Positions 1 to 64,000 of a stretch of 64,000 bases of DNA are shown piece by piece (within the stretch, counting starts at the first letter, position 1; every line of letters starts with the position of its first letter). The DNA is from an uncultured Gammaproteobacteria bacterium (GTDB lineage: Bacteria; Patescibacteriota; Patescibacteriia; UBA9934). The stretch spans positions 628,816-692,815 of the forward strand of contig CAZKGL010000001.1 of NCBI GenBank assembly GCA_964552565.1, read 5' to 3'. The position numbers and the translations under genes were made by a program. A model generated the notes under the pieces. That model was not told the DNA's origin, did no database searches, and worked only from the letters and a program-made list of their open reading frames with translations.

Positions 1-59
1 TTCACGCCCGCGAACCCGCCGCCCACGATGACGATGCGCGGCTGGCGCGTCTGCATAGG

Positions 60-554
60 CTACCCGAAAAGAAAGCGCATGAATGCGTTCGGCCGGCGCA
101 TGGCGTCCATGACCATCCCGTTAAGGCCGAACGCGTGGCCCGCGCCGCCCGCGGCAAACATGAGGAAGACAAGCACGAGGACGATGTGCTGGTCGATGTA
201 GCCGTGTTCGGTGTTGTCGACGAAGTGCGCAAGGTAATACAAGAGCATGGTGACGATGCCCGCGATCGCGGCGGGACGCGTGCACAGCCCAAGGAGGAGC
301 GCGACGCCGATAAGCGTGAGGCCCGCCGCATTCAGGGCGTCGATAAACGCATTCCCCGCGAGCGACTGGAACCACGCCGCGAACGGGCCGTTCGCCGAAG
401 CGAGGTAGCCCGCCGCAGTCCAGTCGCCGAATTTCGTGATGCCGGCGTAAAAAAACTCCAACCCCACGCCGATGCGCAGGAGGAGGAACGCGATGCCAAA
501 CCATTGCGCATGCGTCGCATGACTCAGTCGGTCGAGCACGGTCTCAGTACGCAT
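60..554 (-). CDS. DoxX-family integral membrane protein
   Basis: 164 aa with four predicted TM helices; DoxX-like motifs (GLEFFYAGITKF, LIGVALLLGL) in the translation. Confidence 0.6.
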   Translation of the reverse strand: MRTETVLDRLSHATHAQWFGIAFLLLRIGVGLEFFYAGITKFGDWTAAGYLASANGPFAAWFQSLAGNAFIDALNAAGLTLIGVALLLGLCTRPAAIAGIVTMLLYYLAHFVDNTEHGYIDQHIVLVLVFLMFAAGGAGHAFGLNGMVMDAMRRPNAFMRFLFG

Positions 555-563
555 ACCATTACG

Positions 564-1562
564 CTAAGAAATATCTAAGGCGATCTCCGCAAGGCGGTTC
601 GCGTAGCCCCACTCGTTGTCGTACCACGCGACGACCTTCACGAGGGTGCCGTCGACGACGTTGGTGAGCGCGAGGTCGACGATCGCCGAATGCGCGTCGC
701 CGCGCAGGTCGCTCGAGACCAGCGGCTCCTCCGTCACGGCGACAATGCCGCGGAAGCGCGGAGTCTTGCTCGCCGCGACGATCGCCGCGTTCACCTCCTC
801 TTTGGTCACGGCACGCTTCACGAGGTACGTCATATCCGAGAGGGACACCGTCGACACCGGGACGCGAATCGACAAGCCGTCGAACTTCCCCTTGAGCTGT
901 GGCAGCGTCTCCGCGACCGCCTTTGCCGCGCCGGTCGTCGTCGGGATCATGTTCTCCGCGGCCGCACGCCCTTCGCGCAGGTCCCTCTTCGGCCCGTCGA
1001 CGAGCGACTGCGACGCAGTGTAGCCGTGCACGGTCGTCAGCATGGCCTTCTCGATGCCGAACGCCTCTTCGATGATCGCCGTCACCGGCGCGGCGCAGTT
1101 CGTCGTGCACGACGCGTTGTTGATGACCTTCGCCTTTTCGGATTTCAATCCCGCATCGTTGACGCCAAGCACGTACGTCGGCACGTTGCCGCCCTTCGCC
1201 GGCGCCGAAATGACGACGCGCTTCGCCCCGGCCTTCACGTGCGCCATCGCCCCTTCCTCAGTGGTAAACAATCCCGTCGACTCGATGACGACGTCGACGC
1301 CAAGTTTCTTCCACGGCAGCGCCGCGGGGTCTTTTTCGGCGTAGATGGGGACCGTCTTGCCGTCGATGACGAGCGCGCTGCCCTCGGCGCGTACCGGCAC
1401 GGCCCATGCGCCGTAGTTGCTGTCGTGCCGCAAGAGGTATGCGAGCGTCGCGGCGTCCGTGAGGTCGTTGATGGCGACGACATCAAACCCCGGCTTGCCC
1501 CACCCGACCTTGAGCGTATTCCTCCCGATGCGTCCAAAACCGTTGATGGCAACCTTGGCCAT
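564..1562 (-). CDS. gap: glyceraldehyde-3-phosphate dehydrogenase
   Basis: NAD-binding motif INGFGRIGR and catalytic ASCTTNCAAP and WYDNEWGY motifs. Start trimmed to MAKVAINGFGRIGR (ATG, reverse strand at 1560-1562); the track ORF extends 28 codons further upstream. Confidence 0.95.
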   Translation of the reverse strand: MAKVAINGFGRIGRNTLKVGWGKPGFDVVAINDLTDAATLAYLLRHDSNYGAWAVPVRAEGSALVIDGKTVPIYAEKDPAALPWKKLGVDVVIESTGLFTTEEGAMAHVKAGAKRVVISAPAKGGNVPTYVLGVNDAGLKSEKAKVINNASCTTNCAAPVTAIIEEAFGIEKAMLTTVHGYTASQSLVDGPKRDLREGRAAAENMIPTTTGAAKAVAETLPQLKGKFDGLSIRVPVSTVSLSDMTYLVKRAVTKEEVNAAIVAASKTPRFRGIVAVTEEPLVSSDLRGDAHSAIVDLALTNVVDGTLVKVVAWYDNEWGYANRLAEIALDIS

Positions 1563-1690
1563 AACCAAAATGAAAATGCGTCTGCGGAAAGTATAGCATG
1601 AAACGCGGGTGCAGTTGACATACGGGGGAAAATCCCATAGAGTCACCGGCCGGTTTCTACCGGAAGGAGGCCACCATCGATTCCCGGTCT

Positions 1691-2497
1691 TTGCGCAGGA
1701 CGATTACGCGTTACCTCGAAAGCGAGTGGCGCCGGAAGCACGGGCCACGGCCGATCGGCGCCACGCACGTGGCACCCCATCATCTGGAAATCCTCATGCA
1801 GCTCGGCCGTCCGCGGTTGCCCGGCGAGACCATCTCCGCCTACGAGCTGCGCGAGAGCTTCGACCAGTTGGTCGACAGCGCCGAGTTCATCGTGATGGCG
1901 AAAATGGAACGGGAAGTTGCGCGCATCGCGGTCGCGGTGGACCACCTCGAGGCCATGAAGCCGCGGCGCGTCGTCGATGCCGGCTGCAGCAGCGGCCTGT
2001 TCCTTGGGTTCCTCGCCAATTTCTTCTCCGGCATGCGGTTCGTCGGCAACGACATCTCGCCGAAGAGCATCGCGCTCGCGAAAGAACGGCTCGCCCGCCT
2101 GCGCGTGACGAACGCGGAAGCGATCGTCTGTGACCACGCTGAGCTCGATGCGCATGTCGCGGAGCCTGTCGACGTCGTCATCCTGAAAGACGTCTTCTAC
2201 GGCAGCGAGCTGCTCCCGGCGCGGCATACCTACGACGACCCCGAGGAGTGGACGAAGATCTTCGCGACAGACCGCGTCATCGCCAAGCGTCGCGGGATGC
2301 TGCGCGGCCTGACGTCGCGGATGCGTGTCGGTGGGACACTGCTCATCATCCAGCCCGCCGGGCGCGGCGACCACGACGCCTATCAGGCGGTGTGCGCGGA
2401 ACTCGGTCTCACCGAGGTGCCGAGCGCGCGGAGGATCATTCCCGGCGGTGCGACGCCGGCTTTCACCGACATCATGCTCTTCCGCAAATCGTCCTGA
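1691..2497 (+). CDS. class I SAM-dependent methyltransferase
   Basis: Motif I VVDAGCSSGLF and the surrounding Rossmann-fold pattern. Track start is a TTG; the GGAAGGAGG at 1662-1670 is too far upstream for it, so the true start is uncertain. Confidence 0.7.
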   Translation: MRRTITRYLESEWRRKHGPRPIGATHVAPHHLEILMQLGRPRLPGETISAYELRESFDQLVDSAEFIVMAKMEREVARIAVAVDHLEAMKPRRVVDAGCSSGLFLGFLANFFSGMRFVGNDISPKSIALAKERLARLRVTNAEAIVCDHAELDAHVAEPVDVVILKDVFYGSELLPARHTYDDPEEWTKIFATDRVIAKRRGMLRGLTSRMRVGGTLLIIQPAGRGDHDAYQAVCAELGLTEVPSARRIIPGGATPAFTDIMLFRKSS

Positions 2498-2502
2498 CCC
2501 GC

Positions 2503-2545
2503 ACGGGCGCCGCATCCTCGCGGCGCCCGTCGTCTTTTTTTCGTA
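2503..2545 (+). terminator. rho-independent terminator after the methyltransferase gene
   Basis: ACGGGCGCCGC-atcctc-GCGGCGCCCGT stem-loop followed by a T7 run. Confidence 0.6.
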
Positions 2546-2788
2546 CAGGCGTTTCACTTTTTTCACGATCGTGAATGTTGTGTCACACATCTCCCCTGTC
2601 ATTTTTTGACGGCCGTGCAAAAAGTAACCACATCACCGGTAACACTTTTCTCACGGCCGTGAGTTTTTTGTTACCCAATGATGTAAAATAAAACGGACAC
2701 TTATGAGCCGATCGGCACGTTATGTGTCCGAAATGAAAGCCGCCCCCGAGTGGAAGTCAGAGGCGACTTCCTTCTCGGAGGCGGGTGA

Positions 2789-3013
2789 TCAGGACGGCTT
2801 GGGCTCGCCGAAGATGGCCTCGTAGAGCACGGGCGGCATGTTCGCGATCTCCTCCGCGAACTCCTCCGGACGCTGGCGCATCATCTCGGCAAGAGAGAGG
2901 CCCTCCTCCTTGAGAGAGGCGTCGAGTGCGCGCCCGATGGCCTCCTCCTCTTCCGGCGTGAGTGGCCGCGCCGGAAGACCATGAATGCAACGAAAACGTT
3001 CGAGACCAGACAC
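2789..3013 (-). CDS. small acidic hypothetical protein, last gene of the rpsB-tsf cluster
   Basis: 74 aa; GTG start preceded by AGGAGG at 4-nt spacing; same strand directly downstream of tsf; helical acidic composition; downstream hairpins with a T-run near 2700-2745. Confidence 0.5.
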   Translation of the reverse strand: MSGLERFRCIHGLPARPLTPEEEEAIGRALDASLKEEGLSLAEMMRQRPEEFAEEIANMPPVLYEAIFGEPKPS

Positions 3014-3118
3014 CGTACCTCCTCGAGTTCTGCCACTGTACGTTACCCATGCGCGTTCCGCAATATCGCTAACACAATAGGCGAGCCCAGTGGGCCCGCC
3101 TATTGGTTGGGATGGATT

Positions 3119-3712
3119 TTACTCAACGCCGAGTTGCATGCGCACGATGCGGCCGACCTTCAGGTTTTCACCGATGGAGCCGATCTTCGATTGCAGGAGC
3201 GCGCCGACCGTCATGTCCTCGTCCTTGATGAACGGCTGTTCGAGGAGGCACGTCTCCGAGAAAAACTTGTTCATCTTGCCGTCAAGGATCTTTTCGACGA
3301 TGTCCGCCGGCTTCCCTTCCGCGGCAAGCTGCTCGCGGTAGATCGCCTTCTCCTTTTCCACGACATCGGCCGGGACCTGTTCACGCGCGACGTACGTCGG
3401 CGCTGCGGCCGCGACATGCATCGCGATGTCATTGCCGAGCTCGGTGAACTGCTCGTTACGCGCAACGAAGTCCGTCTCGCACATGAGTTCCACGAGGACG
3501 GCGAGCTTACTGCCGTGCGTGTAGGCGAAGATGCGGCCCTCTGCCGTGGCGCGCTCGGCCTTCTTGGCCGCCTTCGCCGCACCCGACGTGCGCAAGATGT
3601 CGACCGCCTTGTCCATGTCGCCGTTCGCTTCCGTGAGGGCGACCTTCGCGTCCATCATGCCCGCACCGGTCATGTCGCGCAACTTCGCGACATCGCTTGC
3701 CGTGATTGCCAT
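3119..3712 (-). CDS. tsf: elongation factor Ts, short form
   Basis: 197 aa; N-terminal UBA-like [24 protein letters not shown] and the EF-Ts core [11 protein letters not shown]. Confidence 0.9.
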
Positions 3713-3725
3713 AGTTCCAGCGTGA

Positions 3726-4556
3726 TTACTTTTTCTCCTCCTGCGCCTCGGCCACGAGCTTCTCCTTCATGGCGTCGTCGAGATCGTCCACGGTCGCCTT
3801 CGACTTGTCGGAAAGCTTCACCTCGTCCTCTGCCGACTGGCGCGCCTCGGCCGCGGCGCGGGTGGCCGCAACCGCCTTTGCCTTGCCCGACTTCACCGCT
3901 TCGGCGACCAGCGACGCCATAAGGTCGAGCGAACCGATTGCATCGTCGTTCGCCGGGATGACGTAGCTGATGCCCGTCGGGTTCACGTTACTGTCGCACA
4001 AGGCGACGATCTTCACCTTGGTCGCAAGCGCCTCGCGCACCGCCGTCTTGTCGTGGCGGGCATCGAGCATGAAGACCGCTTCCGGCAGGCGCGTCATCGT
4101 CGAGATGCCGCCGATCTTGTCTTCAAGCTCCTCGATCTTGCGCGAAAACTGGAGCTGCTCGAGCTTCGTGTATTTCTTGAGCTCGCCCTTCTCCGTCTTG
4201 TCCTTGAGGTCAAGATACTGCTTGATGAGGCGCTGGATCTGCGGGAAGTTGGTAAACGTGCCGCCGAGCCAACGGGTGTTGACGTACGGCATGCCGCACT
4301 CCTGCGCGTACTTCGCAACAATGTCCTGCGCCTGGCGCTTCGTACCGACGAACATGATGCTGCCGCCGCGGGCGACCACGTTCTCCACGTAGGTCAGCGC
4401 GCGCTCGAGCTGCGCAAGGGTCTTTTCGAGGTCGATGACATGGACGCCGCCGCGGACGCCGTAGATGTACTCGGCCATCTTGGGGTGCCAGCGCGAGGAC
4501 TGGTGGCCGAAGTGCACGCCGGCCTTGAGCATCTCCAGAAGTTCTGGAAGTTTCAT
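3726..4556 (-). CDS. rpsB: 30S ribosomal protein S2
   Basis: [21 protein letters not shown] and the rest match S2; start trimmed to MKLPELLEM (ATG at 4554-4556); charged C-terminal extension; 13 nt upstream of tsf. Confidence 0.95.
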
Positions 4557-4730
4557 AGGGTGTATCCTTTTTAGCCACGGCTTGGACCTGCGGGACCTCG
4601 AACATCGAGGCAAGGACCGCGGGCGAAATTCAAGCCTGAGTGATGAATAAGTGGCGGAAGTGTAGCCCAAAATGCCGGGAAACGTCAAGGCCGCCGGTCC
4701 CCCGCCCCGACGGCCGCGCACGACACCCCG

Positions 4731-5126
4731 CTACGATGATGGCCCCACGACCGAAAGCAGTTGGTCGCGGTCGAACGGCTTCTGCAGCACGACGACGCCG
4801 TGCCGGAGGAGCGCCTCAAGCGCCGCCGCGGCCTTCTTGCCCCTCGGGCCGCCGGTGATGACGATGAACGTGCCCCGATGGTGGTGCGACAGCGCCATGT
4901 AGATGTCGTACCCGTCCAGACCCTCGAGCGAGAGGTCGCTGATGACGACGTCGTACGGGCGCTTCGCCTCCTGCGCTTCGTAGAACCGCGTGACGCCCAG
5001 CGGGCCGCGGTCAGCGCAGTCGACCTCGAACCCTTCGTCGCTCAGGATCACGCGCACGATCTCGCAGACCTGCGGTTCGTCGTCGATGACGAGCACGCGC
5101 TTTTTCCGTCGATCCGCCTCCAACAC
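4731..5126 (-). CDS. stand-alone response-regulator receiver (CheY-like) domain protein
   Basis: RVLVIDDEP...ISDLSLEGLDGYDI receiver signature with the phospho-acceptor Asp context. Start placed at an in-frame GTG that has AGGAG 7 nt upstream (132 aa); the track ORF runs to 5183. Confidence 0.7.
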   Translation of the reverse strand: MLEADRRKKRVLVIDDEPQVCEIVRVILSDEGFEVDCADRGPLGVTRFYEAQEAKRPYDVVISDLSLEGLDGYDIYMALSHHHRGTFIVITGGPRGKKAAAALEALLRHGVVVLQKPFDRDQLLSVVGPSS

Positions 5127-5204
5127 GATGACACTCCTGTTGTTCCCGGGGGGTGGCGATCCGGGCAACCGATGACCATACAAAAGGTCCCGCCGCGGCG
5201 CAAG

Positions 5205-6197
5205 TCACCGGATGAACATGGCGTCGCCAAATGAGAAAAAGCGGTAACCTTCGCGCTTGGCTTCCTCGTATGCCGCAAGGACGGGTTCGCGCCCCGCAAA
5301 GGCGGACACAAGGACAAGAAGAGTCGATTTGGGCAAGTGGAAATTGGTCACGAGGCCGTCGATGACGCGGAATGCGAAACCCGGGGTGATAAAGATATTC
5401 ATCTCGCCTTCGTAGGCCTCGAGTGCGCCACGGGTCGCGGCTACCCCTTCCAGCACGCGCACCGTCGTCGTGCCGACGGCGATGACGCGGCGCCCCTCGG
5501 CCTTCGCGGCGGCGATACGCGCCGCCGTCTCCGCGTCGAGGCTCACCCACTCGCTGTGCATCGTGTGTTCCTCAAGCGTCTTCGTCTGCACCGGACGAAA
5601 GGTCCCGAGCCCGACATGCAACGTCACCGCTTCGACCTGCACGCCCTTCGCGCGGATCGCAGCAAGGAGCTCGGGCGTGAAATGCAGCCCCGCGGTCGGC
5701 GCAGCGACGGAACCGGTCGTCGTCGCATACACGGTCTGGTAGCGCGCCTCGTCGACACGCGCCGTGACGTACGGCGGCGTCGGCACCTCGCCATGCGCAT
5801 CGCAGTACGCGAGCATGTCGTGCGCCGACATGCCGGTCGCGACCGTCACGACGCCATCCGGTTGCTTGGAGAGGATCGTGAACCCGAAAACGGCATCGCC
5901 GGCCTTGAACTTCCTCCCCGGCCGGAGCAGCACGTCCGCCTCGTGGTCGCGGATGCGGAGCACGAACATCTCCACGCCATCCTTCACGATGCGTGCCTTG
6001 AACACCTTCGATACGTTGAACACAAGCACGTCGCCCGGCCGCAGCTCCTCTTCGATAGCGCGGAACGTCGTGTGCGCCAGTGCGCCGGTCTGCCGGTCCA
6101 TCACCAGAAGCCGCGAGCTGTCGCGCGGTTCTGCGGGCGTCTGGGCGATGAAGCGCCCCGGAAGGTCGTAATCGAACAGGCTGATGTCCGTCCCCAT
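5205..6197 (-). CDS. queA: S-adenosylmethionine:tRNA ribosyltransferase-isomerase
   Basis: ISLFDYDLP N-terminus, VGTTTVRVLE and NFHLPKSTLL motifs typical of QueA; start trimmed to MGTDISLFDYDLP. Confidence 0.9.
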   Translation of the reverse strand: MGTDISLFDYDLPGRFIAQTPAEPRDSSRLLVMDRQTGALAHTTFRAIEEELRPGDVLVFNVSKVFKARIVKDGVEMFVLRIRDHEADVLLRPGRKFKAGDAVFGFTILSKQPDGVVTVATGMSAHDMLAYCDAHGEVPTPPYVTARVDEARYQTVYATTTGSVAAPTAGLHFTPELLAAIRAKGVQVEAVTLHVGLGTFRPVQTKTLEEHTMHSEWVSLDAETAARIAAAKAEGRRVIAVGTTTVRVLEGVAATRGALEAYEGEMNIFITPGFAFRVIDGLVTNFHLPKSTLLVLVSAFAGREPVLAAYEEAKREGYRFFSFGDAMFIR

Positions 6198-6305
6198 ATC
6201 GCAACGGAGGATAGCAATGTCGCTATGGTTTGACAAAAACCGAACGGAATGATAGCTTTTCGGCCATAAATCATCCGGCCCCGTATGAGAGCGGCGCCCA
6301 TACCA

Positions 6306-6366
6306 AGGTCAAAAGTCAAAAGTCGAAGGTCAAAAGCCTTTGACGTTTGACCCTCAGCCTTTGACT
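6306..6366. repeat. array of GTCAAAAG direct repeats followed by inverted CTTTGAC copies, directly upstream of rpmE
   Basis: GGTCAAAAG TCAAAAG TCGAAG GTCAAAAG CC TTTGAC GTTTGAC CCTCAGCCTTTGAC TT ATG; three direct then three inverted copies form an extended imperfect palindrome that ends at the rpmE start codon. Confidence 0.55.
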
Positions 6367-6367
6367 T

Positions 6368-6661
6368 ATGAAGTCAGGTATCCACCCCGAATACTTCCCG
6401 CAGGCACAGATCGTCTGTGCGTGTGGCGCCACCTACACGACGGGCTCCACCAAGGAGCGCATCGATATTGAATTGTGCGCCGCCTGCCACCCGTTCTTCA
6501 CGGGCAAGCAGAAGATCATCGACACGGCCCGCCGCGTCGAGAAGTTCTCGGACCGCACCGCGAAGAAGGCCGAGAAGGTCATGACGAGCAAGGACAAGGC
6601 CGCAAAGGCCGCCGCGCGTGCCAAGGCCCGCGCCGACAAGAAGGCCGCCGCCGAAGCGTAG
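6368..6661 (+). CDS. rpmE: 50S ribosomal protein L31
   Basis: MKSGIHPEY...[12 protein letters not shown]...[12 protein letters not shown]: Zn-ribbon form of L31 with a Lys/Ala-rich tail. Confidence 0.9.
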
Positions 6662-6670
6662 CTGCACTGC

Positions 6671-6700
6671 GAAAACGCCTGCTTCCCCGTGGGCGTTTTC
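6671..6700 (+). terminator. hairpin after rpmE (terminator or attenuator)
   Basis: GAAAACGCC-12 nt-GGCGTTTTC perfect 9-bp stem, then a T-rich GATTTGG. Confidence 0.4.
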
Positions 6701-6730
6701 GATTTGGATACGGTAGACTATACCCAGACT

Positions 6731-7813
6731 ATGGAGTACGCCAAACTCATCGCCGACCAGGAAAAGAAGCTTGCGAGCCTTGAAGCCGACCTCATGAACC
6801 CGGCGATCTTTGGCGACCAAAAGCAGCTGCGCGAGACGAACATCGCCTTCCAGACGACGCAACGCACGGTGGCGACCGGCCACGCGTACCAGAAGCTCGT
6901 CAACGACCTTGCGAGCGCGAGGACGTCGCTGGCCGACGCGGATCCCGAGGTCCGCGCCATGGCCGAGGCGGAGATTGCAGAGATCGAAGCGAAACTTCCC
7001 GCCGCAGAACAGGCGCTCGAACTCGCGCTCCTGCCGCGCGACCCCAAGGACGACAACGACGCGATCGTCGAGATCCGCGCCGGCACCGGCGGGGACGAAG
7101 CCGCGCTCTTCGCGTCCGACCTGTTCCGCATGTATTCGCACTTCGCGGAAATGCACGGCTGGCGCATCGTCCTCATGTCGCAGAGCCAGAACGACCTTGG
7201 CGGATTCAAAGAAATCATTTTCGAAGTCGTCGGCGAAGGCGCGTACGGCACCATGAAGTACGAGTCCGGCGTCCACCGCGTCCAGCGCGTCCCGGAAACG
7301 GAAAAGGCCGGACGCATCCACACCTCGACGACGACGGTCGCCGTGCTCCCGAAAATCGAAGAGAGCGACTTTGCGCTGAACCCGCAGGACCTCACCATCG
7401 AGGCGACGACCTCGCAAGGCGCGGGCGGCCAGTCGGTCAACACGACGTACTCGGCGATCCGCATCGTGCACATCCCGACCGGCATCACGGTCTATTGCCA
7501 GGACGAGCGCTCGCAGTCGCAGAACAAGGCAAAGGCGATGGAGGTCATGCGCGCACGCGTGTACGCATACGAGGAAGAAAAAAAGCGCGCCGCGCTCGAG
7601 GCGGAACGCCGCAGCCAGATTGGCACAGGCGAACGCAGCGAAAAGATCCGTACGTACAACTACCCGCAGGACCGCATTACCGACCACCGCGTCAAACAGA
7701 GCTGGCACAACCTCCCGACCATCCTCGCGGGAGACCTCGACGACATCATCACGACGCTCCGCCTCGCCGAACGCGACGGCAAACTCGCCAACGCGGCGGA
7801 TGATGAGGAATAA
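6731..7813 (+). CDS. prfA: peptide chain release factor 1
   Basis: GGQ motif ([12 protein letters not shown]), the PxT-equivalent decoding region, [18 protein letters not shown]. Start set at MEYAKL; the track ORF starts at an upstream GTG (6689). Confidence 0.95.
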
Positions 7814-7933
7814 TTCACGCCGGGTCCTGCCGCCTTCGCACCCTGTTGGGTGCTCGACTCGTCGGACTCGTCTGCGCGCCCAAGCAGGGGACCTGCTCGG
7901 CGTCACCCGGCCTACTCGTTCCTCGCCACTCCC

Positions 7934-8797
7934 ATGACCATCCTCGACGCACTCCAATGGGCAGAACAGAAACTCAAGGGGTCGAAGGAGAACCCGAAGC
8001 TCGACGCCCAAGTGCTTTTGGCGTCCGTGCTCGACAAAGGGACGGCCTACCTCTTCGCCCACGGCGAGGATCCGTTGCCGGAAGAAAAGTTTACGAAGTT
8101 CCAGCGCCTCGTTGAACGCCGCGGCAGGTTTGAGCCGGTGGCGTACCTCGTCGGCCATAAAGAGTTTTACAAGCGGGAATTCGTCGTCAATCCGCACGTG
8201 CTCATCCCGCGGCCCGACACCGAGGCGCTCGTCGATGTCGCGCTCGGGCTCCTGACGCCGCAGTCGCTTGTCGTCGACATCGGCACGGGAAGCGGCGCCA
8301 TTGCGCTCACCATCGCCGCGGAGACCGGCCGGCCCGCCGTCGCCATCGACGCGGACCCTCGCGCGCTCGCCGTCGCCAAGCTGAATGCGGACGCCCTCGG
8401 CCTTGCGAAGCGCGTCGCGTTCTTCGAGGGCAACCTTCTTGAGCCGCTGCTCGCGGAAAGCAACGGCGAGCCGCTCGGCGACCATCTGGTCATTACTGCA
8501 AACCTCCCCTACATCGCGCAGCGCCAGTACGACGCGCTGGAACCGAACGTGAAAGCGTACGAACCGAAGACCGCGCTCGTGTCCGGCATCGACGGCCTCG
8601 ACCATTACGACGCGCTGTTTGCGCAGATCGCCGCGCGCCGCTTTGCGCTCCCCAAGGCGCTCGACGTCGTCGTGGAAATCGACCCGTCGCAAAAGCAAAC
8701 GGCCCCGGCGCTTGTCCGGAGCCACCTGCCGGGCGCGCACGTCGAGGTCGTGAACGACCTTGCCGGACGCCCGCGCGTCGTCGTGGTACGCTGTTGA
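7934..8797 (+). CDS. prmC: release factor glutamine N5-methyltransferase (HemK/PrmC)
   Basis: VDIGTGSGAIAL (motif I) and the NLPY catalytic motif (ITANLPYI); directly downstream of prfA, the classic prfA-prmC pair. Start trimmed to MTILDALQW. Confidence 0.85.
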   Translation: MTILDALQWAEQKLKGSKENPKLDAQVLLASVLDKGTAYLFAHGEDPLPEEKFTKFQRLVERRGRFEPVAYLVGHKEFYKREFVVNPHVLIPRPDTEALVDVALGLLTPQSLVVDIGTGSGAIALTIAAETGRPAVAIDADPRALAVAKLNADALGLAKRVAFFEGNLLEPLLAESNGEPLGDHLVITANLPYIAQRQYDALEPNVKAYEPKTALVSGIDGLDHYDALFAQIAARRFALPKALDVVVEIDPSQKQTAPALVRSHLPGAHVEVVNDLAGRPRVVVVRC

Positions 8798-8800
8798 CGT

Positions 8801-9070
8801 ATGTCCATAGAATCTGCCATGAACGCGGCGAAACGCTTCGTCCGCGAGAAGGTTACGGGCGACGTGTTCGAGTACGACCCCACGTTCATCGATCCCGCGC
8901 AGCCGTGGAAACGCAAGGAGGATGGCTGCATCATCGTCGGGCCGGAACAGGTGCGGGCGGCGCTGAAGTATGCCGACGCGTTCGGCACGCCCGAGGCCGC
9001 AACGGCCATCGGGCTGTCCAAAGCTTACATCGTCGAACATTTTCCGGAAGCACTCGAACAACACGAGTAG
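8801..9070 (+). CDS. small hypothetical protein
   Basis: 89 aa ORF starting 4 nt after the prmC stop (translationally coupled position); reasonable amino-acid composition; no recognisable family. Confidence 0.4.
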   Translation: MSIESAMNAAKRFVREKVTGDVFEYDPTFIDPAQPWKRKEDGCIIVGPEQVRAALKYADAFGTPEAATAIGLSKAYIVEHFPEALEQHE

Positions 9071-9084
9071 TACGAAACCACCGG

Positions 9085-10206
9085 CTACTCGCCGGTGGTT
9101 TCCGTATCCGTGATCGTGACTTGTCCGAGCGACGGGACGACTTCGATCCACGTCGTGCCCGCATTCATCGCAATCTCGTTGCCCTCCGCGTCAGAGAAGC
9201 GCAGTCGGTCGGTACGCGCATCCTTTTTCCAGGTCGCGACGATCATGCGGCCGTTCTGTGCGACCAAGGCGCTCCCTTCGCCGGTCGTCCGGATGTGCCG
9301 GCGACCCACCGCGTCGACGACCGTCACGTCGCTTTCCATGACGACGACGTTATCTGCCACCGCGTCCGCGCTTCCTTCGAGGAAACGTCCGGTACCGCCC
9401 TGCGTCCGGAGATACGCATTCGCCTCGGCGTCGTAGTCCCACGTCACGTCGTACGCCGTCGCCGTCGTCCAGTCGATCGACAAGGACTTCTCCTCGCCAC
9501 TCGGGACGCCGTCCGTAAACGTCCACGCGTCGTACACCGGTGTCTCAGGCGCAAGTTCGTCGCGCGCGGCGCGGAGGTCGTCGGTCGTCGTGTAGACGTT
9601 GTGCGGCGCATAGCGCGCGCCCCAGCGGTAAAAGTATTCACCCTGGTAAAACTCGTTCAGGTCGATGGTGCCGTATTCGGCAAGGAGACCGAGCGCTTCC
9701 GGCGAACCGCCGACGTGCGCGTAGACCGCGTCGAGCTCATCGTTCCAGTCGAGGTAATACGGACGAGCACTCCGCACCGGGCCGATCTTTTCCACGTCCT
9801 GCTCCTCGGAAAAGAATGCAATAAAGCGCGGGATATTGCCCTCGACCGGGGCTTCGATGACGAGGAATGCGTCTTCGAGCCCAGCGAGCGGCCAGGCGTC
9901 GGACGAATTCTCGATCATGACGCCGAACACCTGCGGCAACTCCGGAAGCGTTGCCTCCATGGGCTCGCCCGTGAGCGGGTGGCGGATGACCGTTTCTTCC
10001 GCAGGAAGGTCATCGAACGCCACGGGGTTGCCGTCATCGCGGATGATGGCGATGACCACGGCCGCCATCACGGCACATGCGAGGACGACGCTCCCCCACA
10101 GGAGATACGAAGCGCGGTCGACGCGGCGCAGCCGTGAAACGAAAGAGGCGAGCCACGCGCGTGGCCCTGCCTCATTCTTCCTCCTTGTGTGCTCCTTTTT
10201 GGACAT
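9085..10206 (-). CDS. DUF3048-family (YerB-like) membrane-anchored protein
   Basis: N-terminal TM anchor, then VMIENSSDAWPLAGLEDAFLVIEAPVEGNIPRFIAFF, which resembles the DUF3048 core (VMIENhxxARPQSGL...). Confidence 0.6.
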   Translation of the reverse strand: MSKKEHTRRKNEAGPRAWLASFVSRLRRVDRASYLLWGSVVLACAVMAAVVIAIIRDDGNPVAFDDLPAEETVIRHPLTGEPMEATLPELPQVFGVMIENSSDAWPLAGLEDAFLVIEAPVEGNIPRFIAFFSEEQDVEKIGPVRSARPYYLDWNDELDAVYAHVGGSPEALGLLAEYGTIDLNEFYQGEYFYRWGARYAPHNVYTTTDDLRAARDELAPETPVYDAWTFTDGVPSGEEKSLSIDWTTATAYDVTWDYDAEANAYLRTQGGTGRFLEGSADAVADNVVVMESDVTVVDAVGRRHIRTTGEGSALVAQNGRMIVATWKKDARTDRLRFSDAEGNEIAMNAGTTWIEVVPSLGQVTITDTETTGE

Positions 10207-10210
10207 CGGG

Positions 10211-10885
10211 TTATTCCTTCTTCTCGCCTTCCCCTGCTGCAGCGCCCTCTTCTTCCTTCTTCTCGGTCAACACCTCGACCTTGCTCACGTCCGTATCGAC
10301 TGCGGCGTCGAGCGCAGCCATTTCCGCTTCCGAGCGCGGCGGCTGGACCGACGCGACGGCAGTCTCTACTGCGGTCTTCACCGTGATGCCTTCCGGAATC
10401 GCGATGTCCGACACGCGGATGACGTCGTCGAACGTTTTCAGGCTGTCGATGGCGACCGCGATGTCGTGGACAAGCGCGTTCGGGAGACACTCGACTTCGA
10501 TTTCTTCCAGCGATTGGACGAGCGTGCCGCCGAGGTCTTTGACCGCCGACGAGGTACCGACGAGGGTCAGCGGGATCTTCGCCTCGATGGTGCGCGAGAG
10601 GTCGACGCGGCGGAAGTCCGCATGCGTGACGAAATCGTTGAGCGGGTTGCGCTGCACCTCGGCGATAAGCACCGGGTGGGTGACGCCGGCGATCTCGAGG
10701 TCGAGCACCGTACTCTCACCGGCCGCGGCGTATGCCTTCAAGAAGGCGTTGCGGTCGATCGTAATGTTCGTCGGCTGGATGCCGAAACCGTACACGACGG
10801 CGGGCACCTTGCCTTCGGCGCGGAGCGCCTCGGTCTTGCGGCCCTGCAATTCGCGGGGCTCTGCGGAAAGCGTGGTATGAGTCAT
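10211..10885 (-). CDS. rplY: 50S ribosomal protein L25/general stress protein Ctc
   Basis: EPRELQGRKTEALRAEGKVPAVVYG N-terminus and the Ctc-type beta-barrel plus acidic C-tail; start trimmed to MTHTTLSAE. Confidence 0.85.
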   Translation of the reverse strand: MTHTTLSAEPRELQGRKTEALRAEGKVPAVVYGFGIQPTNITIDRNAFLKAYAAAGESTVLDLEIAGVTHPVLIAEVQRNPLNDFVTHADFRRVDLSRTIEAKIPLTLVGTSSAVKDLGGTLVQSLEEIEVECLPNALVHDIAVAIDSLKTFDDVIRVSDIAIPEGITVKTAVETAVASVQPPRSEAEMAALDAAVDTDVSKVEVLTEKKEEEGAAAGEGEKKE

Positions 10886-10920
10886 ATCGCGCGCTATTTC
10901 ACAGGAAAACCCGAAACTTG

Positions 10921-11229
10921 TCAATGTTGAGCCCTTTCTTCCCGGCGAAGGCCTTCATGGACCCGCAACACGTCGTCGAGACTCACCCGGTGGCCGTGGG
11001 AAAAACGACGATAATCGTTGGCGCTGCAATCCGTCATGACCCCGACGCTGCGCAGCCGGGTCTCGGTCCGCTCGATCGCCATGACCATCGCCTTGCGGCA
11101 CCCCGCGCACGTCACGTGCACCAATGCCTCCCGCTGCGCGTCACGGATGGTGACCCGCGCGGCGGTGGCGTATTCGGCGCCGCAAAACGGACAGGACAGG
11201 AGCGGCAATCCGGATGCAGGGTTCTCCAT
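10921..11229 (-). CDS. small zinc-ribbon hypothetical protein
   Basis: 102 aa from MENPASG; two Cys pairs, CPFC...CAGC; sits between the ftsW/rodA-type gene and rplY on the same strand. Confidence 0.45.
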   Translation of the reverse strand: MENPASGLPLLSCPFCGAEYATAARVTIRDAQREALVHVTCAGCRKAMVMAIERTETRLRSVGVMTDCSANDYRRFSHGHRVSLDDVLRVHEGLRREERAQH

Positions 11230-11237
11230 AGGTATGC

Positions 11238-12362
11238 TTATAGTACCACGCCCTCGGCGCGACGGCCGGGCGTCACCGTGACCGCGACGCTCTGCGCGAC
11301 GCCGAGCGCGACGGCGGAAAGCAGGAGCGAGCTGCCGCCGTAGCTGACGAACGGCAGCGCGACGCCGGTCGCCGGCAGGAGCGAAAGGTTTGCGCCGATG
11401 TGCACGACCGCCTGCGCCAAGCACAGCGCGAAGACGCCAAGGACAAGGAATGCCGCGAACGTATCACGGGTCCCGCGCGCCGTGGCAAGCAGCCGCATGA
11501 GGAGGAGCGCGACCGCGGCAATGACGACCGTGACGCCGAGGAATCCGAGCTCTTCCGCGATGACGGCAAACACGAAGTCGGACTGCGCCTCCGGAAGGAA
11601 CCTGAGCTGGCTTTGCGAACCCGAGCCGAGGCCGCGGCCGAGGATGCCGCCGGCGCCGATGGCGATCTTCGCCTGCGTGACGTTATAGCCGGTGTCCAGC
11701 GGGTCGCTCGCCGGGTTCATGAAAGTCATGAGACGCTCCTTCTGGTAATCCTCAAAGATGACAAACCAGCCGAGGAGAAACGCGGCGAGCGCGACAAGGA
11801 CGAGGGCGCCGATATGCGTCCACCGCGCCCCGGCGAAGAACACCATCACGAGCCAGATGGCGCCAAGGAGCATGGCGCCGCCGAGGTCGGGCTCAAGCAT
11901 GGCGAGGCCGATCGGGATGAGCGTGATGAGGCCGCTCTTGCCGAAGTCCACCCAACTGAACCGGCGCCGCGCATGCTCGCCAAAATACCGCGCGAGCTCG
12001 GCGATGAGCGCGAGCTTCATGAACTCGATCGGCTGGAACGCGAAGCCGCCGATGACGAACCAACCGGTCGAGCCGTTCAGCGTACGGCCAAACAGGAGCA
12101 CGGCGATGAGCGACAGGACGCCGAGGAAGTACAGGCCGCGGCCGTAGTTGCGGAACAGCTGGTAGTTCGTGCGCGTGACGACGGCGGCGAGCGCCAAGCC
12201 GAGGAGAAGCGCGATTGCCTGCTTGCGGATGAGCGTGAACTCCGCGGCGCCGCGCGAAAGCTCGACCGAATAGATGGCGGAAATGCCGAACGCAAACAAC
12301 ACGAAGGCAGCGGCGATGAGCAGCCAATCCACGCGCTGCAGGTACCGGGCGAGCAGGTTCAT
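11238..12362 (-). CDS. ftsW: SEDS-family peptidoglycan glycosyltransferase (FtsW/RodA)
   Basis: About ten TM segments; conserved SEDS motifs (GSQSQLRFLPEAQSDFVFA, PFVSYGGSSLL). Could equally be rodA; the symbol is tentative. Confidence 0.9.
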   Translation of the reverse strand: MNLLARYLQRVDWLLIAAAFVLFAFGISAIYSVELSRGAAEFTLIRKQAIALLLGLALAAVVTRTNYQLFRNYGRGLYFLGVLSLIAVLLFGRTLNGSTGWFVIGGFAFQPIEFMKLALIAELARYFGEHARRRFSWVDFGKSGLITLIPIGLAMLEPDLGGAMLLGAIWLVMVFFAGARWTHIGALVLVALAAFLLGWFVIFEDYQKERLMTFMNPASDPLDTGYNVTQAKIAIGAGGILGRGLGSGSQSQLRFLPEAQSDFVFAVIAEELGFLGVTVVIAAVALLLMRLLATARGTRDTFAAFLVLGVFALCLAQAVVHIGANLSLLPATGVALPFVSYGGSSLLLSAVALGVAQSVAVTVTPGRRAEGVVL

Positions 12363-12402
12363 AGCTCCCCCACTCTACCGAATGCGCCCCGCCGGTGCCA
12401 GC

Positions 12403-13326
12403 CTAGAAATCTTGGAACTCTTCATTGTCGCGGATATCCGACTGTACCTCGCCCGGAGGCGCCATGTAGGCGTCCTCGTCAAAATAGTTGATGGCGGGGA
12501 TGACTTCGACCGTCCCGTTCGTCGGCACCGCGCCGAACCAATGCACCGTGACGTCGCGCGTCTCGCCGGTCTCAAACCCTGACAGCACGACCTGGTTTAC
12601 CGCCGTGACGACGCCCGAACGCGTCAGGAGCACGACGAACGTGGGCGAGATATAGCTGTACGCCGTGTTGTTCGTGATGGTGAAGGTCGACCGGCCCACG
12701 CTGTCGCTCGCCAGTTCGACGTCGACCGCGTACGTCCCCCCGCTCACGGTAAAGTACTCATGGTCGACGAGGAACTCCGCGGTGTCCGTCACCTCATGGC
12801 GGTCCACGCGCTCCCACACGACGTTGTCGACGACGATGCTGGCACCCGCCGGACGGCTTTCCGCCTCGACGCCGAGCCCGAGGAGGTAGCGCGACTCGCC
12901 CGGCATGAGCGAGCCCTGCGTGACGTCGGTCGTCACGTCGCCGGCGACAAAATAATAGTCGAACGTCGCGTACCACTCGGCGTTCGGGTTCTCGGCGATT
13001 GCATACAGGTCATACGACCCTTGCGCACGCGTCAGCACATGGACGTCTTCGAGGATGATCGGCTCCGCCGCGCGAGCGACCGAAACCTCGCGCGCGACGC
13101 CCACGTTCTGCGCCATGGTGGCGATCTCGCGCGCCTCCTCGAACGATCCCGAAACCACGTACAACACGACGTTCACGAGAAAGAATACAAGGAGCGCGAC
13201 GTCGACCAGTGCCCACGCGAGGTAGCCCGCCGCGACAAACTTCGGTCGCCAGCTGACGATGCGCACGTCGCGCTGGTAGTCCTTCTCGATCGCCGCGTAA
13301 TCCTGCCGCAATTTCTCCTCAGGCAT
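12403..13326 (-). CDS. single-pass membrane hypothetical protein
   Basis: 307 aa from MPEEKLRQDY; one TM helix (AAGYLAWALVDVALLVFFLVNVVLYVV), then a beta-rich ectodomain; divergent from the giant beta-helix gene. Confidence 0.55.
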   Translation of the reverse strand: MPEEKLRQDYAAIEKDYQRDVRIVSWRPKFVAAGYLAWALVDVALLVFFLVNVVLYVVSGSFEEAREIATMAQNVGVAREVSVARAAEPIILEDVHVLTRAQGSYDLYAIAENPNAEWYATFDYYFVAGDVTTDVTQGSLMPGESRYLLGLGVEAESRPAGASIVVDNVVWERVDRHEVTDTAEFLVDHEYFTVSGGTYAVDVELASDSVGRSTFTITNNTAYSYISPTFVVLLTRSGVVTAVNQVVLSGFETGETRDVTVHWFGAVPTNGTVEVIPAINYFDEDAYMAPPGEVQSDIRDNEEFQDF

Positions 13327-13381
13327 AGATGGGGAAAGTATAGCACGAACGCTTGTTTGGCGACGCCGCGCGTGGTACTCT

Positions 13382-16300
13382 ATGGGTATGTTTTCGTCCC
13401 GACCTCTCATGGCGCGCCAGTTTTTCAGTCGCCCCGGTTTTCTTTTGCGTCTCTGCATGGTTGCCCTGCTGTGTACGGCGGGCATCCTGTTTTTTTACGG
13501 CAGTGCGGCGGCGGCGACGTATTACGTCGCGACGACCGGCAACAACAGCAACGACGGGTCCTCGGGTTCGCCGTGGCTGACGCTCCAACACGCGGAGACG
13601 ACCGCGACGGATGGCGACACCATCCACGTCGCGGCCGGCACGTACACGGAAAACGACGCGACCTACGGCGGCTGGGCGACGAGCAAGGCGATTTCATGGA
13701 TCGCGGACGGCGCGGTGACCGTCCGAAGCACCGGCACGGTGCGCGTCGCGCAAGTCCGCGGCGCGACGTCCGCGACGTCGTTCAACGGCTTCACGTTCGA
13801 TGCGCAGGGTACTGATAGCTATGCGGTCTTCATCGACGGCGTCGCGAACAAGACGTTCACGAACTGTACGTTCAGCGGCGCGACCTCGATGGCGGTCAAC
13901 GTCAACGGCACGAGCATCACCATCAACACCTCGACGTTCACCGTCACCGCCGGCCGCGCCTTCCGCGCGACGAACTTCAACGGCATCAGCATGGACGGCA
14001 ATACGTTCAGTATCAGCGGCACGGCGACGAAGCTCTTCGACACGACCGGCACGGGCGGCACGCTGTCGATGACGAACAGCACCATCACCTCCACGATGGC
14101 CGCCGGCAGCGCCATCTTCCACCCGAGCGTCGCGGGCACCTACACCATCACCGGCAACACGATCACGAACACCGGGCGCGTCTTTTTTGCAAGCGCGGCG
14201 ACGATTACCGCGACCTTCAGCAACAACGTCATGAGTTCCTCCCGCGTCGGCAGCGAGGCCATGATCGAGATCAGCATCAGCGGGACGTATACGATTTCCG
14301 GCAACACCGGGACGAACGCCGGGAAGATCCTCCTCGCCACCGTGGGCACGGGGACGATCAGTTATACCAACAACAACCTCACCAACACGCTCGTCGCCAG
14401 CGCGAACTACGTCGACTTTTCCACGGGGACATGGACGATCACCGCGACCGGCAACACGTTTACGTCCGCGACCGCGACCGGCACGGGCAACGTGTTCAAC
14501 GTCGCCAACCAGGCCTCGCCGAACATCAGCAGTAATACCATCGACACCGCGTCGACCGACGCCCTGTCGCACATCACCATCTCCTCCACCGGTACCGCCG
14601 GCGGCACGTTACAGGTCACCAATAACACCATGCGCAGCCGCAGCACGAGCGGCTACGTCATTTCCATCGGCAGCGAGGGGTCCACGGCCGGCGACGGCAT
14701 GCTGGACGGCGGCACGGTGGAAGGCAACACGATCTACGGCGCCATCTACTACGACCCCACGGCGCTCACCGCATCGACGCATTCCATCTTTTATTCGTAC
14801 AACAAGAACGCGAACATCCGCTACAACACCGTCATCGGCGGCGGCTATGGCGTCGTCATCAAAGGCGGCGGCCTCACGTGGACGGCGGGCGGCGTGTATT
14901 ACAACAAGTTCATCAACTGTATCGGCGTCTCCCCCGTCCGCATCAAGGGCGTAAAAGACCTCAACGTCCACAACAACACCATCTACGCCGACCCGGCCCT
15001 GAGCGACGCGTACAACGCATTCAACATTACCGAAAACGGCGCCAGCGAAACCTCAACCGGCACGGTCCTCAAAAACAACCTGGTCTCCCATGCCGGAACG
15101 GCGACGATCATCAGCATCGACGCCGGTTCACTGACCGGCCTCGTGTCCAACTATAACCTGTTCTACGACAGCACCGGCGGCGACCTCGCGTCCACCCCGA
15201 CGAACTACACGTTCGCCGCATGGCAGGCGCTCGGCTACGACGCGAACTCGGTCACCAGCGCCCCATCGTTCACCGACGCTGCGGCGTACGACTTCACGCT
15301 GGCCGTCGGGTCGCCTGCCATCAACGCCGGTACGGCCCTCGGCTATACGCGCGACTTCGCCGGCAACACCGTCCCCGTCGGCGTGACGGACATCGGCGCG
15401 TACGAAGTGCAGGACGCGACCGCGCCGACCGGCGGCGCCTTCACCATCAACAGCGGCGCGAGCTACACCGGCTCGACGTCCGTCACGCTCACCATTACCT
15501 GCCCCACCGACCCGTCGACGCCGGTACAGATGGCGTACGGCAACAGCGCCACCCCGACGAACTGGACGAACTGCGCGGCGTCACAGGCGCACACCCTTGC
15601 CGCGGGCGACGGCGCAAAAACGGTCTCCGTCCGGTTTAAGGACAGCATCGGCAATACGACGAGCGACCTGACGCAATCGATCACGCTCGACACCACCGCG
15701 CCGTCCGGCGTGGGCGCGCCGACGTTCGGTACCATCACCGCGTCGTCCATCGTCGTCAACAAGCCCGCGGCCGTCACGGAAGCGGGTTCGGGCGTGTACC
15801 AGTGGCAAGCGCGCCGCAACAGCACGACCGCGCTCGACCTCACCGCGGTCGGGACCGGGTCGGTGACCGACGCATCGCTGTCCGAAAACACGCAGTACAC
15901 CTACGACGTCCGCTTCAACGACACCGTCGGCAACCTCGGCAGCTACGGCACGTCTGCGCAGAAGTACACGCTCGCCGCGGCCCCGACGAACCTCGCGGTG
16001 TCGACGTCGAGCAAAATCACGCTGACCCTCACCGTCGACAGTTTCCCGAACGACACCTCGGGCTCTTCGGGGTATTACTTTTCGCGGTCCGGCGCGAACT
16101 CGGGATGGATCCAGACGAACACCTGGCAGGACACCGGCCTCGGCTGCGGCGTGTCGAACGTCTACTCCGTCAAATATCGGAACGGCGACGGCACGGAGAC
16201 CGCTACCATCTCGCTCACCGCGAGCACGAACGCGTGCAGCAGCACCGCGCACATCAACCCGATCACCTACGCCATCACCGTGACGTCGCCGGCCGAGGGT

Positions 16301-17116
16301 ACGGAGCTCGACTGGCATGACCCGTTTACGATCACGTGGGAATCCGGCGGGACGGGATCGTTCGCAAACGTCGACCTCTGGTACTCCACCGACGGGCTGA
16401 CGTATGCGCTCATCGCCGACAACACGCAAAACGACGGCGTCTACGAGTGGATCCTCCCCCGCATCACCGCGGAGAACGTCACCGTCAAGGCCGAAGCGAC
16501 CGACCTCGTCTCCGTCATCACGTCGCGTATCTCCCCCACATTCCGCATTACCGGGACGGACGCGTCGTCTGGGACATCCGACGGCAGCTCCTCCGGCAGT
16601 ACGACCGCGTTCGGCATCTCCCCGCTCGACGGATCGCTTGAGGCGCTGACGCCGCTCTCCCCCGGCGCGTACTTCCGCGGCGCCGACTACGACACCGTGT
16701 ATTACCTTACGGACGCCGGCGTGCGCCGCCCGTTCATGAACGAGACGACGTACTTTACGTGGGAAGACGACTTCGACGCCGTCGTCACCGTGACGAATGC
16801 GACGCTCGCCGCTTACCCGCTCGGCGCGCCCATGTTGCCGCAACCCGGGACCGTCCTCATCAAGATCATGTCCGACCCGCGCGTCTACGTCGTCGAGGCC
16901 GACCCGGCGGACGACACCAAGGCCGTCATTCGGACCATTCCCTCTGAGGACGTCGCGACCGCGCTGTTCGGCGCCGACTGGGCGGACTACGTCATCGACC
17001 TCCCGCCGACCCTGTTCGGACGGTTTACGAAGGGTCCGGACGTCGAAAACACGGACCTCCAGGAGGCTGGGCTCTTGAAGCGCCGGGCGGACCTGGCCGC
17101 CCAGGGGACCTGGTAG
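13382..17116 (+). CDS. giant secreted/surface protein with right-handed parallel beta-helix repeats
   Basis: 1244 aa; signal-peptide-like N-terminus; YYVATTGNNSNDGSSGSPWLTLQHA...DGDTIHVAAGTY pectate-lyase-fold start; dozens of NxTxTxxG/T-rich repeats; Ig/FN3-like Thr/Ser-rich C-terminal region. The start could be any of M1, M3 or M10. Confidence 0.8.
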   Translation: MGMFSSRPLMARQFFSRPGFLLRLCMVALLCTAGILFFYGSAAAATYYVATTGNNSNDGSSGSPWLTLQHAETTATDGDTIHVAAGTYTENDATYGGWATSKAISWIADGAVTVRSTGTVRVAQVRGATSATSFNGFTFDAQGTDSYAVFIDGVANKTFTNCTFSGATSMAVNVNGTSITINTSTFTVTAGRAFRATNFNGISMDGNTFSISGTATKLFDTTGTGGTLSMTNSTITSTMAAGSAIFHPSVAGTYTITGNTITNTGRVFFASAATITATFSNNVMSSSRVGSEAMIEISISGTYTISGNTGTNAGKILLATVGTGTISYTNNNLTNTLVASANYVDFSTGTWTITATGNTFTSATATGTGNVFNVANQASPNISSNTIDTASTDALSHITISSTGTAGGTLQVTNNTMRSRSTSGYVISIGSEGSTAGDGMLDGGTVEGNTIYGAIYYDPTALTASTHSIFYSYNKNANIRYNTVIGGGYGVVIKGGGLTWTAGGVYYNKFINCIGVSPVRIKGVKDLNVHNNTIYADPALSDAYNAFNITENGASETSTGTVLKNNLVSHAGTATIISIDAGSLTGLVSNYNLFYDSTGGDLASTPTNYTFAAWQALGYDANSVTSAPSFTDAAAYDFTLAVGSPAINAGTALGYTRDFAGNTVPVGVTDIGAYEVQDATAPTGGAFTINSGASYTGSTSVTLTITCPTDPSTPVQMAYGNSATPTNWTNCAASQAHTLAAGDGAKTVSVRFKDSIGNTTSDLTQSITLDTTAPSGVGAPTFGTITASSIVVNKPAAVTEAGSGVYQWQARRNSTTALDLTAVGTGSVTDASLSENTQYTYDVRFNDTVGNLGSYGTSAQKYTLAAAPTNLAVSTSSKITLTLTVDSFPNDTSGSSGYYFSRSGANSGWIQTNTWQDTGLGCGVSNVYSVKYRNGDGTETATISLTASTNACSSTAHINPITYAITVTSPAEGTELDWHDPFTITWESGGTGSFANVDLWYSTDGLTYALIADNTQNDGVYEWILPRITAENVTVKAEATDLVSVITSRISPTFRITGTDASSGTSDGSSSGSTTAFGISPLDGSLEALTPLSPGAYFRGADYDTVYYLTDAGVRRPFMNETTYFTWEDDFDAVVTVTNATLAAYPLGAPMLPQPGTVLIKIMSDPRVYVVEADPADDTKAVIRTIPSEDVATALFGADWADYVIDLPPTLFGRFTKGPDVENTDLQEAGLLKRRADLAAQGTW

Positions 17117-17155
17117 CGGAAGTTCCGGCCGCGTGGTACACTTCTCTCGTCCTAA

Positions 17156-19165
<2,010 letters not shown>

Positions 19166-19211
19166 CCATCCACTTGCCAAAAACCGGGGAATGGCCTATT
19201 CTTGAGCCGTT

Positions 19212-19230
19212 CCCCCGCAGGGGGTTTTTA
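19212..19230 (+). terminator. rho-independent terminator after gyrB
   Basis: CCCCCGCAGGGGG hairpin followed by TTTTT, 10 nt before the secE start. Confidence 0.5.
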
Positions 19231-19239
19231 AATATCGTT

Positions 19240-19446
19240 ATGGCAACGCTCGCGAACAATGCAGTCGTGAACTACTTCCGCTCCAGCTATGAAGAGCTGA
19301 AGAAGGTCACCTGGCCCTCGAAGGCCGCCACGGTCCGCTACTCCATCGCGGTCATCGTGATGTGCGCCGTCGTCGCCGCCTACTTCGGCGGGATCGACTG
19401 GCTCCTCAACAAAGGCCTCGAAGCCTTGATCACCGTCACGTCCTAA
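19240..19446 (+). CDS. secE: preprotein translocase subunit SecE
   Basis: 69 aa; YFRSSYEELKKVTWPSK then a single TM helix; directly precedes nusG (conserved secE-nusG pair). Start trimmed to MATLANN. Confidence 0.8.
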   Translation: MATLANNAVVNYFRSSYEELKKVTWPSKAATVRYSIAVIVMCAVVAAYFGGIDWLLNKGLEALITVTS

Positions 19447-19448
19447 GT

Positions 19449-19994
19449 ATGGCAAAGCAAACCGCGAATTACGGCCGCCGCTGGTACGCCATCCACACCT
19501 ACTCGGGGTACGAGGAGAACGTCGCAGACGCGCTCAAGCAGCGCATCGAGACGATGGACATGGGCGAGAAGATCTTCGCCATCCTCGTGCCGAAGGAGAA
19601 GAAGATCAAGATTAAGAACGGCAAGCGCCGCGTCACGGAAGAGAAAATCTTCCCGGGGTACGTGCTCGTGGAGATGATCGTCACCGACGACTCGTGGTAC
19701 GTCGTGCGCAACACGCCGAACGTCACGGGCTTCATCGGCACCGGCACCACGCCGACCCCGATTGCGCAAGAAGAGATCGACGCCCTCATGAAGCGCGTCG
19801 GCGTCGCGGAGCCGGAGTTCACGGTCGACGTCGGCAAGGGCGACCCGGTCACCATCACCGACGGTCCATTCAAGGGCCAGCAAGGCAAGGTGGACGGGGT
19901 CGACGAGGCCCGCGGGAAGATCCGCGTCCTTGTCTCCATGTTCGGCCGCGAAACGCCGCTGGAACTCGATTTCCTCCAAGTCAAAAAAGTGTAA
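19449..19994 (+). CDS. nusG: transcription termination/antitermination factor NusG
   Basis: WYAIHTYSGYEENV NGN domain and the KOW motif (GPFKGQQGKVDGVDEARGKIRVLVSMFGR). Start trimmed to MAKQTANYG. Confidence 0.95.
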   Translation: MAKQTANYGRRWYAIHTYSGYEENVADALKQRIETMDMGEKIFAILVPKEKKIKIKNGKRRVTEEKIFPGYVLVEMIVTDDSWYVVRNTPNVTGFIGTGTTPTPIAQEEIDALMKRVGVAEPEFTVDVGKGDPVTITDGPFKGQQGKVDGVDEARGKIRVLVSMFGRETPLELDFLQVKKV

Positions 19995-19998
19995 GGCC

Positions 19999-20036
19999 GG
20001 AGAACTCCGCTCGAAAGGGCGGAGTTCTTCGTCTGG
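19999..20036 (+). terminator. hairpin terminator after nusG
   Basis: GGAGAACTCCGC-tcgaaagg-GCGGAGTTCT stem-loop, then T-rich TCGTCT. Confidence 0.45.
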
Positions 20037-20055
20037 ATGCCGCCGCCTTCTCTCG

Positions 20056-20102
20056 TTGACGCTCCGGAAGTCGTAAAGTAAACTGAAGATGAACTTCAGT
20101 TT
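20056..20102 (+). promoter_or_regulatory. sigma70-like promoter overlapping a 23-bp palindromic operator, upstream of the toxin-antitoxin pair
   Basis: TTGACG, 17-nt spacer, TAAACT; perfect inverted repeat AAACTGAAG-ATGA-ACTTCAGTTT (20080-20102) overlapping the -10 and +1, typical of an antitoxin autoregulation site. Confidence 0.5.
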
Positions 20103-20106
20103 ACCT

Positions 20107-20328
20107 ATGGACCAGATCATCAGCCTCAAAGAGTTACGGCAAGATGTCGCTTCCTATGCGAAGAAAATCAGCAAAGGCGATTCTTTTATTGTCATGAAGC
20201 GCTCAAAGCCGATCTTCCGCATCGCTCCCGTAGAAGAAGAGGGCTGGGAAACCGTCATCGACTGCACAACATTTTCCAAAGGCGGCATCCCCGCGAACAA
20301 GCTCTTGAAGATCCTGGCGTCACTGTAG
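20107..20328 (+). CDS. type II antitoxin, Phd/YefM family
   Basis: MDQIISLKELRQDVASYAKKISKGDSFIVMKRSKPIFRIAP matches the Phd/YefM fold signature; 2 nt upstream of a RelE/ParE toxin gene; lower GC than the flanks. Confidence 0.75.
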   Translation: MDQIISLKELRQDVASYAKKISKGDSFIVMKRSKPIFRIAPVEEEGWETVIDCTTFSKGGIPANKLLKILASL

Positions 20329-20330
20329 GT

Positions 20331-20579
20331 ATGGTCGACAAGATCCGAAAACTCTTGCGACAGCTGTCCGTACGCGAACAACGTCAGTTGGCGCACGCAA
20401 TTCGCCTCGTCGCGTCGAACGACTTCCGCGGGCTTGACGTGAAAAAACTCAAAGGAAGAGACGACGTTTTCCGTGTCCGTAAAGGAAAATTCCGTATCAT
20501 TTTCCGAAAAATTGAAGATGCAGACCCAATGATTATCGCGATCGAGCGCCGGTCGGACACGACATACAACACTCCGTAA
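20331..20579 (+). CDS. type II toxin, RelE/ParE family
   Basis: FRVRKGKFRIIFRKIEDADPMIIAIERRSD is typical of the RelE/ParE C-terminal region; lower-GC patch. Confidence 0.8.
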   Translation: MVDKIRKLLRQLSVREQRQLAHAIRLVASNDFRGLDVKKLKGRDDVFRVRKGKFRIIFRKIEDADPMIIAIERRSDTTYNTP

Positions 20580-20627
20580 CCACAGGAGGAACGGGCCTCG
20601 CTTCTCCGAAGGCAGCGTTTTGCGCGC

Positions 20628-21563
20628 CTACTCCTGCAGCGATGGTCCATCGATTTGCGCCGTATGTCTCCACTGGCCGCGAATGATGGCGTGAATGACC
20701 CCCATCAGGAGAATAGCGCCGAGCCATTGGGTGGGCGCAAGGCGTTCATGCAAGAAGACGAAGCCAAAGATGGCAGCAGAAAGTGGCCAGGTGAGCTCGA
20801 GAATCGTCGACCGTGACGCAAGGACGCGTTTGAGACCGAAGTAGTAGAGTGCGAGCGCCAGCATTCCCGTCGAGACGGTGATGCATGCAATAGAGAGGAA
20901 GTCGCTTGGTGTTACCGCGACGATTTGACTGCCATTCTGCATGAGGAGGGTGATGATGAGAGAGAACACCACGGTAAAGAGGAATCGCAACGTAGTGACG
21001 TGGAGTGATGACGTATCGTGGAGCGTGTATTTGGAGAGCGCCGTCGACGCGCCCCAACACGCCGCCGCACCAATGGCGAACAGCGCAGCGACGGCCGTCC
21101 CCTGCCCGCTTTCCAGACTTACCGCTCCATTCGGAAACGACAGGAGGTATGTGGCGCCCATGGCGAGAGCGGCAAGGCCGGCGTCATGCGGGGTAATCTT
21201 TTCGCGGAGGAAGACCGCAGCGGCGGTAATGGCAAACAGCGGCTGGAGTTGCTGTAAGAGCACCACGACCGAGTAGGACATGTAGTGCACTTGGGCGAGC
21301 GCGGCCGTGTAAAAGATCGTTCCGAGTGTTCCCGACAGCAGCGACACAAGGATGATCGTCATCCATTGTCTACGATTGAGCTGTCGAAACTTCCTCCAGG
21401 CCGGGCTCGTCACTGCCAGCAGGATGACGAGTCCGAACGCATGTTCCCAAAAAACGATGACCGTCGGCGGGAGATGATAAAGGTGACGTCGAAGGAGTCC
21501 GTCGAAACTCCATAAAATTGCCGCACAAATAATCGCAAACGAACCGAGTTTCCGGTATTGCAT
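20628..21563 (-). CDS. EamA/DMT-family transporter
   Basis: 311 aa, ten TM helices in two EamA-like halves; inserted between nusG and rplK. Confidence 0.85.
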   Translation of the reverse strand: MQYRKLGSFAIICAAILWSFDGLLRRHLYHLPPTVIVFWEHAFGLVILLAVTSPAWRKFRQLNRRQWMTIILVSLLSGTLGTIFYTAALAQVHYMSYSVVVLLQQLQPLFAITAAAVFLREKITPHDAGLAALAMGATYLLSFPNGAVSLESGQGTAVAALFAIGAAACWGASTALSKYTLHDTSSLHVTTLRFLFTVVFSLIITLLMQNGSQIVAVTPSDFLSIACITVSTGMLALALYYFGLKRVLASRSTILELTWPLSAAIFGFVFLHERLAPTQWLGAILLMGVIHAIIRGQWRHTAQIDGPSLQE

Positions 21564-21906
21564 AGGCTCTTTCTTGCTGCTCTCGCAGCACCCCGCCTCA
21601 AGACGAGGTCCCGACTATACGGTCGGCTCGGGAATTCCACCCGGTCCTCCGTGGCGAACCACGGTCGAAGGCTATCACTTCCGATTGGCGAATCGCACGC
21701 CACCCAAGAGTTAAAAAGTCACGCCCATAGACTACCACAGAGACCAAAAATGAACGAAAAGCTTAATTTTCGGTTGAGAGGTGATATTGGGCTCATCTAT
21801 TTGACTTTTTCCGCCAATCCTGGCACTCTTTGGCCACTAAATAACGAGGTGGTTGCTCGCTCGATGCCCCAGGGCAAGACGGGAGTCCACTATAAAAAGC
21901 ACTCGT

Positions 21907-22332
21907 ATGGCAAAGCCGGTAAAGGCAGTCATCAAGGTCCAGGCGATGGGTGGCGCGGCAACCGCAGCGCCGCCGCTCGGCCCGGTCCTCGGTCAGCACG
22001 GCGTCAACATCCAGCAGTTCGTCCAGCAGTTCAACGCGGCCACGCAGGACCGCCGCGGCGAAACGGTCCCGGCGATCCTCACGATTTACGAAGACCGCTC
22101 GTTCGACTTCATCCTGAAGACCGCGCCGGCATCTGATATGATTAAGAAGGCGCTCGGCATCGAGCGCGGCAGCGGCAAGCCGAACACGGAGAAGAAAGGC
22201 AAGCTCTCGAAGGCCAAACTCCGCGAGATCGCCGAGAAGAAACTCCCGGACCTCAACACGAAGGACGTGGAAGCCGCAATGAAGATCATCGCGGGTACCT
22301 GCCGCCAGATGGGCGTTGACGTAGAGGCCTAA
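21907..22332 (+). CDS. rplK: 50S ribosomal protein L11
   Basis: [38 protein letters not shown] is canonical L11; start trimmed to MAKPVK. Confidence 0.95.
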
Positions 22333-22368
22333 CCTCGCAACTCACCTCACCATTAATAGGAGGAACCT

Positions 22369-22797
22369 ATGACCAAGGGCAGCTCGTTAATTCTCCGCAT
22401 CTACTTCGGCGTCGTGTCGGCAGTCACGCTCTTCACCCTCATGTGGGGCGCGATCGACTTCCTCACCATCGGCCTCAAGACGTTTGTCTTCACGAGCGCC
22501 GACGTCCCGGAGTACGGCCTCCTCAATTGCGACGACCCGAACGCCCTCGAGGGCTGGTACGGCAAGCCGGTCGAGGTCAGCCGTCCGGCGGCCGGGACCG
22601 AAGGCGAGACGCTGACGGCTGAGGAGCAGAAGGCGCGCTGCGAAGCGTCGAACGCCACCACGATGGAGAACTACACGACGCAGAAGGCAAACAACGCCGT
22701 CCGCAACCTGTCGCTCATCCTCGTGTCGCTCCCCCTGTTCATCCTCCACTTCCGCGTCGTCTACCGCGACTGGAAGGCGGAACGCAACGAGAAATAA
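22369..22797 (+). CDS. hypothetical membrane protein inserted between rplK and rplA
   Basis: 142 aa; strong RBS (AGGAGGaacctATG); two predicted TM helices (N- and C-terminal) flanking a soluble loop. Confidence 0.6.
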   Translation: MTKGSSLILRIYFGVVSAVTLFTLMWGAIDFLTIGLKTFVFTSADVPEYGLLNCDDPNALEGWYGKPVEVSRPAAGTEGETLTAEEQKARCEASNATTMENYTTQKANNAVRNLSLILVSLPLFILHFRVVYRDWKAERNEK

Positions 22798-22845
22798 TCT
22801 AACCACCGTGGGAGCTTCGGAGGAAGCGCTCGCACCACACCACCT

Positions 22846-23532
22846 ATGACCAGCAAACGATTCACGGAGGCGAAGGCCGCCGTCGACAAGAGCAAGACGT
22901 ACTCGGTTGAAGAGGCCGTCGCGCTCGCCAAGCAGAACGCCACCGCGAAGTTCGACGAGACCGTCGAGCTCCACATGCGCCTCGGCGTCGACCCCAAGCA
23001 GGGCGACCAGCAGATCCGCGCGACCGTCGTGCTGCCGCACGGCACGGGCAAGTCGAAGAAGGTCATCGCCTTCGTCGACGCGAACAATGAAGCGGCCGCG
23101 AAGGCTGCCGGCGCCGACCTTATCGGCACCGAAGAAACGATCGACGAGATCGCGAAGACCGGCAAGATCGTTTTCGACGTCGCGGTCGCCGTTCCGAGCA
23201 TGATGCCGAAGCTCGCGAAGGCCGCGAAGATCCTCGGCCCCCGCGGCCTCATGCCGAACCCGAAGACCGACACCGTCGGCCCGAACATCGCGAAGATCAT
23301 CGAGGAGCAGAAGGGCGGCAAGGTCGCGTTTAAGAACGACAACACCTCGAACGTCCACATGATCGTCGGGAAGGCCTCGTTCGATGCGGACAAGCTCGTC
23401 GCAAACGTCAACGCCGCGGTGGACGCGATCCGCAAGGCGAAGCCGTCGTCGGCCAAGGGCATCTACATGCGCTCGGCCACGCTGACCTCGACCATGGGCC
23501 CGGCAATCGCGCTCGACGTCGCAGGAGCCTAA
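22846..23532 (+). CDS. rplA: 50S ribosomal protein L1
   Basis: Full-length L1: VVLPHGTGKSKKV, GADLIG, ILGPRGLMPNPKTDTV. Confidence 0.95.
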   Translation: MTSKRFTEAKAAVDKSKTYSVEEAVALAKQNATAKFDETVELHMRLGVDPKQGDQQIRATVVLPHGTGKSKKVIAFVDANNEAAAKAAGADLIGTEETIDEIAKTGKIVFDVAVAVPSMMPKLAKAAKILGPRGLMPNPKTDTVGPNIAKIIEEQKGGKVAFKNDNTSNVHMIVGKASFDADKLVANVNAAVDAIRKAKPSSAKGIYMRSATLTSTMGPAIALDVAGA

Positions 23533-23549
23533 GCCATCCACACAGAAAA

Positions 23550-23580
23550 GGACGCGCCCCGTGCGCGGCCTTTTCGTTTT
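23550..23580 (+). terminator. rho-independent terminator after rplA
   Basis: GGACGCGC-cccgt-GCGCGGCC hairpin then TTTTCGTTTT; no rplJ-rplL follows. Confidence 0.55.
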
Positions 23581-23607
23581 GCGTTATACTGGAGCAAAGA
23601 TCTCCGT

Positions 23608-24822
23608 ATGCACCATCATGTCCACACCTCCATGCTCGTGGCCGCGATCGGCATGGCGCTCGGTGCCGCCATCGCCACGTTGTCGGCCGAACCGTCGTAC
23701 GCCGCGCCGCGGCCGTCGCTGACCGTCCGCATCGACAACACGCCGGAGGCCGGCATCGTCCTCGATGCGCACGAGCAGCTCGAGGTCGCGCGGTTCGCCT
23801 TGCGTTCCGGACGCGAGGACCTTGTCGTCGACACGCTCTCGTTCCAGAACTGCGTCACGGACGCCGACGGCGACGCCGACGGCGATTGCGCGGATGACAA
23901 TGAGACGGCGGGCGCCGACGCCGCAGTCGTCAAACTCCGCCTGCGCTACACCGACGCCGACGGCAACGAGCGCCGCTCGCCGGGCACGCTCGTCGATGGC
24001 GTCGTGACGTTCAGCAACCTCGTCCTCCCTTTGCCCCGCGGCACGTCCGTCCCGGTCGTCCTCAGCATCGACACGGCCACCATCGACGACAGCGCCGTGA
24101 CGAGCGGCATGCAGGTGCAGTTCAACCTGAACGCGCGCACCGCGGACTTCCATGCGAAGGTGAAAAAGACCGGCCGCGTCCTCACCGAGTCGCACGTCGG
24201 CAAAGTCGTCGCCGGGGAAACGATGACGCTCCGCAACACGGCGCCCGCGCTCACGCTGTCGGACGACGCGCCGTCGGGCGCGGTGACGCCGGGCATGACG
24301 GAAGTGTTCCGGTTTGACGCGTCCGCGGGCGCGGAAGGCGACATCAGCCTCTCCGGCGTCATGTTTGCGCTGACGGCGAGCGATAACGCGGAAACCGAGT
24401 GGGATGAATGCGAAAAACTCGGGGCTGACACGGCGAACTTTACGCTGACGAACGCGACGACGGGTGCGACGATCGACGTCACGTGGGGCATCTCCACCGC
24501 GAGTGGCAGGTCGTGCGCGGGGGTGCGCCGGCAAGATGTCGTGTACCTCTACGCCGACTTCACGACCGCGGAGACGATCGCCGCAGGGCAGACGACGGCC
24601 TACGCGCTCACGGTCAACACCAGCCGGGCCAGCACGCTCATGAACGACACCCTGCTCGTGACGCTTCCCGACCAGGCCACGCTCGACGAACTCGACAAAG
24701 GGTTCCTTGCCGTCGAGTGGTCGGACGGCACGTCCGGGGGGTCGACGATCGACGGCGGAGAGATCGACACGCTCCCGATCGACGGCAATCCCCTGCTCTT
24801 CCAGAAAAAGGCAAAGCGCTAG
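23608..24822 (+). CDS. secreted hypothetical protein, paralog A (Asp-Gly-Asp-Cys motif family)
   Basis: 404 aa; signal-peptide-like N-terminus; DADGDADGDCADDNE motif; clear paralog of 29001-30218, sharing VTFSN/G, QxNLNA(R/K), VPGM(T/A)E(V/A)FRF, ASDNA..W(D/N)EC and L.V..PDQA.L blocks. Confidence 0.7.
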   Translation: MHHHVHTSMLVAAIGMALGAAIATLSAEPSYAAPRPSLTVRIDNTPEAGIVLDAHEQLEVARFALRSGREDLVVDTLSFQNCVTDADGDADGDCADDNETAGADAAVVKLRLRYTDADGNERRSPGTLVDGVVTFSNLVLPLPRGTSVPVVLSIDTATIDDSAVTSGMQVQFNLNARTADFHAKVKKTGRVLTESHVGKVVAGETMTLRNTAPALTLSDDAPSGAVTPGMTEVFRFDASAGAEGDISLSGVMFALTASDNAETEWDECEKLGADTANFTLTNATTGATIDVTWGISTASGRSCAGVRRQDVVYLYADFTTAETIAAGQTTAYALTVNTSRASTLMNDTLLVTLPDQATLDELDKGFLAVEWSDGTSGGSTIDGGEIDTLPIDGNPLLFQKKAKR

Positions 24823-25322
24823 AGCACGACGTAGTGCAGCAGCACCGACTGCTCGCCGAGCTTCTCTGCGGACATAAGCTGGAGGCGTTTGCTGCCGACG
24901 CCGTCGACAAGCGGCACGCCCGCGCCGAAGATGATCGGCTCAACGGTGATATACATATCCGTCACGAGGTCGGTGGCAAGAAACGCAGAAAAAATTTCCC
25001 GCCCGCCGGCAACGACCGCTTCGGTATAGCCGCGGGATTCGAGCGACCGCACCACCGCATGCGGCGTTTCGTTTGTGCACTCAAGGACGCCCGGCACGTC
25101 GTCAAACGGCGGCTCTTGGTGGGTCATGACGACGTTCAGGCGTTCGGACAGCGGTTCGCCGATGGTCTGGAATGTCCGGCGGCCCATGATGACGACCCCC
25201 GCCTCCTTGGTTTTCATGACAAAAAACCGCTTATCTTCGGCACTTGTCCAATCGGTCAGGTGGTCCCGGTCGGTGGCGATCCGGCCGTCCACGGACATGG
25301 CGGCGACGATGGTGATCTTCAT
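24819..25322 (-). CDS. dihydrofolate reductase-family protein (RibD C-terminal-like)
   Basis: MKITIVAAMSVDGRIA...GVVIMGRRTF...AVVAGGREIF pattern of the RibD_C/DHFR-like reductase fold. Confidence 0.7.
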   Translation of the reverse strand: MKITIVAAMSVDGRIATDRDHLTDWTSAEDKRFFVMKTKEAGVVIMGRRTFQTIGEPLSERLNVVMTHQEPPFDDVPGVLECTNETPHAVVRSLESRGYTEAVVAGGREIFSAFLATDLVTDMYITVEPIIFGAGVPLVDGVGSKRLQLMSAEKLGEQSVLLHYVVL

Positions 25323-25396
25323 ACGAACTCTGCCCTCAGTTTACCCCCACACGCCCCTTTTCGCCCAGCCCCGAGGCGTGCCAAGATACCCCCACT

Positions 25397-26512
25397 ATGA
25401 CGAACTGGTCCGCGCTCCAAGGGGCATTGCCGCTCCAATATATCCGCGCCCTCATGGCCGAAGGGCATATCCATGGCGCACGCGAAGAGCACCTCCAACC
25501 GTCGTCCCTGGACCTCTCGCTCTCCGGCGAGGTGTACCGCATGCGGGGTACTTACTTGCCGCGCCGCGGCGAGACGATCCGCGAGCTCGTGCAGAGCGGC
25601 ATGCTGTACCGCTGCGACCTCCAGCACCCGCTCGAGCTCTTCGGCATTTACCTCGTGCGGCTGAACGAGACGCTGTCGTTGCCGGACGCGGTGCACGGCT
25701 ACACGAACAACAAGTCGTCGTCCGGGCGCATCAACTTGCAGACGCGGCTCGTCGTCGACGGCGTGTCGCGCTTTGACATGGTGCCGGCCGGCTACCGCGG
25801 CGAACTGTGGCTCGAGATTATCCCGAAGTCATTCCCGGTCAAACTCGCAGCCGGCGAGCGCGTCAACCAGATGCGGTTCGCAACGTGTGACGCACGGCTG
25901 TCGGACGCCGAGCACTTTTCCCTGTTCGACCGCGCGCAGCTCTTGTGCGACCTTGCGGGAAACGCCTACAAGGCCGACGCGTCGACCGTCGACAAGGACG
26001 GCGTCGTCATGTCCGTCGACCTCTCGAGCGAGGAGATCATCGGCTACTCATGCTCGCCGACCGCATGCCGCGTGCTCGACTTCGCGCGCCGCGACTATGA
26101 CCCGTCGGAATTCTTCGACCCGATCCTCCGGCCGAAGAACGGGCAGTTCGTCATGAAGCGCGGCGACTTTTACATCTTGGTGACGAAGGAATGCCTGCGC
26201 GTGCCGGACGCCTACGCGGCCGAGATGGCGGCGTACGACCCGAGCAAGGGCGAGTTCCGCAGCCATTACGCCGGGTTCTTTGACCCAGGTTGGGGCTTCC
26301 GCCCGGACGGCGGCGTGCGCGGCACATCGGCGGTGCTCGAGATTTTTACGCATGACAATGACTTTGTGCTGCGCGACGGCCAGCCTATTTGCAAGATGAT
26401 CTACGAACGCCTCGCCGCGCCGGCCGAAATACTCTACGGCGACGCCAAACTGACCAACAACTACTACCGCCAACGCGGCCCGCGCCTCAGCAAGCATTTT
26501 AGAATGGGGTAG
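25397..26512 (+). CDS. 2'-deoxycytidine 5'-triphosphate deaminase, long DCD form
   Basis: 371 aa; dUTPase/dCTP-deaminase-fold motifs (GELWLEI, FFDPGWGF, GTSAVLEIF); length and architecture match the long stand-alone DCD family. Confidence 0.75.
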   Translation: MTNWSALQGALPLQYIRALMAEGHIHGAREEHLQPSSLDLSLSGEVYRMRGTYLPRRGETIRELVQSGMLYRCDLQHPLELFGIYLVRLNETLSLPDAVHGYTNNKSSSGRINLQTRLVVDGVSRFDMVPAGYRGELWLEIIPKSFPVKLAAGERVNQMRFATCDARLSDAEHFSLFDRAQLLCDLAGNAYKADASTVDKDGVVMSVDLSSEEIIGYSCSPTACRVLDFARRDYDPSEFFDPILRPKNGQFVMKRGDFYILVTKECLRVPDAYAAEMAAYDPSKGEFRSHYAGFFDPGWGFRPDGGVRGTSAVLEIFTHDNDFVLRDGQPICKMIYERLAAPAEILYGDAKLTNNYYRQRGPRLSKHFRMG

Positions 26513-26521
26513 AACATCAGT

Positions 26522-26950
26522 ATGAAATTCATGATCTGCGGCAGTATGTCGTTCTCGGACAAGATGCTGCAAGCGAAGGCACAGTTAGAAAGTCTTGGCC
26601 ACGAGTCCATGGTTTCGAGCTTCGTGCAAAACCATGTCGGCAAGAACCAGGCGGAAAGCGAGGCGATCGCGTTACAAGAAAAGATGAACGAAGATGCGAT
26701 GCGCGTCGACTTCGAAAAGCTGAAACACGTCGATGCGATCCTCGTTCTCAACTACGACAAACGCGGTATTCCGAATTACATCGGCGGCAACACGCTGCTC
26801 GAGATGGGCTTTGCACACATCCTCAACCGCAAGATCTTCCTCCTGAATCCGGTTCCAGAGATTCCCTTCTACAAATCCGAAATCGAGGCCATGCATCCCG
26901 TCATCCTCCAGGGACTTTTTCCACAGCTGCATACCGTTGACGCGGCATGA
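26522..26950 (+). CDS. nucleoside 2-deoxyribosyltransferase-like (NDT/SLOG-fold) protein
   Basis: 142 aa; MKFMICGSMSF Rossmann-like start and NYIGGNTLLEMGFAHILNRKIFLL, resembling the NDT D.GT..E.G.A catalytic region; GC is visibly lower than the flanks. Confidence 0.5.
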   Translation: MKFMICGSMSFSDKMLQAKAQLESLGHESMVSSFVQNHVGKNQAESEAIALQEKMNEDAMRVDFEKLKHVDAILVLNYDKRGIPNYIGGNTLLEMGFAHILNRKIFLLNPVPEIPFYKSEIEAMHPVILQGLFPQLHTVDAA

Positions 26951-27073
26951 AAGGTGTGAGGAAATGGAGGTAACCAAGCGTGGCTCATCATGAGCTACTC
27001 TCTCGGTGTCACAAAAGAGACTCCCCATTGTTTTTGCAATGGCGGAGTCTCTTTTGTTTTCCTCCGGGCCGTA

Positions 27074-27149
27074 TGGGCCTATGGTGGTAGGGGCAGCCGC
27101 GCTTGGTTTGACATCGAGAGGCACGGGTTCGATTCCCGTTAGGTCCACC
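27074..27149 (+). tRNA. tRNA with encoded CCA; anticodon loop TTTGACA, anticodon unresolved
   Basis: 76 nt: acceptor GGGCCTA/TAGGTCC (one G-T pair), D-arm, anticodon stem CTTGG/TCGAG, 4-nt variable loop, T-arm ACGGG-TTCGATT-CCCGT, discriminator A, CCA. By register the anticodon is UGA, but the gene lacks the long variable arm of Ser tRNAs and has C at position 37. Confidence 0.75.
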
Positions 27150-27164
27150 ATAGCCATGCACAAG

Positions 27165-27238
27165 GCCCGGACCACCAGCACCCCGCGTCCCCGGTCCGCT
27201 CAGCGGACCCCGGCGGGGTGTTTGGTTTAACAGCACTT
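27165..27238 (+). terminator. extended GC-rich hairpin with T-run downstream of the tRNA
   Basis: Nested inverted repeats (GGTCCGCT-CAGCGGACC inside CACCCCGCG...CGGCGGGGTG), then TTTGGTTT. Confidence 0.4.
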
Positions 27239-27619
27239 CCCTGCGCAGCCGGCGCAGGAATTGTTCTTGCGCGATGCGTAATACGCTCTGCAGCCCATCG
27301 CAAATTCTTCTTCGGGCGGTAGGGTGTCGTGCGGGTACGCCATGTTGCCGTCGCCGAGGGTTTCCCACAGTTTCACGTCATTCAGCCAGCACAAATTGTG
27401 GCCCGTCTGCTCGCGGTGCGTCTCGATGGCGCCGCGCAGGCGACGGATCTCCTCGCGTGCGTCGCTCAGTTCCGACGATACGGTGGCGAGTTGCGCGACC
27501 AATTCGACGCGGCGGGCTTCGAGTGCAGCAATGCGGTCGTCCATAGTAAGGAAAGTATACCTGAAACGCGAGCGCCGCCCGTCCCTCAGGTGAGAGACGA
27601 GCGGCGACTCCAGCTCCAT
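27227..27619 (-). CDS. hypothetical coiled-coil protein with a Cys-rich C-terminal tail
   Basis: ORF ending ...GCRAYYASRKNNSCAGCAGKCC; heptad-like N-terminal region. Start uncertain (M1 at 27619 or MDDRIAAL at 27544); no clear RBS for either. Confidence 0.35.
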   Translation of the reverse strand: MELESPLVSHLRDGRRSRFRYTFLTMDDRIAALEARRVELVAQLATVSSELSDAREEIRRLRGAIETHREQTGHNLCWLNDVKLWETLGDGNMAYPHDTLPPEEEFAMGCRAYYASRKNNSCAGCAGKCC

Positions 27620-27623
27620 AGCG

Positions 27624-27663
27624 AGGCCAAGCCTTTACCAGGCTAAGCCTCTACAAGGTTTAG
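27624..27663. repeat. REP-like palindromic repeat flanking the Y1 transposase (left)
   Basis: GAGGCCAAGCCTTTACCAGGCTAAGCCTCTACAAGG contains the AAGCCT/AGGCT inverted units shared with the right flank. Confidence 0.45.
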
Positions 27664-28215
27664 GTAGTCCTCTCTTGAGAAGAGTCCGGGCATCGGGGCG
27701 TTCAATACGGGATCCGGCGAGGCCCCGCAGTACGACCGCATGCTGGACCACGGGTATCGCTCCAAATAATCGAGTGCCTGCCCGCCAATTCGCGGCCCGT
27801 CAAAGAGATCGATCGGGTTGGCGTGAATGTAGCGAATAAGCCATTGAAGCTGCTCCTGGCTTGTCACCCGCTTCGCGTGGAATGGCGCGGCCATGACACG
27901 CCCCTTATGCTGGTACTTCGTATTGAAGTACATGCCGTAACTCGTTCCGAGCCGATGCATGAGCGTCGAAATGCCGCCGTCAACGTCCTGTCGCATCACA
28001 AAGTGGTAATGGTTCGGCATGATCGCATACGCCACGATGCCTACAGGATTACTGAGCCAGTCCGGATGTTCGATTCGAGCATCACATCGGTTTGCCTCGA
28101 ACACACTTCGCAAAAACTTTCGGTAATCCTCGTCGCAAACAAATATCGTTCGCCTTTCAACGGCACGATTATACACGTGATAGTACTCACCTGTCGCAAG
28201 TGAAGGATCGCGCAT
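27643..28215 (-). CDS. IS200/IS605-family Y1 (HUH) transposase, REP-associated (RAYT-like)
   Basis: YHVYNRAVERRTIF...IVAYAIMPNHYHFVMRQ (HUH motif) and a C-terminal catalytic Tyr region (RYPWSSMRSY); GGAGAG RBS 8 nt before the ATG. Confidence 0.8.
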   Translation of the reverse strand: MRDPSLATGEYYHVYNRAVERRTIFVCDEDYRKFLRSVFEANRCDARIEHPDWLSNPVGIVAYAIMPNHYHFVMRQDVDGGISTLMHRLGTSYGMYFNTKYQHKGRVMAAPFHAKRVTSQEQLQWLIRYIHANPIDLFDGPRIGGQALDYLERYPWSSMRSYCGASPDPVLNAPMPGLFSREDYLNLVEA

Positions 28216-28272
28216 ACGTTTTACTCTCCGGAAATAAAACGCCCCCGGCTTTAGGCTGGGGAGTGTAGTTCC

Positions 28273-28316
28273 ATATTATCACAGGCCAAGCCTCTACAAG
28301 GCTAAGCCTCATTAAG
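28273..28316. repeat. REP-like palindromic repeat flanking the Y1 transposase (right)
   Basis: AGGCCAAGCCTCTACAAGGCTAAGCCTCATTAAGGCTTAGCCTT; AGGCTTAGCCT is a perfect palindrome. Confidence 0.45.
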
Positions 28317-28324
28317 GCTTAGCC

Positions 28325-28921
28325 TTGAAAGTGGCTAGTTATCCACAGTGCTATACTGTTACCACTGTGCCACGGGGGAGGACGCATCTCATTATCGACT
28401 GCATCGCGATCGGCGTGAGCATCTGTATCGCCGTTGGTTTGTTGTACACCGGCACGCTCCATGCGCTCCTCACCGAAACGGCGGAGTCACGGCTTATCGG
28501 CACCCTCGTCGCCGGCTTCTTCTTTACGTCGGTCTTCACTACCGCGCCGGCGATCGTGGCGCTCGGCGAAATTACGGCGACTGCGTCGCTCTGGCAGACC
28601 GCGGTGGTCGGCGCGCTCGGTGCGACATGCGGCGACCTCATCCTGTTTCGGTTCATTCGCGACCGCGTCGGCGACGACATCGGCCACGTACTGAGGGCGC
28701 GCGGACGCAAACGCTACCCCGCCATCGTTCGCAACCGGCTGTTCCGCGGCTTCACCATGTTCCTTGGCGCGCTCGTCATCGCCTCCCCGCTTCCCGACGA
28801 ACTCGGCCTCCTCATGATGGGGCTGCCGCGCATGCCGCTGCGCGTCTTCATGCTCGTATCGTTTACCATGAACGCGTTCGGCATCTTCATGATCGGTCTT
28901 GTCGCCCGCGCCGTGACGTGA
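28325..28921 (+). CDS. hypothetical polytopic membrane protein
   Basis: About 198 aa, at least five hydrophobic helices. The annotated N-terminus overlaps the REP-like repeat, so the real start is probably internal (no ATG; possibly a GTG). Confidence 0.45.
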   Translation: MKVASYPQCYTVTTVPRGRTHLIIDCIAIGVSICIAVGLLYTGTLHALLTETAESRLIGTLVAGFFFTSVFTTAPAIVALGEITATASLWQTAVVGALGATCGDLILFRFIRDRVGDDIGHVLRARGRKRYPAIVRNRLFRGFTMFLGALVIASPLPDELGLLMMGLPRMPLRVFMLVSFTMNAFGIFMIGLVARAVT

Positions 28922-29000
28922 CCGTTATCCACACGCCCACGCGTCTTTTCTTTGCTGCAACAGCCATGCACGCCCTATACTTGAGGAAATTCTTTTTTGT

Positions 29001-30218
29001 ATGGCGAAAAAATCAGCCACTCCCATCAACGGGTCGTACGCGTTCGTCGCGACCGCCCTCGTCCTCGCGCTTGCGAGCGTCACGGCGTTCGGATTCGCGG
29101 GCAACTCGCTTGCGCTCTCCGCATCCGCACAACCGCTGCGCATCGCGCTGTCGGCGACCACGCCGTCAAGCGACATCCTCATCGGCGGCACGACCGACAA
29201 CCACGTCGTCAGCTACAGCTTCACCGCCGGGCGCCGCGAAGGCGTGCTCGTCGACACCATCACGCTGCACAACTGCGTCGGTCCGCGCGACGCGGACGGC
29301 GATTGCGCCGACGCAGGCGAGACCACGGGGAACGACTACGCCATCGCCTCGGTCTCGATTTCCTACACCGACTCGACCGGCAGCACGCGCACGGACACCG
29401 GCATCCTCTCGGGCAACCTCGTCACGTTCAGCGGCATGGACTTCGAAGTCCCCGCGAACACCACGCGGTCGCTTGAAGTCTCGGTCGACACGAACGCCGT
29501 CGATAGCTCTACCGTCTACTCGGGCAACACGATCCAGCTGAACCTCAACGCAAAGTCGCAATCGTTCTCCGCGGTGGGCCTCACGAGCGGCCGCTCGGTC
29601 ACGGAAACGAAGGTTGCGAAGAACGTCATTGCGCGCCGCATGGTCATGCGCGTCACCGAGCCGACCGTTTCCCTTTCGTCGAGCTCGCCGAGCGGGGCAT
29701 CGGTTCCGGGCATGGCGGAAGCGTTTCGGTTCAAAACGACGGCGCACAGCGCGGGCGACGTCGACGTGGCGCGCCTCACCTTCAACGTGACCGCCTCGGA
29801 CAACGCTGGCAGCGGCTGGAACGAATGCGGAACATTTGACGATTCGAGCAAGTACGCCCTGTACGCGGTGGAATCGGACGGGAGCCTGACATCGGTAACG
29901 GCCTCGTGGACGTTCTACTCGGAGGACGGCGCGCTGTGCGCCCGCTCGACCGACCCGCTCGCCTACGCCGTCGCGACGGTCGCCGAGACCGTTTCCGCAG
30001 GTTCCGAACGCGAGTTCGCCCTGTACGTCGACTCGAGCGGGGCAAGCGCGAGCGGCGACGACGCGCTCCAGGTCAGCATTCCCGACCAGGCCGAACTGAC
30101 CGCGCTGTCGCCGACCCTGCATGCCCTCACGTGGAGCGACGGGACAACGACCGGCAGCCGTATCAATGGGCTGTACATCGAGCACCTCGCCGTCACGGGA
30201 AGCACGCTCGTCTACTAA
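29001..30218 (+). CDS. secreted hypothetical protein, paralog B (Asp-Gly-Asp-Cys motif family)
   Basis: 405 aa; signal peptide; DADGDCADAGETTGND; co-linear with paralog A across conserved blocks (VTFSG, QLNLNAK, VPGMAEAFRF, ASDNAGSGWNEC, SIPDQAEL). Confidence 0.7.
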   Translation: MAKKSATPINGSYAFVATALVLALASVTAFGFAGNSLALSASAQPLRIALSATTPSSDILIGGTTDNHVVSYSFTAGRREGVLVDTITLHNCVGPRDADGDCADAGETTGNDYAIASVSISYTDSTGSTRTDTGILSGNLVTFSGMDFEVPANTTRSLEVSVDTNAVDSSTVYSGNTIQLNLNAKSQSFSAVGLTSGRSVTETKVAKNVIARRMVMRVTEPTVSLSSSSPSGASVPGMAEAFRFKTTAHSAGDVDVARLTFNVTASDNAGSGWNECGTFDDSSKYALYAVESDGSLTSVTASWTFYSEDGALCARSTDPLAYAVATVAETVSAGSEREFALYVDSSGASASGDDALQVSIPDQAELTALSPTLHALTWSDGTTTGSRINGLYIEHLAVTGSTLVY

Positions 30219-30223
30219 CCAAA

Positions 30224-30254
30224 CACAAAAGCCACCGTGCGGTGGCTTTTGTGT
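30224..30254. terminator. bidirectional rho-independent terminator between convergent genes
   Basis: A-run, AAAAGCCACCG-tgc-GGTGGCTTTT, then a T-run. Confidence 0.6.
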
Positions 30255-30607
30255 TACTCGTGCCCCATCTTCCCGACCTCTTCCCAAAGCTTCGCCTGCT
30301 CGCCCACGGAGGTCCATTCCGTCCGCAGCTGCCCTTGCTCGCACCAAATATAGAGCTTCGTCTCCCCGTCGCCAAAGCGGATGGCGTTGTACGAGCCGTT
30401 CTCGCCGCCGCCGTTTTTTACCCGTCCAATGAACTGGTCCATGTCCGCCTCGGCAAACATGCGGCGCATGCCGCCCGGAGCAAAATCGGAACGTCCGGTC
30501 ACCGCGGTGTCGATGCCGACGAGGATCGCCAGCGCCGCGTCGCGGTCGCCCGCCCGGATTGCATCAAAAAGCTTTTGTTCTTCGGCCTTGAATGCTGCAT
30601 GATCCAT
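30254..30607 (-). CDS. hypothetical protein co-transcribed downstream of thyX
   Basis: 117 aa ORF starting 3 nt after the thyX stop codon; plausible composition; no recognised family. Confidence 0.45.
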   Translation of the reverse strand: MDHAAFKAEEQKLFDAIRAGDRDAALAILVGIDTAVTGRSDFAPGGMRRMFAEADMDQFIGRVKNGGGENGSYNAIRFGDGETKLYIWCEQGQLRTEWTSVGEQAKLWEEVGKMGHE

Positions 30608-30609
30608 AC

Positions 30610-32469
30610 TTATTCGTCAGTGAGACCCTTCGCGATACGCTTCTGCGACTGCTTCGCTTCGGCGTCGGCGCGGCTCCACGGGTAATCGTTATGGTCGACA
30701 TGACCGAGGATACCACAGGCGGTGATCCACGGCGCGCGGTCGTTGATGATGCGCTCCATCGTCTGGCAGACGCGGCGGTAGTCCGGATGCCCCTGCGGAA
30801 TCGTGCGCAGCTCGAGGAAATGCTGCGCCTCGCGCAGGTTGAACCCCATCGTAAAACGGATGTGGTGGCCAAACGTCACGCAGTACTGCGCGACCTCGGG
30901 GCCGACGGACGCCACAAGCTGGTCGTACAAATCGCCGATCTCCGCGATGAGCGCGCGCACGTCGCCCGCCATGCCAATGTCCTCGATATCCTTGGGGAGC
31001 GTGAACCCGAGATGCGGGTTCAACAGTTGGCGCTGCTGCGTCAGCATGCGGTGACGGTGCAGGTCGCGGAAGATACCGAAGTTGCCCGTGACCTCGAACG
31101 TGAGCGGATAGCCCATCTCAAACCCGCGCGGCACACGGTCGCGCCGCGTCGCACGCGTCCCGATGAGTTCCGCGAGGAGCGCGACAAGGCGGTCCTTCGG
31201 CTCGCGCGAAAGGACCTCGACCATGGTGCGGGAGGTCGTGCGGCAGTGCGGGTAGTACGTCGCCGCAAGGAGGTGCGCGATAGGCTCCGCCGAATCGGCG
31301 AGCAGCGCAGGCATCTCTTCGCACGTGACCTCTGCGGACGACTTCTCAAACTGCAGGAAGCGCGGGAAGTGCTGCGCGATCTGCGCCTTGGTACGCGCAT
31401 CAACGCTCATCCAATACTGCTCGCCCTTCGGGTCGGCGCGCTTCACGTACTTCGGGATGACCTTGTTGAGCGTTTCGTGGAGGCGGCTGGCGATGTCGTA
31501 GAACTCCGGCATGTCCGACGAGTACAGCCGTTTGAGGAGATGCTCGAACGTGCGGCCGTTCGCCACCATGGCGACGTTCGTGAGCGTCGCCGCCGGCAAG
31601 ACGACGCGCGCGGTGTCGCACGCCTTCGTCTTGAGGTCGAACTTGTACACGCGCTTGAATTCCTTGATCTCCTTCTCGTCGGCGAGTTCGGCGAGCCTGT
31701 ACTTCGTGCTGTCGCCCGGGCGCACGGCGTATGCCGCGCCGTCGATCGGCTTCAGGGTCTCGTAGTGTTTCGTGAGTGCATCGACGAGGCGGGCATACAC
31801 GTCGAACGCCCTGTCCATAAGAATGACGTAGCGGCCGCCTTGCGGGCTTGCCATGATGCGCGGTTCGCGCAGGTACCACCATCGCCCGGTCACGGGGTCC
31901 TTCTCCGTGTAGTACACGTAGCGGCTCGACTGCTCAATGAACCCGCCGAGCCGGCGGTCCTCGATGACTTTTGTGGCCAGGTTACTGACCGAATTGAAAA
32001 GCACGGTGGCCCACTCGAGCTCTTGCACGGAATCGTCCCCGTATTGGATGAGGATGCGCTCAATGATCTCACTGAGCTTTTTCATCTTCAGTTCCCCGAC
32101 GGGGACGCCGAGCTCGCGCGACTCCTCAGGCGTCGAAACGACGAACTCATTCATGAGTACGTCGACGACGGTCCCCTGGATGCGGCTTTGACGGGCAAGC
32201 ATGGCGCCCGCCACACCGTGGAGTCGTCGCATGTCGAGTGCGGTCACCGTGCTTTCCGGCGAAAGCAGGTACGGCCGAGCAAGCGAAAACGCGTCTTCCG
32301 AAACGAAAGACCGGTACGGCAACATGGTGCCGTCCCCGTATGCGACCGCTTCTCCGGACGCACCGTCATCGTGTTGTGTGGCAAACGTCGCGAGGCGATC
32401 GGTTTGCGTGAGACGGCGGAAGCGGGTGAAGAGCGACATACGCGTATCGCGTGTTTTGGCTGCTCGCAT
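30610..32469 (-). CDS. thyX: flavin-dependent thymidylate synthase ThyX, long two-domain form
   Basis: Two ThyX-like halves: the first carries DRRLGGFIEQSSRYVYY (degenerate RHR...SxRY), the second GNFGIFRDLHRHRMLTQQRQ (RHR motif). Resembles the internally duplicated ThyX described in chlamydiae; divergent from dut. Start could be 32469 or 32439. Confidence 0.65.
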   Translation of the reverse strand: MRAAKTRDTRMSLFTRFRRLTQTDRLATFATQHDDGASGEAVAYGDGTMLPYRSFVSEDAFSLARPYLLSPESTVTALDMRRLHGVAGAMLARQSRIQGTVVDVLMNEFVVSTPEESRELGVPVGELKMKKLSEIIERILIQYGDDSVQELEWATVLFNSVSNLATKVIEDRRLGGFIEQSSRYVYYTEKDPVTGRWWYLREPRIMASPQGGRYVILMDRAFDVYARLVDALTKHYETLKPIDGAAYAVRPGDSTKYRLAELADEKEIKEFKRVYKFDLKTKACDTARVVLPAATLTNVAMVANGRTFEHLLKRLYSSDMPEFYDIASRLHETLNKVIPKYVKRADPKGEQYWMSVDARTKAQIAQHFPRFLQFEKSSAEVTCEEMPALLADSAEPIAHLLAATYYPHCRTTSRTMVEVLSREPKDRLVALLAELIGTRATRRDRVPRGFEMGYPLTFEVTGNFGIFRDLHRHRMLTQQRQLLNPHLGFTLPKDIEDIGMAGDVRALIAEIGDLYDQLVASVGPEVAQYCVTFGHHIRFTMGFNLREAQHFLELRTIPQGHPDYRRVCQTMERIINDRAPWITACGILGHVDHNDYPWSRADAEAKQSQKRIAKGLTDE

Positions 32470-32553
32470 CTTACACGCGAATCTCCGTGGGTCAACGCGC
32501 CAGTGTGGATAAGGAACCGTCGTCACAGACTGCGATGCTATACTTCGCCCGAT

Positions 32554-32997
32554 ATGGAAAATCCTCTCCTCGTCCGCTACAAAAAAATCCATCCCGACGC
32601 GCTTGCGCCGGAGTACAAAACCGCCGGCGCGGCCGGGTTTGATATCGCGCTCGTCGAGGATCTCGTGATCCCGCCGCGGAGCATGGTGAAATCCGGCACC
32701 GGCCTTGTCGTACAGGTTCCGGAGGGATATTTCCTCCTCATCGCGTCGCGCAGCTCCAACACGACCAAAAAGGGCATCACGCTCGCAAACGGCATCGGCG
32801 TGCTCGACTCCGACTACCGCGGCCCGACGGACCAGATCTGGCTTGTCATCGAAAACGTCACGGACGCCGAGGTGCGCCTCACGAAAGGCGACCGGGTGGC
32901 GCAGGGCATCGTCATCCCCTGCCCCGCGGTGGCGCTTGAGGAGATCGCCGGCGCGATCGATGCCGTCGACCGCGGTGGGTTTGGGAGCACGGGGTAA
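32554..32997 (+). CDS. dut: dUTP diphosphatase
   Basis: 148 aa; AGAAGFDIAL, SRSSNTTKKGITLANGIGVLDSDYRG and the C-terminal motif V (RGGFGSTG). Confidence 0.9.
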   Translation: MENPLLVRYKKIHPDALAPEYKTAGAAGFDIALVEDLVIPPRSMVKSGTGLVVQVPEGYFLLIASRSSNTTKKGITLANGIGVLDSDYRGPTDQIWLVIENVTDAEVRLTKGDRVAQGIVIPCPAVALEEIAGAIDAVDRGGFGSTG

Positions 32998-33023
32998 TTC
33001 CTGGTATACTTCGGGTAACCTTT

Positions 33024-33875
33024 TTGCCTATGTCCAGCCTTATCAGCATCGGCCAAGTCGTCGACCAGAGCGTCCACCACTATGGCAAGTCCTTTAAAGC
33101 CTTGATGGGCGTCTCGCTCTTCCTGCTCGCCGGCATGCCGTTCGTCGTCGCGGGCAGGGTTCTGTTCGACGACGCGGACGCGACGCGCTTGTGGCTCAGC
33201 ATCGGCTGCGAGATCGTCGGCATCATCGTCACCGCAATCGCGAGCTACTGGGTCTTCAACGCACTCGTGTACGCCGTTGACGCGCAGGCCGCCGGGAAAC
33301 GCGCGAACATGGCGTCGGTCAGCAAGGCGGCGTGGAAGCAGTTCGTCCCCGCGGTCGGCGTCTCCGTGCTTGTGGGCTTGCTCCTCCTTTCGACCGTCCT
33401 CCTCCTCGCACCGGGTTACGCGCTCCTCTTCTTGCGCATCGGCGACACGTTCGGGACGCTCGCGGTCGGCGCGCTCCTCCTGTTTGCCGGCGGCTTCAGC
33501 GCGGCGGCGCTCGCGGCGTGGGTCGCGATCACCTTCATCTTCGCGCCGTACGCCCTGCTCCTCGAAAACACCGGCGTCCGCGGCGCGCTCCGCCGTGCAC
33601 GCGAACTCGTCCGCGGCCGCTGGTTCCCGGTCATGCTGCGCGTCCTCGTGCCGAAGGTCACCATCCTCGTCGTCGCGCTGTTCCTCCAGTACGTCCTCAT
33701 TATCGCGCTCTCGCTCCTTTCGGCGAGCAGCGGTCCCGGCTCGCTGCTGTTCTTCATCATCCTCGCGGACCTCATGAAAGTCGGCTTTTCGGTCCTCGTC
33801 ACGCCGCTCTTCGTGCTCGCCGACTACTATGTCTTCGAAAGCCTCGTCGATACCGCAAAGAAGTCCGCTGCCTAG
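33024..33875 (+). CDS. polytopic membrane protein, tandem paralog 1
   Basis: 283 aa, at least six TM helices; paralogous to the next gene (shared SxGQxV N-terminus and the ALRRARELVRGRWFPVMLRVL versus ALYASKQLVRGRFWPVFGRLL block). Confidence 0.6.
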   Translation: MPMSSLISIGQVVDQSVHHYGKSFKALMGVSLFLLAGMPFVVAGRVLFDDADATRLWLSIGCEIVGIIVTAIASYWVFNALVYAVDAQAAGKRANMASVSKAAWKQFVPAVGVSVLVGLLLLSTVLLLAPGYALLFLRIGDTFGTLAVGALLLFAGGFSAAALAAWVAITFIFAPYALLLENTGVRGALRRARELVRGRWFPVMLRVLVPKVTILVVALFLQYVLIIALSLLSASSGPGSLLFFIILADLMKVGFSVLVTPLFVLADYYVFESLVDTAKKSAA

Positions 33876-34587
33876 CTTCGGACAGCTCGTCCACGGCACC
33901 GTGACGCTTTTCCGTGCGAATGCCGGCGCGCTCCTCGGGTATGCCGGTTGGTTGCTGTTGCCGCTTGCGGCGCACGTCGTCATCCGCGTGACCTTCGGCG
34001 CGACGCAAGTTGCGGACATCGCGGACGCCGTCGTGGAAGGCGCGGCCGTCGTCGTCACGCTCCTCATCATGACGACCATCGCCCTCTCGACGCCGCTGTA
34101 TCTCGCAAAACCCGGGTCGGCCGCCGACCGGGCCGCCGACCTCGAATATGTCCGTGCGGCGGCAAAGCAGCTCCTCGCGCCGGTCTTTTTTGCATACCTG
34201 CTCGCCGGTGTCGCCGTTCTTTTCGGCGCCGTGCTCCTCGTCGTTCCCGGCATCATCTTTTCCGTCTGGTTCGCATTCGCCGGCCTCGCGGCGACATTTG
34301 ACGGTGCGCGGGGGCTCAATGCGCTGTACGCCAGCAAACAGCTGGTGCGCGGGCGGTTCTGGCCCGTCTTCGGCCGCCTGCTCGGCTTCAAGCTCGTCCT
34401 GCTTGCAATCTACGTCGCCATCGGCGGCGTCATCCTTGCCGCGTTCGGGTATGCCCCGACCGGGGAGGCTGCGCTCGCCCCTCCGCCGCTTGGCGCAGAA
34501 ATCCTCCTCAGCGTGCTCCAGGCGGTGCTCCTGCCGGTCGTCGTCCTCTTCCACACCCTGCTTTACCTCGCGCTCAAAAACGAGTAG
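33829..34587 (+). CDS. polytopic membrane protein, tandem paralog 2
   Basis: 252 aa; its N-terminus aligns with paralog 1 from residue 1, so the 47-nt overlap with the upstream gene appears real (an alternative GTG start lies at 33901). Confidence 0.55.
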   Translation: MSSKASSIPQRSPLPSFGQLVHGTVTLFRANAGALLGYAGWLLLPLAAHVVIRVTFGATQVADIADAVVEGAAVVVTLLIMTTIALSTPLYLAKPGSAADRAADLEYVRAAAKQLLAPVFFAYLLAGVAVLFGAVLLVVPGIIFSVWFAFAGLAATFDGARGLNALYASKQLVRGRFWPVFGRLLGFKLVLLAIYVAIGGVILAAFGYAPTGEAALAPPPLGAEILLSVLQAVLLPVVVLFHTLLYLALKNE

Positions 34588-34599
34588 GCTCAGTGCAGT

Positions 34600-36090
34600 A
34601 TGCGCCTCGTTCCGGTCATTGGTCTGGAGACCCACGTCCAACTCAAAACGAAAAGCAAGCTCTTTTGCAGCTGCCCCGCGCACGCCGAGCACCTGCCGCC
34701 GAACACCGCCGTGTGTCCGGTGTGCCTTGCCCACCCCGGGACGCTCCCGACCCTCAACGCGCAAGCGGTGCGCGACGCCATTCTTCTTGGGCTTGCGCTG
34801 AACGGCACCATCGCGGAGCACAGCAAGTTCGACCGAAAAAATTACTTCTACCCCGACCTGCCGAAGGGGTATCAAATTTCGCAGTACGACCTGCCCATCA
34901 TGCAGGACGGCCACCTTGCCATCGTCGTGCCGGGCGAACACCAGGCCGTGCAGATCGGCATCGAGCGGCTGCACCTCGAAGAAGACGCGGCGAAAAACAT
35001 CCACGGCGACGACGGCGCGACGTATGTCGACTTCAACCGCGCCGGCACCCCCTTGTGCGAGATCGTGACCAAACCGGACTTCACCTCGGCCGCGCAGGCG
35101 AAAGCGTACCTGCACGAACTCCGGCTCATCGTCCGCACGCTCGGTGTCAGCGACGGCGACATGGAAAAGGGCCATCTGCGGTGCGACGTGAACATTTCGT
35201 TGCGCGAAGAAGGCGGACCGCTCATGCCGAAGACGGAAATCAAGAACGTGAACTCATTCCGCCACGTCGAACGCGCCATCCAGTACGAAATTGAGCGCCA
35301 GACCAGGCTCTGGGAAGCAGGCACGCCGCCCATGGTGACGACAACGCGCGGCTGGAACGACGCAACACAGTCGACGGAGGAACAGCGCACCAAGGAAGGC
35401 CAGGCCGATTACCGCTATTTCCCTGAACCCGACGTCCCGCCGCTTGCGCTCGCGTTTCTTACCGAAGAGGTGCGGCGCGCCATGCCGGAGCTGCCGGCGG
35501 CGAAGCGCACGCGGTTGCGCGACGAGTACGGCATGAAGCCTGAGGACGCCGCACAGGTCGTCGAAGACCCCGCGCTCGCGGACTTTGCCGAGCGGGCGCT
35601 CTCCGAGCTCGGCGCGTGGCTCGAAGCGAAACCGGACGTGACACCCGAGACGATGGCGTCCGAGCGGAAGAAGCTCATGAAGACGTTCACCGGCTGGCTT
35701 CTTACGAAACTCATGGGGCTCCTCGCGGAGCGCGGCGGCGATATCCGCACCATGAAGGTGACGCCGGAAAACTTTGCGGAATTCATCATGCTCATCGCGG
35801 ACGGGCGGATCACCGGCGCAAAAGGCATGGAGGTCCTCGGCGCGATGCTCGACTCGGGCGTCGACCCGTCGCAGGCGGTCGAGGAGATGGGCGCGAAGCG
35901 TCTCGACGACGTAACGGCGCTGCGCGGCGTCGTTGACACGGTGGTCGCCGAACATCCGAGTGAAGCTGAACGGTATCGCGCCGGCGAGACGAAACTCCTG
36001 CAGTTCTTCCTCGGGCAAGTCATGAAAGCGACCCAAGGCAACGCCGACCCGGCGCTGACTCTCAAGACTCTTCAAGAAGCATTGCGCTAA
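34600..36090 (+). CDS. gatB: Asp-tRNA(Asn)/Glu-tRNA(Gln) amidotransferase subunit B
   Basis: MRLVPVIGLETHVQL, CPVCLAHPGTLP, YFYPDLPKGYQISQYDLP and the C-terminal GatB/YqeY helical domain. Confidence 0.95.
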   Translation: MRLVPVIGLETHVQLKTKSKLFCSCPAHAEHLPPNTAVCPVCLAHPGTLPTLNAQAVRDAILLGLALNGTIAEHSKFDRKNYFYPDLPKGYQISQYDLPIMQDGHLAIVVPGEHQAVQIGIERLHLEEDAAKNIHGDDGATYVDFNRAGTPLCEIVTKPDFTSAAQAKAYLHELRLIVRTLGVSDGDMEKGHLRCDVNISLREEGGPLMPKTEIKNVNSFRHVERAIQYEIERQTRLWEAGTPPMVTTTRGWNDATQSTEEQRTKEGQADYRYFPEPDVPPLALAFLTEEVRRAMPELPAAKRTRLRDEYGMKPEDAAQVVEDPALADFAERALSELGAWLEAKPDVTPETMASERKKLMKTFTGWLLTKLMGLLAERGGDIRTMKVTPENFAEFIMLIADGRITGAKGMEVLGAMLDSGVDPSQAVEEMGAKRLDDVTALRGVVDTVVAEHPSEAERYRAGETKLLQFFLGQVMKATQGNADPALTLKTLQEALR

Positions 36091-36095
36091 GGCAT

Positions 36096-36674
36096 ATGAA
36101 AGGCACCGAACGCGGTGGGTGGAGTGCACGCGGCGAGGAAATCGTCGAGCTGCCCGACCTCGAGGCACAGGACAACAATCCGTTCGAGGCAGATGCTGCA
36201 CGTGTGAACGAGGCGATCGCGCGAAACGAATCGAAGAAAGACCAGGGCGACGTCCTCGAAGCGGAGGCGGATCCTGACGTCGAGAAACAATTCGCAACGA
36301 CCTCAAGCGAGGCGACGGCGGAAGCGGTTGCGGAACAGGAGCGGCAGTTCGCAGAGGCGAGAAAGCAAGGGGCCGTGCTCATCGAGGCCAAGCTTAAGGA
36401 AGGTGCGGATCCAGCCGAACTGCTCGACCTGCGCCAAGCAGAACTCGAAGACAAACGCCTGCAGATCGATGAGATGAATGACTCGGGCGATGCATGGCAG
36501 AACCTCGGCGGCAGCGGAGACAAATCGCAAACGACGATGATCACGAAGCTGCGCATGGAGGAGGCGAGCCTTGTCGCGCAGATCGAAGCGCTTAAACGGA
36601 ACGTCGCCGAACAGTCGCTCGAAGACGCGGACACGGAGGAAGTGGAGATCAAGAAGACGGGTACGGAGGGGTAA
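36096..36674 (+). CDS. acidic coiled-coil hypothetical protein
   Basis: 192 aa, starts 6 nt after gatB; highly acidic and helical; no family recognised (not GatC). Confidence 0.45.
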   Translation: MKGTERGGWSARGEEIVELPDLEAQDNNPFEADAARVNEAIARNESKKDQGDVLEAEADPDVEKQFATTSSEATAEAVAEQERQFAEARKQGAVLIEAKLKEGADPAELLDLRQAELEDKRLQIDEMNDSGDAWQNLGGSGDKSQTTMITKLRMEEASLVAQIEALKRNVAEQSLEDADTEEVEIKKTGTEG

Positions 36675-36681
36675 ATGATCC

Positions 36682-36726
36682 TGTTGAAAAGAACACGTTT
36701 TGTCCGATCGGACAAAACGTGTTCTT
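36682..36726. terminator. perfect bidirectional rho-independent terminator
   Basis: AAAAGAACACGTTTTGTCCGATCGGACAAAACGTGTTCTTTTT: a 17-bp perfect stem with A- and T-runs on both sides, between convergent gatB-side and miaA-side transcripts. Confidence 0.75.
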
Positions 36727-36727
36727 T

Positions 36728-37684
36728 TTATTCGATGAACTTTTTCGCCAACATGATCGCCTCGGCAACCGTTTTCACCCAGGAGATCCGGTCTCCTTCG
36801 GCGCGGAACCAGGTCAGTTGGCGCTTCGCGTAGTGGCGCGTGTCGCTTTTTATGCGGTCGATTGCGTCGCGCAGCGGCAGCTTCTTTTCGAAGAACGCGG
36901 CGAGTTGGCGATACCCGATGCCCGACATCGCCTGGCTGTCAGCGCCATACTTCTGGTACAGCGTCCGCGCTTCGTCGACGAGCCCTTCGGCGACCATGGC
37001 GTCGACGCGCTGGGCGATACGGTCAGACAATACGTCGCGGTCGATGTCCATGCCGATCCAACAGACCTCGTACGGCGTCTCGACCTTCTTCTGGCGGCTC
37101 GCGAGGGATTCGCCGGTCGTCATGACGATCTCGAGCGCGCGCACCAGCCGTCGGCGGTTGTCCGTGTCGATCGATGCGACGGCATCCGGATCGCGTTCGC
37201 CGAGCATGTCGACGAGCGCTTCCGTCGACTTCGCCTCGAGGTCCGCACGAAGCGCCGGATCCGGCTCGACGTCGGTCAACGTCAAACCGTCGAGGAGGGC
37301 ACGGAAGTACAATCCCGTCCCGCCGACGAGCACCGGAACCTTGCCGCGGCCAACGATCTCCGTAATCTTTTTCTGTGCGTACGCCACAAAGTCGGCAACG
37401 CTGAACGGCTCGTGCGGATCCACAAGGTCGACACCCCAATGCGGGATGCCTTCAATCATGACCGGTGCGGGCTCAAACAGCTTTCCGATACTCCATTCTC
37501 CCGTTTTCCACTTATCCCCTTTCTCTCCCCTCACCTTCGCAGTTCCAATATCCATGCCGCGATACACCGTGCGCGAGTCGACACAAAGCACTTCCCCATC
37601 GACCGCCTGTGCAACACGAACGCCGGCCTCGGTTTTTCCCGAAGCCGTCGGCCCAACAATCGCGATGAGTGTGATCTTCTGCAT
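36728..37684 (-). CDS. miaA: tRNA dimethylallyltransferase
   Basis: IAIVGPTASGKTEAGV (P-loop), DSRTVYRGMDIGTAK, LVGGTGLYFRALL. Start trimmed to MQKITLIAIVGP; the N-terminal 164 codons of the track ORF are non-coding read-through. Confidence 0.9.
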   Translation of the reverse strand: MQKITLIAIVGPTASGKTEAGVRVAQAVDGEVLCVDSRTVYRGMDIGTAKVRGEKGDKWKTGEWSIGKLFEPAPVMIEGIPHWGVDLVDPHEPFSVADFVAYAQKKITEIVGRGKVPVLVGGTGLYFRALLDGLTLTDVEPDPALRADLEAKSTEALVDMLGERDPDAVASIDTDNRRRLVRALEIVMTTGESLASRQKKVETPYEVCWIGMDIDRDVLSDRIAQRVDAMVAEGLVDEARTLYQKYGADSQAMSGIGYRQLAAFFEKKLPLRDAIDRIKSDTRHYAKRQLTWFRAEGDRISWVKTVAEAIMLAKKFIE

Positions 37685-37742
37685 AAAAGGCAACGCGGCT
37701 TTCCTCCGGAGACATGGGAGGAAAGCCGCGAAGCGGGAATCG

Positions 37743-38228
37743 TCATCCGGCCTTGGCCACGGGGCGAGGCGGACTGATGCGGTTGAACTCGTCGTCCGGC
37801 GCCATCGCGAGAAGCGCGGTGTAGAACATCGTCTTCGCCATGAGCGCGACCTTCCGGCTGCACTGGACGTCGGCGAGCTCCTCCTCGAGCAGCGCCCAAC
37901 CGAGCTCCATGCCCCGCTTGCGCGACGGCACCGCCGCGAGCGAGCGGTCCATGGCCCCGCTCTTCCAGTCCATCCCGAGGATGCGCTCCAGGCGGTGGTT
38001 CGTCGGGTCGGGCGGCACGTCCGTCGTACCGATGGAGCGGCAGACGAAGCTCGCGGTGATGGCGAAGGCGTGCTGCCCGGACGGGTCGTCGGGCGGGATG
38101 CGCTTGCACCACTCCCGAATCTCGATGTCGAGCCACGCAGCGAGCGTCGGCCACCGAATGGCCAGTCGATCGACATGTCGCGAGGGCGGCCGGTACCCAG
38201 CCGCCTCGCCCTGAATGAGCGTAAGCAT
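37743..38228 (-). CDS. hypothetical protein upstream of miaA
   Basis: 161 aa; ATG preceded by AGGAGG at 8-nt spacing; diverse composition (W, C, H, F) unlike the antisense ORFs. Confidence 0.55.
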   Translation of the reverse strand: MLTLIQGEAAGYRPPSRHVDRLAIRWPTLAAWLDIEIREWCKRIPPDDPSGQHAFAITASFVCRSIGTTDVPPDPTNHRLERILGMDWKSGAMDRSLAAVPSRKRGMELGWALLEEELADVQCSRKVALMAKTMFYTALLAMAPDDEFNRISPPRPVAKAG

Positions 38229-38315
38229 TACCGATTCCTCCTCTCAGTGAGCCGAACCTTAGCAAAAAAATGCAGTTTTGTCAAATCTTTAGTATACTGA
38301 TGGCAATGCACGCGT

Positions 38316-40448
38316 ATGCTACGAAAAGGCTCGCCTGAACGGGCACTGCCGCAGGAGGAACAACGCATCCTGCAAAAACCCATGCACGCCGAAGCCCAAG
38401 AACGGGCGCCGGACCGTCTTCGCGTATCCCAGGATGCGCTCGGGGAAAAGATCGACGACGTCCTCGCGGATGCGGAGACGCGCGTCGAATGTTTTGCGGT
38501 TGGCAGCGAAGTCATGCGTGGTGGTGAACGCTGGAACGTGACCGCAAAGGACGAGCGCGGCAACGTCTTCCTCACCCGCGAAGGCGGCGGGAAGTTCGCC
38601 ATCCTCCCGGAAGTCGCCCTGCAGCGCGAGATCGACGCCGCGGTCCATATTCCCGAGCTTGCAAACGCATACGCCGCGGTCGGCGCCGCGGAACTGCTGA
38701 AGGAGGACGACGCGACAAAAGATTTTCTTGTGCGCGTGCTCGACGAGTACCACGATGAGATCATCGAATCCGCCGCGCTCACGGCGCACGATGCGGAACA
38801 TGCGGACGCGCGTGCCATCCTCGCGCAGACGATCCATGACGTGAAAAACGACGTCCTTGCCGCAGCGAAGGCACGGCGCGGACGGGCGGCACAGATCGCG
38901 GCGAAGGAACGCCGCGAAATGTTCTTGTCGCGCGCGGAACGCGTCGCCACAAGCGGCCTCGCCCTCCTGCGCGTCGGCGGCATGCTCGAGGAGGCCGAAA
39001 ACACGCATGCGGTTCGGAAAGGCGGGCTGGCGTATCTCGAGGAGGCGGAAACAACCGTCGTCCACAAGGAGGACGAGCCTGAAATCTCTCCCCAGGAAAA
39101 AACGCCTCCGCGTGGCATCTGGAAAGCAAAGCCCATCGACTCGCCCGTGCTGTACGACGCCATGGTCCGCGGCGAATCCCCCGACTGGGAGAGCGCTCCG
39201 GTTGCGACGGGAAGCCAGGCGGAGATCCAGCGGCTCCAGGGGGAAATTCGGCTTCTCGAAGGCGTCATCGAGGTTGGAACGAACGATCCTGAGGGCCGCC
39301 AGCTCGCGCGCATCGCGCGTCTTGCCGAATTTGAGGACGCATTGCGGCGCCAGATGATGGCGGAGCCCCCGCAGCCTCGTAACCGGCGCAAGGGGGATCG
39401 TGGCGTCACGCCGGCCGAGGAAGGTTCAATGACCGCGCATGTCCTCCGGACGGAACTCCGGATGAGCCGTCTTACAAAGAACGACGTCCTCGCGCTCATC
39501 GAAGACGCCGTGCACAGTGGCGACCTTTCGGAAAAAGAAACCGCGGGCGTCCAGGCGTTCTACAAGGAACTGACCGCGCCGGAAGAAACCCCCGCTCCCG
39601 CACCCTTCCAAGAAGAGACCATCGAAATCGACGAGCCGGAAGAAATCGAGGAAGTCGCCACGCATATCGCCGAAGAGGTCGAGGACAAACCGGAAACGAT
39701 GGCGGATGTCCTCACGAGGGAAGCAAAGACGCGGAAGCCGTCCGCTGCCCCGAGGCGCGTCACCCCTGTCGACCGAAGGAAGAAGGCGCAGGACTTCGAT
39801 GCGGTCGAGAAGGCTTTTTTTGAGAGCGCAGTAGGCACGGGAACGGAGGTTGTCGTCGAGCAGCGGCCGCCGACGGTTGAAACCCCTCCCCTCCCTCCTG
39901 CACCTTGGAAAACCCCGCCGAAGGCCGATATCCGTCCCCAGCGGCTTGCAACGGAAGAAGAACTCCGGGCACGAAGGGAACGCGTCCGCAAAAAAGCGAC
40001 AAGCGAGTCCGCTGCGCAGCGCCTCGGCGAGGAGGAACGCGCACATGACCGTCGCGCAAAAGACGAACGCGCTTTCGGCAAAGATGCAGCGGAGTTTTTC
40101 GACAGCAAACCCGATGCGTACACGTACTCAGACGAGGTCAATGATGTCGATGCGTGGTTCAATGCCGATCCTGGTGAAATGCTGGAGCGCCCCAAGCGCA
40201 TCGATACCCCGGCGTTCAACGAGATCCTCAAGGCGTTCGGGAACCGCAACCGCCAGTTCCTTCGCGACTTCCGCGCGGCGAATGAGCAGCATATCATCAA
40301 CCTGACGCTCGAAGAACTCGCGAATGCACCGACCGGGCGCTTCAGCTGGGCGAACCCGAAACACTGGGGCAAGAAATCGACAAACGATTACATCCGCGAG
40401 CTGCGCGAGGCGTTCACCATCCTCCGCGGCCTGGAGCACAAGCAATAA
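38316..40448 (+). CDS. large charged (E/R/A-rich) hypothetical protein, paralog 1
   Basis: 710 aa; N-terminal small beta-domain (ERWNVTAKDERGNVFLTREGG) shared with the 41019-42884 protein; long low-complexity charged helical middle; conserved-looking C-terminal domain. Start may be M23. Confidence 0.6.
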   Translation: MLRKGSPERALPQEEQRILQKPMHAEAQERAPDRLRVSQDALGEKIDDVLADAETRVECFAVGSEVMRGGERWNVTAKDERGNVFLTREGGGKFAILPEVALQREIDAAVHIPELANAYAAVGAAELLKEDDATKDFLVRVLDEYHDEIIESAALTAHDAEHADARAILAQTIHDVKNDVLAAAKARRGRAAQIAAKERREMFLSRAERVATSGLALLRVGGMLEEAENTHAVRKGGLAYLEEAETTVVHKEDEPEISPQEKTPPRGIWKAKPIDSPVLYDAMVRGESPDWESAPVATGSQAEIQRLQGEIRLLEGVIEVGTNDPEGRQLARIARLAEFEDALRRQMMAEPPQPRNRRKGDRGVTPAEEGSMTAHVLRTELRMSRLTKNDVLALIEDAVHSGDLSEKETAGVQAFYKELTAPEETPAPAPFQEETIEIDEPEEIEEVATHIAEEVEDKPETMADVLTREAKTRKPSAAPRRVTPVDRRKKAQDFDAVEKAFFESAVGTGTEVVVEQRPPTVETPPLPPAPWKTPPKADIRPQRLATEEELRARRERVRKKATSESAAQRLGEEERAHDRRAKDERAFGKDAAEFFDSKPDAYTYSDEVNDVDAWFNADPGEMLERPKRIDTPAFNEILKAFGNRNRQFLRDFRAANEQHIINLTLEELANAPTGRFSWANPKHWGKKSTNDYIRELREAFTILRGLEHKQ

Positions 40449-40494
40449 AACGAACCGCGCGGCATCCTGAGGGATGCCGCGCTTCGCGTCGTGC

Positions 40495-40911
40495 CTAGAG
40501 GAGCGCCGCCGGAGAGGCCGCGATCCACACGGTACGGTAGAGAGGTTCGAGCGTGAGCTGCGCGACCGATCCCGGCCCCGCTCCGACGTGGTCGAGGGCC
40601 AGCCGCAGGGTCGCGACGTCGCTCCGCAGCGCGAAGTCGTGCCAGCCGCCGAGCCGCAGCGGCGTCGGCTTGGTCACGAGCACGTAGGCCGCGTCGAGCC
40701 GGTGTTGAGGCGGGTCTCGATACGCGCGCGCGTCCAGCGTGTCGAACAGCTGCCAGAGGAACACGCGGATGACCGCGATTTCGAACGCGACGGCCGCAGG
40801 AGCGTCATCCGTCCAGACGACGTTGCGCCTGGCGCAGTAGGCATTCACCGTCGGCCATCGGTCTTCGAGGCGGGGCGCACGCGTCCGCCCGCCATTCAGG
40901 AGGACGAGCAT
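40495..40911 (-). CDS. hypothetical protein, convergent between the two large charged genes
   Basis: 138 aa from MLVLLNGG; better composition than the overlapping plus-strand ORF; no family recognised. Confidence 0.35.
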   Translation of the reverse strand: MLVLLNGGRTRAPRLEDRWPTVNAYCARRNVVWTDDAPAAVAFEIAVIRVFLWQLFDTLDARAYRDPPQHRLDAAYVLVTKPTPLRLGGWHDFALRSDVATLRLALDHVGAGPGSVAQLTLEPLYRTVWIAASPAALL

Positions 40912-41018
40912 GGGCACCTCTCGAGGTGCAGTGACGCTACCAAAAAAACGCGATGTTGTCAACAGGTTTTGTCGACGGGTTAGCCAAAAACTTGGTATAT
41001 TTTCTGAAAATTGCCCGT

Positions 41019-42884
41019 ATGCCCCGACGCATGTCCGCAGCCGCCGAACTCCCGAATACCACACCTCCGCTCCGCGCCGCGGAACGCGCGCCGCGACGCG
41101 AGCACGCAGACCAACAGGCCGAGGTGCAAGCCGAACAGGCCCGCCTCAACGCGGCGATCCTTGAACGCGCCAACACGATTGGCGTGGGCGACACCGTATT
41201 CCGTATCGGCAAAGGCGGTGCGCGCGAGGCATGGGACATCGTCGGCATCGGCGACCGTGGACGCCTGCAGGTGCGCGAGCATGAGACGGATGAAAAGCGG
41301 CCGCTCCTCGAGGAGGTCGACGACATGGCGCTCGGCAAAGAGCTGGTGACGCAAGAGTACGCCGGAGCGTTTGCCGAGCAGTGGGACAAGGCGGTCGAAG
41401 GTCTCTCCGCCGATGCGGGAACGCTCGAATCGGGAAAGGCCGGCGCACTTGACGAAGCCGCAGCCGCGTATGTCGACGGCATCCTCCGCGGCGAGGCGCA
41501 AGATCCTGGCGCGCTCATGCGCCAGGCCGTGGAGCGGATGCGGTTGCGCGAGGTCGCGCCGGTCGAAGAAGCGCCCAAGGCGTACGCCGACCTCCTCGCC
41601 GAGCGCATCGAGGCGTTCCACGCCGGCATGCCGGTGAGCCGCATCGAGCGCACGGGCAAACGCAGTTCGTGGAAGATTGACGCACTCGACGCATTCGACC
41701 AGGTGCATCTCGTCGAGCAGCGCGTCACCGGCAACCGCGAACCGCGGATGATGACGGTCGATGAGGGGGACTTGGCGCGCGAGCAGATCGTCATTGCGCA
41801 CGCTGCGGAGGTCGCGGACCGGTGGGACGACGCAGTGGCCGGACTCGTGCGGAAGGGCTCGCCGGCAGAGGGACGTCTTGCGGCGATGCGGCAGCAAATC
41901 ATCGACGGCGCCGCGAACGAATATGTACGCTCCCTCGAGAAGGGCGTGCCCGGCGACATGGCGACAATGCTGCGCGAACGCGCCGACGCCGTGGTGTTCG
42001 CGGATGAAAAGGAGCGCGCTCGCGCCGAAGACCGTCGGCAGGCGGCAGACGCAAAGCGCCGGCTCGCACTCGGCCTTGCGCCAAGGGAGAGGGCCGCGGA
42101 ACCGGCTCGCGCGCCAAAGCCCGAGCGGCGCGCCGCCGTGACGGCGTCCACCGACGAGTTCCAGACCGAAGAAGCCCCCCGGCATCAGCCGTGGGTCGGC
42201 GATGCGACGACGCTCGAGCGGACCGAAATCCCGGAAACGCGCGTCGCTGCGCCGGTCGGCGATGCGGAGGAGCAAGAAATCCTCGAAATGCCGGAGGCAC
42301 CGGAGACTCCAAAGGCTCCCGCACCCATCGAGCGTCCGAAGCGTGAAAAAACGCTCGAGGACCTCCGCGCCGACCTCAAGGTGATTGAGGACGACATCGT
42401 CCAGGCCGAAGCGCGAGGCGCAAGGAAGGACGTCTTCGAGGAGCTCGCGGCCGAGCGGGAACAGGTGCTCGACGCGATCCGTGCAGCACCGACGCCGGAA
42501 GCGGCGCCCGTCCAAGAAACGGAACCCGACGCGCTCGATACGTGGTTCGCCGCGGATGCGACGCAAGAAGAGGAGGCGCGTATCCGCGCACAAAGCCGCG
42601 AGAACATCCTTGCGCGGCCGTCACCGGAATTCCTCCTTGTCGCCGAACAGTTCACCAACGACCATGAAGGGTTTGCCGATGAAATCGAAACCCTGCGCGC
42701 GGCCGGTCTCTTACAAGACGACCGTGGCAACGACGTCACGCTCGAACGCCTCCAGCATGCGAAGGATTCGCGTCCGTTCGATTACGTCTTCAATCGCGAT
42801 AACTACCGGAACAGCAGGCGGTACTACGTCAGCCTCATCCAAAAAGCGCGGAAGGCCTGGGCAAAACAGCACCCCATGGGTTAG
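41019..42884 (+). CDS. large charged (E/R/A-rich) hypothetical protein, paralog 2
   Basis: About 620 aa from MPRRMSAAAEL (the track ORF starts 22 codons earlier in AT-rich sequence); N-terminal EAWDIVGIGDRGRLQVREH block homologous to paralog 1; long charged middle. Confidence 0.6.
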   Translation: MPRRMSAAAELPNTTPPLRAAERAPRREHADQQAEVQAEQARLNAAILERANTIGVGDTVFRIGKGGAREAWDIVGIGDRGRLQVREHETDEKRPLLEEVDDMALGKELVTQEYAGAFAEQWDKAVEGLSADAGTLESGKAGALDEAAAAYVDGILRGEAQDPGALMRQAVERMRLREVAPVEEAPKAYADLLAERIEAFHAGMPVSRIERTGKRSSWKIDALDAFDQVHLVEQRVTGNREPRMMTVDEGDLAREQIVIAHAAEVADRWDDAVAGLVRKGSPAEGRLAAMRQQIIDGAANEYVRSLEKGVPGDMATMLRERADAVVFADEKERARAEDRRQAADAKRRLALGLAPRERAAEPARAPKPERRAAVTASTDEFQTEEAPRHQPWVGDATTLERTEIPETRVAAPVGDAEEQEILEMPEAPETPKAPAPIERPKREKTLEDLRADLKVIEDDIVQAEARGARKDVFEELAAEREQVLDAIRAAPTPEAAPVQETEPDALDTWFAADATQEEEARIRAQSRENILARPSPEFLLVAEQFTNDHEGFADEIETLRAAGLLQDDRGNDVTLERLQHAKDSRPFDYVFNRDNYRNSRRYYVSLIQKARKAWAKQHPMG

Positions 42885-44623
42885 CGCGGCAATTCCGCCG
42901 CTGCGCGTGCGCGATCGATGAGTTCATCCTGCGGGATGAGCACGTCCTCATCTTGTCCAAAGACATTTACCTTGAAGTTGCCGCCTTCGACTTCCTTTGC
43001 GCCGACGACGATCGTCCACGGTACTTTTTGTGTCGCCGCCTCGCGGATCTTCTTCCCCACCTTCTCGTTCGAATCATCAAGGTGGACGCGGATGCCGGCG
43101 TCCGCGAGCGTCGCCGCAAGTTCCTTGGCGAACGGCACGAAGTCTTCCGCGACCGTCGCGACGCGAACCTGTTCCGGCGCGAGCCAGAACGGGAACGCGC
43201 CGGCGTAGTGTTCGATCATGACGCCGATGAAGCGCTCGAGCGAACCCAAGATCGCGCGATGGATCATGACCGGGCGCTTCTTCGTATTGTCGCTGTCGAC
43301 GTACTCGAGCTCGAACCGCTCCGGCAGGTTGAAGTCGAGCTGGATAGTCGCGAGCTGCCACTCGCGGCCGATGGCGTCCGTGGCGATGAAGTCGATCTTC
43401 GGTCCGTAAAACGCCGCTTCGCCCACGCCGACCTCGTACTCGCGTCCCATGTCCGCGAGGAGTTCCTTAAGCGTGTCGACCGCCTTTTCCCACACCTCAG
43501 CACCGCCGAGGTAGGCATCGGGCTTCTCGGGATCGTTCACCGACAAACGGATACGCAGCGGCATGCCGAACGCGGCGTAGAACGTCGTGATGATGTCGTA
43601 AATCGCCTTCGCCTCTTCCTTCACCTGGTCCATGCGGCAGAAGACGTGCGCATCGTCCTGCGTGATAGAGCGGACGCGGGACAGGCCCTGGAGCTGGCCG
43701 GTATTTTCGTCACGGTACACGGTCGTCACTTCGCTGAAGCGCAGCGGCAAGTCGCGGTAGCTGCGGCCGCGCGACGCGTAGATCTGCGTGTGGTGCGGGC
43801 AGTTCATCGGCTTCATGACGAACGCATCGTCCGTCTTCTTGCTCGAAATATGGAAGATGTCGTCCGAGAACTTGTCCCAGTGGCCGCTCGTCTTGTAGAG
43901 GTCGCTCTTGGCCATGTGCGGAATGTTGACCTTGGTGTAGCCGTACGGTTTCATGAGCGACCAGACAAATGCCACAAGCTGCTCGCGCAACACCGTGCCG
44001 CGCGGCGTGAAGAGCGGAAGACCCGGGCCAACGAGCGGCGAGAAGGTAAAGAGGTCGAGCTCAACCCCCAGCTTGCGGTGGTCGCGCTTCTTCGCTTCCT
44101 CGAGCATGGCGAGATACGCGTCGCGCTCCGCCTTACTGCCGAACGCGATGCCGTAAATACGCGTCAGCTGGTCGTTCTTCTCGTCGCCGCGCCAGTACGC
44201 GCCGGCGATCTTCGACAACGTGAAGCAGTCCGGGTCGACGTCGGCGAGCGAGTCGGCGTGGCCGCCGCGGCAGAGGTCGACGTAGTTGCCGGAGGTGTAG
44301 AGCGTGAGCGTGGCACCGTCCTTGCTAAATTCATCGATGAGCTCGAGCTTGTACTTGTTGTCGGCAAACACCTGGCGGGCTTCGTCGGCCGTCACTTCCT
44401 TGCGGTCGAATTTGCTCCAGCTCGGCATGAGCTCGCGCATCTTCGCCTCGATCTTCGGCAGATCTTCCTCGGAGATCGGTTCACTGAACGCGAAGTCGTA
44501 ATAAAATCCATCATCGATGGCCGGACCGATGGTGCGCTTGGCATCCGGGTAGAGCTCGAGCACGGCGGCCGCGAGCAAGTGGGCCAAGGAATGTCGCAAA
44601 TGCTGAAGTTCGTCGTTCTGCAT
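42881..44623 (-). CDS. thrS: threonyl-tRNA synthetase, short form lacking the N-terminal TGS domain
   Basis: HxxxH editing-domain start (HLRHSLAHLLAAAV), class II motifs (FHISSKKTDDAFVMKPMNCPHH, GMPLRIRLSVNDPEKP) and the anticodon-binding C-terminus; start trimmed to MQNDELQHL. Confidence 0.95.
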   Translation of the reverse strand: MQNDELQHLRHSLAHLLAAAVLELYPDAKRTIGPAIDDGFYYDFAFSEPISEEDLPKIEAKMRELMPSWSKFDRKEVTADEARQVFADNKYKLELIDEFSKDGATLTLYTSGNYVDLCRGGHADSLADVDPDCFTLSKIAGAYWRGDEKNDQLTRIYGIAFGSKAERDAYLAMLEEAKKRDHRKLGVELDLFTFSPLVGPGLPLFTPRGTVLREQLVAFVWSLMKPYGYTKVNIPHMAKSDLYKTSGHWDKFSDDIFHISSKKTDDAFVMKPMNCPHHTQIYASRGRSYRDLPLRFSEVTTVYRDENTGQLQGLSRVRSITQDDAHVFCRMDQVKEEAKAIYDIITTFYAAFGMPLRIRLSVNDPEKPDAYLGGAEVWEKAVDTLKELLADMGREYEVGVGEAAFYGPKIDFIATDAIGREWQLATIQLDFNLPERFELEYVDSDNTKKRPVMIHRAILGSLERFIGVMIEHYAGAFPFWLAPEQVRVATVAEDFVPFAKELAATLADAGIRVHLDDSNEKVGKKIREAATQKVPWTIVVGAKEVEGGNFKVNVFGQDEDVLIPQDELIDRARAAAELPR

Positions 44624-44790
44624 AGAAAAATAAATGCCCGACGCCGCCCCAAAAAGGAGCAACGTCGGGCCCCGGTCGGTCCGGGGGGTTCCACCCAACT
44701 TCCCTCTTAGCGAGGGCACTTTTCTCTGTTGCCTCTCCACTCCCGGATTGGTGGTCCGATCGGCATGGAATGAGTCCATGATAGACCATT
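44624..44790 (-). promoter_or_regulatory. candidate T-box-type leader with terminator hairpin upstream of thrS
   Basis: On the thrS sense strand: AGAGAAAAGTG, then GAAGTTGGGTGGAACCCCC (T-box-like GGGTGGNACC), then GCCCGACG-19 nt-CGTCGGGC hairpin followed by ATTTATTTTTCTATG. Confidence 0.35.
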
Positions 44791-44867
44791 AGTGGGCGAT
44801 GTCAACGGCATACAATATCCACATTATCTCTCGCCCTGCCCAATCATCTACGCTACGATACTGTTAT

Positions 44868-45287
44868 ATGCGCGAACACCAGCCCGATAATGACCACGGG
44901 GGAAGACATGTCCCAGTCGATGCTGAAGATTCACAAGCTAATCTCTACGATAAGGACGTTGACGGAACACCCACCGGGAGTCCTGAAGACACTGCGATAT
45001 CATTGAGGAGAGATGATGCCATGCGGCAGTTCGAAGATGTCTACAATCAGCTTAACGATCGTGACCGCAAAGAACTCAAAAATGCTATCGCATGGAAAAA
45101 TCCGCATATTCTTGGTGCTCGATTACACGAAGCACTTCGGCACCTGGACGACGAAGATCTCAAGGTGCTCTTCAGTCGGATGGATGAAAGCGATAGGCGC
45201 AAAGAGGAACAAAAGGCCATTACTGCCCAACAAAAAAAGGACAAGAGCGCACTCGCCAAAGCCTGGGACTGGCTCAAGCGACACTAA
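44868..45287 (+). CDS. small hypothetical protein in an AT-richer patch
   Basis: 139 aa from MREHQPDND (the track ORF starts at 44799 but would overlap the thrS leader); charged and helical; GC is visibly lower than the flanks. Confidence 0.4.
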   Translation: MREHQPDNDHGGRHVPVDAEDSQANLYDKDVDGTPTGSPEDTAISLRRDDAMRQFEDVYNQLNDRDRKELKNAIAWKNPHILGARLHEALRHLDDEDLKVLFSRMDESDRRKEEQKAITAQQKKDKSALAKAWDWLKRH

Positions 45288-45306
45288 TCATCTCATAAAA
45301 AGAACA

Positions 45307-45341
45307 GGCGACCTCTGCCGAGGCCGCCTGACGTTTTTTTT
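45307..45341. terminator. bidirectional rho-independent terminator
   Basis: AAAAAG-GGCGACCTC-tgcc-GAGGCCGCC-tgacg-TTTTTTTT. Confidence 0.65.
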
Positions 45342-45346
45342 CCGGG

Positions 45347-45736
45347 CTACTGCCCCTCCGCCGCCTGCATCGCCTCCTTGAGCAGGAACTCGATGCTGCC
45401 GGCGTGGACCGCGCGGTACTCCACGAGCTCCCGCAGCTTGCCGTACCGAGGGTCGGCGAGGATCGAGGGACTGATCTCGATCGTCGGGAAGAGGTACTGT
45501 TCCCCACAGACCGGCGCCTCGATCACCAGACGCAGCCCCTCCGCCCGGAAGGTGACGCGGACGAACGAGGCAGGCACCCCGTCGATAACCTGCACGGTGA
45601 CCCCACGACGGTAGTGCGTGAGCAGCGAACCGTCGTCGCGCGGACCACTCTGCAGCCAGGAGACGAACGGGTCACCCTCGGTGCGCCGGGACACCGACGA
45701 AACGATCGACACGAACAGTTGCGCGAGAAGAAACAC
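45347..45736 (-). CDS. hypothetical membrane-anchored protein
   Basis: 129 aa; N-terminal TM helix (FLLAQLFVSIVSSV) then a small beta-rich domain; no family recognised. Confidence 0.45.
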   Translation of the reverse strand: MFLLAQLFVSIVSSVSRRTEGDPFVSWLQSGPRDDGSLLTHYRRGVTVQVIDGVPASFVRVTFRAEGLRLVIEAPVCGEQYLFPTIEISPSILADPRYGKLRELVEYRAVHAGSIEFLLKEAMQAAEGQ

Positions 45737-45804
45737 AAGTCCTCCAAAGAACGAAAAAGAATACCATAAAAAGACCGCGCAGTCAATGTGCTGCGCGGTC
45801 TTTC

Positions 45805-46029
45805 TTACTCTTGCGACTCTTCGATATCGATCGCAATGTGGTCCTTCAAGGTTGGAATTCTCTTCAGCCAGAATGGCGTAAACGTCACGCTCACCTCCTT
45901 GATGCCCTCACTCACCGAGAGGAGCGTCACCACCTCCGAGGGCGAGCGGCCGACGAAACGATCCTTGTCGAAGATATCGGCGTGCTCGGAGAGGAGCGAG
46001 GTGCCGTCGAGAAACCCATCTAAGACGAA
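45805..46029 (-). pseudogene. truncated divergent copy of the 3' end of the upstream gene (46056-47234)
   Basis: Reverse-strand translation LDGTSLLSEHADIFDKDRFVGRSPSEVVTLLSVSEGIKEVSVTFTPFWLKRIPTLKDHIAIDIEESQE* aligns with the last ~70 residues of the full gene (LDGIATISESADVFAKERFVGRSAQEVLTLL...SVTFTPFWLKRVPTLKDHISIEVEDISQD*). No upstream start; begins at the palindrome. Confidence 0.5.
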
Positions 46030-46066
46030 GTCAAGACTAAGTCTCCCGGGGAGACTTAGTCTTGAC
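46030..46066. repeat. perfect 36-bp palindrome overlapping the stop codon of gene 46056-47234
   Basis: GTCAAGACTAAGTCTCCC|GGGAGACTTAGTCTTGAC: an 18-bp arm and its exact reverse complement with no spacer; the gene's last five codons and stop lie in the right arm; the truncated copy begins just beyond the left arm. Confidence 0.75.
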
Positions 46067-47234
46067 TGATATCCTCGACTTCGATGGAAATATGGTCTTT
46101 AAGGGTCGGAACGCGTTTCAGCCAGAACGGGGTAAAGGTGACGGAGGAGCTCTGGACCGCTTCGGACGCAGACAGGAGCGTCAGGACCTCCTGCGCCGAC
46201 CTGCCGACGAACCGCTCCTTCGCAAAGACGTCCGCGCTTTCCGAAATCGTCGCGATGCCGTCGAGATAGACGGACAGGCTCGCGGTCCCCTTCGTCTCGT
46301 CCGCGGCATCGATCGTCACCTGCATGCCGTCGCGGTTTACGGTCGCCATCTCGTAGCCGGTCGGGAGCCGCGCCGTGAGTTCGCTCGTCACGTAATCGCC
46401 GAGCAGGAGCTCGCTGTAGTACACCGCGGTGATGCGCGCGGTGATGGAGACGGTAAACGAGTCGGTCTCTGTACCGGGCTGCGTGTCGCTCTTGCGCTCG
46501 AGCACGTCCACCTGGTACGCCTCGCCGGGAAACACGGTCCGGTCGACGCCTTCCGCAAGCTGCACCTTCGCCGCGGCGACCATCTCGTCCGTCAACGAGT
46601 TCACCGCATCGTTCAAGTCTTGCTCGGAAAGCACGCGCACATACGCCACGCCGCCGGTCATCGAGTCAACGCTCACAGCGTAGATATCGTCCTGGAGCGA
46701 GGTCGGGAGGCCGGGGATGGTGAACTGCGTCGGGCCGATCTCGCCCGAGAGGCCGGGCTGGTCGGCGTGCGCCATGACTTCCACCTGGCCGTTCGCCGGA
46801 ACCACGACATACGAATCGATACGGAACAGCACGCCCTCTTCGGACATGAGACGCGTACTGCCGACGAGCGCCTGGTCTCCGCCTGTCTTGTTGATGAGCG
46901 TCACCATGCCGCCCGCCTTCTGCTCGACCGCCGTACCGCCCTCGCCTTCCAGTGCGAACGTCTTGCCCTGCGAAAATCCCTCTTGCGCGACGATGCCCGT
47001 CATCTCGCCTTCGTTCACCGGGTTTGGGACGACCTCGACCGCGGCGGTGACGCTGACAAGTTTCGGGTTCGGGACGATGCGGATCGTCGCCCGAGAAATA
47101 GAAAGATAGAGGACGACAAGGAGCAAGAGCAGGGTGCCGATGACGAACAATACCGCGATCCGCTGGTACATCCGCAGTGATCGCGAAAGCGGCCTCCTCC
47201 CCGCACCTCCTTTTTTCGGTGCGCCTTTGACCAT
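46056..47234 (-). CDS. membrane-anchored hypothetical protein with a C-terminal cassette duplicate downstream
   Basis: About 392 aa from MVKGAPKK (ATG at 47232-47234; a TATAAT box ends 8 nt upstream, suggesting a near-leaderless start); N-terminal TM helix; large Thr/Val/Gly-rich ectodomain. Confidence 0.6.
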   Translation of the reverse strand: MVKGAPKKGGAGRRPLSRSLRMYQRIAVLFVIGTLLLLLVVLYLSISRATIRIVPNPKLVSVTAAVEVVPNPVNEGEMTGIVAQEGFSQGKTFALEGEGGTAVEQKAGGMVTLINKTGGDQALVGSTRLMSEEGVLFRIDSYVVVPANGQVEVMAHADQPGLSGEIGPTQFTIPGLPTSLQDDIYAVSVDSMTGGVAYVRVLSEQDLNDAVNSLTDEMVAAAKVQLAEGVDRTVFPGEAYQVDVLERKSDTQPGTETDSFTVSITARITAVYYSELLLGDYVTSELTARLPTGYEMATVNRDGMQVTIDAADETKGTASLSVYLDGIATISESADVFAKERFVGRSAQEVLTLLSASEAVQSSSVTFTPFWLKRVPTLKDHISIEVEDISQD

Positions 47235-47486
47235 ACGGGCCAATTATAGCTCAGTCGGCCCCATGCCACAACCGCGAACAGAAGGCGCAAATCGTTCTCA
47301 GGGCAAGCGCAACAACATGCGCACTGTCGGCCTATAGTTTCCGACTGTCTTTTATACGGGCCATAACCCACCAGCGCGACACACCAAGACGTTCAAGTTG
47401 CGGACGGTTCGTCATGAACGCGCAGATCCCCGGCCTCGCTTGCGCGAAACCGGGGATCAAGGGTCCAAGGTGCCAAAGCCGGAGGG

Positions 47487-48104
47487 CTAAGGCTCCGAGT
47501 GACCGAGGAGCGCCTTGCTGACGAAGAGGAACAGGCAGAGCGGCTCGTAGATGCCGTCGAAGTGGCTGTCGGCGAGGTCCCGCCTGTCGTTGCCACCGAG
47601 GAGCACAGCGACGCGGCGGCGGCCGCCGTCGACGGTGAACGAGCCGACACCGACGATCGGATTCTTCCGCTGCAGGTCCGGGTAGGCGCAGCCGAAGTCG
47701 TTCGTCTCCGTGTGCGTGGCGGGCCAGTAGCCGTGCTCGTCGCCCCACAGGATCGCCATCTCCACCGTGGTGCGGGGGAAGCCCTTCAGGAAGAACACGC
47801 GATCGCCCGGCGTCATGTCGCGGTCCATGCAGCACTCGTGCGGACTCCAGGCGTAGCGGCCGTTGAAGAGCTCGCTCGCGCTGTTGTGCAGCTCGCCGTT
47901 CAGGCGGCTGAGCGCGGGGAGCGCCCCGGTCGTGCGGACGCGGTAGTGGTGGGGCGGCAGCTCGCCCTCCGGGAGGGACTGTGGGAGCTGGACGCGACCC
48001 TGGAGCAACGCCGACATGGCGTCGTACCCGATGTGTTTTGGGTGGTGGGGGCTCCGACGCTCGAGGAGCTGGATGAGCTGCTTGTCGCTGATCTGACGGG
48101 ACAT
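47487..48104 (-). CDS. hypothetical protein
   Basis: 205 aa from MSRQISDKQLIQLLERR; diverse composition (W, H, C, Y) in contrast to the Ala/Arg/Glu-rich antisense ORF 47499-48242. Confidence 0.5.
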   Translation of the reverse strand: MSRQISDKQLIQLLERRSPHHPKHIGYDAMSALLQGRVQLPQSLPEGELPPHHYRVRTTGALPALSRLNGELHNSASELFNGRYAWSPHECCMDRDMTPGDRVFFLKGFPRTTVEMAILWGDEHGYWPATHTETNDFGCAYPDLQRKNPIVGVGSFTVDGGRRRVAVLLGGNDRRDLADSHFDGIYEPLCLFLFVSKALLGHSEP

Positions 48105-48235
48105 GACTACCTCGCAACGTTCGATCCACCGTGCCGTCGTGTGACAGACAACGGATCCACGAACGCTCGAATGCACGGGAACCGCCGTGCCGGATGTGTC
48201 GGAGATGCCCCAAATGGCAAGCCCAACAGCACAAA

Positions 48236-48264
48236 AATATAGTATATTTTAGCCAAAAAGTCAA
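48236..48264 (-). promoter_or_regulatory. candidate sigma70 promoter for 47487-48104 inside an AT-rich palindrome
   Basis: Reverse strand: TTGACT, 17 nt, TATATT; overlaps the 17-bp palindrome AAAATATAgTATATTTT (48233-48249). Confidence 0.3.
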
Positions 48265-48378
48265 GAAAACAGCCCATTTCGGACCGTTTTCTTGGTTGGC
48301 GGGGTCAAGAGACCCCGCCTATAGAAAAACCGATGCGCTGATCTGGGCGCCTGAAGCGCCCACAGTTATCCACATATC

Positions 48379-51300
48379 TCACCGCACGTTCGTTTCGCCA
48401 ACGATGGCGCCGATACGCTCGAGGATGGCGCGGGAGCGGGCAATCTTGTACTCGGTCGCGATTTTGCGCATCTTCCCGCCGCTTTCCACCATGAGATAGA
48501 CCTGTTCGCGGCCCGGGGCGGACTCGAAGACCTCCCGCAGTTTCATAATCATCTCGTGCGACGGCTTTTCCGGGGCGACGATGGTGACGCCGTCCGCTTC
48601 GGTGGATGGTGCATGGGGGATGGTGGACGGGTCGCTATCGTCCGGGAAACCCGCGCGCAGGCGCTCGGCAAGCGCCGGGACGTCCCTCTCTTCAAACGTG
48701 ATGAGCGCATCGCACAACACCGAGTGCTCGAGCGCCGGAGCCTTCTCTTCTCCCCCTTCTCCCTCTTCTCCCCCGTATCCCCTCCTCCCTTCGCGCACCG
48801 ACACCTTCCCTTTCACGACGACCAGCGTGTCAGGCAGGAGCTTTTCCCGAATGCGGGCGTACACTTTCGGAAACACCACAACCTCAAGCGGCCCCGTGGC
48901 GTCTTCGACGCGCACGAACGCCATGGGCTCGTTCTTTTTCTTGGTGAAGATTTGCTTTACGGCGACGATGACGCCGGCGACACTCGCCTGCGCCCCGTCC
49001 TCGAGCGCGGCCACGCCCGCAAGCGGCACGACGCTCCCCTGAAACGCGTCGGCAAAAATGACGCCGGGGTGCGTGCTGACGTACATGCCGAGGAGCTCCT
49101 TCTCCCAGCCGAGAATCTCGCTCTTGGGCTGCGGCGGCGCGGGGCGGAGCGAAATCTTCGCCTCGACGATCGTTGGCGCGAGGTCGAACAGCGAGACCTG
49201 GTTGCGGTCGGCCGACGCGTTGACGTGCTTGTTGTAGAGGAGCAGCTGGTCGAGGTTGTGGAACAGGCGGCCGCGGTCGTCAAAACGGTCGAGCGCGCCG
49301 GTTTTGATGAGCGCCTCGAGGGTCTTCTTGTTGAACGTGTTCGCATGGATGCGCGAGAGGAAGTCGGCGAGGTCGGCGTACGGGCCGCCCTTCTTGCGTT
49401 CGCGGACGATAATCTCCGCAATCTCGCTGCCGACGTTCTTGATGGCCCGCAAGCCCCAACGGATGTTGCGCGTCCCCGCGACCACGGCAAAACCCGGGAA
49501 CGATTCGTTCACGTCCGGCGGCAAGACCTTGAGCCCCATGCGTTCGCACTCCGCGACTTCGATGGTGATGCGGTCGAGGTTGCCCGAGTCGCTGTTCATG
49601 AGCGCGGCCATGAACTCCGCCGGGTAGTACGCCTTGAGGTACGCGGTACGGTACGCGATGAGCGCGTAACAGGCGGCGTGCGACTTGTTGAAACCGTACG
49701 CAGCAAAGTCTTCGAGCTTCTGGAAAATGGCGGTCGCGACCGTATCTTTGACCCCGTTCTTCGCGGCGCCTTCGATGAACTTCACCTTCATCTTTGCCAT
49801 GAGCTCGGCGATCTTCTTGCCCATCGCCTTGCGCAGCGTATCTGCTTCGCCACCGGTAAACCCCGCGAGGTCCTTGCTGACCTGCATGACCTGCTCCTGG
49901 TACACCGGGATGCCGTACGTCTCCTTGAACGAGTTCTCCATGAGCGGGTGCTCGTACGCCACCGGCTCCTCGCCATGCTTGCGGCGAATATAGCTCTCGA
50001 TGAACTGCATCGGGCCCGGGCGGTACAAGGACACCATGGCGATGATGTCCTCGAACACGCTCGGCTTCAGTTCGCGGATGTAGCGCTTCATGCCGTCGGA
50101 TTCCAACTGGAATACGCCGGTCGTTTCGCCGCGGCCGAGGAGGTCGAACGCCTTCTTGTCGTCGAGCGGGATAGTGTCGATGTCGATCGTGACGCCATGC
50201 ACCGCCTCGATGATCTCGAGCGTGTCTTCGATGATGGTGAGGTTGGATAGTCCGAGGAAGTCCATTTTGACGAGCCCCGCCGCCTCCGCGGAGTTCAGCG
50301 AGTACTGCGTCACGAACGCCATGTCCTCGTGCTGCCCTTGCTGCAGCGGCACGCGCTCCACAAGCGGCTTGTCGCCGATGACGATGCCGCACGCGTGCTG
50401 CGACGCGTGGCGCGGGTTGCCCTCGAGCTTCATGGCGAGGTCGATGACCCGTCGCGCCATGGGGTTGCTTTGGTACAGGTTGCGCAGGTCCGGCGCCTCG
50501 ACGATCGCCTCCTTGAGCGGCGTGTGCTTGCCCTGCACCGGCGGCGGGACGCACTTCGCAATGACGTCCGCCTCCTGGAACGACAGGCCGAGCACGCGGG
50601 CGGCGTCGCGCACTGCGGCGCGGGGCATGAGCGTCCCAAACGTGATGATGCCGGCGCAGTGGTCGGCGCCGTACTTGTGCGTGATGTACTCGAGCACCTT
50701 GCCGCGCCCGCGGTCGGCGAAGTCGGTATCGATATCGGGCATCGACACGCGATCCGGGTTTAGGAAGCGCTCAAAGAGGAGGCCGTACCGCAATGGCTCG
50801 ATGTCGGTGATGCGGAGCGCGTACGCGACGAGCGAGCCCGCCGCAGACCCGCGGCCCGGCCCGACGAGGACGTCGTTGTTCTTCGCCCAGTTGATGTAGT
50901 CTTGGACGATGAGGAAGTACGACGAAAACCCCATCTTCACAATCACGCCGTACTCGTACTCGAACCGTTCCATGACCTCGGGAGCGATGGGGTCGCCATA
51001 ACGTTCCTTGAGACCCCGGATGCACAGGTCGCGCATGTATTCGTTGTCGGTTTTCCCTTCCGGCAACGGGAAGATGGGCAGGAAGTTGTTGCCGAGCTCC
51101 ATGGTGAACGCGATCTGCTCGGCAATGCGCGTCGTGTTCGCGAGCGCCTCGGGTACGTCGGCGAAATATGCGCAGACCTCTTCCGGCGTGCCGAACGAAA
51201 GGTCCACGTCGTCGGTCGACGTGCGGCGGAAGTCCTCAAGCGTGCGGCCGCGCTGAATACACAGCTGCGCCTCGTAGCCTTCGCGGTCTTCGGGGTCGAG

Positions 51301-51936
51301 GTAGAAGACGTTGCGCGTGGCGACGAGCGGGACGCCGAGCTCGGCGGAGAGTTTTTTGTATGCCTCGTTCACCTCGACCTGCCGCGGCATGTCCGGGTGG
51401 TGGATGAGCTCGAGGTAAAAATGCTCTTTGCCGAAGATCTGCTGGTAGTCGGCAACGAGCGCCTTCGCCTTGTCATGGTCGTCGGACAAGATGGCGGCGG
51501 CGATGTCGTTGCTGACGCTGCCCGAGAGCGCGATGAGCCCTGCGGCGTGCTCGCGCAAAAACGGCTTGTCGATGCGCGGCTTGTAGTAGAAGCCCTCAAG
51601 GTAGGCGACGGTGGAGATTTTGAGGAGGTTGCGGTAACCCTCCGCGTTTTTTGCAAGAAGCACGATGCGCAGCGGCCGGTCGTCGACGCGCGGACGGCGG
51701 TCCGTCATGCGGTACGGCGCAAGGTACGTGTCCATGCCGATGATCGCCTTCATCTCGGCATCCTTGCATGCCTTGAAGAACTCCACCGCGCCGTACAAGG
51801 CGCCGTTGTCCGTGAGCGCAAGCGCCTTCATGCCCAAATCCTTCGCACGCTTCACGAGCGCCTTCGGCTTCGGCAGCGCCTCAAGGAGCGAGTAGTGCGA
51901 ATGGTTGTGGAGATAAACAAAATCCTTCGGATCCAT
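48379..51936 (-). CDS. dnaE: DNA polymerase III alpha subunit
   Basis: PHP domain start (FVYLHNHSHYSLLEA), palm motifs (GPGRGSAAGSLVAYALRITDIEP, DIDTDF), OB-fold tail. Start set at MDPKDF (alternative MRIMDPKDF at 51945). Confidence 0.95.
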   Translation of the reverse strand: MDPKDFVYLHNHSHYSLLEALPKPKALVKRAKDLGMKALALTDNGALYGAVEFFKACKDAEMKAIIGMDTYLAPYRMTDRRPRVDDRPLRIVLLAKNAEGYRNLLKISTVAYLEGFYYKPRIDKPFLREHAAGLIALSGSVSNDIAAAILSDDHDKAKALVADYQQIFGKEHFYLELIHHPDMPRQVEVNEAYKKLSAELGVPLVATRNVFYLDPEDREGYEAQLCIQRGRTLEDFRRTSTDDVDLSFGTPEEVCAYFADVPEALANTTRIAEQIAFTMELGNNFLPIFPLPEGKTDNEYMRDLCIRGLKERYGDPIAPEVMERFEYEYGVIVKMGFSSYFLIVQDYINWAKNNDVLVGPGRGSAAGSLVAYALRITDIEPLRYGLLFERFLNPDRVSMPDIDTDFADRGRGKVLEYITHKYGADHCAGIITFGTLMPRAAVRDAARVLGLSFQEADVIAKCVPPPVQGKHTPLKEAIVEAPDLRNLYQSNPMARRVIDLAMKLEGNPRHASQHACGIVIGDKPLVERVPLQQGQHEDMAFVTQYSLNSAEAAGLVKMDFLGLSNLTIIEDTLEIIEAVHGVTIDIDTIPLDDKKAFDLLGRGETTGVFQLESDGMKRYIRELKPSVFEDIIAMVSLYRPGPMQFIESYIRRKHGEEPVAYEHPLMENSFKETYGIPVYQEQVMQVSKDLAGFTGGEADTLRKAMGKKIAELMAKMKVKFIEGAAKNGVKDTVATAIFQKLEDFAAYGFNKSHAACYALIAYRTAYLKAYYPAEFMAALMNSDSGNLDRITIEVAECERMGLKVLPPDVNESFPGFAVVAGTRNIRWGLRAIKNVGSEIAEIIVRERKKGGPYADLADFLSRIHANTFNKKTLEALIKTGALDRFDDRGRLFHNLDQLLLYNKHVNASADRNQVSLFDLAPTIVEAKISLRPAPPQPKSEILGWEKELLGMYVSTHPGVIFADAFQGSVVPLAGVAALEDGAQASVAGVIVAVKQIFTKKKNEPMAFVRVEDATGPLEVVVFPKVYARIREKLLPDTLVVVKGKVSVREGRRGYGGEEGEGGEEKAPALEHSVLCDALITFEERDVPALAERLRAGFPDDSDPSTIPHAPSTEADGVTIVAPEKPSHEMIMKLREVFESAPGREQVYLMVESGGKMRKIATEYKIARSRAILERIGAIVGETNVR

Positions 51937-52127
51937 AATCCTCATCGACGCAATGCCGTTGCATCGTATCAGACTCAAACCGAAAAACCGAGTGGAAAAG
52001 TGTGTTGACATTGAGCGCTTTTCTCCATATCATGGTGATAAGGCAGGTAGGTAGCAATGCCTCATTCTGGCTGACCAAAGAGACTCCCCATATCGCTTTT
52101 GCGGTTGGGGAGCTTTTTGTTCTCTCC

Positions 52128-52201
52128 GGGGGCGTGGGGTCAGCGGTCAACCTACCTGTCTTGTCAGCCAGGTGACACGGGTTCAAATCCCGTCGCCTCC
52201 A
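52128..52201 (+). tRNA. tRNA-like gene without encoded CCA and with a non-canonical anticodon arm (UGU by register)
   Basis: 74 nt: acceptor GGGGGCG/CGCCTCC, D-arm GGGT/ACCT, perfect T-arm ACGGG-TTCAAAT-CCCGT, discriminator A. The anticodon stem CCTGT/GCCAG has two internal mismatches and the loop CTTGTCA carries C at position 37. A terminator follows immediately. Confidence 0.55.
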
Positions 52202-52205
52202 TAGC

Positions 52206-52229
52206 AAAACCGGCCATTCGGCCGGTTTT
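52206..52229. terminator. bidirectional rho-independent terminator
   Basis: AAAACCGGCC-attc-GGCCGGTTTT; serves the tRNA-like gene on the plus strand and the pheS-pheT-small-gene operon on the minus strand. Confidence 0.7.
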
Positions 52230-52233
52230 GCGC

Positions 52234-52503
52234 TTAATCATGCCGGTCGCGTCGGATGACGTCGACGAGGCGCTTGAGGGCGTCGGCGACGGTGATGAAG
52301 AGCGACGTCCCCGAGTCGAACTTGGATTTGATGCCGGCGATGCTGCGGTCGAGGAGGTCGATTTTGCGCTCCACGAGCTCGAGCACTTCATGCGCCCTGC
52401 GGATGATGGTGACCACCTGGTACATGAGCCAGCACAGAAAGGCGGTAAACCACAGCGCGCAGAACATGAGCACGATGTAGAGCATGTCTTGTGTCTCGAG
52501 CAT
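52234..52503 (-). CDS. small membrane protein (DUF948-like TM plus coiled coil), last gene of the pheST operon
   Basis: 89 aa; AGGAGG 5 nt before the ATG; TM helix then a coiled-coil region; 18 nt downstream of the pheT stop. Confidence 0.6.
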   Translation of the reverse strand: MLETQDMLYIVLMFCALWFTAFLCWLMYQVVTIIRRAHEVLELVERKIDLLDRSIAGIKSKFDSGTSLFITVADALKRLVDVIRRDRHD

Positions 52504-52521
52504 AGGATCCTCCTTACACGG

Positions 52522-54888
52522 TTATGACCGCAGTATACCGCCAAACGTCGTTTCCAGCATCTTCCCCGCGCGGTCGAGTTCAGCCTGTGCTTCCTCGCTC
52601 GTCAGCGTCCGGTCCGGCGCAGCGATGGTCACGGACAGCGTCATGCTCTTCTTCCCTTCCGGAACCCCGGTGCCGCGGTACATGTCCGCAAGCGCGACGT
52701 CCGCCACCATGCCGACCTTCACCGCAGCCGCGACGTCATGGAACGCCACGCGCTCATCCACGATAACGGAAAGGTCGCGTGTGATCGACGGGAATTCCGA
52801 CAGCGGCACATAGCGGTGCGTGAGCCGCATCTCCCCGAACAGCGCATCAAGCTCGACGAGAGCAACCATCACCCGTCGGTCGACGCCGAACGCCGACTGG
52901 ATCGTGTCTGCAACTTCGCCGATCATGCCTGCCGCATGGTCGCCGAGGAACACGCTCCCCGAACGGGTCGGGTGCCAGCGATTACTGATGCTTTCACGGG
53001 AGATATCGAGGCGGAGGCCGGTCTTTGCCGCGAACGCTTCAAGCGTACCGCGCAACCGCATGTACGCCGCTTCGGCGTCGTCGTACCCATATTCGCCAAA
53101 CACAAGATGCGTCGCCTCTTCCGGCAGATCCTCTCGCTTCAGGTACACACGCGAGAGCTCGAAGAACCGGCCGGCACGTGTGTGGCCCTGGTTCCGCCCA
53201 ACCGCACGCATGATGGACGGCATGAGGCTCATGCGCATGTGGCTCTGGTCGGACGCGAGCGGGTTCAAGAGCGCGTAGGCGTCGTTCGGATCGAGCCCAT
53301 ACTTCGCAAGGTCGTCCGCGCTGACGAACGAATCGCTGTAGAACTCGTTGTAGCCGGACGCGGCGAGGAACCGTTTCGTAAAGCGCTCCCACGTCACGGC
53401 CGCGGGTTCTTGCGTCGTCGGCGGCGCGCCGGCCGGCAAGATGGACGGCATTTCGTGGTAGCCGTAGATGCGCGCGACTTCTTCCGTCAGGTCGATGGCG
53501 TCTTCAATGTCATGGTCGCGCCACCACGGCACCGTGACCTGGTCGCCGTCGATGGTAAAACCGAGCTGCGTCAGAATTTCCTTGATGCGCTCGTCGCTCA
53601 CGTCAACGCCGATGCGGTCACGGATCTTTTCGGGGCGGAGCGGGAAAACGAGCGGCGCGTACTCCTTTGTGCGCACGTCGCTGACCTTGCTTGCGACCGA
53701 CCCGCCGGCGACCTCACGCACCAACGCGACCGCGCGCGCCAAGGCATGCGGCAACGCTTCGGTGGAAAGGCCCTTCTCGAAGAGTAGCTGCGCGTCCGAC
53801 TGGAGATTCAGTGCGCGCGACGTACGGCGGATCGACGTCCCGTCGAATGCGGACGCGGAAAGAACGACGGTCTTCGTCGAGTCCGTCGTACCCGTATGTT
53901 CGCCGCCCATGATGCCCGCGACGTCGAGCGGCTTGACTGCGTCTGCAAGCACGAGCTCTCCGTCGAGTTCGTACTCCTTCCCGTTGAGGAGCGTGATCTT
54001 CTCCCCCTTCTTTGCCCCGCGAACGCGAATCTCGCCGCCCTCGATGGCGCGGTAGTCGAACGCGTGGAGCGGCTGTGCGTACTCGAGGAGGACGTAGTTC
54101 GTGATGTCGACGATGTTGTTGATGGGGCGCACGCCGGCCATGAGCAGGCGCTTCTGCAGCCACCACGGCGAGGGCGCGACGGTCACGTCGTCGATCACGA
54201 TGGCCATTTGGCGGAAGCAGCGCGTCGGGTCGTCGATGGCGACCGAGAACGGCAGCGCGGTGCCGCCCGCAGGAAGCGACGGCGGCTGCCATGCAAACGC
54301 GGAGTCCGTCGCGGCACCCGCCTCGCGCGCCAGCCCGACGATACCCATGGCGTCCGGACGGTTCGTGGTGATTTCAATGTCGAACATGACATCGTCAAGC
54401 CCAAGCGCTTCGGCAAGCGGCGTGCCCGCCGGCGCCGTGACGATATCCGACAGGTCCCAAATCATCCGGTCGCCCTTCTCAAGCGCGTCAAAGCCGACCT
54501 CCGACGGACCGCAAATCATGCCGACGCTCTTCACGCCGCGGATCTCCGTCTCGCCAAGCGTGATGTACTCCCCTTCGCCATGCCAGCGGACGCGCGCACC
54601 GGGCAGCGCCACGCAGACCTTCATCCCCTCGGCGACATTCACGCCGCCACAGACGACATCGACCGTCTGCGCACCGATATTCACGGTAACGATGCGCAAC
54701 TTGTCCGCGTTCGGATGTGCCCGCACTTCATTCACCAACCCCACCACGCACTTGTCGAGGCGCGCGGCGACGTCATCGATCTTCTCGACCGACATGGAAC
54801 GAAGGCTGATTTCGCGCGCAAAGTCTTCCGGAGCGAGCGCGCTCTTCACGTATTCCTTCAGCCAGTTGTAGGAAGCGAGATTGTTCAT
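52522..54888 (-). CDS. pheT: phenylalanyl-tRNA synthetase beta subunit
   Basis: 788 aa; N-terminal tRNA-binding domain (MNNLASYNWLKEY...HPNADKLRIV), B3/B4 and B5 domains, C-terminal FDX-ACB domain. Confidence 0.95.
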   Translation of the reverse strand: MNNLASYNWLKEYVKSALAPEDFAREISLRSMSVEKIDDVAARLDKCVVGLVNEVRAHPNADKLRIVTVNIGAQTVDVVCGGVNVAEGMKVCVALPGARVRWHGEGEYITLGETEIRGVKSVGMICGPSEVGFDALEKGDRMIWDLSDIVTAPAGTPLAEALGLDDVMFDIEITTNRPDAMGIVGLAREAGAATDSAFAWQPPSLPAGGTALPFSVAIDDPTRCFRQMAIVIDDVTVAPSPWWLQKRLLMAGVRPINNIVDITNYVLLEYAQPLHAFDYRAIEGGEIRVRGAKKGEKITLLNGKEYELDGELVLADAVKPLDVAGIMGGEHTGTTDSTKTVVLSASAFDGTSIRRTSRALNLQSDAQLLFEKGLSTEALPHALARAVALVREVAGGSVASKVSDVRTKEYAPLVFPLRPEKIRDRIGVDVSDERIKEILTQLGFTIDGDQVTVPWWRDHDIEDAIDLTEEVARIYGYHEMPSILPAGAPPTTQEPAAVTWERFTKRFLAASGYNEFYSDSFVSADDLAKYGLDPNDAYALLNPLASDQSHMRMSLMPSIMRAVGRNQGHTRAGRFFELSRVYLKREDLPEEATHLVFGEYGYDDAEAAYMRLRGTLEAFAAKTGLRLDISRESISNRWHPTRSGSVFLGDHAAGMIGEVADTIQSAFGVDRRVMVALVELDALFGEMRLTHRYVPLSEFPSITRDLSVIVDERVAFHDVAAAVKVGMVADVALADMYRGTGVPEGKKSMTLSVTIAAPDRTLTSEEAQAELDRAGKMLETTFGGILRS

Positions 54889-55024
54889 AGGGTTTGCGGC
54901 GGGGTGCGGGGATCCCGCCTATGTATTTGGACCGTATGCCGGGTGACGCGGAACAGGATCCCTGCCAGCACGCAGCGTCAGCGAGTACTGGCGGGGTGTT
55001 CCGCGGCAGGACCCGGCAAGGACG

Positions 55025-56119
55025 CTAAAATTGGGTGATAAACCTCAGGTCGTTGCGGTACAGGATGCGGATGTCGTCGATGTTCACGCCGGCACGCATC
55101 ATCATGGTGCGTTCGACACCCCAGCCGAACGCAAAGCCGGAATACTTTTCCGGGTCGAGGCCGCCGGCCTTGATGACGTTCGGGTGCACCATGCCGGCGC
55201 CGCCGAGCTCCAACCATCCCTCTTTACACAACTTACACTTCACCCCGTTCACCTTGCCGGTGCCGCCACAGACGCCGCAGGAGATGTCGAGCTCGAAACT
55301 CGGTTCGGTAAAACGGAAATGGAACGGACGCAGCCGCGTCACGCGGTCCGGACCGAAATAGCTCTTGGCAAAATAATCGCAGACGCCCTTCAACTCGGTT
55401 ACGGACGCATGCGTGTCGATGACAAGGCCCTCGAACTGGTGGAACATCGGCAGGTGGCGCGCCGTGGCTTGGCGGCGGTAGCACTTCCCGATCGAAATCA
55501 TGCGGATCGGCAACTCCCCTTTCTCCATCTCGCGCACTTGGCCGTTGCTCGTGTGCGGCGTCAGCACCACCTTCCCTTTTGCGCCGGTCCGTACGTCCTT
55601 GCCCTCGTCATCCGCGACGAAAAACGTCTCCCACTCGTCGCGCGCCGGGTGCTCTTTGGGCATGTTGAGCGACGCGAACGCGTAGTAGTCCCAGTCGATC
55701 TCGGGGTGTCGCGAACGGACAAAGCCGACGCGCGTAAAAATATTCGTGATGTCTTCGATGGCCTGCGACGTGAGGTGCAGGTGCCCGGTGCTGGGCGGCG
55801 TGCCCGGGAGCGTCACGTCGAGCCACTCGCGCTCTGCCTTCGCCGACTGTTCGGCAGCGGTCACGCGGGCCTCGGCCTCTGCAAATGCGGACTCTGCCGC
55901 GAGCTTCACATCGTTTGCAACGACGCCGACCGCTTTCTTTTCGTCCGGCGACAACGCGGCAAGGCCTTTCATGAGTTCGGCGAGCCTGCCCTTGCGCCCC
56001 AAAAACTCCACGCGGACGGCCTCAAGGCGTTCGGTATCCGTGACGCCCGCGAGGGCGGCTTCGATCTCGCCCCGGAGGGCGCGGAGTGCGTTTTCCATAC
56101 TAATTGAAGAGTCCGACAA
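55025..56119 (-). CDS. pheS: phenylalanyl-tRNA synthetase alpha subunit
   Basis: Class II core motifs (FRPSYFPFTEPS-like FRFTEPSFELD, GAGMVHPNV, GFAFGWGVERTMM). An alternative start MENALRAL at 56098 would abut the rseP stop. Confidence 0.95.
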   Translation of the reverse strand: MSDSSISMENALRALRGEIEAALAGVTDTERLEAVRVEFLGRKGRLAELMKGLAALSPDEKKAVGVVANDVKLAAESAFAEAEARVTAAEQSAKAEREWLDVTLPGTPPSTGHLHLTSQAIEDITNIFTRVGFVRSRHPEIDWDYYAFASLNMPKEHPARDEWETFFVADDEGKDVRTGAKGKVVLTPHTSNGQVREMEKGELPIRMISIGKCYRRQATARHLPMFHQFEGLVIDTHASVTELKGVCDYFAKSYFGPDRVTRLRPFHFRFTEPSFELDISCGVCGGTGKVNGVKCKLCKEGWLELGGAGMVHPNVIKAGGLDPEKYSGFAFGWGVERTMMMRAGVNIDDIRILYRNDLRFITQF

Positions 56120-57176
56120 TGTCGCGGAAGGTTACTACAAGCACCAAAAGCATCAAGAGGGCGAAACCGATGGTGTGCACGGTCTGTTCGAACTGGGCGC
56201 TCGCCTTTTTGCGACGGATCGCCTCGAGGAACAGGAACGCAATGCGGCCGCCATCGAGCGCGGGGATCGGGAGCGCATTGAGTACCGCAAGGTTAATGGA
56301 AAGCATCGCCGCGAACTGGAGGAGGTGCGCGAAGCCCATCTTGGCGACCTCGCCGGTGACGACCGCGATGCCGACCGGGCCCGCGATCTCCGCGTCGACC
56401 GGCGCGTCGGTGACAAGGTTGACGACGAGCGTCACGAGCGCAAGGACGATCTGGATGGTCGCCGACACGGTCGCCTCGATGCCCTTGAGCGGAGCCAGGT
56501 ACCACGGGAAGCGCACCGTGCCGGTCTCAAGGAGGCCGACGCCGACCGCTTCGCGGCCGATCGTGTCCACGAACGCCGTGTCGACCGTGACCGTGATGAC
56601 CTCCTCGCCGCGCGCGAGGACGAGTGCGAATGGGCCTTCACCTGGCGCCAGCGCGGCGCGCGCCGCATCGCTGTCATCGTACGGCGTGCCGTCGATGGAA
56701 AGCAGCCGGTCGCCGACCTCGATACCGGCCTCTTCGGCAGGAGAACCCTCGACGACTTCAAGGACATGCACTGCGGGGTCGCTCACTGCGCCGCCCGCGA
56801 TGCCGTCTTCGGTGACGGTCGGCATGCCGACCATGAACCCTGCGGTAAAGATGATGGCGGCCGCGACCAAGTTCATGAGGACGCCGGCGATGAGCACGAT
56901 AAACCGTTTCGGGATGCTCTTGCGCGCAAAACTGTCCGGTGCGTCCGCCTGTTCGCCGCCCTCGCCCTTGATTTTCACAAAGCCGCCGAGTGGGATGGCG
57001 TTCACGCTGACCGTCATGCCGTCGCGCCGCTTCCATGACAGGAGCCGCGGCGGGAACCCGAGGCCGAACTCTTCGACCGTCATCCCGGCCTTTTTCGCGG
57101 CGATATAATGCCCCCACTCGTGCGCCAAAACCAAGATGGAGAGGAGTGCAAGAAACAACAACACGGTCCAAATCAT
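56100..57176 (-). CDS. rseP: site-2 protease (M50 family, RseP-like) with PDZ domain
   Basis: HEWGHY zinc motif in TM1, central PDZ domain (EVVEGSPAEEAGIEVGDRLLSIDG), C-terminal NLAVLNALPIPALDGG motif. Confidence 0.85.
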   Translation of the reverse strand: MIWTVLLFLALLSILVLAHEWGHYIAAKKAGMTVEEFGLGFPPRLLSWKRRDGMTVSVNAIPLGGFVKIKGEGGEQADAPDSFARKSIPKRFIVLIAGVLMNLVAAAIIFTAGFMVGMPTVTEDGIAGGAVSDPAVHVLEVVEGSPAEEAGIEVGDRLLSIDGTPYDDSDAARAALAPGEGPFALVLARGEEVITVTVDTAFVDTIGREAVGVGLLETGTVRFPWYLAPLKGIEATVSATIQIVLALVTLVVNLVTDAPVDAEIAGPVGIAVVTGEVAKMGFAHLLQFAAMLSINLAVLNALPIPALDGGRIAFLFLEAIRRKKASAQFEQTVHTIGFALLMLLVLVVTFRDIVGLFN

Positions 57177-57201
57177 ACGCGCAAAGTGTACCGAGAAAAC
57201 C

Positions 57202-58461
57202 CTACAATTTCAAACCCGCAACCGCATCCGCAAACATCTCGCCCCGCTGTTCGAAGTTCTTGAATTGCCCATAGCTCGGGGATGCCGGAGACATGAGGCA
57301 CACTCCCCCGCTTGGCATGTGCTCGAGTGACTTCTTCACGGCTTCATCGAGGTCGCCAACGCGCTCGGCCTGGACGCCAACGTCTTCGAGCGCGGCAAAC
57401 AACCGGTCGCCGCCCGGCATGACCAGCGCGAGGACGTGCGGGAGTTGCTTCAGGCGTTTTGCGAGCGCGGAAAAGTCATAGCCACGGTCCTGCCCACCAA
57501 GGATGATGGCGCCAAGCCGCTTCTCGTACACATCAATCGCCGCAAGCGCCGACTGCGGGGTCGTCGAAATGGAATCATTCACAAACGTCACGCCGCGCAC
57601 CTCGCCCACCTCCTGCAGGCGGTGCGGCAACGGGACGAACGACGCAAATGCGTCGCGCACGATGCCACGGTCGATGCCGAGGTGGTCGCACACCGCGAGC
57701 ACGCCGCGCGCATTCGTCCGGTTGTGTTCGCCCTTCACCGTCAGCGCATCGAGAACCGCATCGTCCGCAGCAAACGGAAGCGCTGTCGCCTTCGTGCGTG
57801 CCGCGAGGTCCGCAAGCCGCGGGAATGCATCGTTATACACGAGGACGTCACGCTCCGACATGATCTCGCCGAGGCGCAGCTTCGCCGACTGGTACGCCGC
57901 GACGCTGCCGTGCCAGTCCATGTGCTCTTCGTAGAGATTCAGGATGACGCCGATGTCCGGCGGCGTCGTGAGGTCGGACAACTGGTAGCTCGACAGCTCA
58001 ACGACGAACACCGTGTCGTCCGGCGCATCAAGCTCCGCGAGCGCGGGGCTGCCGATATTCCCCACGAGCCGCGCCGACGTGCCTGCAGCGGTCAGCACGT
58101 GCGCAAGGAGCGACGCGGTCGTCGACTTCCCCTTCGTCCCCGTGATGCCGATGAGAAGGCCGCGCCCCTTGCGCTCGGCGAAAAAAATGTTCGTGGCCGA
58201 CGTGATGGTCGCCCCTTCCGCAAGAAACTTCTGCACGCCCGGACGGTGCGGCGGGATCCCGGGCGATTTGATGACGACGGTGTCCGCGTCGGCCGTAAGC
58301 GCATTCAGCGGCGCATACTCGGGGATGTCGAGCGTCAGCTCCGCCTCGTCGGTGACGGTTGCCGTGATGCCGCGCGTCCCGAGCGCCGCAAACGTGGCCT
58401 GGCCTTCCTTGCCAAACCCGAGGATGATGACGCGTTTTCCCTTAAGCCCCTTGATGTCCAT
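57202..58461 (-). CDS. murD: UDP-N-acetylmuramoylalanine--D-glutamate ligase
   Basis: GKRVIILGFGKEG Rossmann start; Mur-ligase motifs (GITGTKGKSTTASL; DDSISTTPQS). Start trimmed to MDIKGLKG. Confidence 0.9.
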   Translation of the reverse strand: MDIKGLKGKRVIILGFGKEGQATFAALGTRGITATVTDEAELTLDIPEYAPLNALTADADTVVIKSPGIPPHRPGVQKFLAEGATITSATNIFFAERKGRGLLIGITGTKGKSTTASLLAHVLTAAGTSARLVGNIGSPALAELDAPDDTVFVVELSSYQLSDLTTPPDIGVILNLYEEHMDWHGSVAAYQSAKLRLGEIMSERDVLVYNDAFPRLADLAARTKATALPFAADDAVLDALTVKGEHNRTNARGVLAVCDHLGIDRGIVRDAFASFVPLPHRLQEVGEVRGVTFVNDSISTTPQSALAAIDVYEKRLGAIILGGQDRGYDFSALAKRLKQLPHVLALVMPGGDRLFAALEDVGVQAERVGDLDEAVKKSLEHMPSGGVCLMSPASPSYGQFKNFEQRGEMFADAVAGLKL

Positions 58462-59773
58462 AGACAAGAGTTGCGTAGTCGTCCGGAATCGCATGGTCTC
58501 TGCTTGGCGCGAGCACGGCGTCGATGTCGACGTTGCTGTCGCCGGCGGCAGCAAACCATTCCATCACCGCGTCGCCCGCAAAATCGCCGCGCGCCTGTGC
58601 AAGGACGAACGCCGCTTTGACCTCGTCCGGCTCGCCGACGCACTCGAACGGCTTGATGCCCTCGACTGCAAGCAGCTCCTTGTACATCGGCAACAGCGCC
58701 GCGTCCGCGTACAGGTTCTTGCCGAAGATACCGACCACCTGTTGCTTTGGCATGAACGCTGCAAGCATGGCGAACACGAATGCGCACTTCGGGCACGTCC
58801 CGCACCACCCCTGCTGCGCCCCGACAATCTTGTAATTTTTATTGCAGCTCGAGAAGGCGTCGAAATACTTGCCGTTCTCCACGAAGCGCTTGGTAATCGC
58901 GAGTTCGGACAGCGGGCGCAGGAGGCTGAAGACCCTGACATCCGGCGTGACCGATGACGCGAGGTATGCCGCGAGGTCGCGCTCCGCCTCGAGGCTTTTG
59001 CTGTACTGGTGGTTGATCGCCACGCCGTTGACGACGACGTTGCCGACGTTCGCACTCCGCTCATTGGCAAACATGACGTCGCGTTTGCCGTGCAGCAGCG
59101 CATACACGACCATTGCAAGGGCGACATAGGTCGTCACCGGCACGTGACCGTTCCATGCACCCTTCGCGTTCAGCACGAAAAGCAGCGGATCGATCGCGCG
59201 ATCGATGACGACAAGCGGCTGTCCGATGGCATCGGCAACCTTTTGTATACGATCGTGCCCCCGGAGCGCTGCAAGCGTGAAGTCGATGCCAGCGTTCCGC
59301 AACATCTCGACGACGACAAGCGAATCTTTTCCGCCGCCGAGTGGGACGATGGCGCCATCGAGCTTCATAACTTCACGATCGTGAAATTGTGAAGCCGATG
59401 CCTCCCCGCGTGGAAAATGGACATACTCCCGGAAATCCAAGTTGTTGCGGTAGAAAAACTCCCCAAGGCCGCGCGTATACAGTTTTTCCCAGTATGCGGC
59501 CTCGTCTTCCGAGAGCGTGCCGGACTCGACGACGATCTCCGGCGGCAAGTACGCCTTGTAGTAGCTCACGCCAGCGGCGAGATGGAGCGCAAACAGCGCG
59601 CGGTCGAGCGCCTCGTCACTCGCGGCGATCTGCGCCGGCAGCGGGAACGTGACGCGCTCGGTAAATGTGAACGCGTCGTCGATGGCGTACACCAAACTCG
59701 CCACGCCGGTGGCGCGGTCGAAGTCGTACGAAACGAAACGGAATGTGCGGTACGGCGACGCGATCTTCTCCAT
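58442..59773 (-). CDS. PP-loop ATP-pyrophosphatase-family protein of unknown specificity, with a C-terminal Cys cluster
   Basis: 444 aa from MEKIASPYR; PP-loop-like PLGGGKDSLVVVEML; C-terminal CNKNYKIVGAQQGWCGTCPKCAFVF; sits between glmM-like and murD on the same strand. Confidence 0.55.
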   Translation of the reverse strand: MEKIASPYRTFRFVSYDFDRATGVASLVYAIDDAFTFTERVTFPLPAQIAASDEALDRALFALHLAAGVSYYKAYLPPEIVVESGTLSEDEAAYWEKLYTRGLGEFFYRNNLDFREYVHFPRGEASASQFHDREVMKLDGAIVPLGGGKDSLVVVEMLRNAGIDFTLAALRGHDRIQKVADAIGQPLVVIDRAIDPLLFVLNAKGAWNGHVPVTTYVALAMVVYALLHGKRDVMFANERSANVGNVVVNGVAINHQYSKSLEAERDLAAYLASSVTPDVRVFSLLRPLSELAITKRFVENGKYFDAFSSCNKNYKIVGAQQGWCGTCPKCAFVFAMLAAFMPKQQVVGIFGKNLYADAALLPMYKELLAVEGIKPFECVGEPDEVKAAFVLAQARGDFAGDAVMEWFAAAGDSNVDIDAVLAPSRDHAIPDDYATLVYGHQGA

Positions 59774-59774
59774 A

Positions 59775-61121
59775 CTATTCCTGGATGACTGCGGCGAGTT
59801 CGTCGCGCCTTGCTTCCATCGCTTCCGGCGTGGTTGCTTCGACAGTAAGACGGAGGATCGGTTCGGTGTTTGACGCGCGCACGAGGAACCACCAGTCGCG
59901 GCCGAACTCACACCGGACGCCGTCCAAGCGGTTCACTGCCGTCGCGTCTTTCGCATACCGCTCCTCGACGCGTGCAAGCGCCGCGGCCTTGTCGCGCACC
60001 TCAAGGTTCACTTCCCCGCTGTTCGCAAACGTGCGAAGCGGACGCGCCATGTCGGCGAACGCCACGCCCGACGCCTTCCAGATCGCCAGCATGCGGACGA
60101 ACGCGAAGTCGACCGCCTCGAGGTTGTTGAACTCGCGGAACATGAAGTGGCTCGAGAGTTCGCCGCCGAGCACCGCGCCCATGTCGTGCATCGCCTTGAT
60201 GACGAGGCTGCGGCCGACCGCGACTTCGACCGGTTCGCCGCCCGCGGCGCGGATGGCGTCCGGCGACGTCCAGCTCTGGTTCGGCGCGACGATGATCTTC
60301 GCGCCCGGGTGGTCCTTAAGCGCCGCCTGCGCCAGCAACGCGAGCGTCTGGTCCCCGCGGAGGCTCGCGCCTTCGTTGTCGATGAACGCAATGCGGTCTG
60401 CATCGCCGTCGAGCGCGACGCCGAACGCCGCGCCTTCGCGCACGACCGCCGCCTTCACGTCCGCAAGCGTGTGCTCCTTTGCCGGGTTCGCTTCGTGGTT
60501 CGGGAACCGCGCGTCAGGCTCGGCATACAATTCCACCACCTCGAGCCCAAGGCGCGCGCAGAGCGGCTGCATGCTCGTCGCGCCCATGCCGTTGCCGTAA
60601 TCAATGACGATTTTCGTGCCGCGGACATCGGGCAGCTCGACCGTCGCGAGACACGCGTCGAGGTACGACGGCAGGACGTCATGCGGGATGACGTTTCCCC
60701 TCGTCGCCGCCGGGACCATCTGCTGCGTCACGCGGTCCTTCATCTCCATGCCGGGGATCGGGAGTCCGGTGTGCCACGCCATCTTGATGCCGTTGTACTC
60801 CGGCGGGTTGTGCGAGGCGGTCACCATGAGTCCGGCGCCGACCTCGGCGTTGCTCGACACCGCGAAGTTATACATCGAAGTCGTGCACATGCCGATCGAC
60901 AACGCATCCGCGCCGGCACGCGTGATACCCTCAATGGCCGCAGCCTCAAGCTCCGGGCTCGTGGACCGCATGTCGCGGCCGACGACTACCTTCTTTGCCC
61001 CCGTCATCGCGACGAGCGCCATTCCGACCGCGCGCGCCAAGTCGGGCGTCACCTCAGCCAATAATCCGCGGATATCATTCTTCCCGAAAATGTGCGCTGG
61101 CGCTTGCATAATCTTTGACAT
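59775..61121 (-). CDS. glmM: alpha-D-phosphohexomutase, probably phosphoglucosamine mutase
   Basis: FGKNDIRG, active-site VTASHNPPEYNGIK, metal-binding GVALDGDADR, and ELSSHFMF. The GlmM versus PMM/PGM distinction is inferred from the peptidoglycan-gene context. Confidence 0.8.
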   Translation of the reverse strand: MSKIMQAPAHIFGKNDIRGLLAEVTPDLARAVGMALVAMTGAKKVVVGRDMRSTSPELEAAAIEGITRAGADALSIGMCTTSMYNFAVSSNAEVGAGLMVTASHNPPEYNGIKMAWHTGLPIPGMEMKDRVTQQMVPAATRGNVIPHDVLPSYLDACLATVELPDVRGTKIVIDYGNGMGATSMQPLCARLGLEVVELYAEPDARFPNHEANPAKEHTLADVKAAVVREGAAFGVALDGDADRIAFIDNEGASLRGDQTLALLAQAALKDHPGAKIIVAPNQSWTSPDAIRAAGGEPVEVAVGRSLVIKAMHDMGAVLGGELSSHFMFREFNNLEAVDFAFVRMLAIWKASGVAFADMARPLRTFANSGEVNLEVRDKAAALARVEERYAKDATAVNRLDGVRCEFGRDWWFLVRASNTEPILRLTVEATTPEAMEARRDELAAVIQE

Positions 61122-61180
61122 GGAAGGGCGAAAAACGTAGGATGACTATAGCATAATCCGCGCTCTGCGCAACGTTTTTT

Positions 61181-61732
61181 ATGGAAATCCTTCTCATCCC
61201 GCTCGTCATCGTCGGCCTCGTCGCGCTGTGGCTCGTCATGGTCTTCAACGGGCTCATCAAAAGCCGCAACCGCACGGAAGAGGCGTGGAGCGACATCGAG
61301 GTGCAGCTCAAGCGCCGGTACGACCTCATCCCGAACCTCGTCAACACGGTGAAGGGGTACGCCGCGCATGAGGAAGGCGTCTTTACCAAAGTCACGGAGG
61401 CGCGGACAAAGGCGATGGGGGCGAATACGATGGCCGAGCACGCCGCGGCCGAGAACATGCTGACGCAGACCCTCAAGTCGCTCTTCGCCGTTGCGGAAAA
61501 CTACCCCGCGCTTCAGGCATCCGACAACTTCCACCACTTGCAGCGCGAACTCGTCGACGCGGAAGACAAGATCTCGGCCGCACGCCGTTTCTACAACGGC
61601 CAGGCGCGCGACTTCAACACGAAACTGCAGGTCTTCCCGACCAACATGGTCGGCGGCATGCTCGGCTTCTCGAAATTCGCGTACTACGACGCACCGGCCG
61701 AATCGGAACAACCGGTGAACGTGGAGTTCTAG
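61181..61732 (+). CDS. lemA: LemA-family protein
   Basis: N-terminal TM helix then the LemA core (EEAWSDIEVQLKRRYDLIPNLV...ENYPALQASDNF...RRFYNGQARDFN). Confidence 0.85.
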   Translation: MEILLIPLVIVGLVALWLVMVFNGLIKSRNRTEEAWSDIEVQLKRRYDLIPNLVNTVKGYAAHEEGVFTKVTEARTKAMGANTMAEHAAAENMLTQTLKSLFAVAENYPALQASDNFHHLQRELVDAEDKISAARRFYNGQARDFNTKLQVFPTNMVGGMLGFSKFAYYDAPAESEQPVNVEF

Positions 61733-61735
61733 CCT

Positions 61736-62632
61736 ATGTACAATCACATCGCCGCAAACAAGCGAAAGACCTGGTTTCTCATTGCGCTCGTCGCGGCGGT
61801 GTTGATTGCGCTCTTCTGGCTGCTCGGCACGATGTACGGACTCGAGGTCGGGCCGAGCATTGCGCTTGGCACCGTCGTGTCGACGGTATTTACGTTGTTC
61901 AGCTATTACCAGAGCGACACCATCGCGCTTGCCACGAGCGGCGCGAAACAGGTAACGAAAGACCAGGCGCCGGAACTCTGGAACCTCGTCGAGAACCTCA
62001 CCATCGCGAACGGCATGCCGATGCCGAAGGTCCACGTCATCAATGACGACGCGCTGAACGCGTTCGCGACCGGCCGCGACCCGGAACACGCGTCCATCGC
62101 GTTTACGACCGGGCTCTTGCGCAGCTTGAACAAGACCGAACTCGAAGGCGTCGCCGCGCACGAACTTTCCCACGTCAAGAATTACGATATCCGCGTCATG
62201 ACGATCGTCGTCGTGCTTATCGGCGCCGTCATGCTCGTCGCGGACATCCTCCTGCGCTCCACGATGTTCCGCGGCCGCGACGACAAGAGCGGAAACGTCG
62301 GGCTCATCCTGTTTTTCCTCGGCCTCGCGCTCGCCATCCTCTCCCCGCTGTTCGCGGAGCTCATCAAGCTCGCCGTCTCGCGCAGCCGCGAATACCTTGC
62401 GGACTCGTCCGGCGCGCTCCTCACCCGCTACCCCGAGGGCCTGGCGTCCGCGTTGGAAAAAATCGCCGCCGCGGAACAGCCGATGCGCCGGGCAAACCAC
62501 GCGACCGCGCATCTCTTCATCGCCAACCCCTTCGCCGCCCACGCCAAGCGCACGTCCTGGTTCGGCAGCCTCTTCTCTACCCATCCTCCGATCGACGAAC
62601 GCATCGCGCGGCTGCGGTCGATGGGGACATAA
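61736..62632 (+). CDS. htpX: M48-family zinc metalloprotease HtpX-like
   Basis: HELSHVKNYD zinc motif and the TM topology of HtpX; the classic lemA-htpX pair. Confidence 0.85.
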   Translation: MYNHIAANKRKTWFLIALVAAVLIALFWLLGTMYGLEVGPSIALGTVVSTVFTLFSYYQSDTIALATSGAKQVTKDQAPELWNLVENLTIANGMPMPKVHVINDDALNAFATGRDPEHASIAFTTGLLRSLNKTELEGVAAHELSHVKNYDIRVMTIVVVLIGAVMLVADILLRSTMFRGRDDKSGNVGLILFFLGLALAILSPLFAELIKLAVSRSREYLADSSGALLTRYPEGLASALEKIAAAEQPMRRANHATAHLFIANPFAAHAKRTSWFGSLFSTHPPIDERIARLRSMGT

Positions 62633-62757
62633 CCGGAGGGACGAGCGGTGCGTCGTTGGGCGGAGGCGTCTGTGCCCAGTCGTCGGCGAGCAACACGAGC
62701 CGTCAACGACGTCGCACAGCTGCGGAGCACAACGACGTACCCGAGTCCCGACCTCCT

Positions 62758-64000
62758 ATGCAAGAAATCACCGACAAATTCACCAATCACCTCAAAAACG
62801 TCCTGACACGCGCGCTGTGTTTGGTTGTGGAGCAAGGCGGCGAAACGATCCGACCCGTCCATCTGCTCTGGTCGCTCGGGACGCAGGAGGGCTGCGTCGG
62901 CGCGGAAGTCCTTGCGAAGTCCGGCATCAACGCAGAGGCGCTGCGCAGCCTGGTCGGCGCGCCGGTCACGGAGGAACGCGAAGGCCATACGCTCGCGGAG
63001 CACGCCACGCCGCTCTTGTCGGACGACGCGAAGCAGGCCATCGAAAAAGCCGTGCTCACCGCCAGCATGTACGAGCACCGCTACGTCGGCACGGAGCACT
63101 TGCTCTCCGGCCTCATCCAGCTCGGCAGAGAGGACGTCCGCCGGTTCTTCCACGACCACGGCGTGCGTGAAAGCGCGCTCACCGGGACCCTCACGACCGT
63201 CTTCAAGACGACGGCATCGTTTCCTGACGTCCTGAAAACGGAACACGAGACGGAAAGCGAACACGAAGGCGACGAACACGACCCGAACTGCAAAGAGTGC
63301 GCGGACGCCGACAAGACGCCGGCTCTGGATTTCTTTACGGTAGAACTGACGACGAAGGAAGCGGCGGAACGCATCGACCCGCTCGTCGGCCGCGAACGCG
63401 AAGTCGCGCGGCTCGCCCACGTGCTCCTGCGCCGCACCAAAAACAACCCGCTGCTCATCGGCGACCCGGGCGTCGGGAAAACCGCGATCGTCGAGGGGCT
63501 TGCGAAAGCGATCGTCGAGGGCCGCGTGCCGGACGCGCTGCGCAACAAGCGCATCCTGCGCCTCGACCTGTCGTCGCTCGTCGCCGGAACCATGTACCGC
63601 GGCGATTTTGAAAACCGCGTCGAGCAGGTGCTCGACGAAGTCCGCGAACGTCCGGACGTCGTCCTGTTTATCGATGAAATCCACACGATCGTCGGGGCCG
63701 GCAGCGCGTCGGGGTCGCTCGACGCCGCAAACATGCTGAAGCCCGCGCTCGCCCGGGGCGAGATCCGCTGCATCGGCGCCACGACGCCCGCGGAATACAA
63801 AAAGCACATCGAAGCGGACGGCGCGCTGGAGCGCCGGTTCCAGGCGATCGTCGTGCGCGAACCAACGCTCGACGAAACGCGCACCATCATCAACGGGCTC
63901 CGCCCGAACTACGAACGGTTCCACGGCGTACGCTTCACGGACGAGGCGGTCGAGACCGCGCTCACTGCGGCGGACCGGTACCTCCACGGCAAACAATTTC
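62758..64000 (+). CDS. clpC: ClpC/ClpB-type AAA+ ATPase, 5' partial running off the window end
   Basis: Hand translation from ATG 62758: two Clp_N repeats (VHLLWSL...; YVGTEHLLSGL), then LVGREREVARLAHVLLRRTKNNPLLIGDPGVGKTAIVEGLA (Walker A) and VLFIDEIHTIVGAG (Walker B); no stop before position 64000. Absent from the ORF track because it has no in-window stop. Confidence 0.85.
   Translation, partial: MQEITDKFTNHLKNVLTRALCLVVEQGGETIRPVHLLWSLGTQEGCVGAEVLAKSGINAEALRSLVGAPVTEEREGHTLAEHATPLLSDDAKQAIEKAVLTASMYEHRYVGTEHLLSGLIQLGREDVRRFFHDHGVRESALTGTLTTVFKTTASFPDVLKTEHETESEHEGDEHDPNCKECADADKTPALDFFTVELTTKEAAERIDPLVGREREVARLAHVLLRRTKNNPLLIGDPGVGKTAIVEGLAKAIVEGRVPDALRNKRILRLDLSSLVAGTMYRGDFENRVEQVLDEVRERPDVVLFIDEIHTIVGAGSASGSLDAANMLKPALARGEIRCIGATTPAEYKKHIEADGALERRFQAIVVREPTLDETRTIINGLRPNYERFHGVRFTDEAVETALTAADRYLHGKQF

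What the first reader, a model, noticed from the sequence alone, without database searches (positions are those of the whole stretch)
23608..30218. Two paralogous ~404-aa secreted proteins with a D-x-D-G-D-C-A-D motif bracket the accessory island
23608-24822 and 29001-30218 share a signal peptide, an acidic DADGDxDGDCAD block (calcium-binding-like) and at least five co-linear motif blocks, yet overall they are highly divergent. They flank the DHFR/DCD/NDT/tRNA/RAYT segment in direct orientation. As divergent direct repeats they could be the substrate for the island's excision or duplication, and they represent an uncharacterised secreted family.
Basis: seen in the sequence. Interest (0 to 1): 0.5.

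Follow-up and report, generated by a model that had tools for sequence, protein, structure and literature searches.

The report
Two paralogous Uhrbacteria cell-surface proteins
The two genes are real, anciently diverged copies of an unannotated cell-surface protein family of Candidatus Uhrbacteria (tiny candidate-phyla-radiation bacteria, CPR), but they are far too different at the DNA level to drive excision of the genes between them, and only the second copy lies in a variable segment.

Summary
ORFs 23608-24822 (A) and 29001-30218 (B) are paralogues: 38% identity over 392 aa, E 2e-69. Both have N-terminal export signals, four conserved Cys and a DxDGDC[AV]D acidic loop.

The recombination idea fails. 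The genes share 52% nucleotide identity and at most 14 identical bases in a row. They belong to two old subfamilies. A syntenic relative has rplK-DUF5671-rplA-A-DHFR-DCD-ThyX with nothing between DCD and ThyX. So the variable segment is 26507-30609, and B lies inside it.

The organism is an Uhrbacteria-like CPR bacterium (GyrB 82-86% to Uhrbacteria/Patescibacteria MAGs). The family is large: 481 representative clusters. It has no Pfam, NCBIfam or PDB match.

A confident AlphaFold model (pLDDT 88.5) shows two homologous ~180-aa beta-sandwich domains, each expected to carry one disulfide. They are fold-similar to cohesins and to Ig-like adhesin and pilin domains.

This ~360-aa module forms the extreme C-terminus of 370-1400-aa proteins and usually ends in LPxTGGTxx[F/Y]. 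N-termini vary: signal peptide, lipobox or TM anchor.

Most likely role: a Ca2+-stabilised binding or assembly head on the cell surface.

Lead: short and medium members in other genomes sit beside a membrane-anchored ClpB-D1-like AAA+ gene.

The parts
23608..24822 (+). Copy A: 404-aa exported double beta-sandwich protein. It belongs to the core, rplA-adjacent subfamily.
   Evidence: ORF and coding signal. Paralogy to B at E 2e-69. Orthologues sit in the same L1/DHFR position in L002, L003 and L016-18.
23608..23703 (+). A residues 1-32: His-rich n-region, hydrophobic core and an SYA|AP signal-peptidase-type site.
   Evidence: The most hydrophobic 15-mer has a Kyte-Doolittle mean of 2.3. The N-terminus and the [SY/SH/SR]A|A site are conserved in the closest A-clade sequences (P0002-P0004, P0009). 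No signal-peptide predictor was available.
23848..23919 (+). A residues 81-104: NC-x6-DADGDCAD-x2-ET-x-G-x-D acidic loop between Cys82 and Cys94, and the stretch just after it. Probable Ca2+ site.
   Evidence: These columns are invariant in alignment A2. Family-wide conservation is shown. Metal binding is inferred, not tested.
24772..24801 (+). A residues 389-398, LPIDGNPLLF: the family's terminal-strand motif. In A it is followed by a 6-residue basic tail, QKKAKR.
   Evidence: C-terminal motif census and alignment.
29001..30218 (+). Copy B: 405-aa paralogue of the second subfamily. It lies inside the variable segment.
   Evidence: Clade assignment. AlphaFold model of pLDDT 88.5 and pTM 0.77.
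29001..29129 (+). B residues 1-43: basic n-region (MAKK), a long hydrophobic helix (modelled as residues 15-38, low confidence) and an ASA|QP site. It could be a long signal peptide or an uncleaved membrane anchor.
   Evidence: Secondary structure, sequence, comparison with B-clade N-termini.
29130..29654 (+). B domain 1, residues ~44-218: a beta-sandwich with Cys92/Cys102 and the acidic loop (residues 91-112, nt 29271-29336).
29655..30215 (+). B domain 2, residues ~219-405: a homologous beta-sandwich with Cys276/Cys313. It ends in the terminal strand LAVTGSTLVY (nt 30186-30215).
   Evidence: hhalign of domain 1 against domain 2: probability 85%, E 6.6e-6, 147 columns..
26507..30609 (.). Variable segment absent from the collinear relative L016. 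It holds the NDT-like gene, tRNA-Ser, a 130-aa ORF, a RAYT with REP-like repeats, a VTT/DedA-like membrane protein, copy B and a 117-aa ORF.
   Evidence: The tblastx collinearity map places L016 12893/12939 opposite window 26506/30610. Gene content. GC is 0.57-0.60 at 26-29 kb against about 0.63 overall. L002 and L003 carry different cargo after DCD.
23553..23567 (+). Short GC hairpin with a T-tract between rplA and copy A. It is a weak terminator-like site.
   Evidence: This is a consensus match only.
30222..30255 (.). Perfect 16-nt inverted repeat immediately after B's stop codon, between B and the convergent 117-aa gene. Probable bidirectional terminator.
   Evidence: repeat I7.

Best explanation
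A and B are two anciently diverged paralogues of an unannotated cell-surface protein family, found so far in Candidatus Uhrbacteria and related Parcubacteria (CPR/Patescibacteria).

Shown:
- Each protein has an N-terminal export signal followed by a tandem pair of homologous ~180-residue beta-sandwich domains.
- Each domain carries one conserved Cys pair. The first domain carries a ~20-residue acidic loop, NC...DxDGDC[AV]D..ET.G.D.
- The chain ends in a conserved strand, consensus LPxTGGTxx[F/Y]-COOH.
- Across the family this ~360-aa module is the extreme C-terminus of proteins of 370-1400 aa. Their N-termini are signal peptides, lipoprotein signals, TM anchors, or a signal peptide followed by a ~120-aa shared domain. 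Between the N-terminus and the module sit 0-5 extra copies of the same beta-sandwich repeat.

Inferred:
- The proteins are exported by Sec and held at or near the membrane or wall by their N-terminal end.
- The disulfide- and Ca2+-stabilised C-terminal double sandwich is then presented outward as a binding or self-assembly head, serving as an adhesin tip or a surface-layer-like lattice element.

Copy A is the core, fast-evolving member fixed downstream of rplK-rplA. Copy B is a member of the second subfamily that has landed in a variable hot spot between DCD and ThyX. The two genes have no role as recombination substrates.
For: - Paralogy: E 2e-69.
- Family size and architecture: 481 representative clusters at E <= 1e-3 and 114 at E <= 1e-30, with the module at the C-terminal end of 370-1400-aa proteins.
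- C-terminus: 144 of the 159 retrieved proteins end in F or Y, with consensus NLPVTGGTIxY.
- N-termini: lipobox, TM-anchor and AXA types.
- Structure: pLDDT 88.5 and pTM 0.77, all-beta from residue 42.
- Internal duplication: hhalign probability 85%, E 6.6e-6.
- Composition: mature pI 4.3 and 4.4, rich in Ala, Thr, Ser and Asp.
- Fast evolution, as expected of exposed proteins: A is 46% identical to its L016 orthologue, while flanking GyrB, NusG, L11, L1, DHFR and DCD are 75-86% identical.
- Taxonomy: GyrB is 82% identical to Ca. Uhrbacteria GW2011_GWD2_52_7. Named family members are Uhrbacteria or Parcubacteria hypothetical proteins.
- Precedent: highly expressed signal-peptide proteins of other Patescibacteria carry Ig-like, PKD and peptidoglycan-binding domains and were proposed to mediate host attachment (PMC10936435).
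Against: - There is no experimental or expression data for any member.
- Calcium binding, disulfide formation and surface location are all inferred.
- A lacks any recognisable anchor after signal-peptide cleavage, so it could simply be released.
- Fold matches are generic beta-sandwich hits (TM about 0.2 for the whole chain) and do not discriminate between adhesion, lattice formation and carbohydrate binding.
- Cys-containing proteins are atypical of classical S-layer proteins (my own knowledge).
Confidence: 0.6

Rival explanations
1. One reading: the two genes act as divergent direct repeats, and recombination between them excises or duplicates the intervening DHFR/DCD/NDT/tRNA/RAYT 'island'.
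For: The genes are in direct orientation and 5.4 kb apart. A mobile-element gene (RAYT) and a tRNA lie between them.
Against: Nucleotide identity is 52% and the longest exact match is 14 nt. The best blastn segment is 67 nt at 79%. From my own knowledge, this is below the ~20-30 bp of perfect identity that RecA-dependent recombination needs. A and B sit in different old clades. L016 shows that A-DHFR-DCD-ThyX is the conserved backbone and that the indel is 26507-30609, with B inside it. No hybrid genes or flanking repeats were seen.
Confidence: 0.02
2. Cohesin-like scaffold: the beta-sandwich domains are cohesin analogues that dock partner proteins through a Ca2+-dependent dockerin-like interaction, assembling an extracellular enzyme complex.
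Confidence: 0.07
3. Sortase-type substrates or pilins: the near-C-terminal LPxTG-like motif is a sorting signal that is cleaved for covalent attachment to the wall or for polymerisation into a fibre.
For: Many members carry LP[VI]TG near the end. Foldseek's best hits include pilins and LPXTG adhesins.
Against: Only 4-5 residues follow the motif, with no hydrophobic segment and no basic tail. A has LPIDG and B has LAVTG. AlphaFold places the motif residues in the final beta-strand of domain 2 with high confidence. The motif occurs only at the ends of family members in the window and 19 loci, not on unrelated proteins. No sortase was seen among the window ORFs scanned or in the gene tables returned for related loci.
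Confidence: 0.05
4. Substrates of a dedicated AAA+-assisted pathway: the family, at least its short and medium forms, is handled by a membrane-anchored stand-alone ClpB-D1-like AAA+ ATPase. The ATPase would recognise the cytoplasmic Thr/Lys-rich N-terminal tail for export, insertion or turnover. B would be a member that has lost this partnership.
For: A ~330-aa protein with a TM helix and one AAA+ domain lies directly next to family genes in 7 distinct loci, either co-directional upstream of 1-5 tandem copies or divergent. All 13 adjacent family genes have T-[KRQ]-T-repeat N-termini, whereas A-clade, giant and lipoprotein forms do not. The ATPase matches only the D1 part of ClpB, ClpA and ClpV.
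Against: The link rests on gene adjacency alone. The loci are phylogenetically related, so the counts are not independent. Neither A nor B has such a neighbour, and the only Clp-like gene in the window (about 63.2 kb) looks like an ordinary ClpB/C. No mechanism has been demonstrated.
Confidence: 0.15

Closest known systems
Crystallisation domains of Gram-positive S-layer proteins, such as Geobacillus SbsB and Bacillus Sap/EA1 (from my own knowledge)
   Same: They are exported and acidic. They are chains of Ig-like beta-sandwich domains tethered by an N-terminal anchoring module, and their assembly depends on Ca2+. The family's giant members likewise have an N-terminal non-repeat domain followed by beta-sandwich repeats.
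   Different: The family has no SLH domain and no sequence similarity to these proteins. It has conserved disulfide-type Cys pairs. Lattice formation is untested. A and B themselves lack a wall-binding domain.
Fibrillar adhesins and MSCRAMMs (SdrG, ClfA), and stalk-plus-tip surface proteins
   Same: They share tandem beta-sandwich domains, a repeat stalk of variable length, multiple fast-evolving paralogues per genome and tandem gene arrays. They are Foldseek neighbours.
   Different: The family's anchoring is N-terminal (TM, lipid or signal peptide) rather than a C-terminal LPXTG. The conserved module is at the C-terminus. No ligand is known.
Cohesin modules of cellulosomes
   Different: There is no sequence relationship and no dockerin partner is known. 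The acidic Ca2+-type loop sits in the sandwich itself, whereas in cellulosomes Ca2+ is bound by the dockerin (my own knowledge).
DxDxDG-type calcium loops: EF-hand-like, thrombospondin type 3, Excalibur
   Same: These loops have a run of Asp at alternating positions with a Gly, next to Cys, in an extracellular protein. Copy A even contains DGDADG, which fits DxDxDG.
   Different: The family-wide register is D-x-D-G-D-C-x-D. It is a single loop, not a repeat, and there are no Pfam TSP_3, Excalibur or EF-hand hits.

Membership tests
Dockerin (type I, Pfam PF00404) | Two tandem ~22-residue Ca2+-binding F-hand segments forming a ~70-aa helical module | tested here: not met
   No Pfam hit at E <= 1. 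There is only one acidic loop, and it is embedded in an all-beta domain.
Thrombospondin type 3 repeat (PF02412) and Excalibur (PF05901) | A DxDxDGxxDxxD or DxDxDGxxCE motif matching the family profile, usually repeated | tested here: not met
   No Pfam hit. The family register is DxDGDCxD and occurs once per protein.
Cohesin (PF00963) | Sequence membership in the cohesin profile | tested here: not met
   No Pfam hit in A, B or 8 other members.
Cohesin (PF00963) | Nine-stranded jelly-roll beta-sandwich fold | tested here: inconclusive
LPXTG sortase substrates | LPXTG followed by a hydrophobic segment and a positively charged tail at the C-terminus | tested here: not met
   LPxTG-like residues lie 4-5 residues from the end with no hydrophobic segment. 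A has LPIDG plus QKKAKR, and B has LAVTGSTLVY.
SLH-anchored S-layer proteins | SLH domains (PF00395) | tested here: not met
   No Pfam hits.
S-layer proteins in general | Self-assembly into a 2-D lattice that covers the cell | not testable with these tools
   This needs microscopy or in vitro assembly. Acidic pI, composition and the Ca-type loop are compatible with it.
Sec-exported proteins | N-terminal n-, h- and c-regions with a small-x-small cleavage site | tested here: met
   By inspection, A has a hydrophobic core with KD mean 2.3 and a conserved SYA|AP site, and B has MAKK, a 24-residue helix and ASA|QP. Whether B is cleaved or remains as an anchor is unresolved. No SignalP was available.
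Recombinogenic direct repeats flanking an island | Near-identical DNA, with stretches of perfect identity of at least ~20-30 bp | tested here: not met
   The longest exact match is 14 nt and overall identity is 52%.
   The segment is absent from L016. It holds tRNA-Ser and a RAYT-like Y1 transposase. GC is 0.57-0.60 over part of it. No flanking direct repeats were found, and B itself has host-like GC of 0.66.

The most novel reading that the evidence does not exclude
The family defines a CPR-specific surface-display system. A conserved C-terminal double-sandwich head ends in an almost invariant LPxTGGTxx[F/Y]-COOH strand. The short and medium forms carry a cytoplasmic Thr/Lys-repeat tail and are handled by a dedicated membrane-anchored, single-ring ClpB-D1-like AAA+ ATPase encoded next to them. 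That would be a previously undescribed pathway for export, insertion or turnover of envelope proteins in ultra-small bacteria.
Probability: 0.12. Interest if true: 0.65.

Novelty: new member of a known kind. Interest (0 to 1): 0.3.

Why it matters
CPR bacteria are thought to live attached to other cells, and their envelopes are almost uncharacterised at the molecular level. This work defines a large family of at least 481 clusters that carries no annotation. It now has a confident structural model, a clear modular logic (variable N-terminal tether, repeat stalk, conserved C-terminal head) and a recurrent AAA+ neighbour. That gives concrete candidates for Uhrbacteria surface-layer or attachment proteins, which can be tested by metaproteomics, cryo-ET and biochemistry. 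For the window itself, the practical result is negative: the 'island bracketed by repeats' does not exist. The true variable segment is 26.5-30.6 kb, at a DCD/ThyX hot spot.

Tried and rejected
- The word-index homologue search returned only 8 proteins, both with a single query and with a 21-sequence profile. That would have suggested a tiny family. The exhaustive profile search showed 481 clusters.
- The first AlphaFold run, on the 8-sequence alignment, was poor (pLDDT 57) and was not used. The 21-sequence alignment gave pLDDT 88.5.
- The AFDB50 fold library was unavailable. The BFVD viral library gave only generic low-TM hits.
- The 428-aa ORF in L003 was tested as a possible second paralogue and is unrelated (15% identity).
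- I checked whether the C-terminal motif is a general sorting signal on unrelated proteins. It was found only on family members.
- I considered the window's Clp-like gene at about 63.2 kb as the AAA+ partner. Its upstream region and context look like an ordinary ClpB/C gene cut by the window end, not the ~330-aa TM+D1 form.
A 5-sequence C-terminal alignment worked.
- Literature searches found no description of this family.
- Rfam found only the two tRNAs in the window.
Full report
**Observation**

ORF A (23608-24822, +, 404 aa) and ORF B (29001-30218, +, 405 aa) are present as described. Both have the codon-position GC pattern of real genes in this 63% GC sequence. BLASTP aligns them end to end: 38% identity, 56% positives, 392 columns, E 2e-69. 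They are clear paralogues, not just proteins sharing motif blocks. tblastn and a family HMM find no third copy in the window.

Four Cys are conserved, along with the acidic block N-C-x(4-6)-D-x-D-G-D-C-A-D-x-x-E-T-x-G-x-D. Start codons:
- For A, the public gene call begins at Met9 (396 aa).
- For B, 29001 is the first ATG of the ORF (which opens at 28917) and is preceded by GAGGAAA.

**Organism and setting**

The window is ordinary chromosome of a small-genome CPR bacterium. It encodes gapA, tsf, rpsB, queA, prfA, prmC, ftsW, gyrB, secE, nusG, rplK, rplA, gatB, thrS, dnaE, pheST and rseP-like genes. GyrB is 82-86% identical to proteins of Candidatus Uhrbacteria and Patescibacteria MAGs. The source contig is 838,942 bp.

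**Genomic context: the island idea**

Relatives carrying A-type orthologues keep the order rplK-DUF5671-rplA-[A]-DHFR(-)-DCD(+) (L002, L003, L016-L018). A tblastx map of L016 against the window is collinear from gyrB to gatB. In L016, DCD is followed after 46 bp by ThyX. The window instead has 4.1 kb between them (26507-30609), which holds:
- an NDT-like gene;
- tRNA-Ser;
- a 130-aa ORF;
- a RAYT-like Y1 transposase flanked by REP-like 16-nt repeats;
- a VTT/DedA-like membrane protein;
- copy B;
- a 117-aa ORF.

L002 and L003 carry other cargo after DCD, so this junction is a hot spot. Consequently A, DHFR, DCD and ThyX are backbone (a thymidylate-metabolism cluster), and B is inside the variable segment rather than a flank of it.

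At the DNA level A and B share 52% codon-aligned identity, a longest exact run of 14 nt and a best blastn segment of 67 nt at 79%. No flanking direct repeats were found. In an NJ tree, A groups with P0009, P0002-7, P0014, P0011 and P0069. B groups with P0010, P0156, P0013, P0012, P0015, P0157, P0017 and P0026. The duplication is therefore old. B is actually closer to Uhrbacteria homologues (37-40% identity) than A is to them (30-33%). The proposed role as a recombination substrate is not supported.

**The family**

The word-index search saw only 8 proteins. An exhaustive profile search of 1.84 billion representatives found 481 clusters at E <= 1e-3, 266 at E <= 1e-10 and 114 at E <= 1e-30. Genome and metagenome scans placed relatives in Uhrbacteria MAGs. 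Every named member is a 'hypothetical protein' of Uhrbacteria or the Parcubacteria group. There is no hit above threshold in Pfam or NCBIfam, and none to PDB sequences.

The ~360-aa module always sits at the extreme C-terminus of proteins in size classes of about 400, 570-700 and 1250-1440 aa. Of the 159 retrieved proteins, 144 end in F or Y, with consensus [KD]NLP[VI]TGGT[IL]x[FY]-COOH. In the window and 19 loci the motif occurs only on family members. AlphaFold models it as the last beta-strand. I therefore read it as an intrinsic structural element rather than a general sorting signal.

N-termini fall into several types:
- cleavable AXA signal peptides, in the A clade and the giants;
- lipoboxes, as in P0029, P0031, P0038, P0018, P0025, P0044 and L022;
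- basic Thr/Lys-rich tails followed by an Ala-rich TM helix, in the B clade and the medium forms;
- in the giants, a ~120-aa domain after the signal peptide. The same domain ends the window's 1244-aa beta-helix surface protein (39% identity, E 8e-28).

Longer members contain 1-5 extra copies of the same repeat. The logic is a variable N-terminal tether, then a repeat stalk, then a conserved C-terminal head.

**Structure**

With a 21-sequence alignment, AlphaFold2 gives pLDDT 88.5 and pTM 0.77 for B. It shows a low-confidence N-terminal helix (15-38) followed by all-beta structure from residue 42 to 405. Profile-profile comparison shows that residues 42-218 and 219-405 are homologous (probability 85%, E 6.6e-6), so the module is a tandem duplication. 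The Cys pairs lie at comparable positions in the two domains.

Fold searches give only generic beta-sandwich neighbours:
- Foldseek: E about 1e-7 to CfaB pilins, integrin alpha legs, RbmA, SdrG and ClfA, with TM about 0.2.

No close solved homologue exists. The acidic loop is present in the short forms (26 of 159 carry DxDGDCxD) and is deleted in the giants. A Cys-free DDDAD variant occurs in one clade. Mature A and B are acidic (pI 4.3 and 4.4) and rich in Ala, Thr, Ser and Asp.

**Mechanism**

Shown: an export signal, a two-domain beta-sandwich architecture, conserved Cys pairs, an acidic loop, a C-terminal position in modular surface proteins, and fast evolution. A is 46% identical to its L016 orthologue, against 75-86% for flanking genes.

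Inferred:
- The proteins are exported by Sec.
- They are tethered by the N-terminal end, except perhaps A.
- The domains are stabilised by disulfides and Ca2+.
- The C-terminal head mediates binding to a partner surface or self-assembly into an envelope layer.

Other Patescibacteria provide precedent. Their most highly expressed signal-peptide proteins carry Ig-like, PKD and peptidoglycan-binding domains and were proposed to act in host attachment (PMC10936435). I cannot separate the adhesin role from the lattice role with these tools. Cohesin-like scaffolding and sortase processing are less likely, as set out under the rival explanations.

**A lead beyond the finding**

In 7 distinct loci, a ~330-aa protein lies directly beside short or medium family genes. 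It consists of a TM helix and a single AAA+ domain that matches only the D1 part of ClpB, ClpA and ClpV.
- Co-directional, immediately upstream: L009 (followed by 3 tandem copies), L012 (the same locus as L013 and L020) and L021 (followed by at least 5 copies).
- Divergent: L007, L010, L014 and L019.

All 13 adjacent family genes carry T-[K/R/Q]-T-repeat N-terminal tails. A-clade, giant and lipoprotein forms lack both the tail and the neighbour. B belongs to the AAA-linked clade but has a degenerate tail (MAKKSATPINGSY) and no such neighbour, which fits relocation into the variable segment. This suggests a dedicated AAA+-assisted handling pathway, but it rests on adjacency among related genomes only.

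**Verdict**

The recombination/island interpretation is refuted. The 'uncharacterised secreted family with a Ca-binding-like loop' interpretation is supported and extended. As a kind of thing, tandem beta-sandwich surface proteins are well known. The family itself, its invariant C-terminus and its AAA+ association are undescribed as far as the libraries and literature searched here show.

Noticed in passing
window 27608-27679 and 28267-28338 (flanking 27643-28215, - strand): The RAYT-like Y1 transposase gene is flanked on both sides by tandem 16-nt REP-like palindromic units (AGGCYAAGCCTCTACA...), a REPtron-like arrangement.
   Followed up: partly
window 27075-27150 and 52128-52201: ARAGORN calls the first tRNA Ser(UGA), yet it is only 76 nt long, so it has no long variable arm. 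The second tRNA has an undetermined anticodon. Both pass the Rfam tRNA model.
   Followed up: no
window 13382-17116 (+): This is a 1244-aa exported beta-helix/FN3-like protein with a choice-of-anchor Q domain. Its C-terminal ~120 aa are 39% identical (E 8e-28) to the N-terminal domain of the ~1270-aa giant family members. The shared domain is unannotated and may be an envelope-anchoring domain.
   Followed up: partly
L009 9034-10014; L012 8976-9992; L010 8127-9131; L014 5765-6751; L021 3847-4857: A stand-alone ~330-aa protein with a TM helix and a ClpB-D1-like AAA+ domain is encoded next to family genes, often upstream of tandem arrays. Those family genes carry Thr/Lys-repeat N-terminal tails.
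   Followed up: partly
window 20089-21563 and 32560-32997: Compared with the collinear relative L016, the window has two more insertions. One is a small toxin-antitoxin-like pair plus an EamA transporter (GC 0.53-0.57) between nusG and rplK. The other is a dUTPase gene after ThyX. L016 in turn has an ABC-2 transporter block between gyrB and secE that the window lacks.
   Followed up: partly
window 30610-32592 (-): ThyX is 660 aa long, with the Thy1 domain matching only its C-terminal part (best stretch 496-621). It is unusually long, and the L016 orthologue is 607 aa.
   Followed up: no
window 38316-40448 and 40953-42884: Two long ORFs (710 and 643 aa) encode highly charged proteins with no Pfam hit. 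Both strands show equally good codon-position GC signal, so the coding strand is uncertain.
   Followed up: no
window ~63157-64000 (+): A ClpB/ClpC-like gene runs off the end of the window. Its D1 domain is 44-48% identical to the short AAA+ proteins, but it appears to be the ordinary full-length chaperone.
   Followed up: partly
L004 (CAYRYG010000006.1): A MAG labelled 'uncultured Gammaproteobacteria' carries a 1288-aa giant family member. This is probably a mis-binned or mislabelled CPR contig.
   Followed up: no
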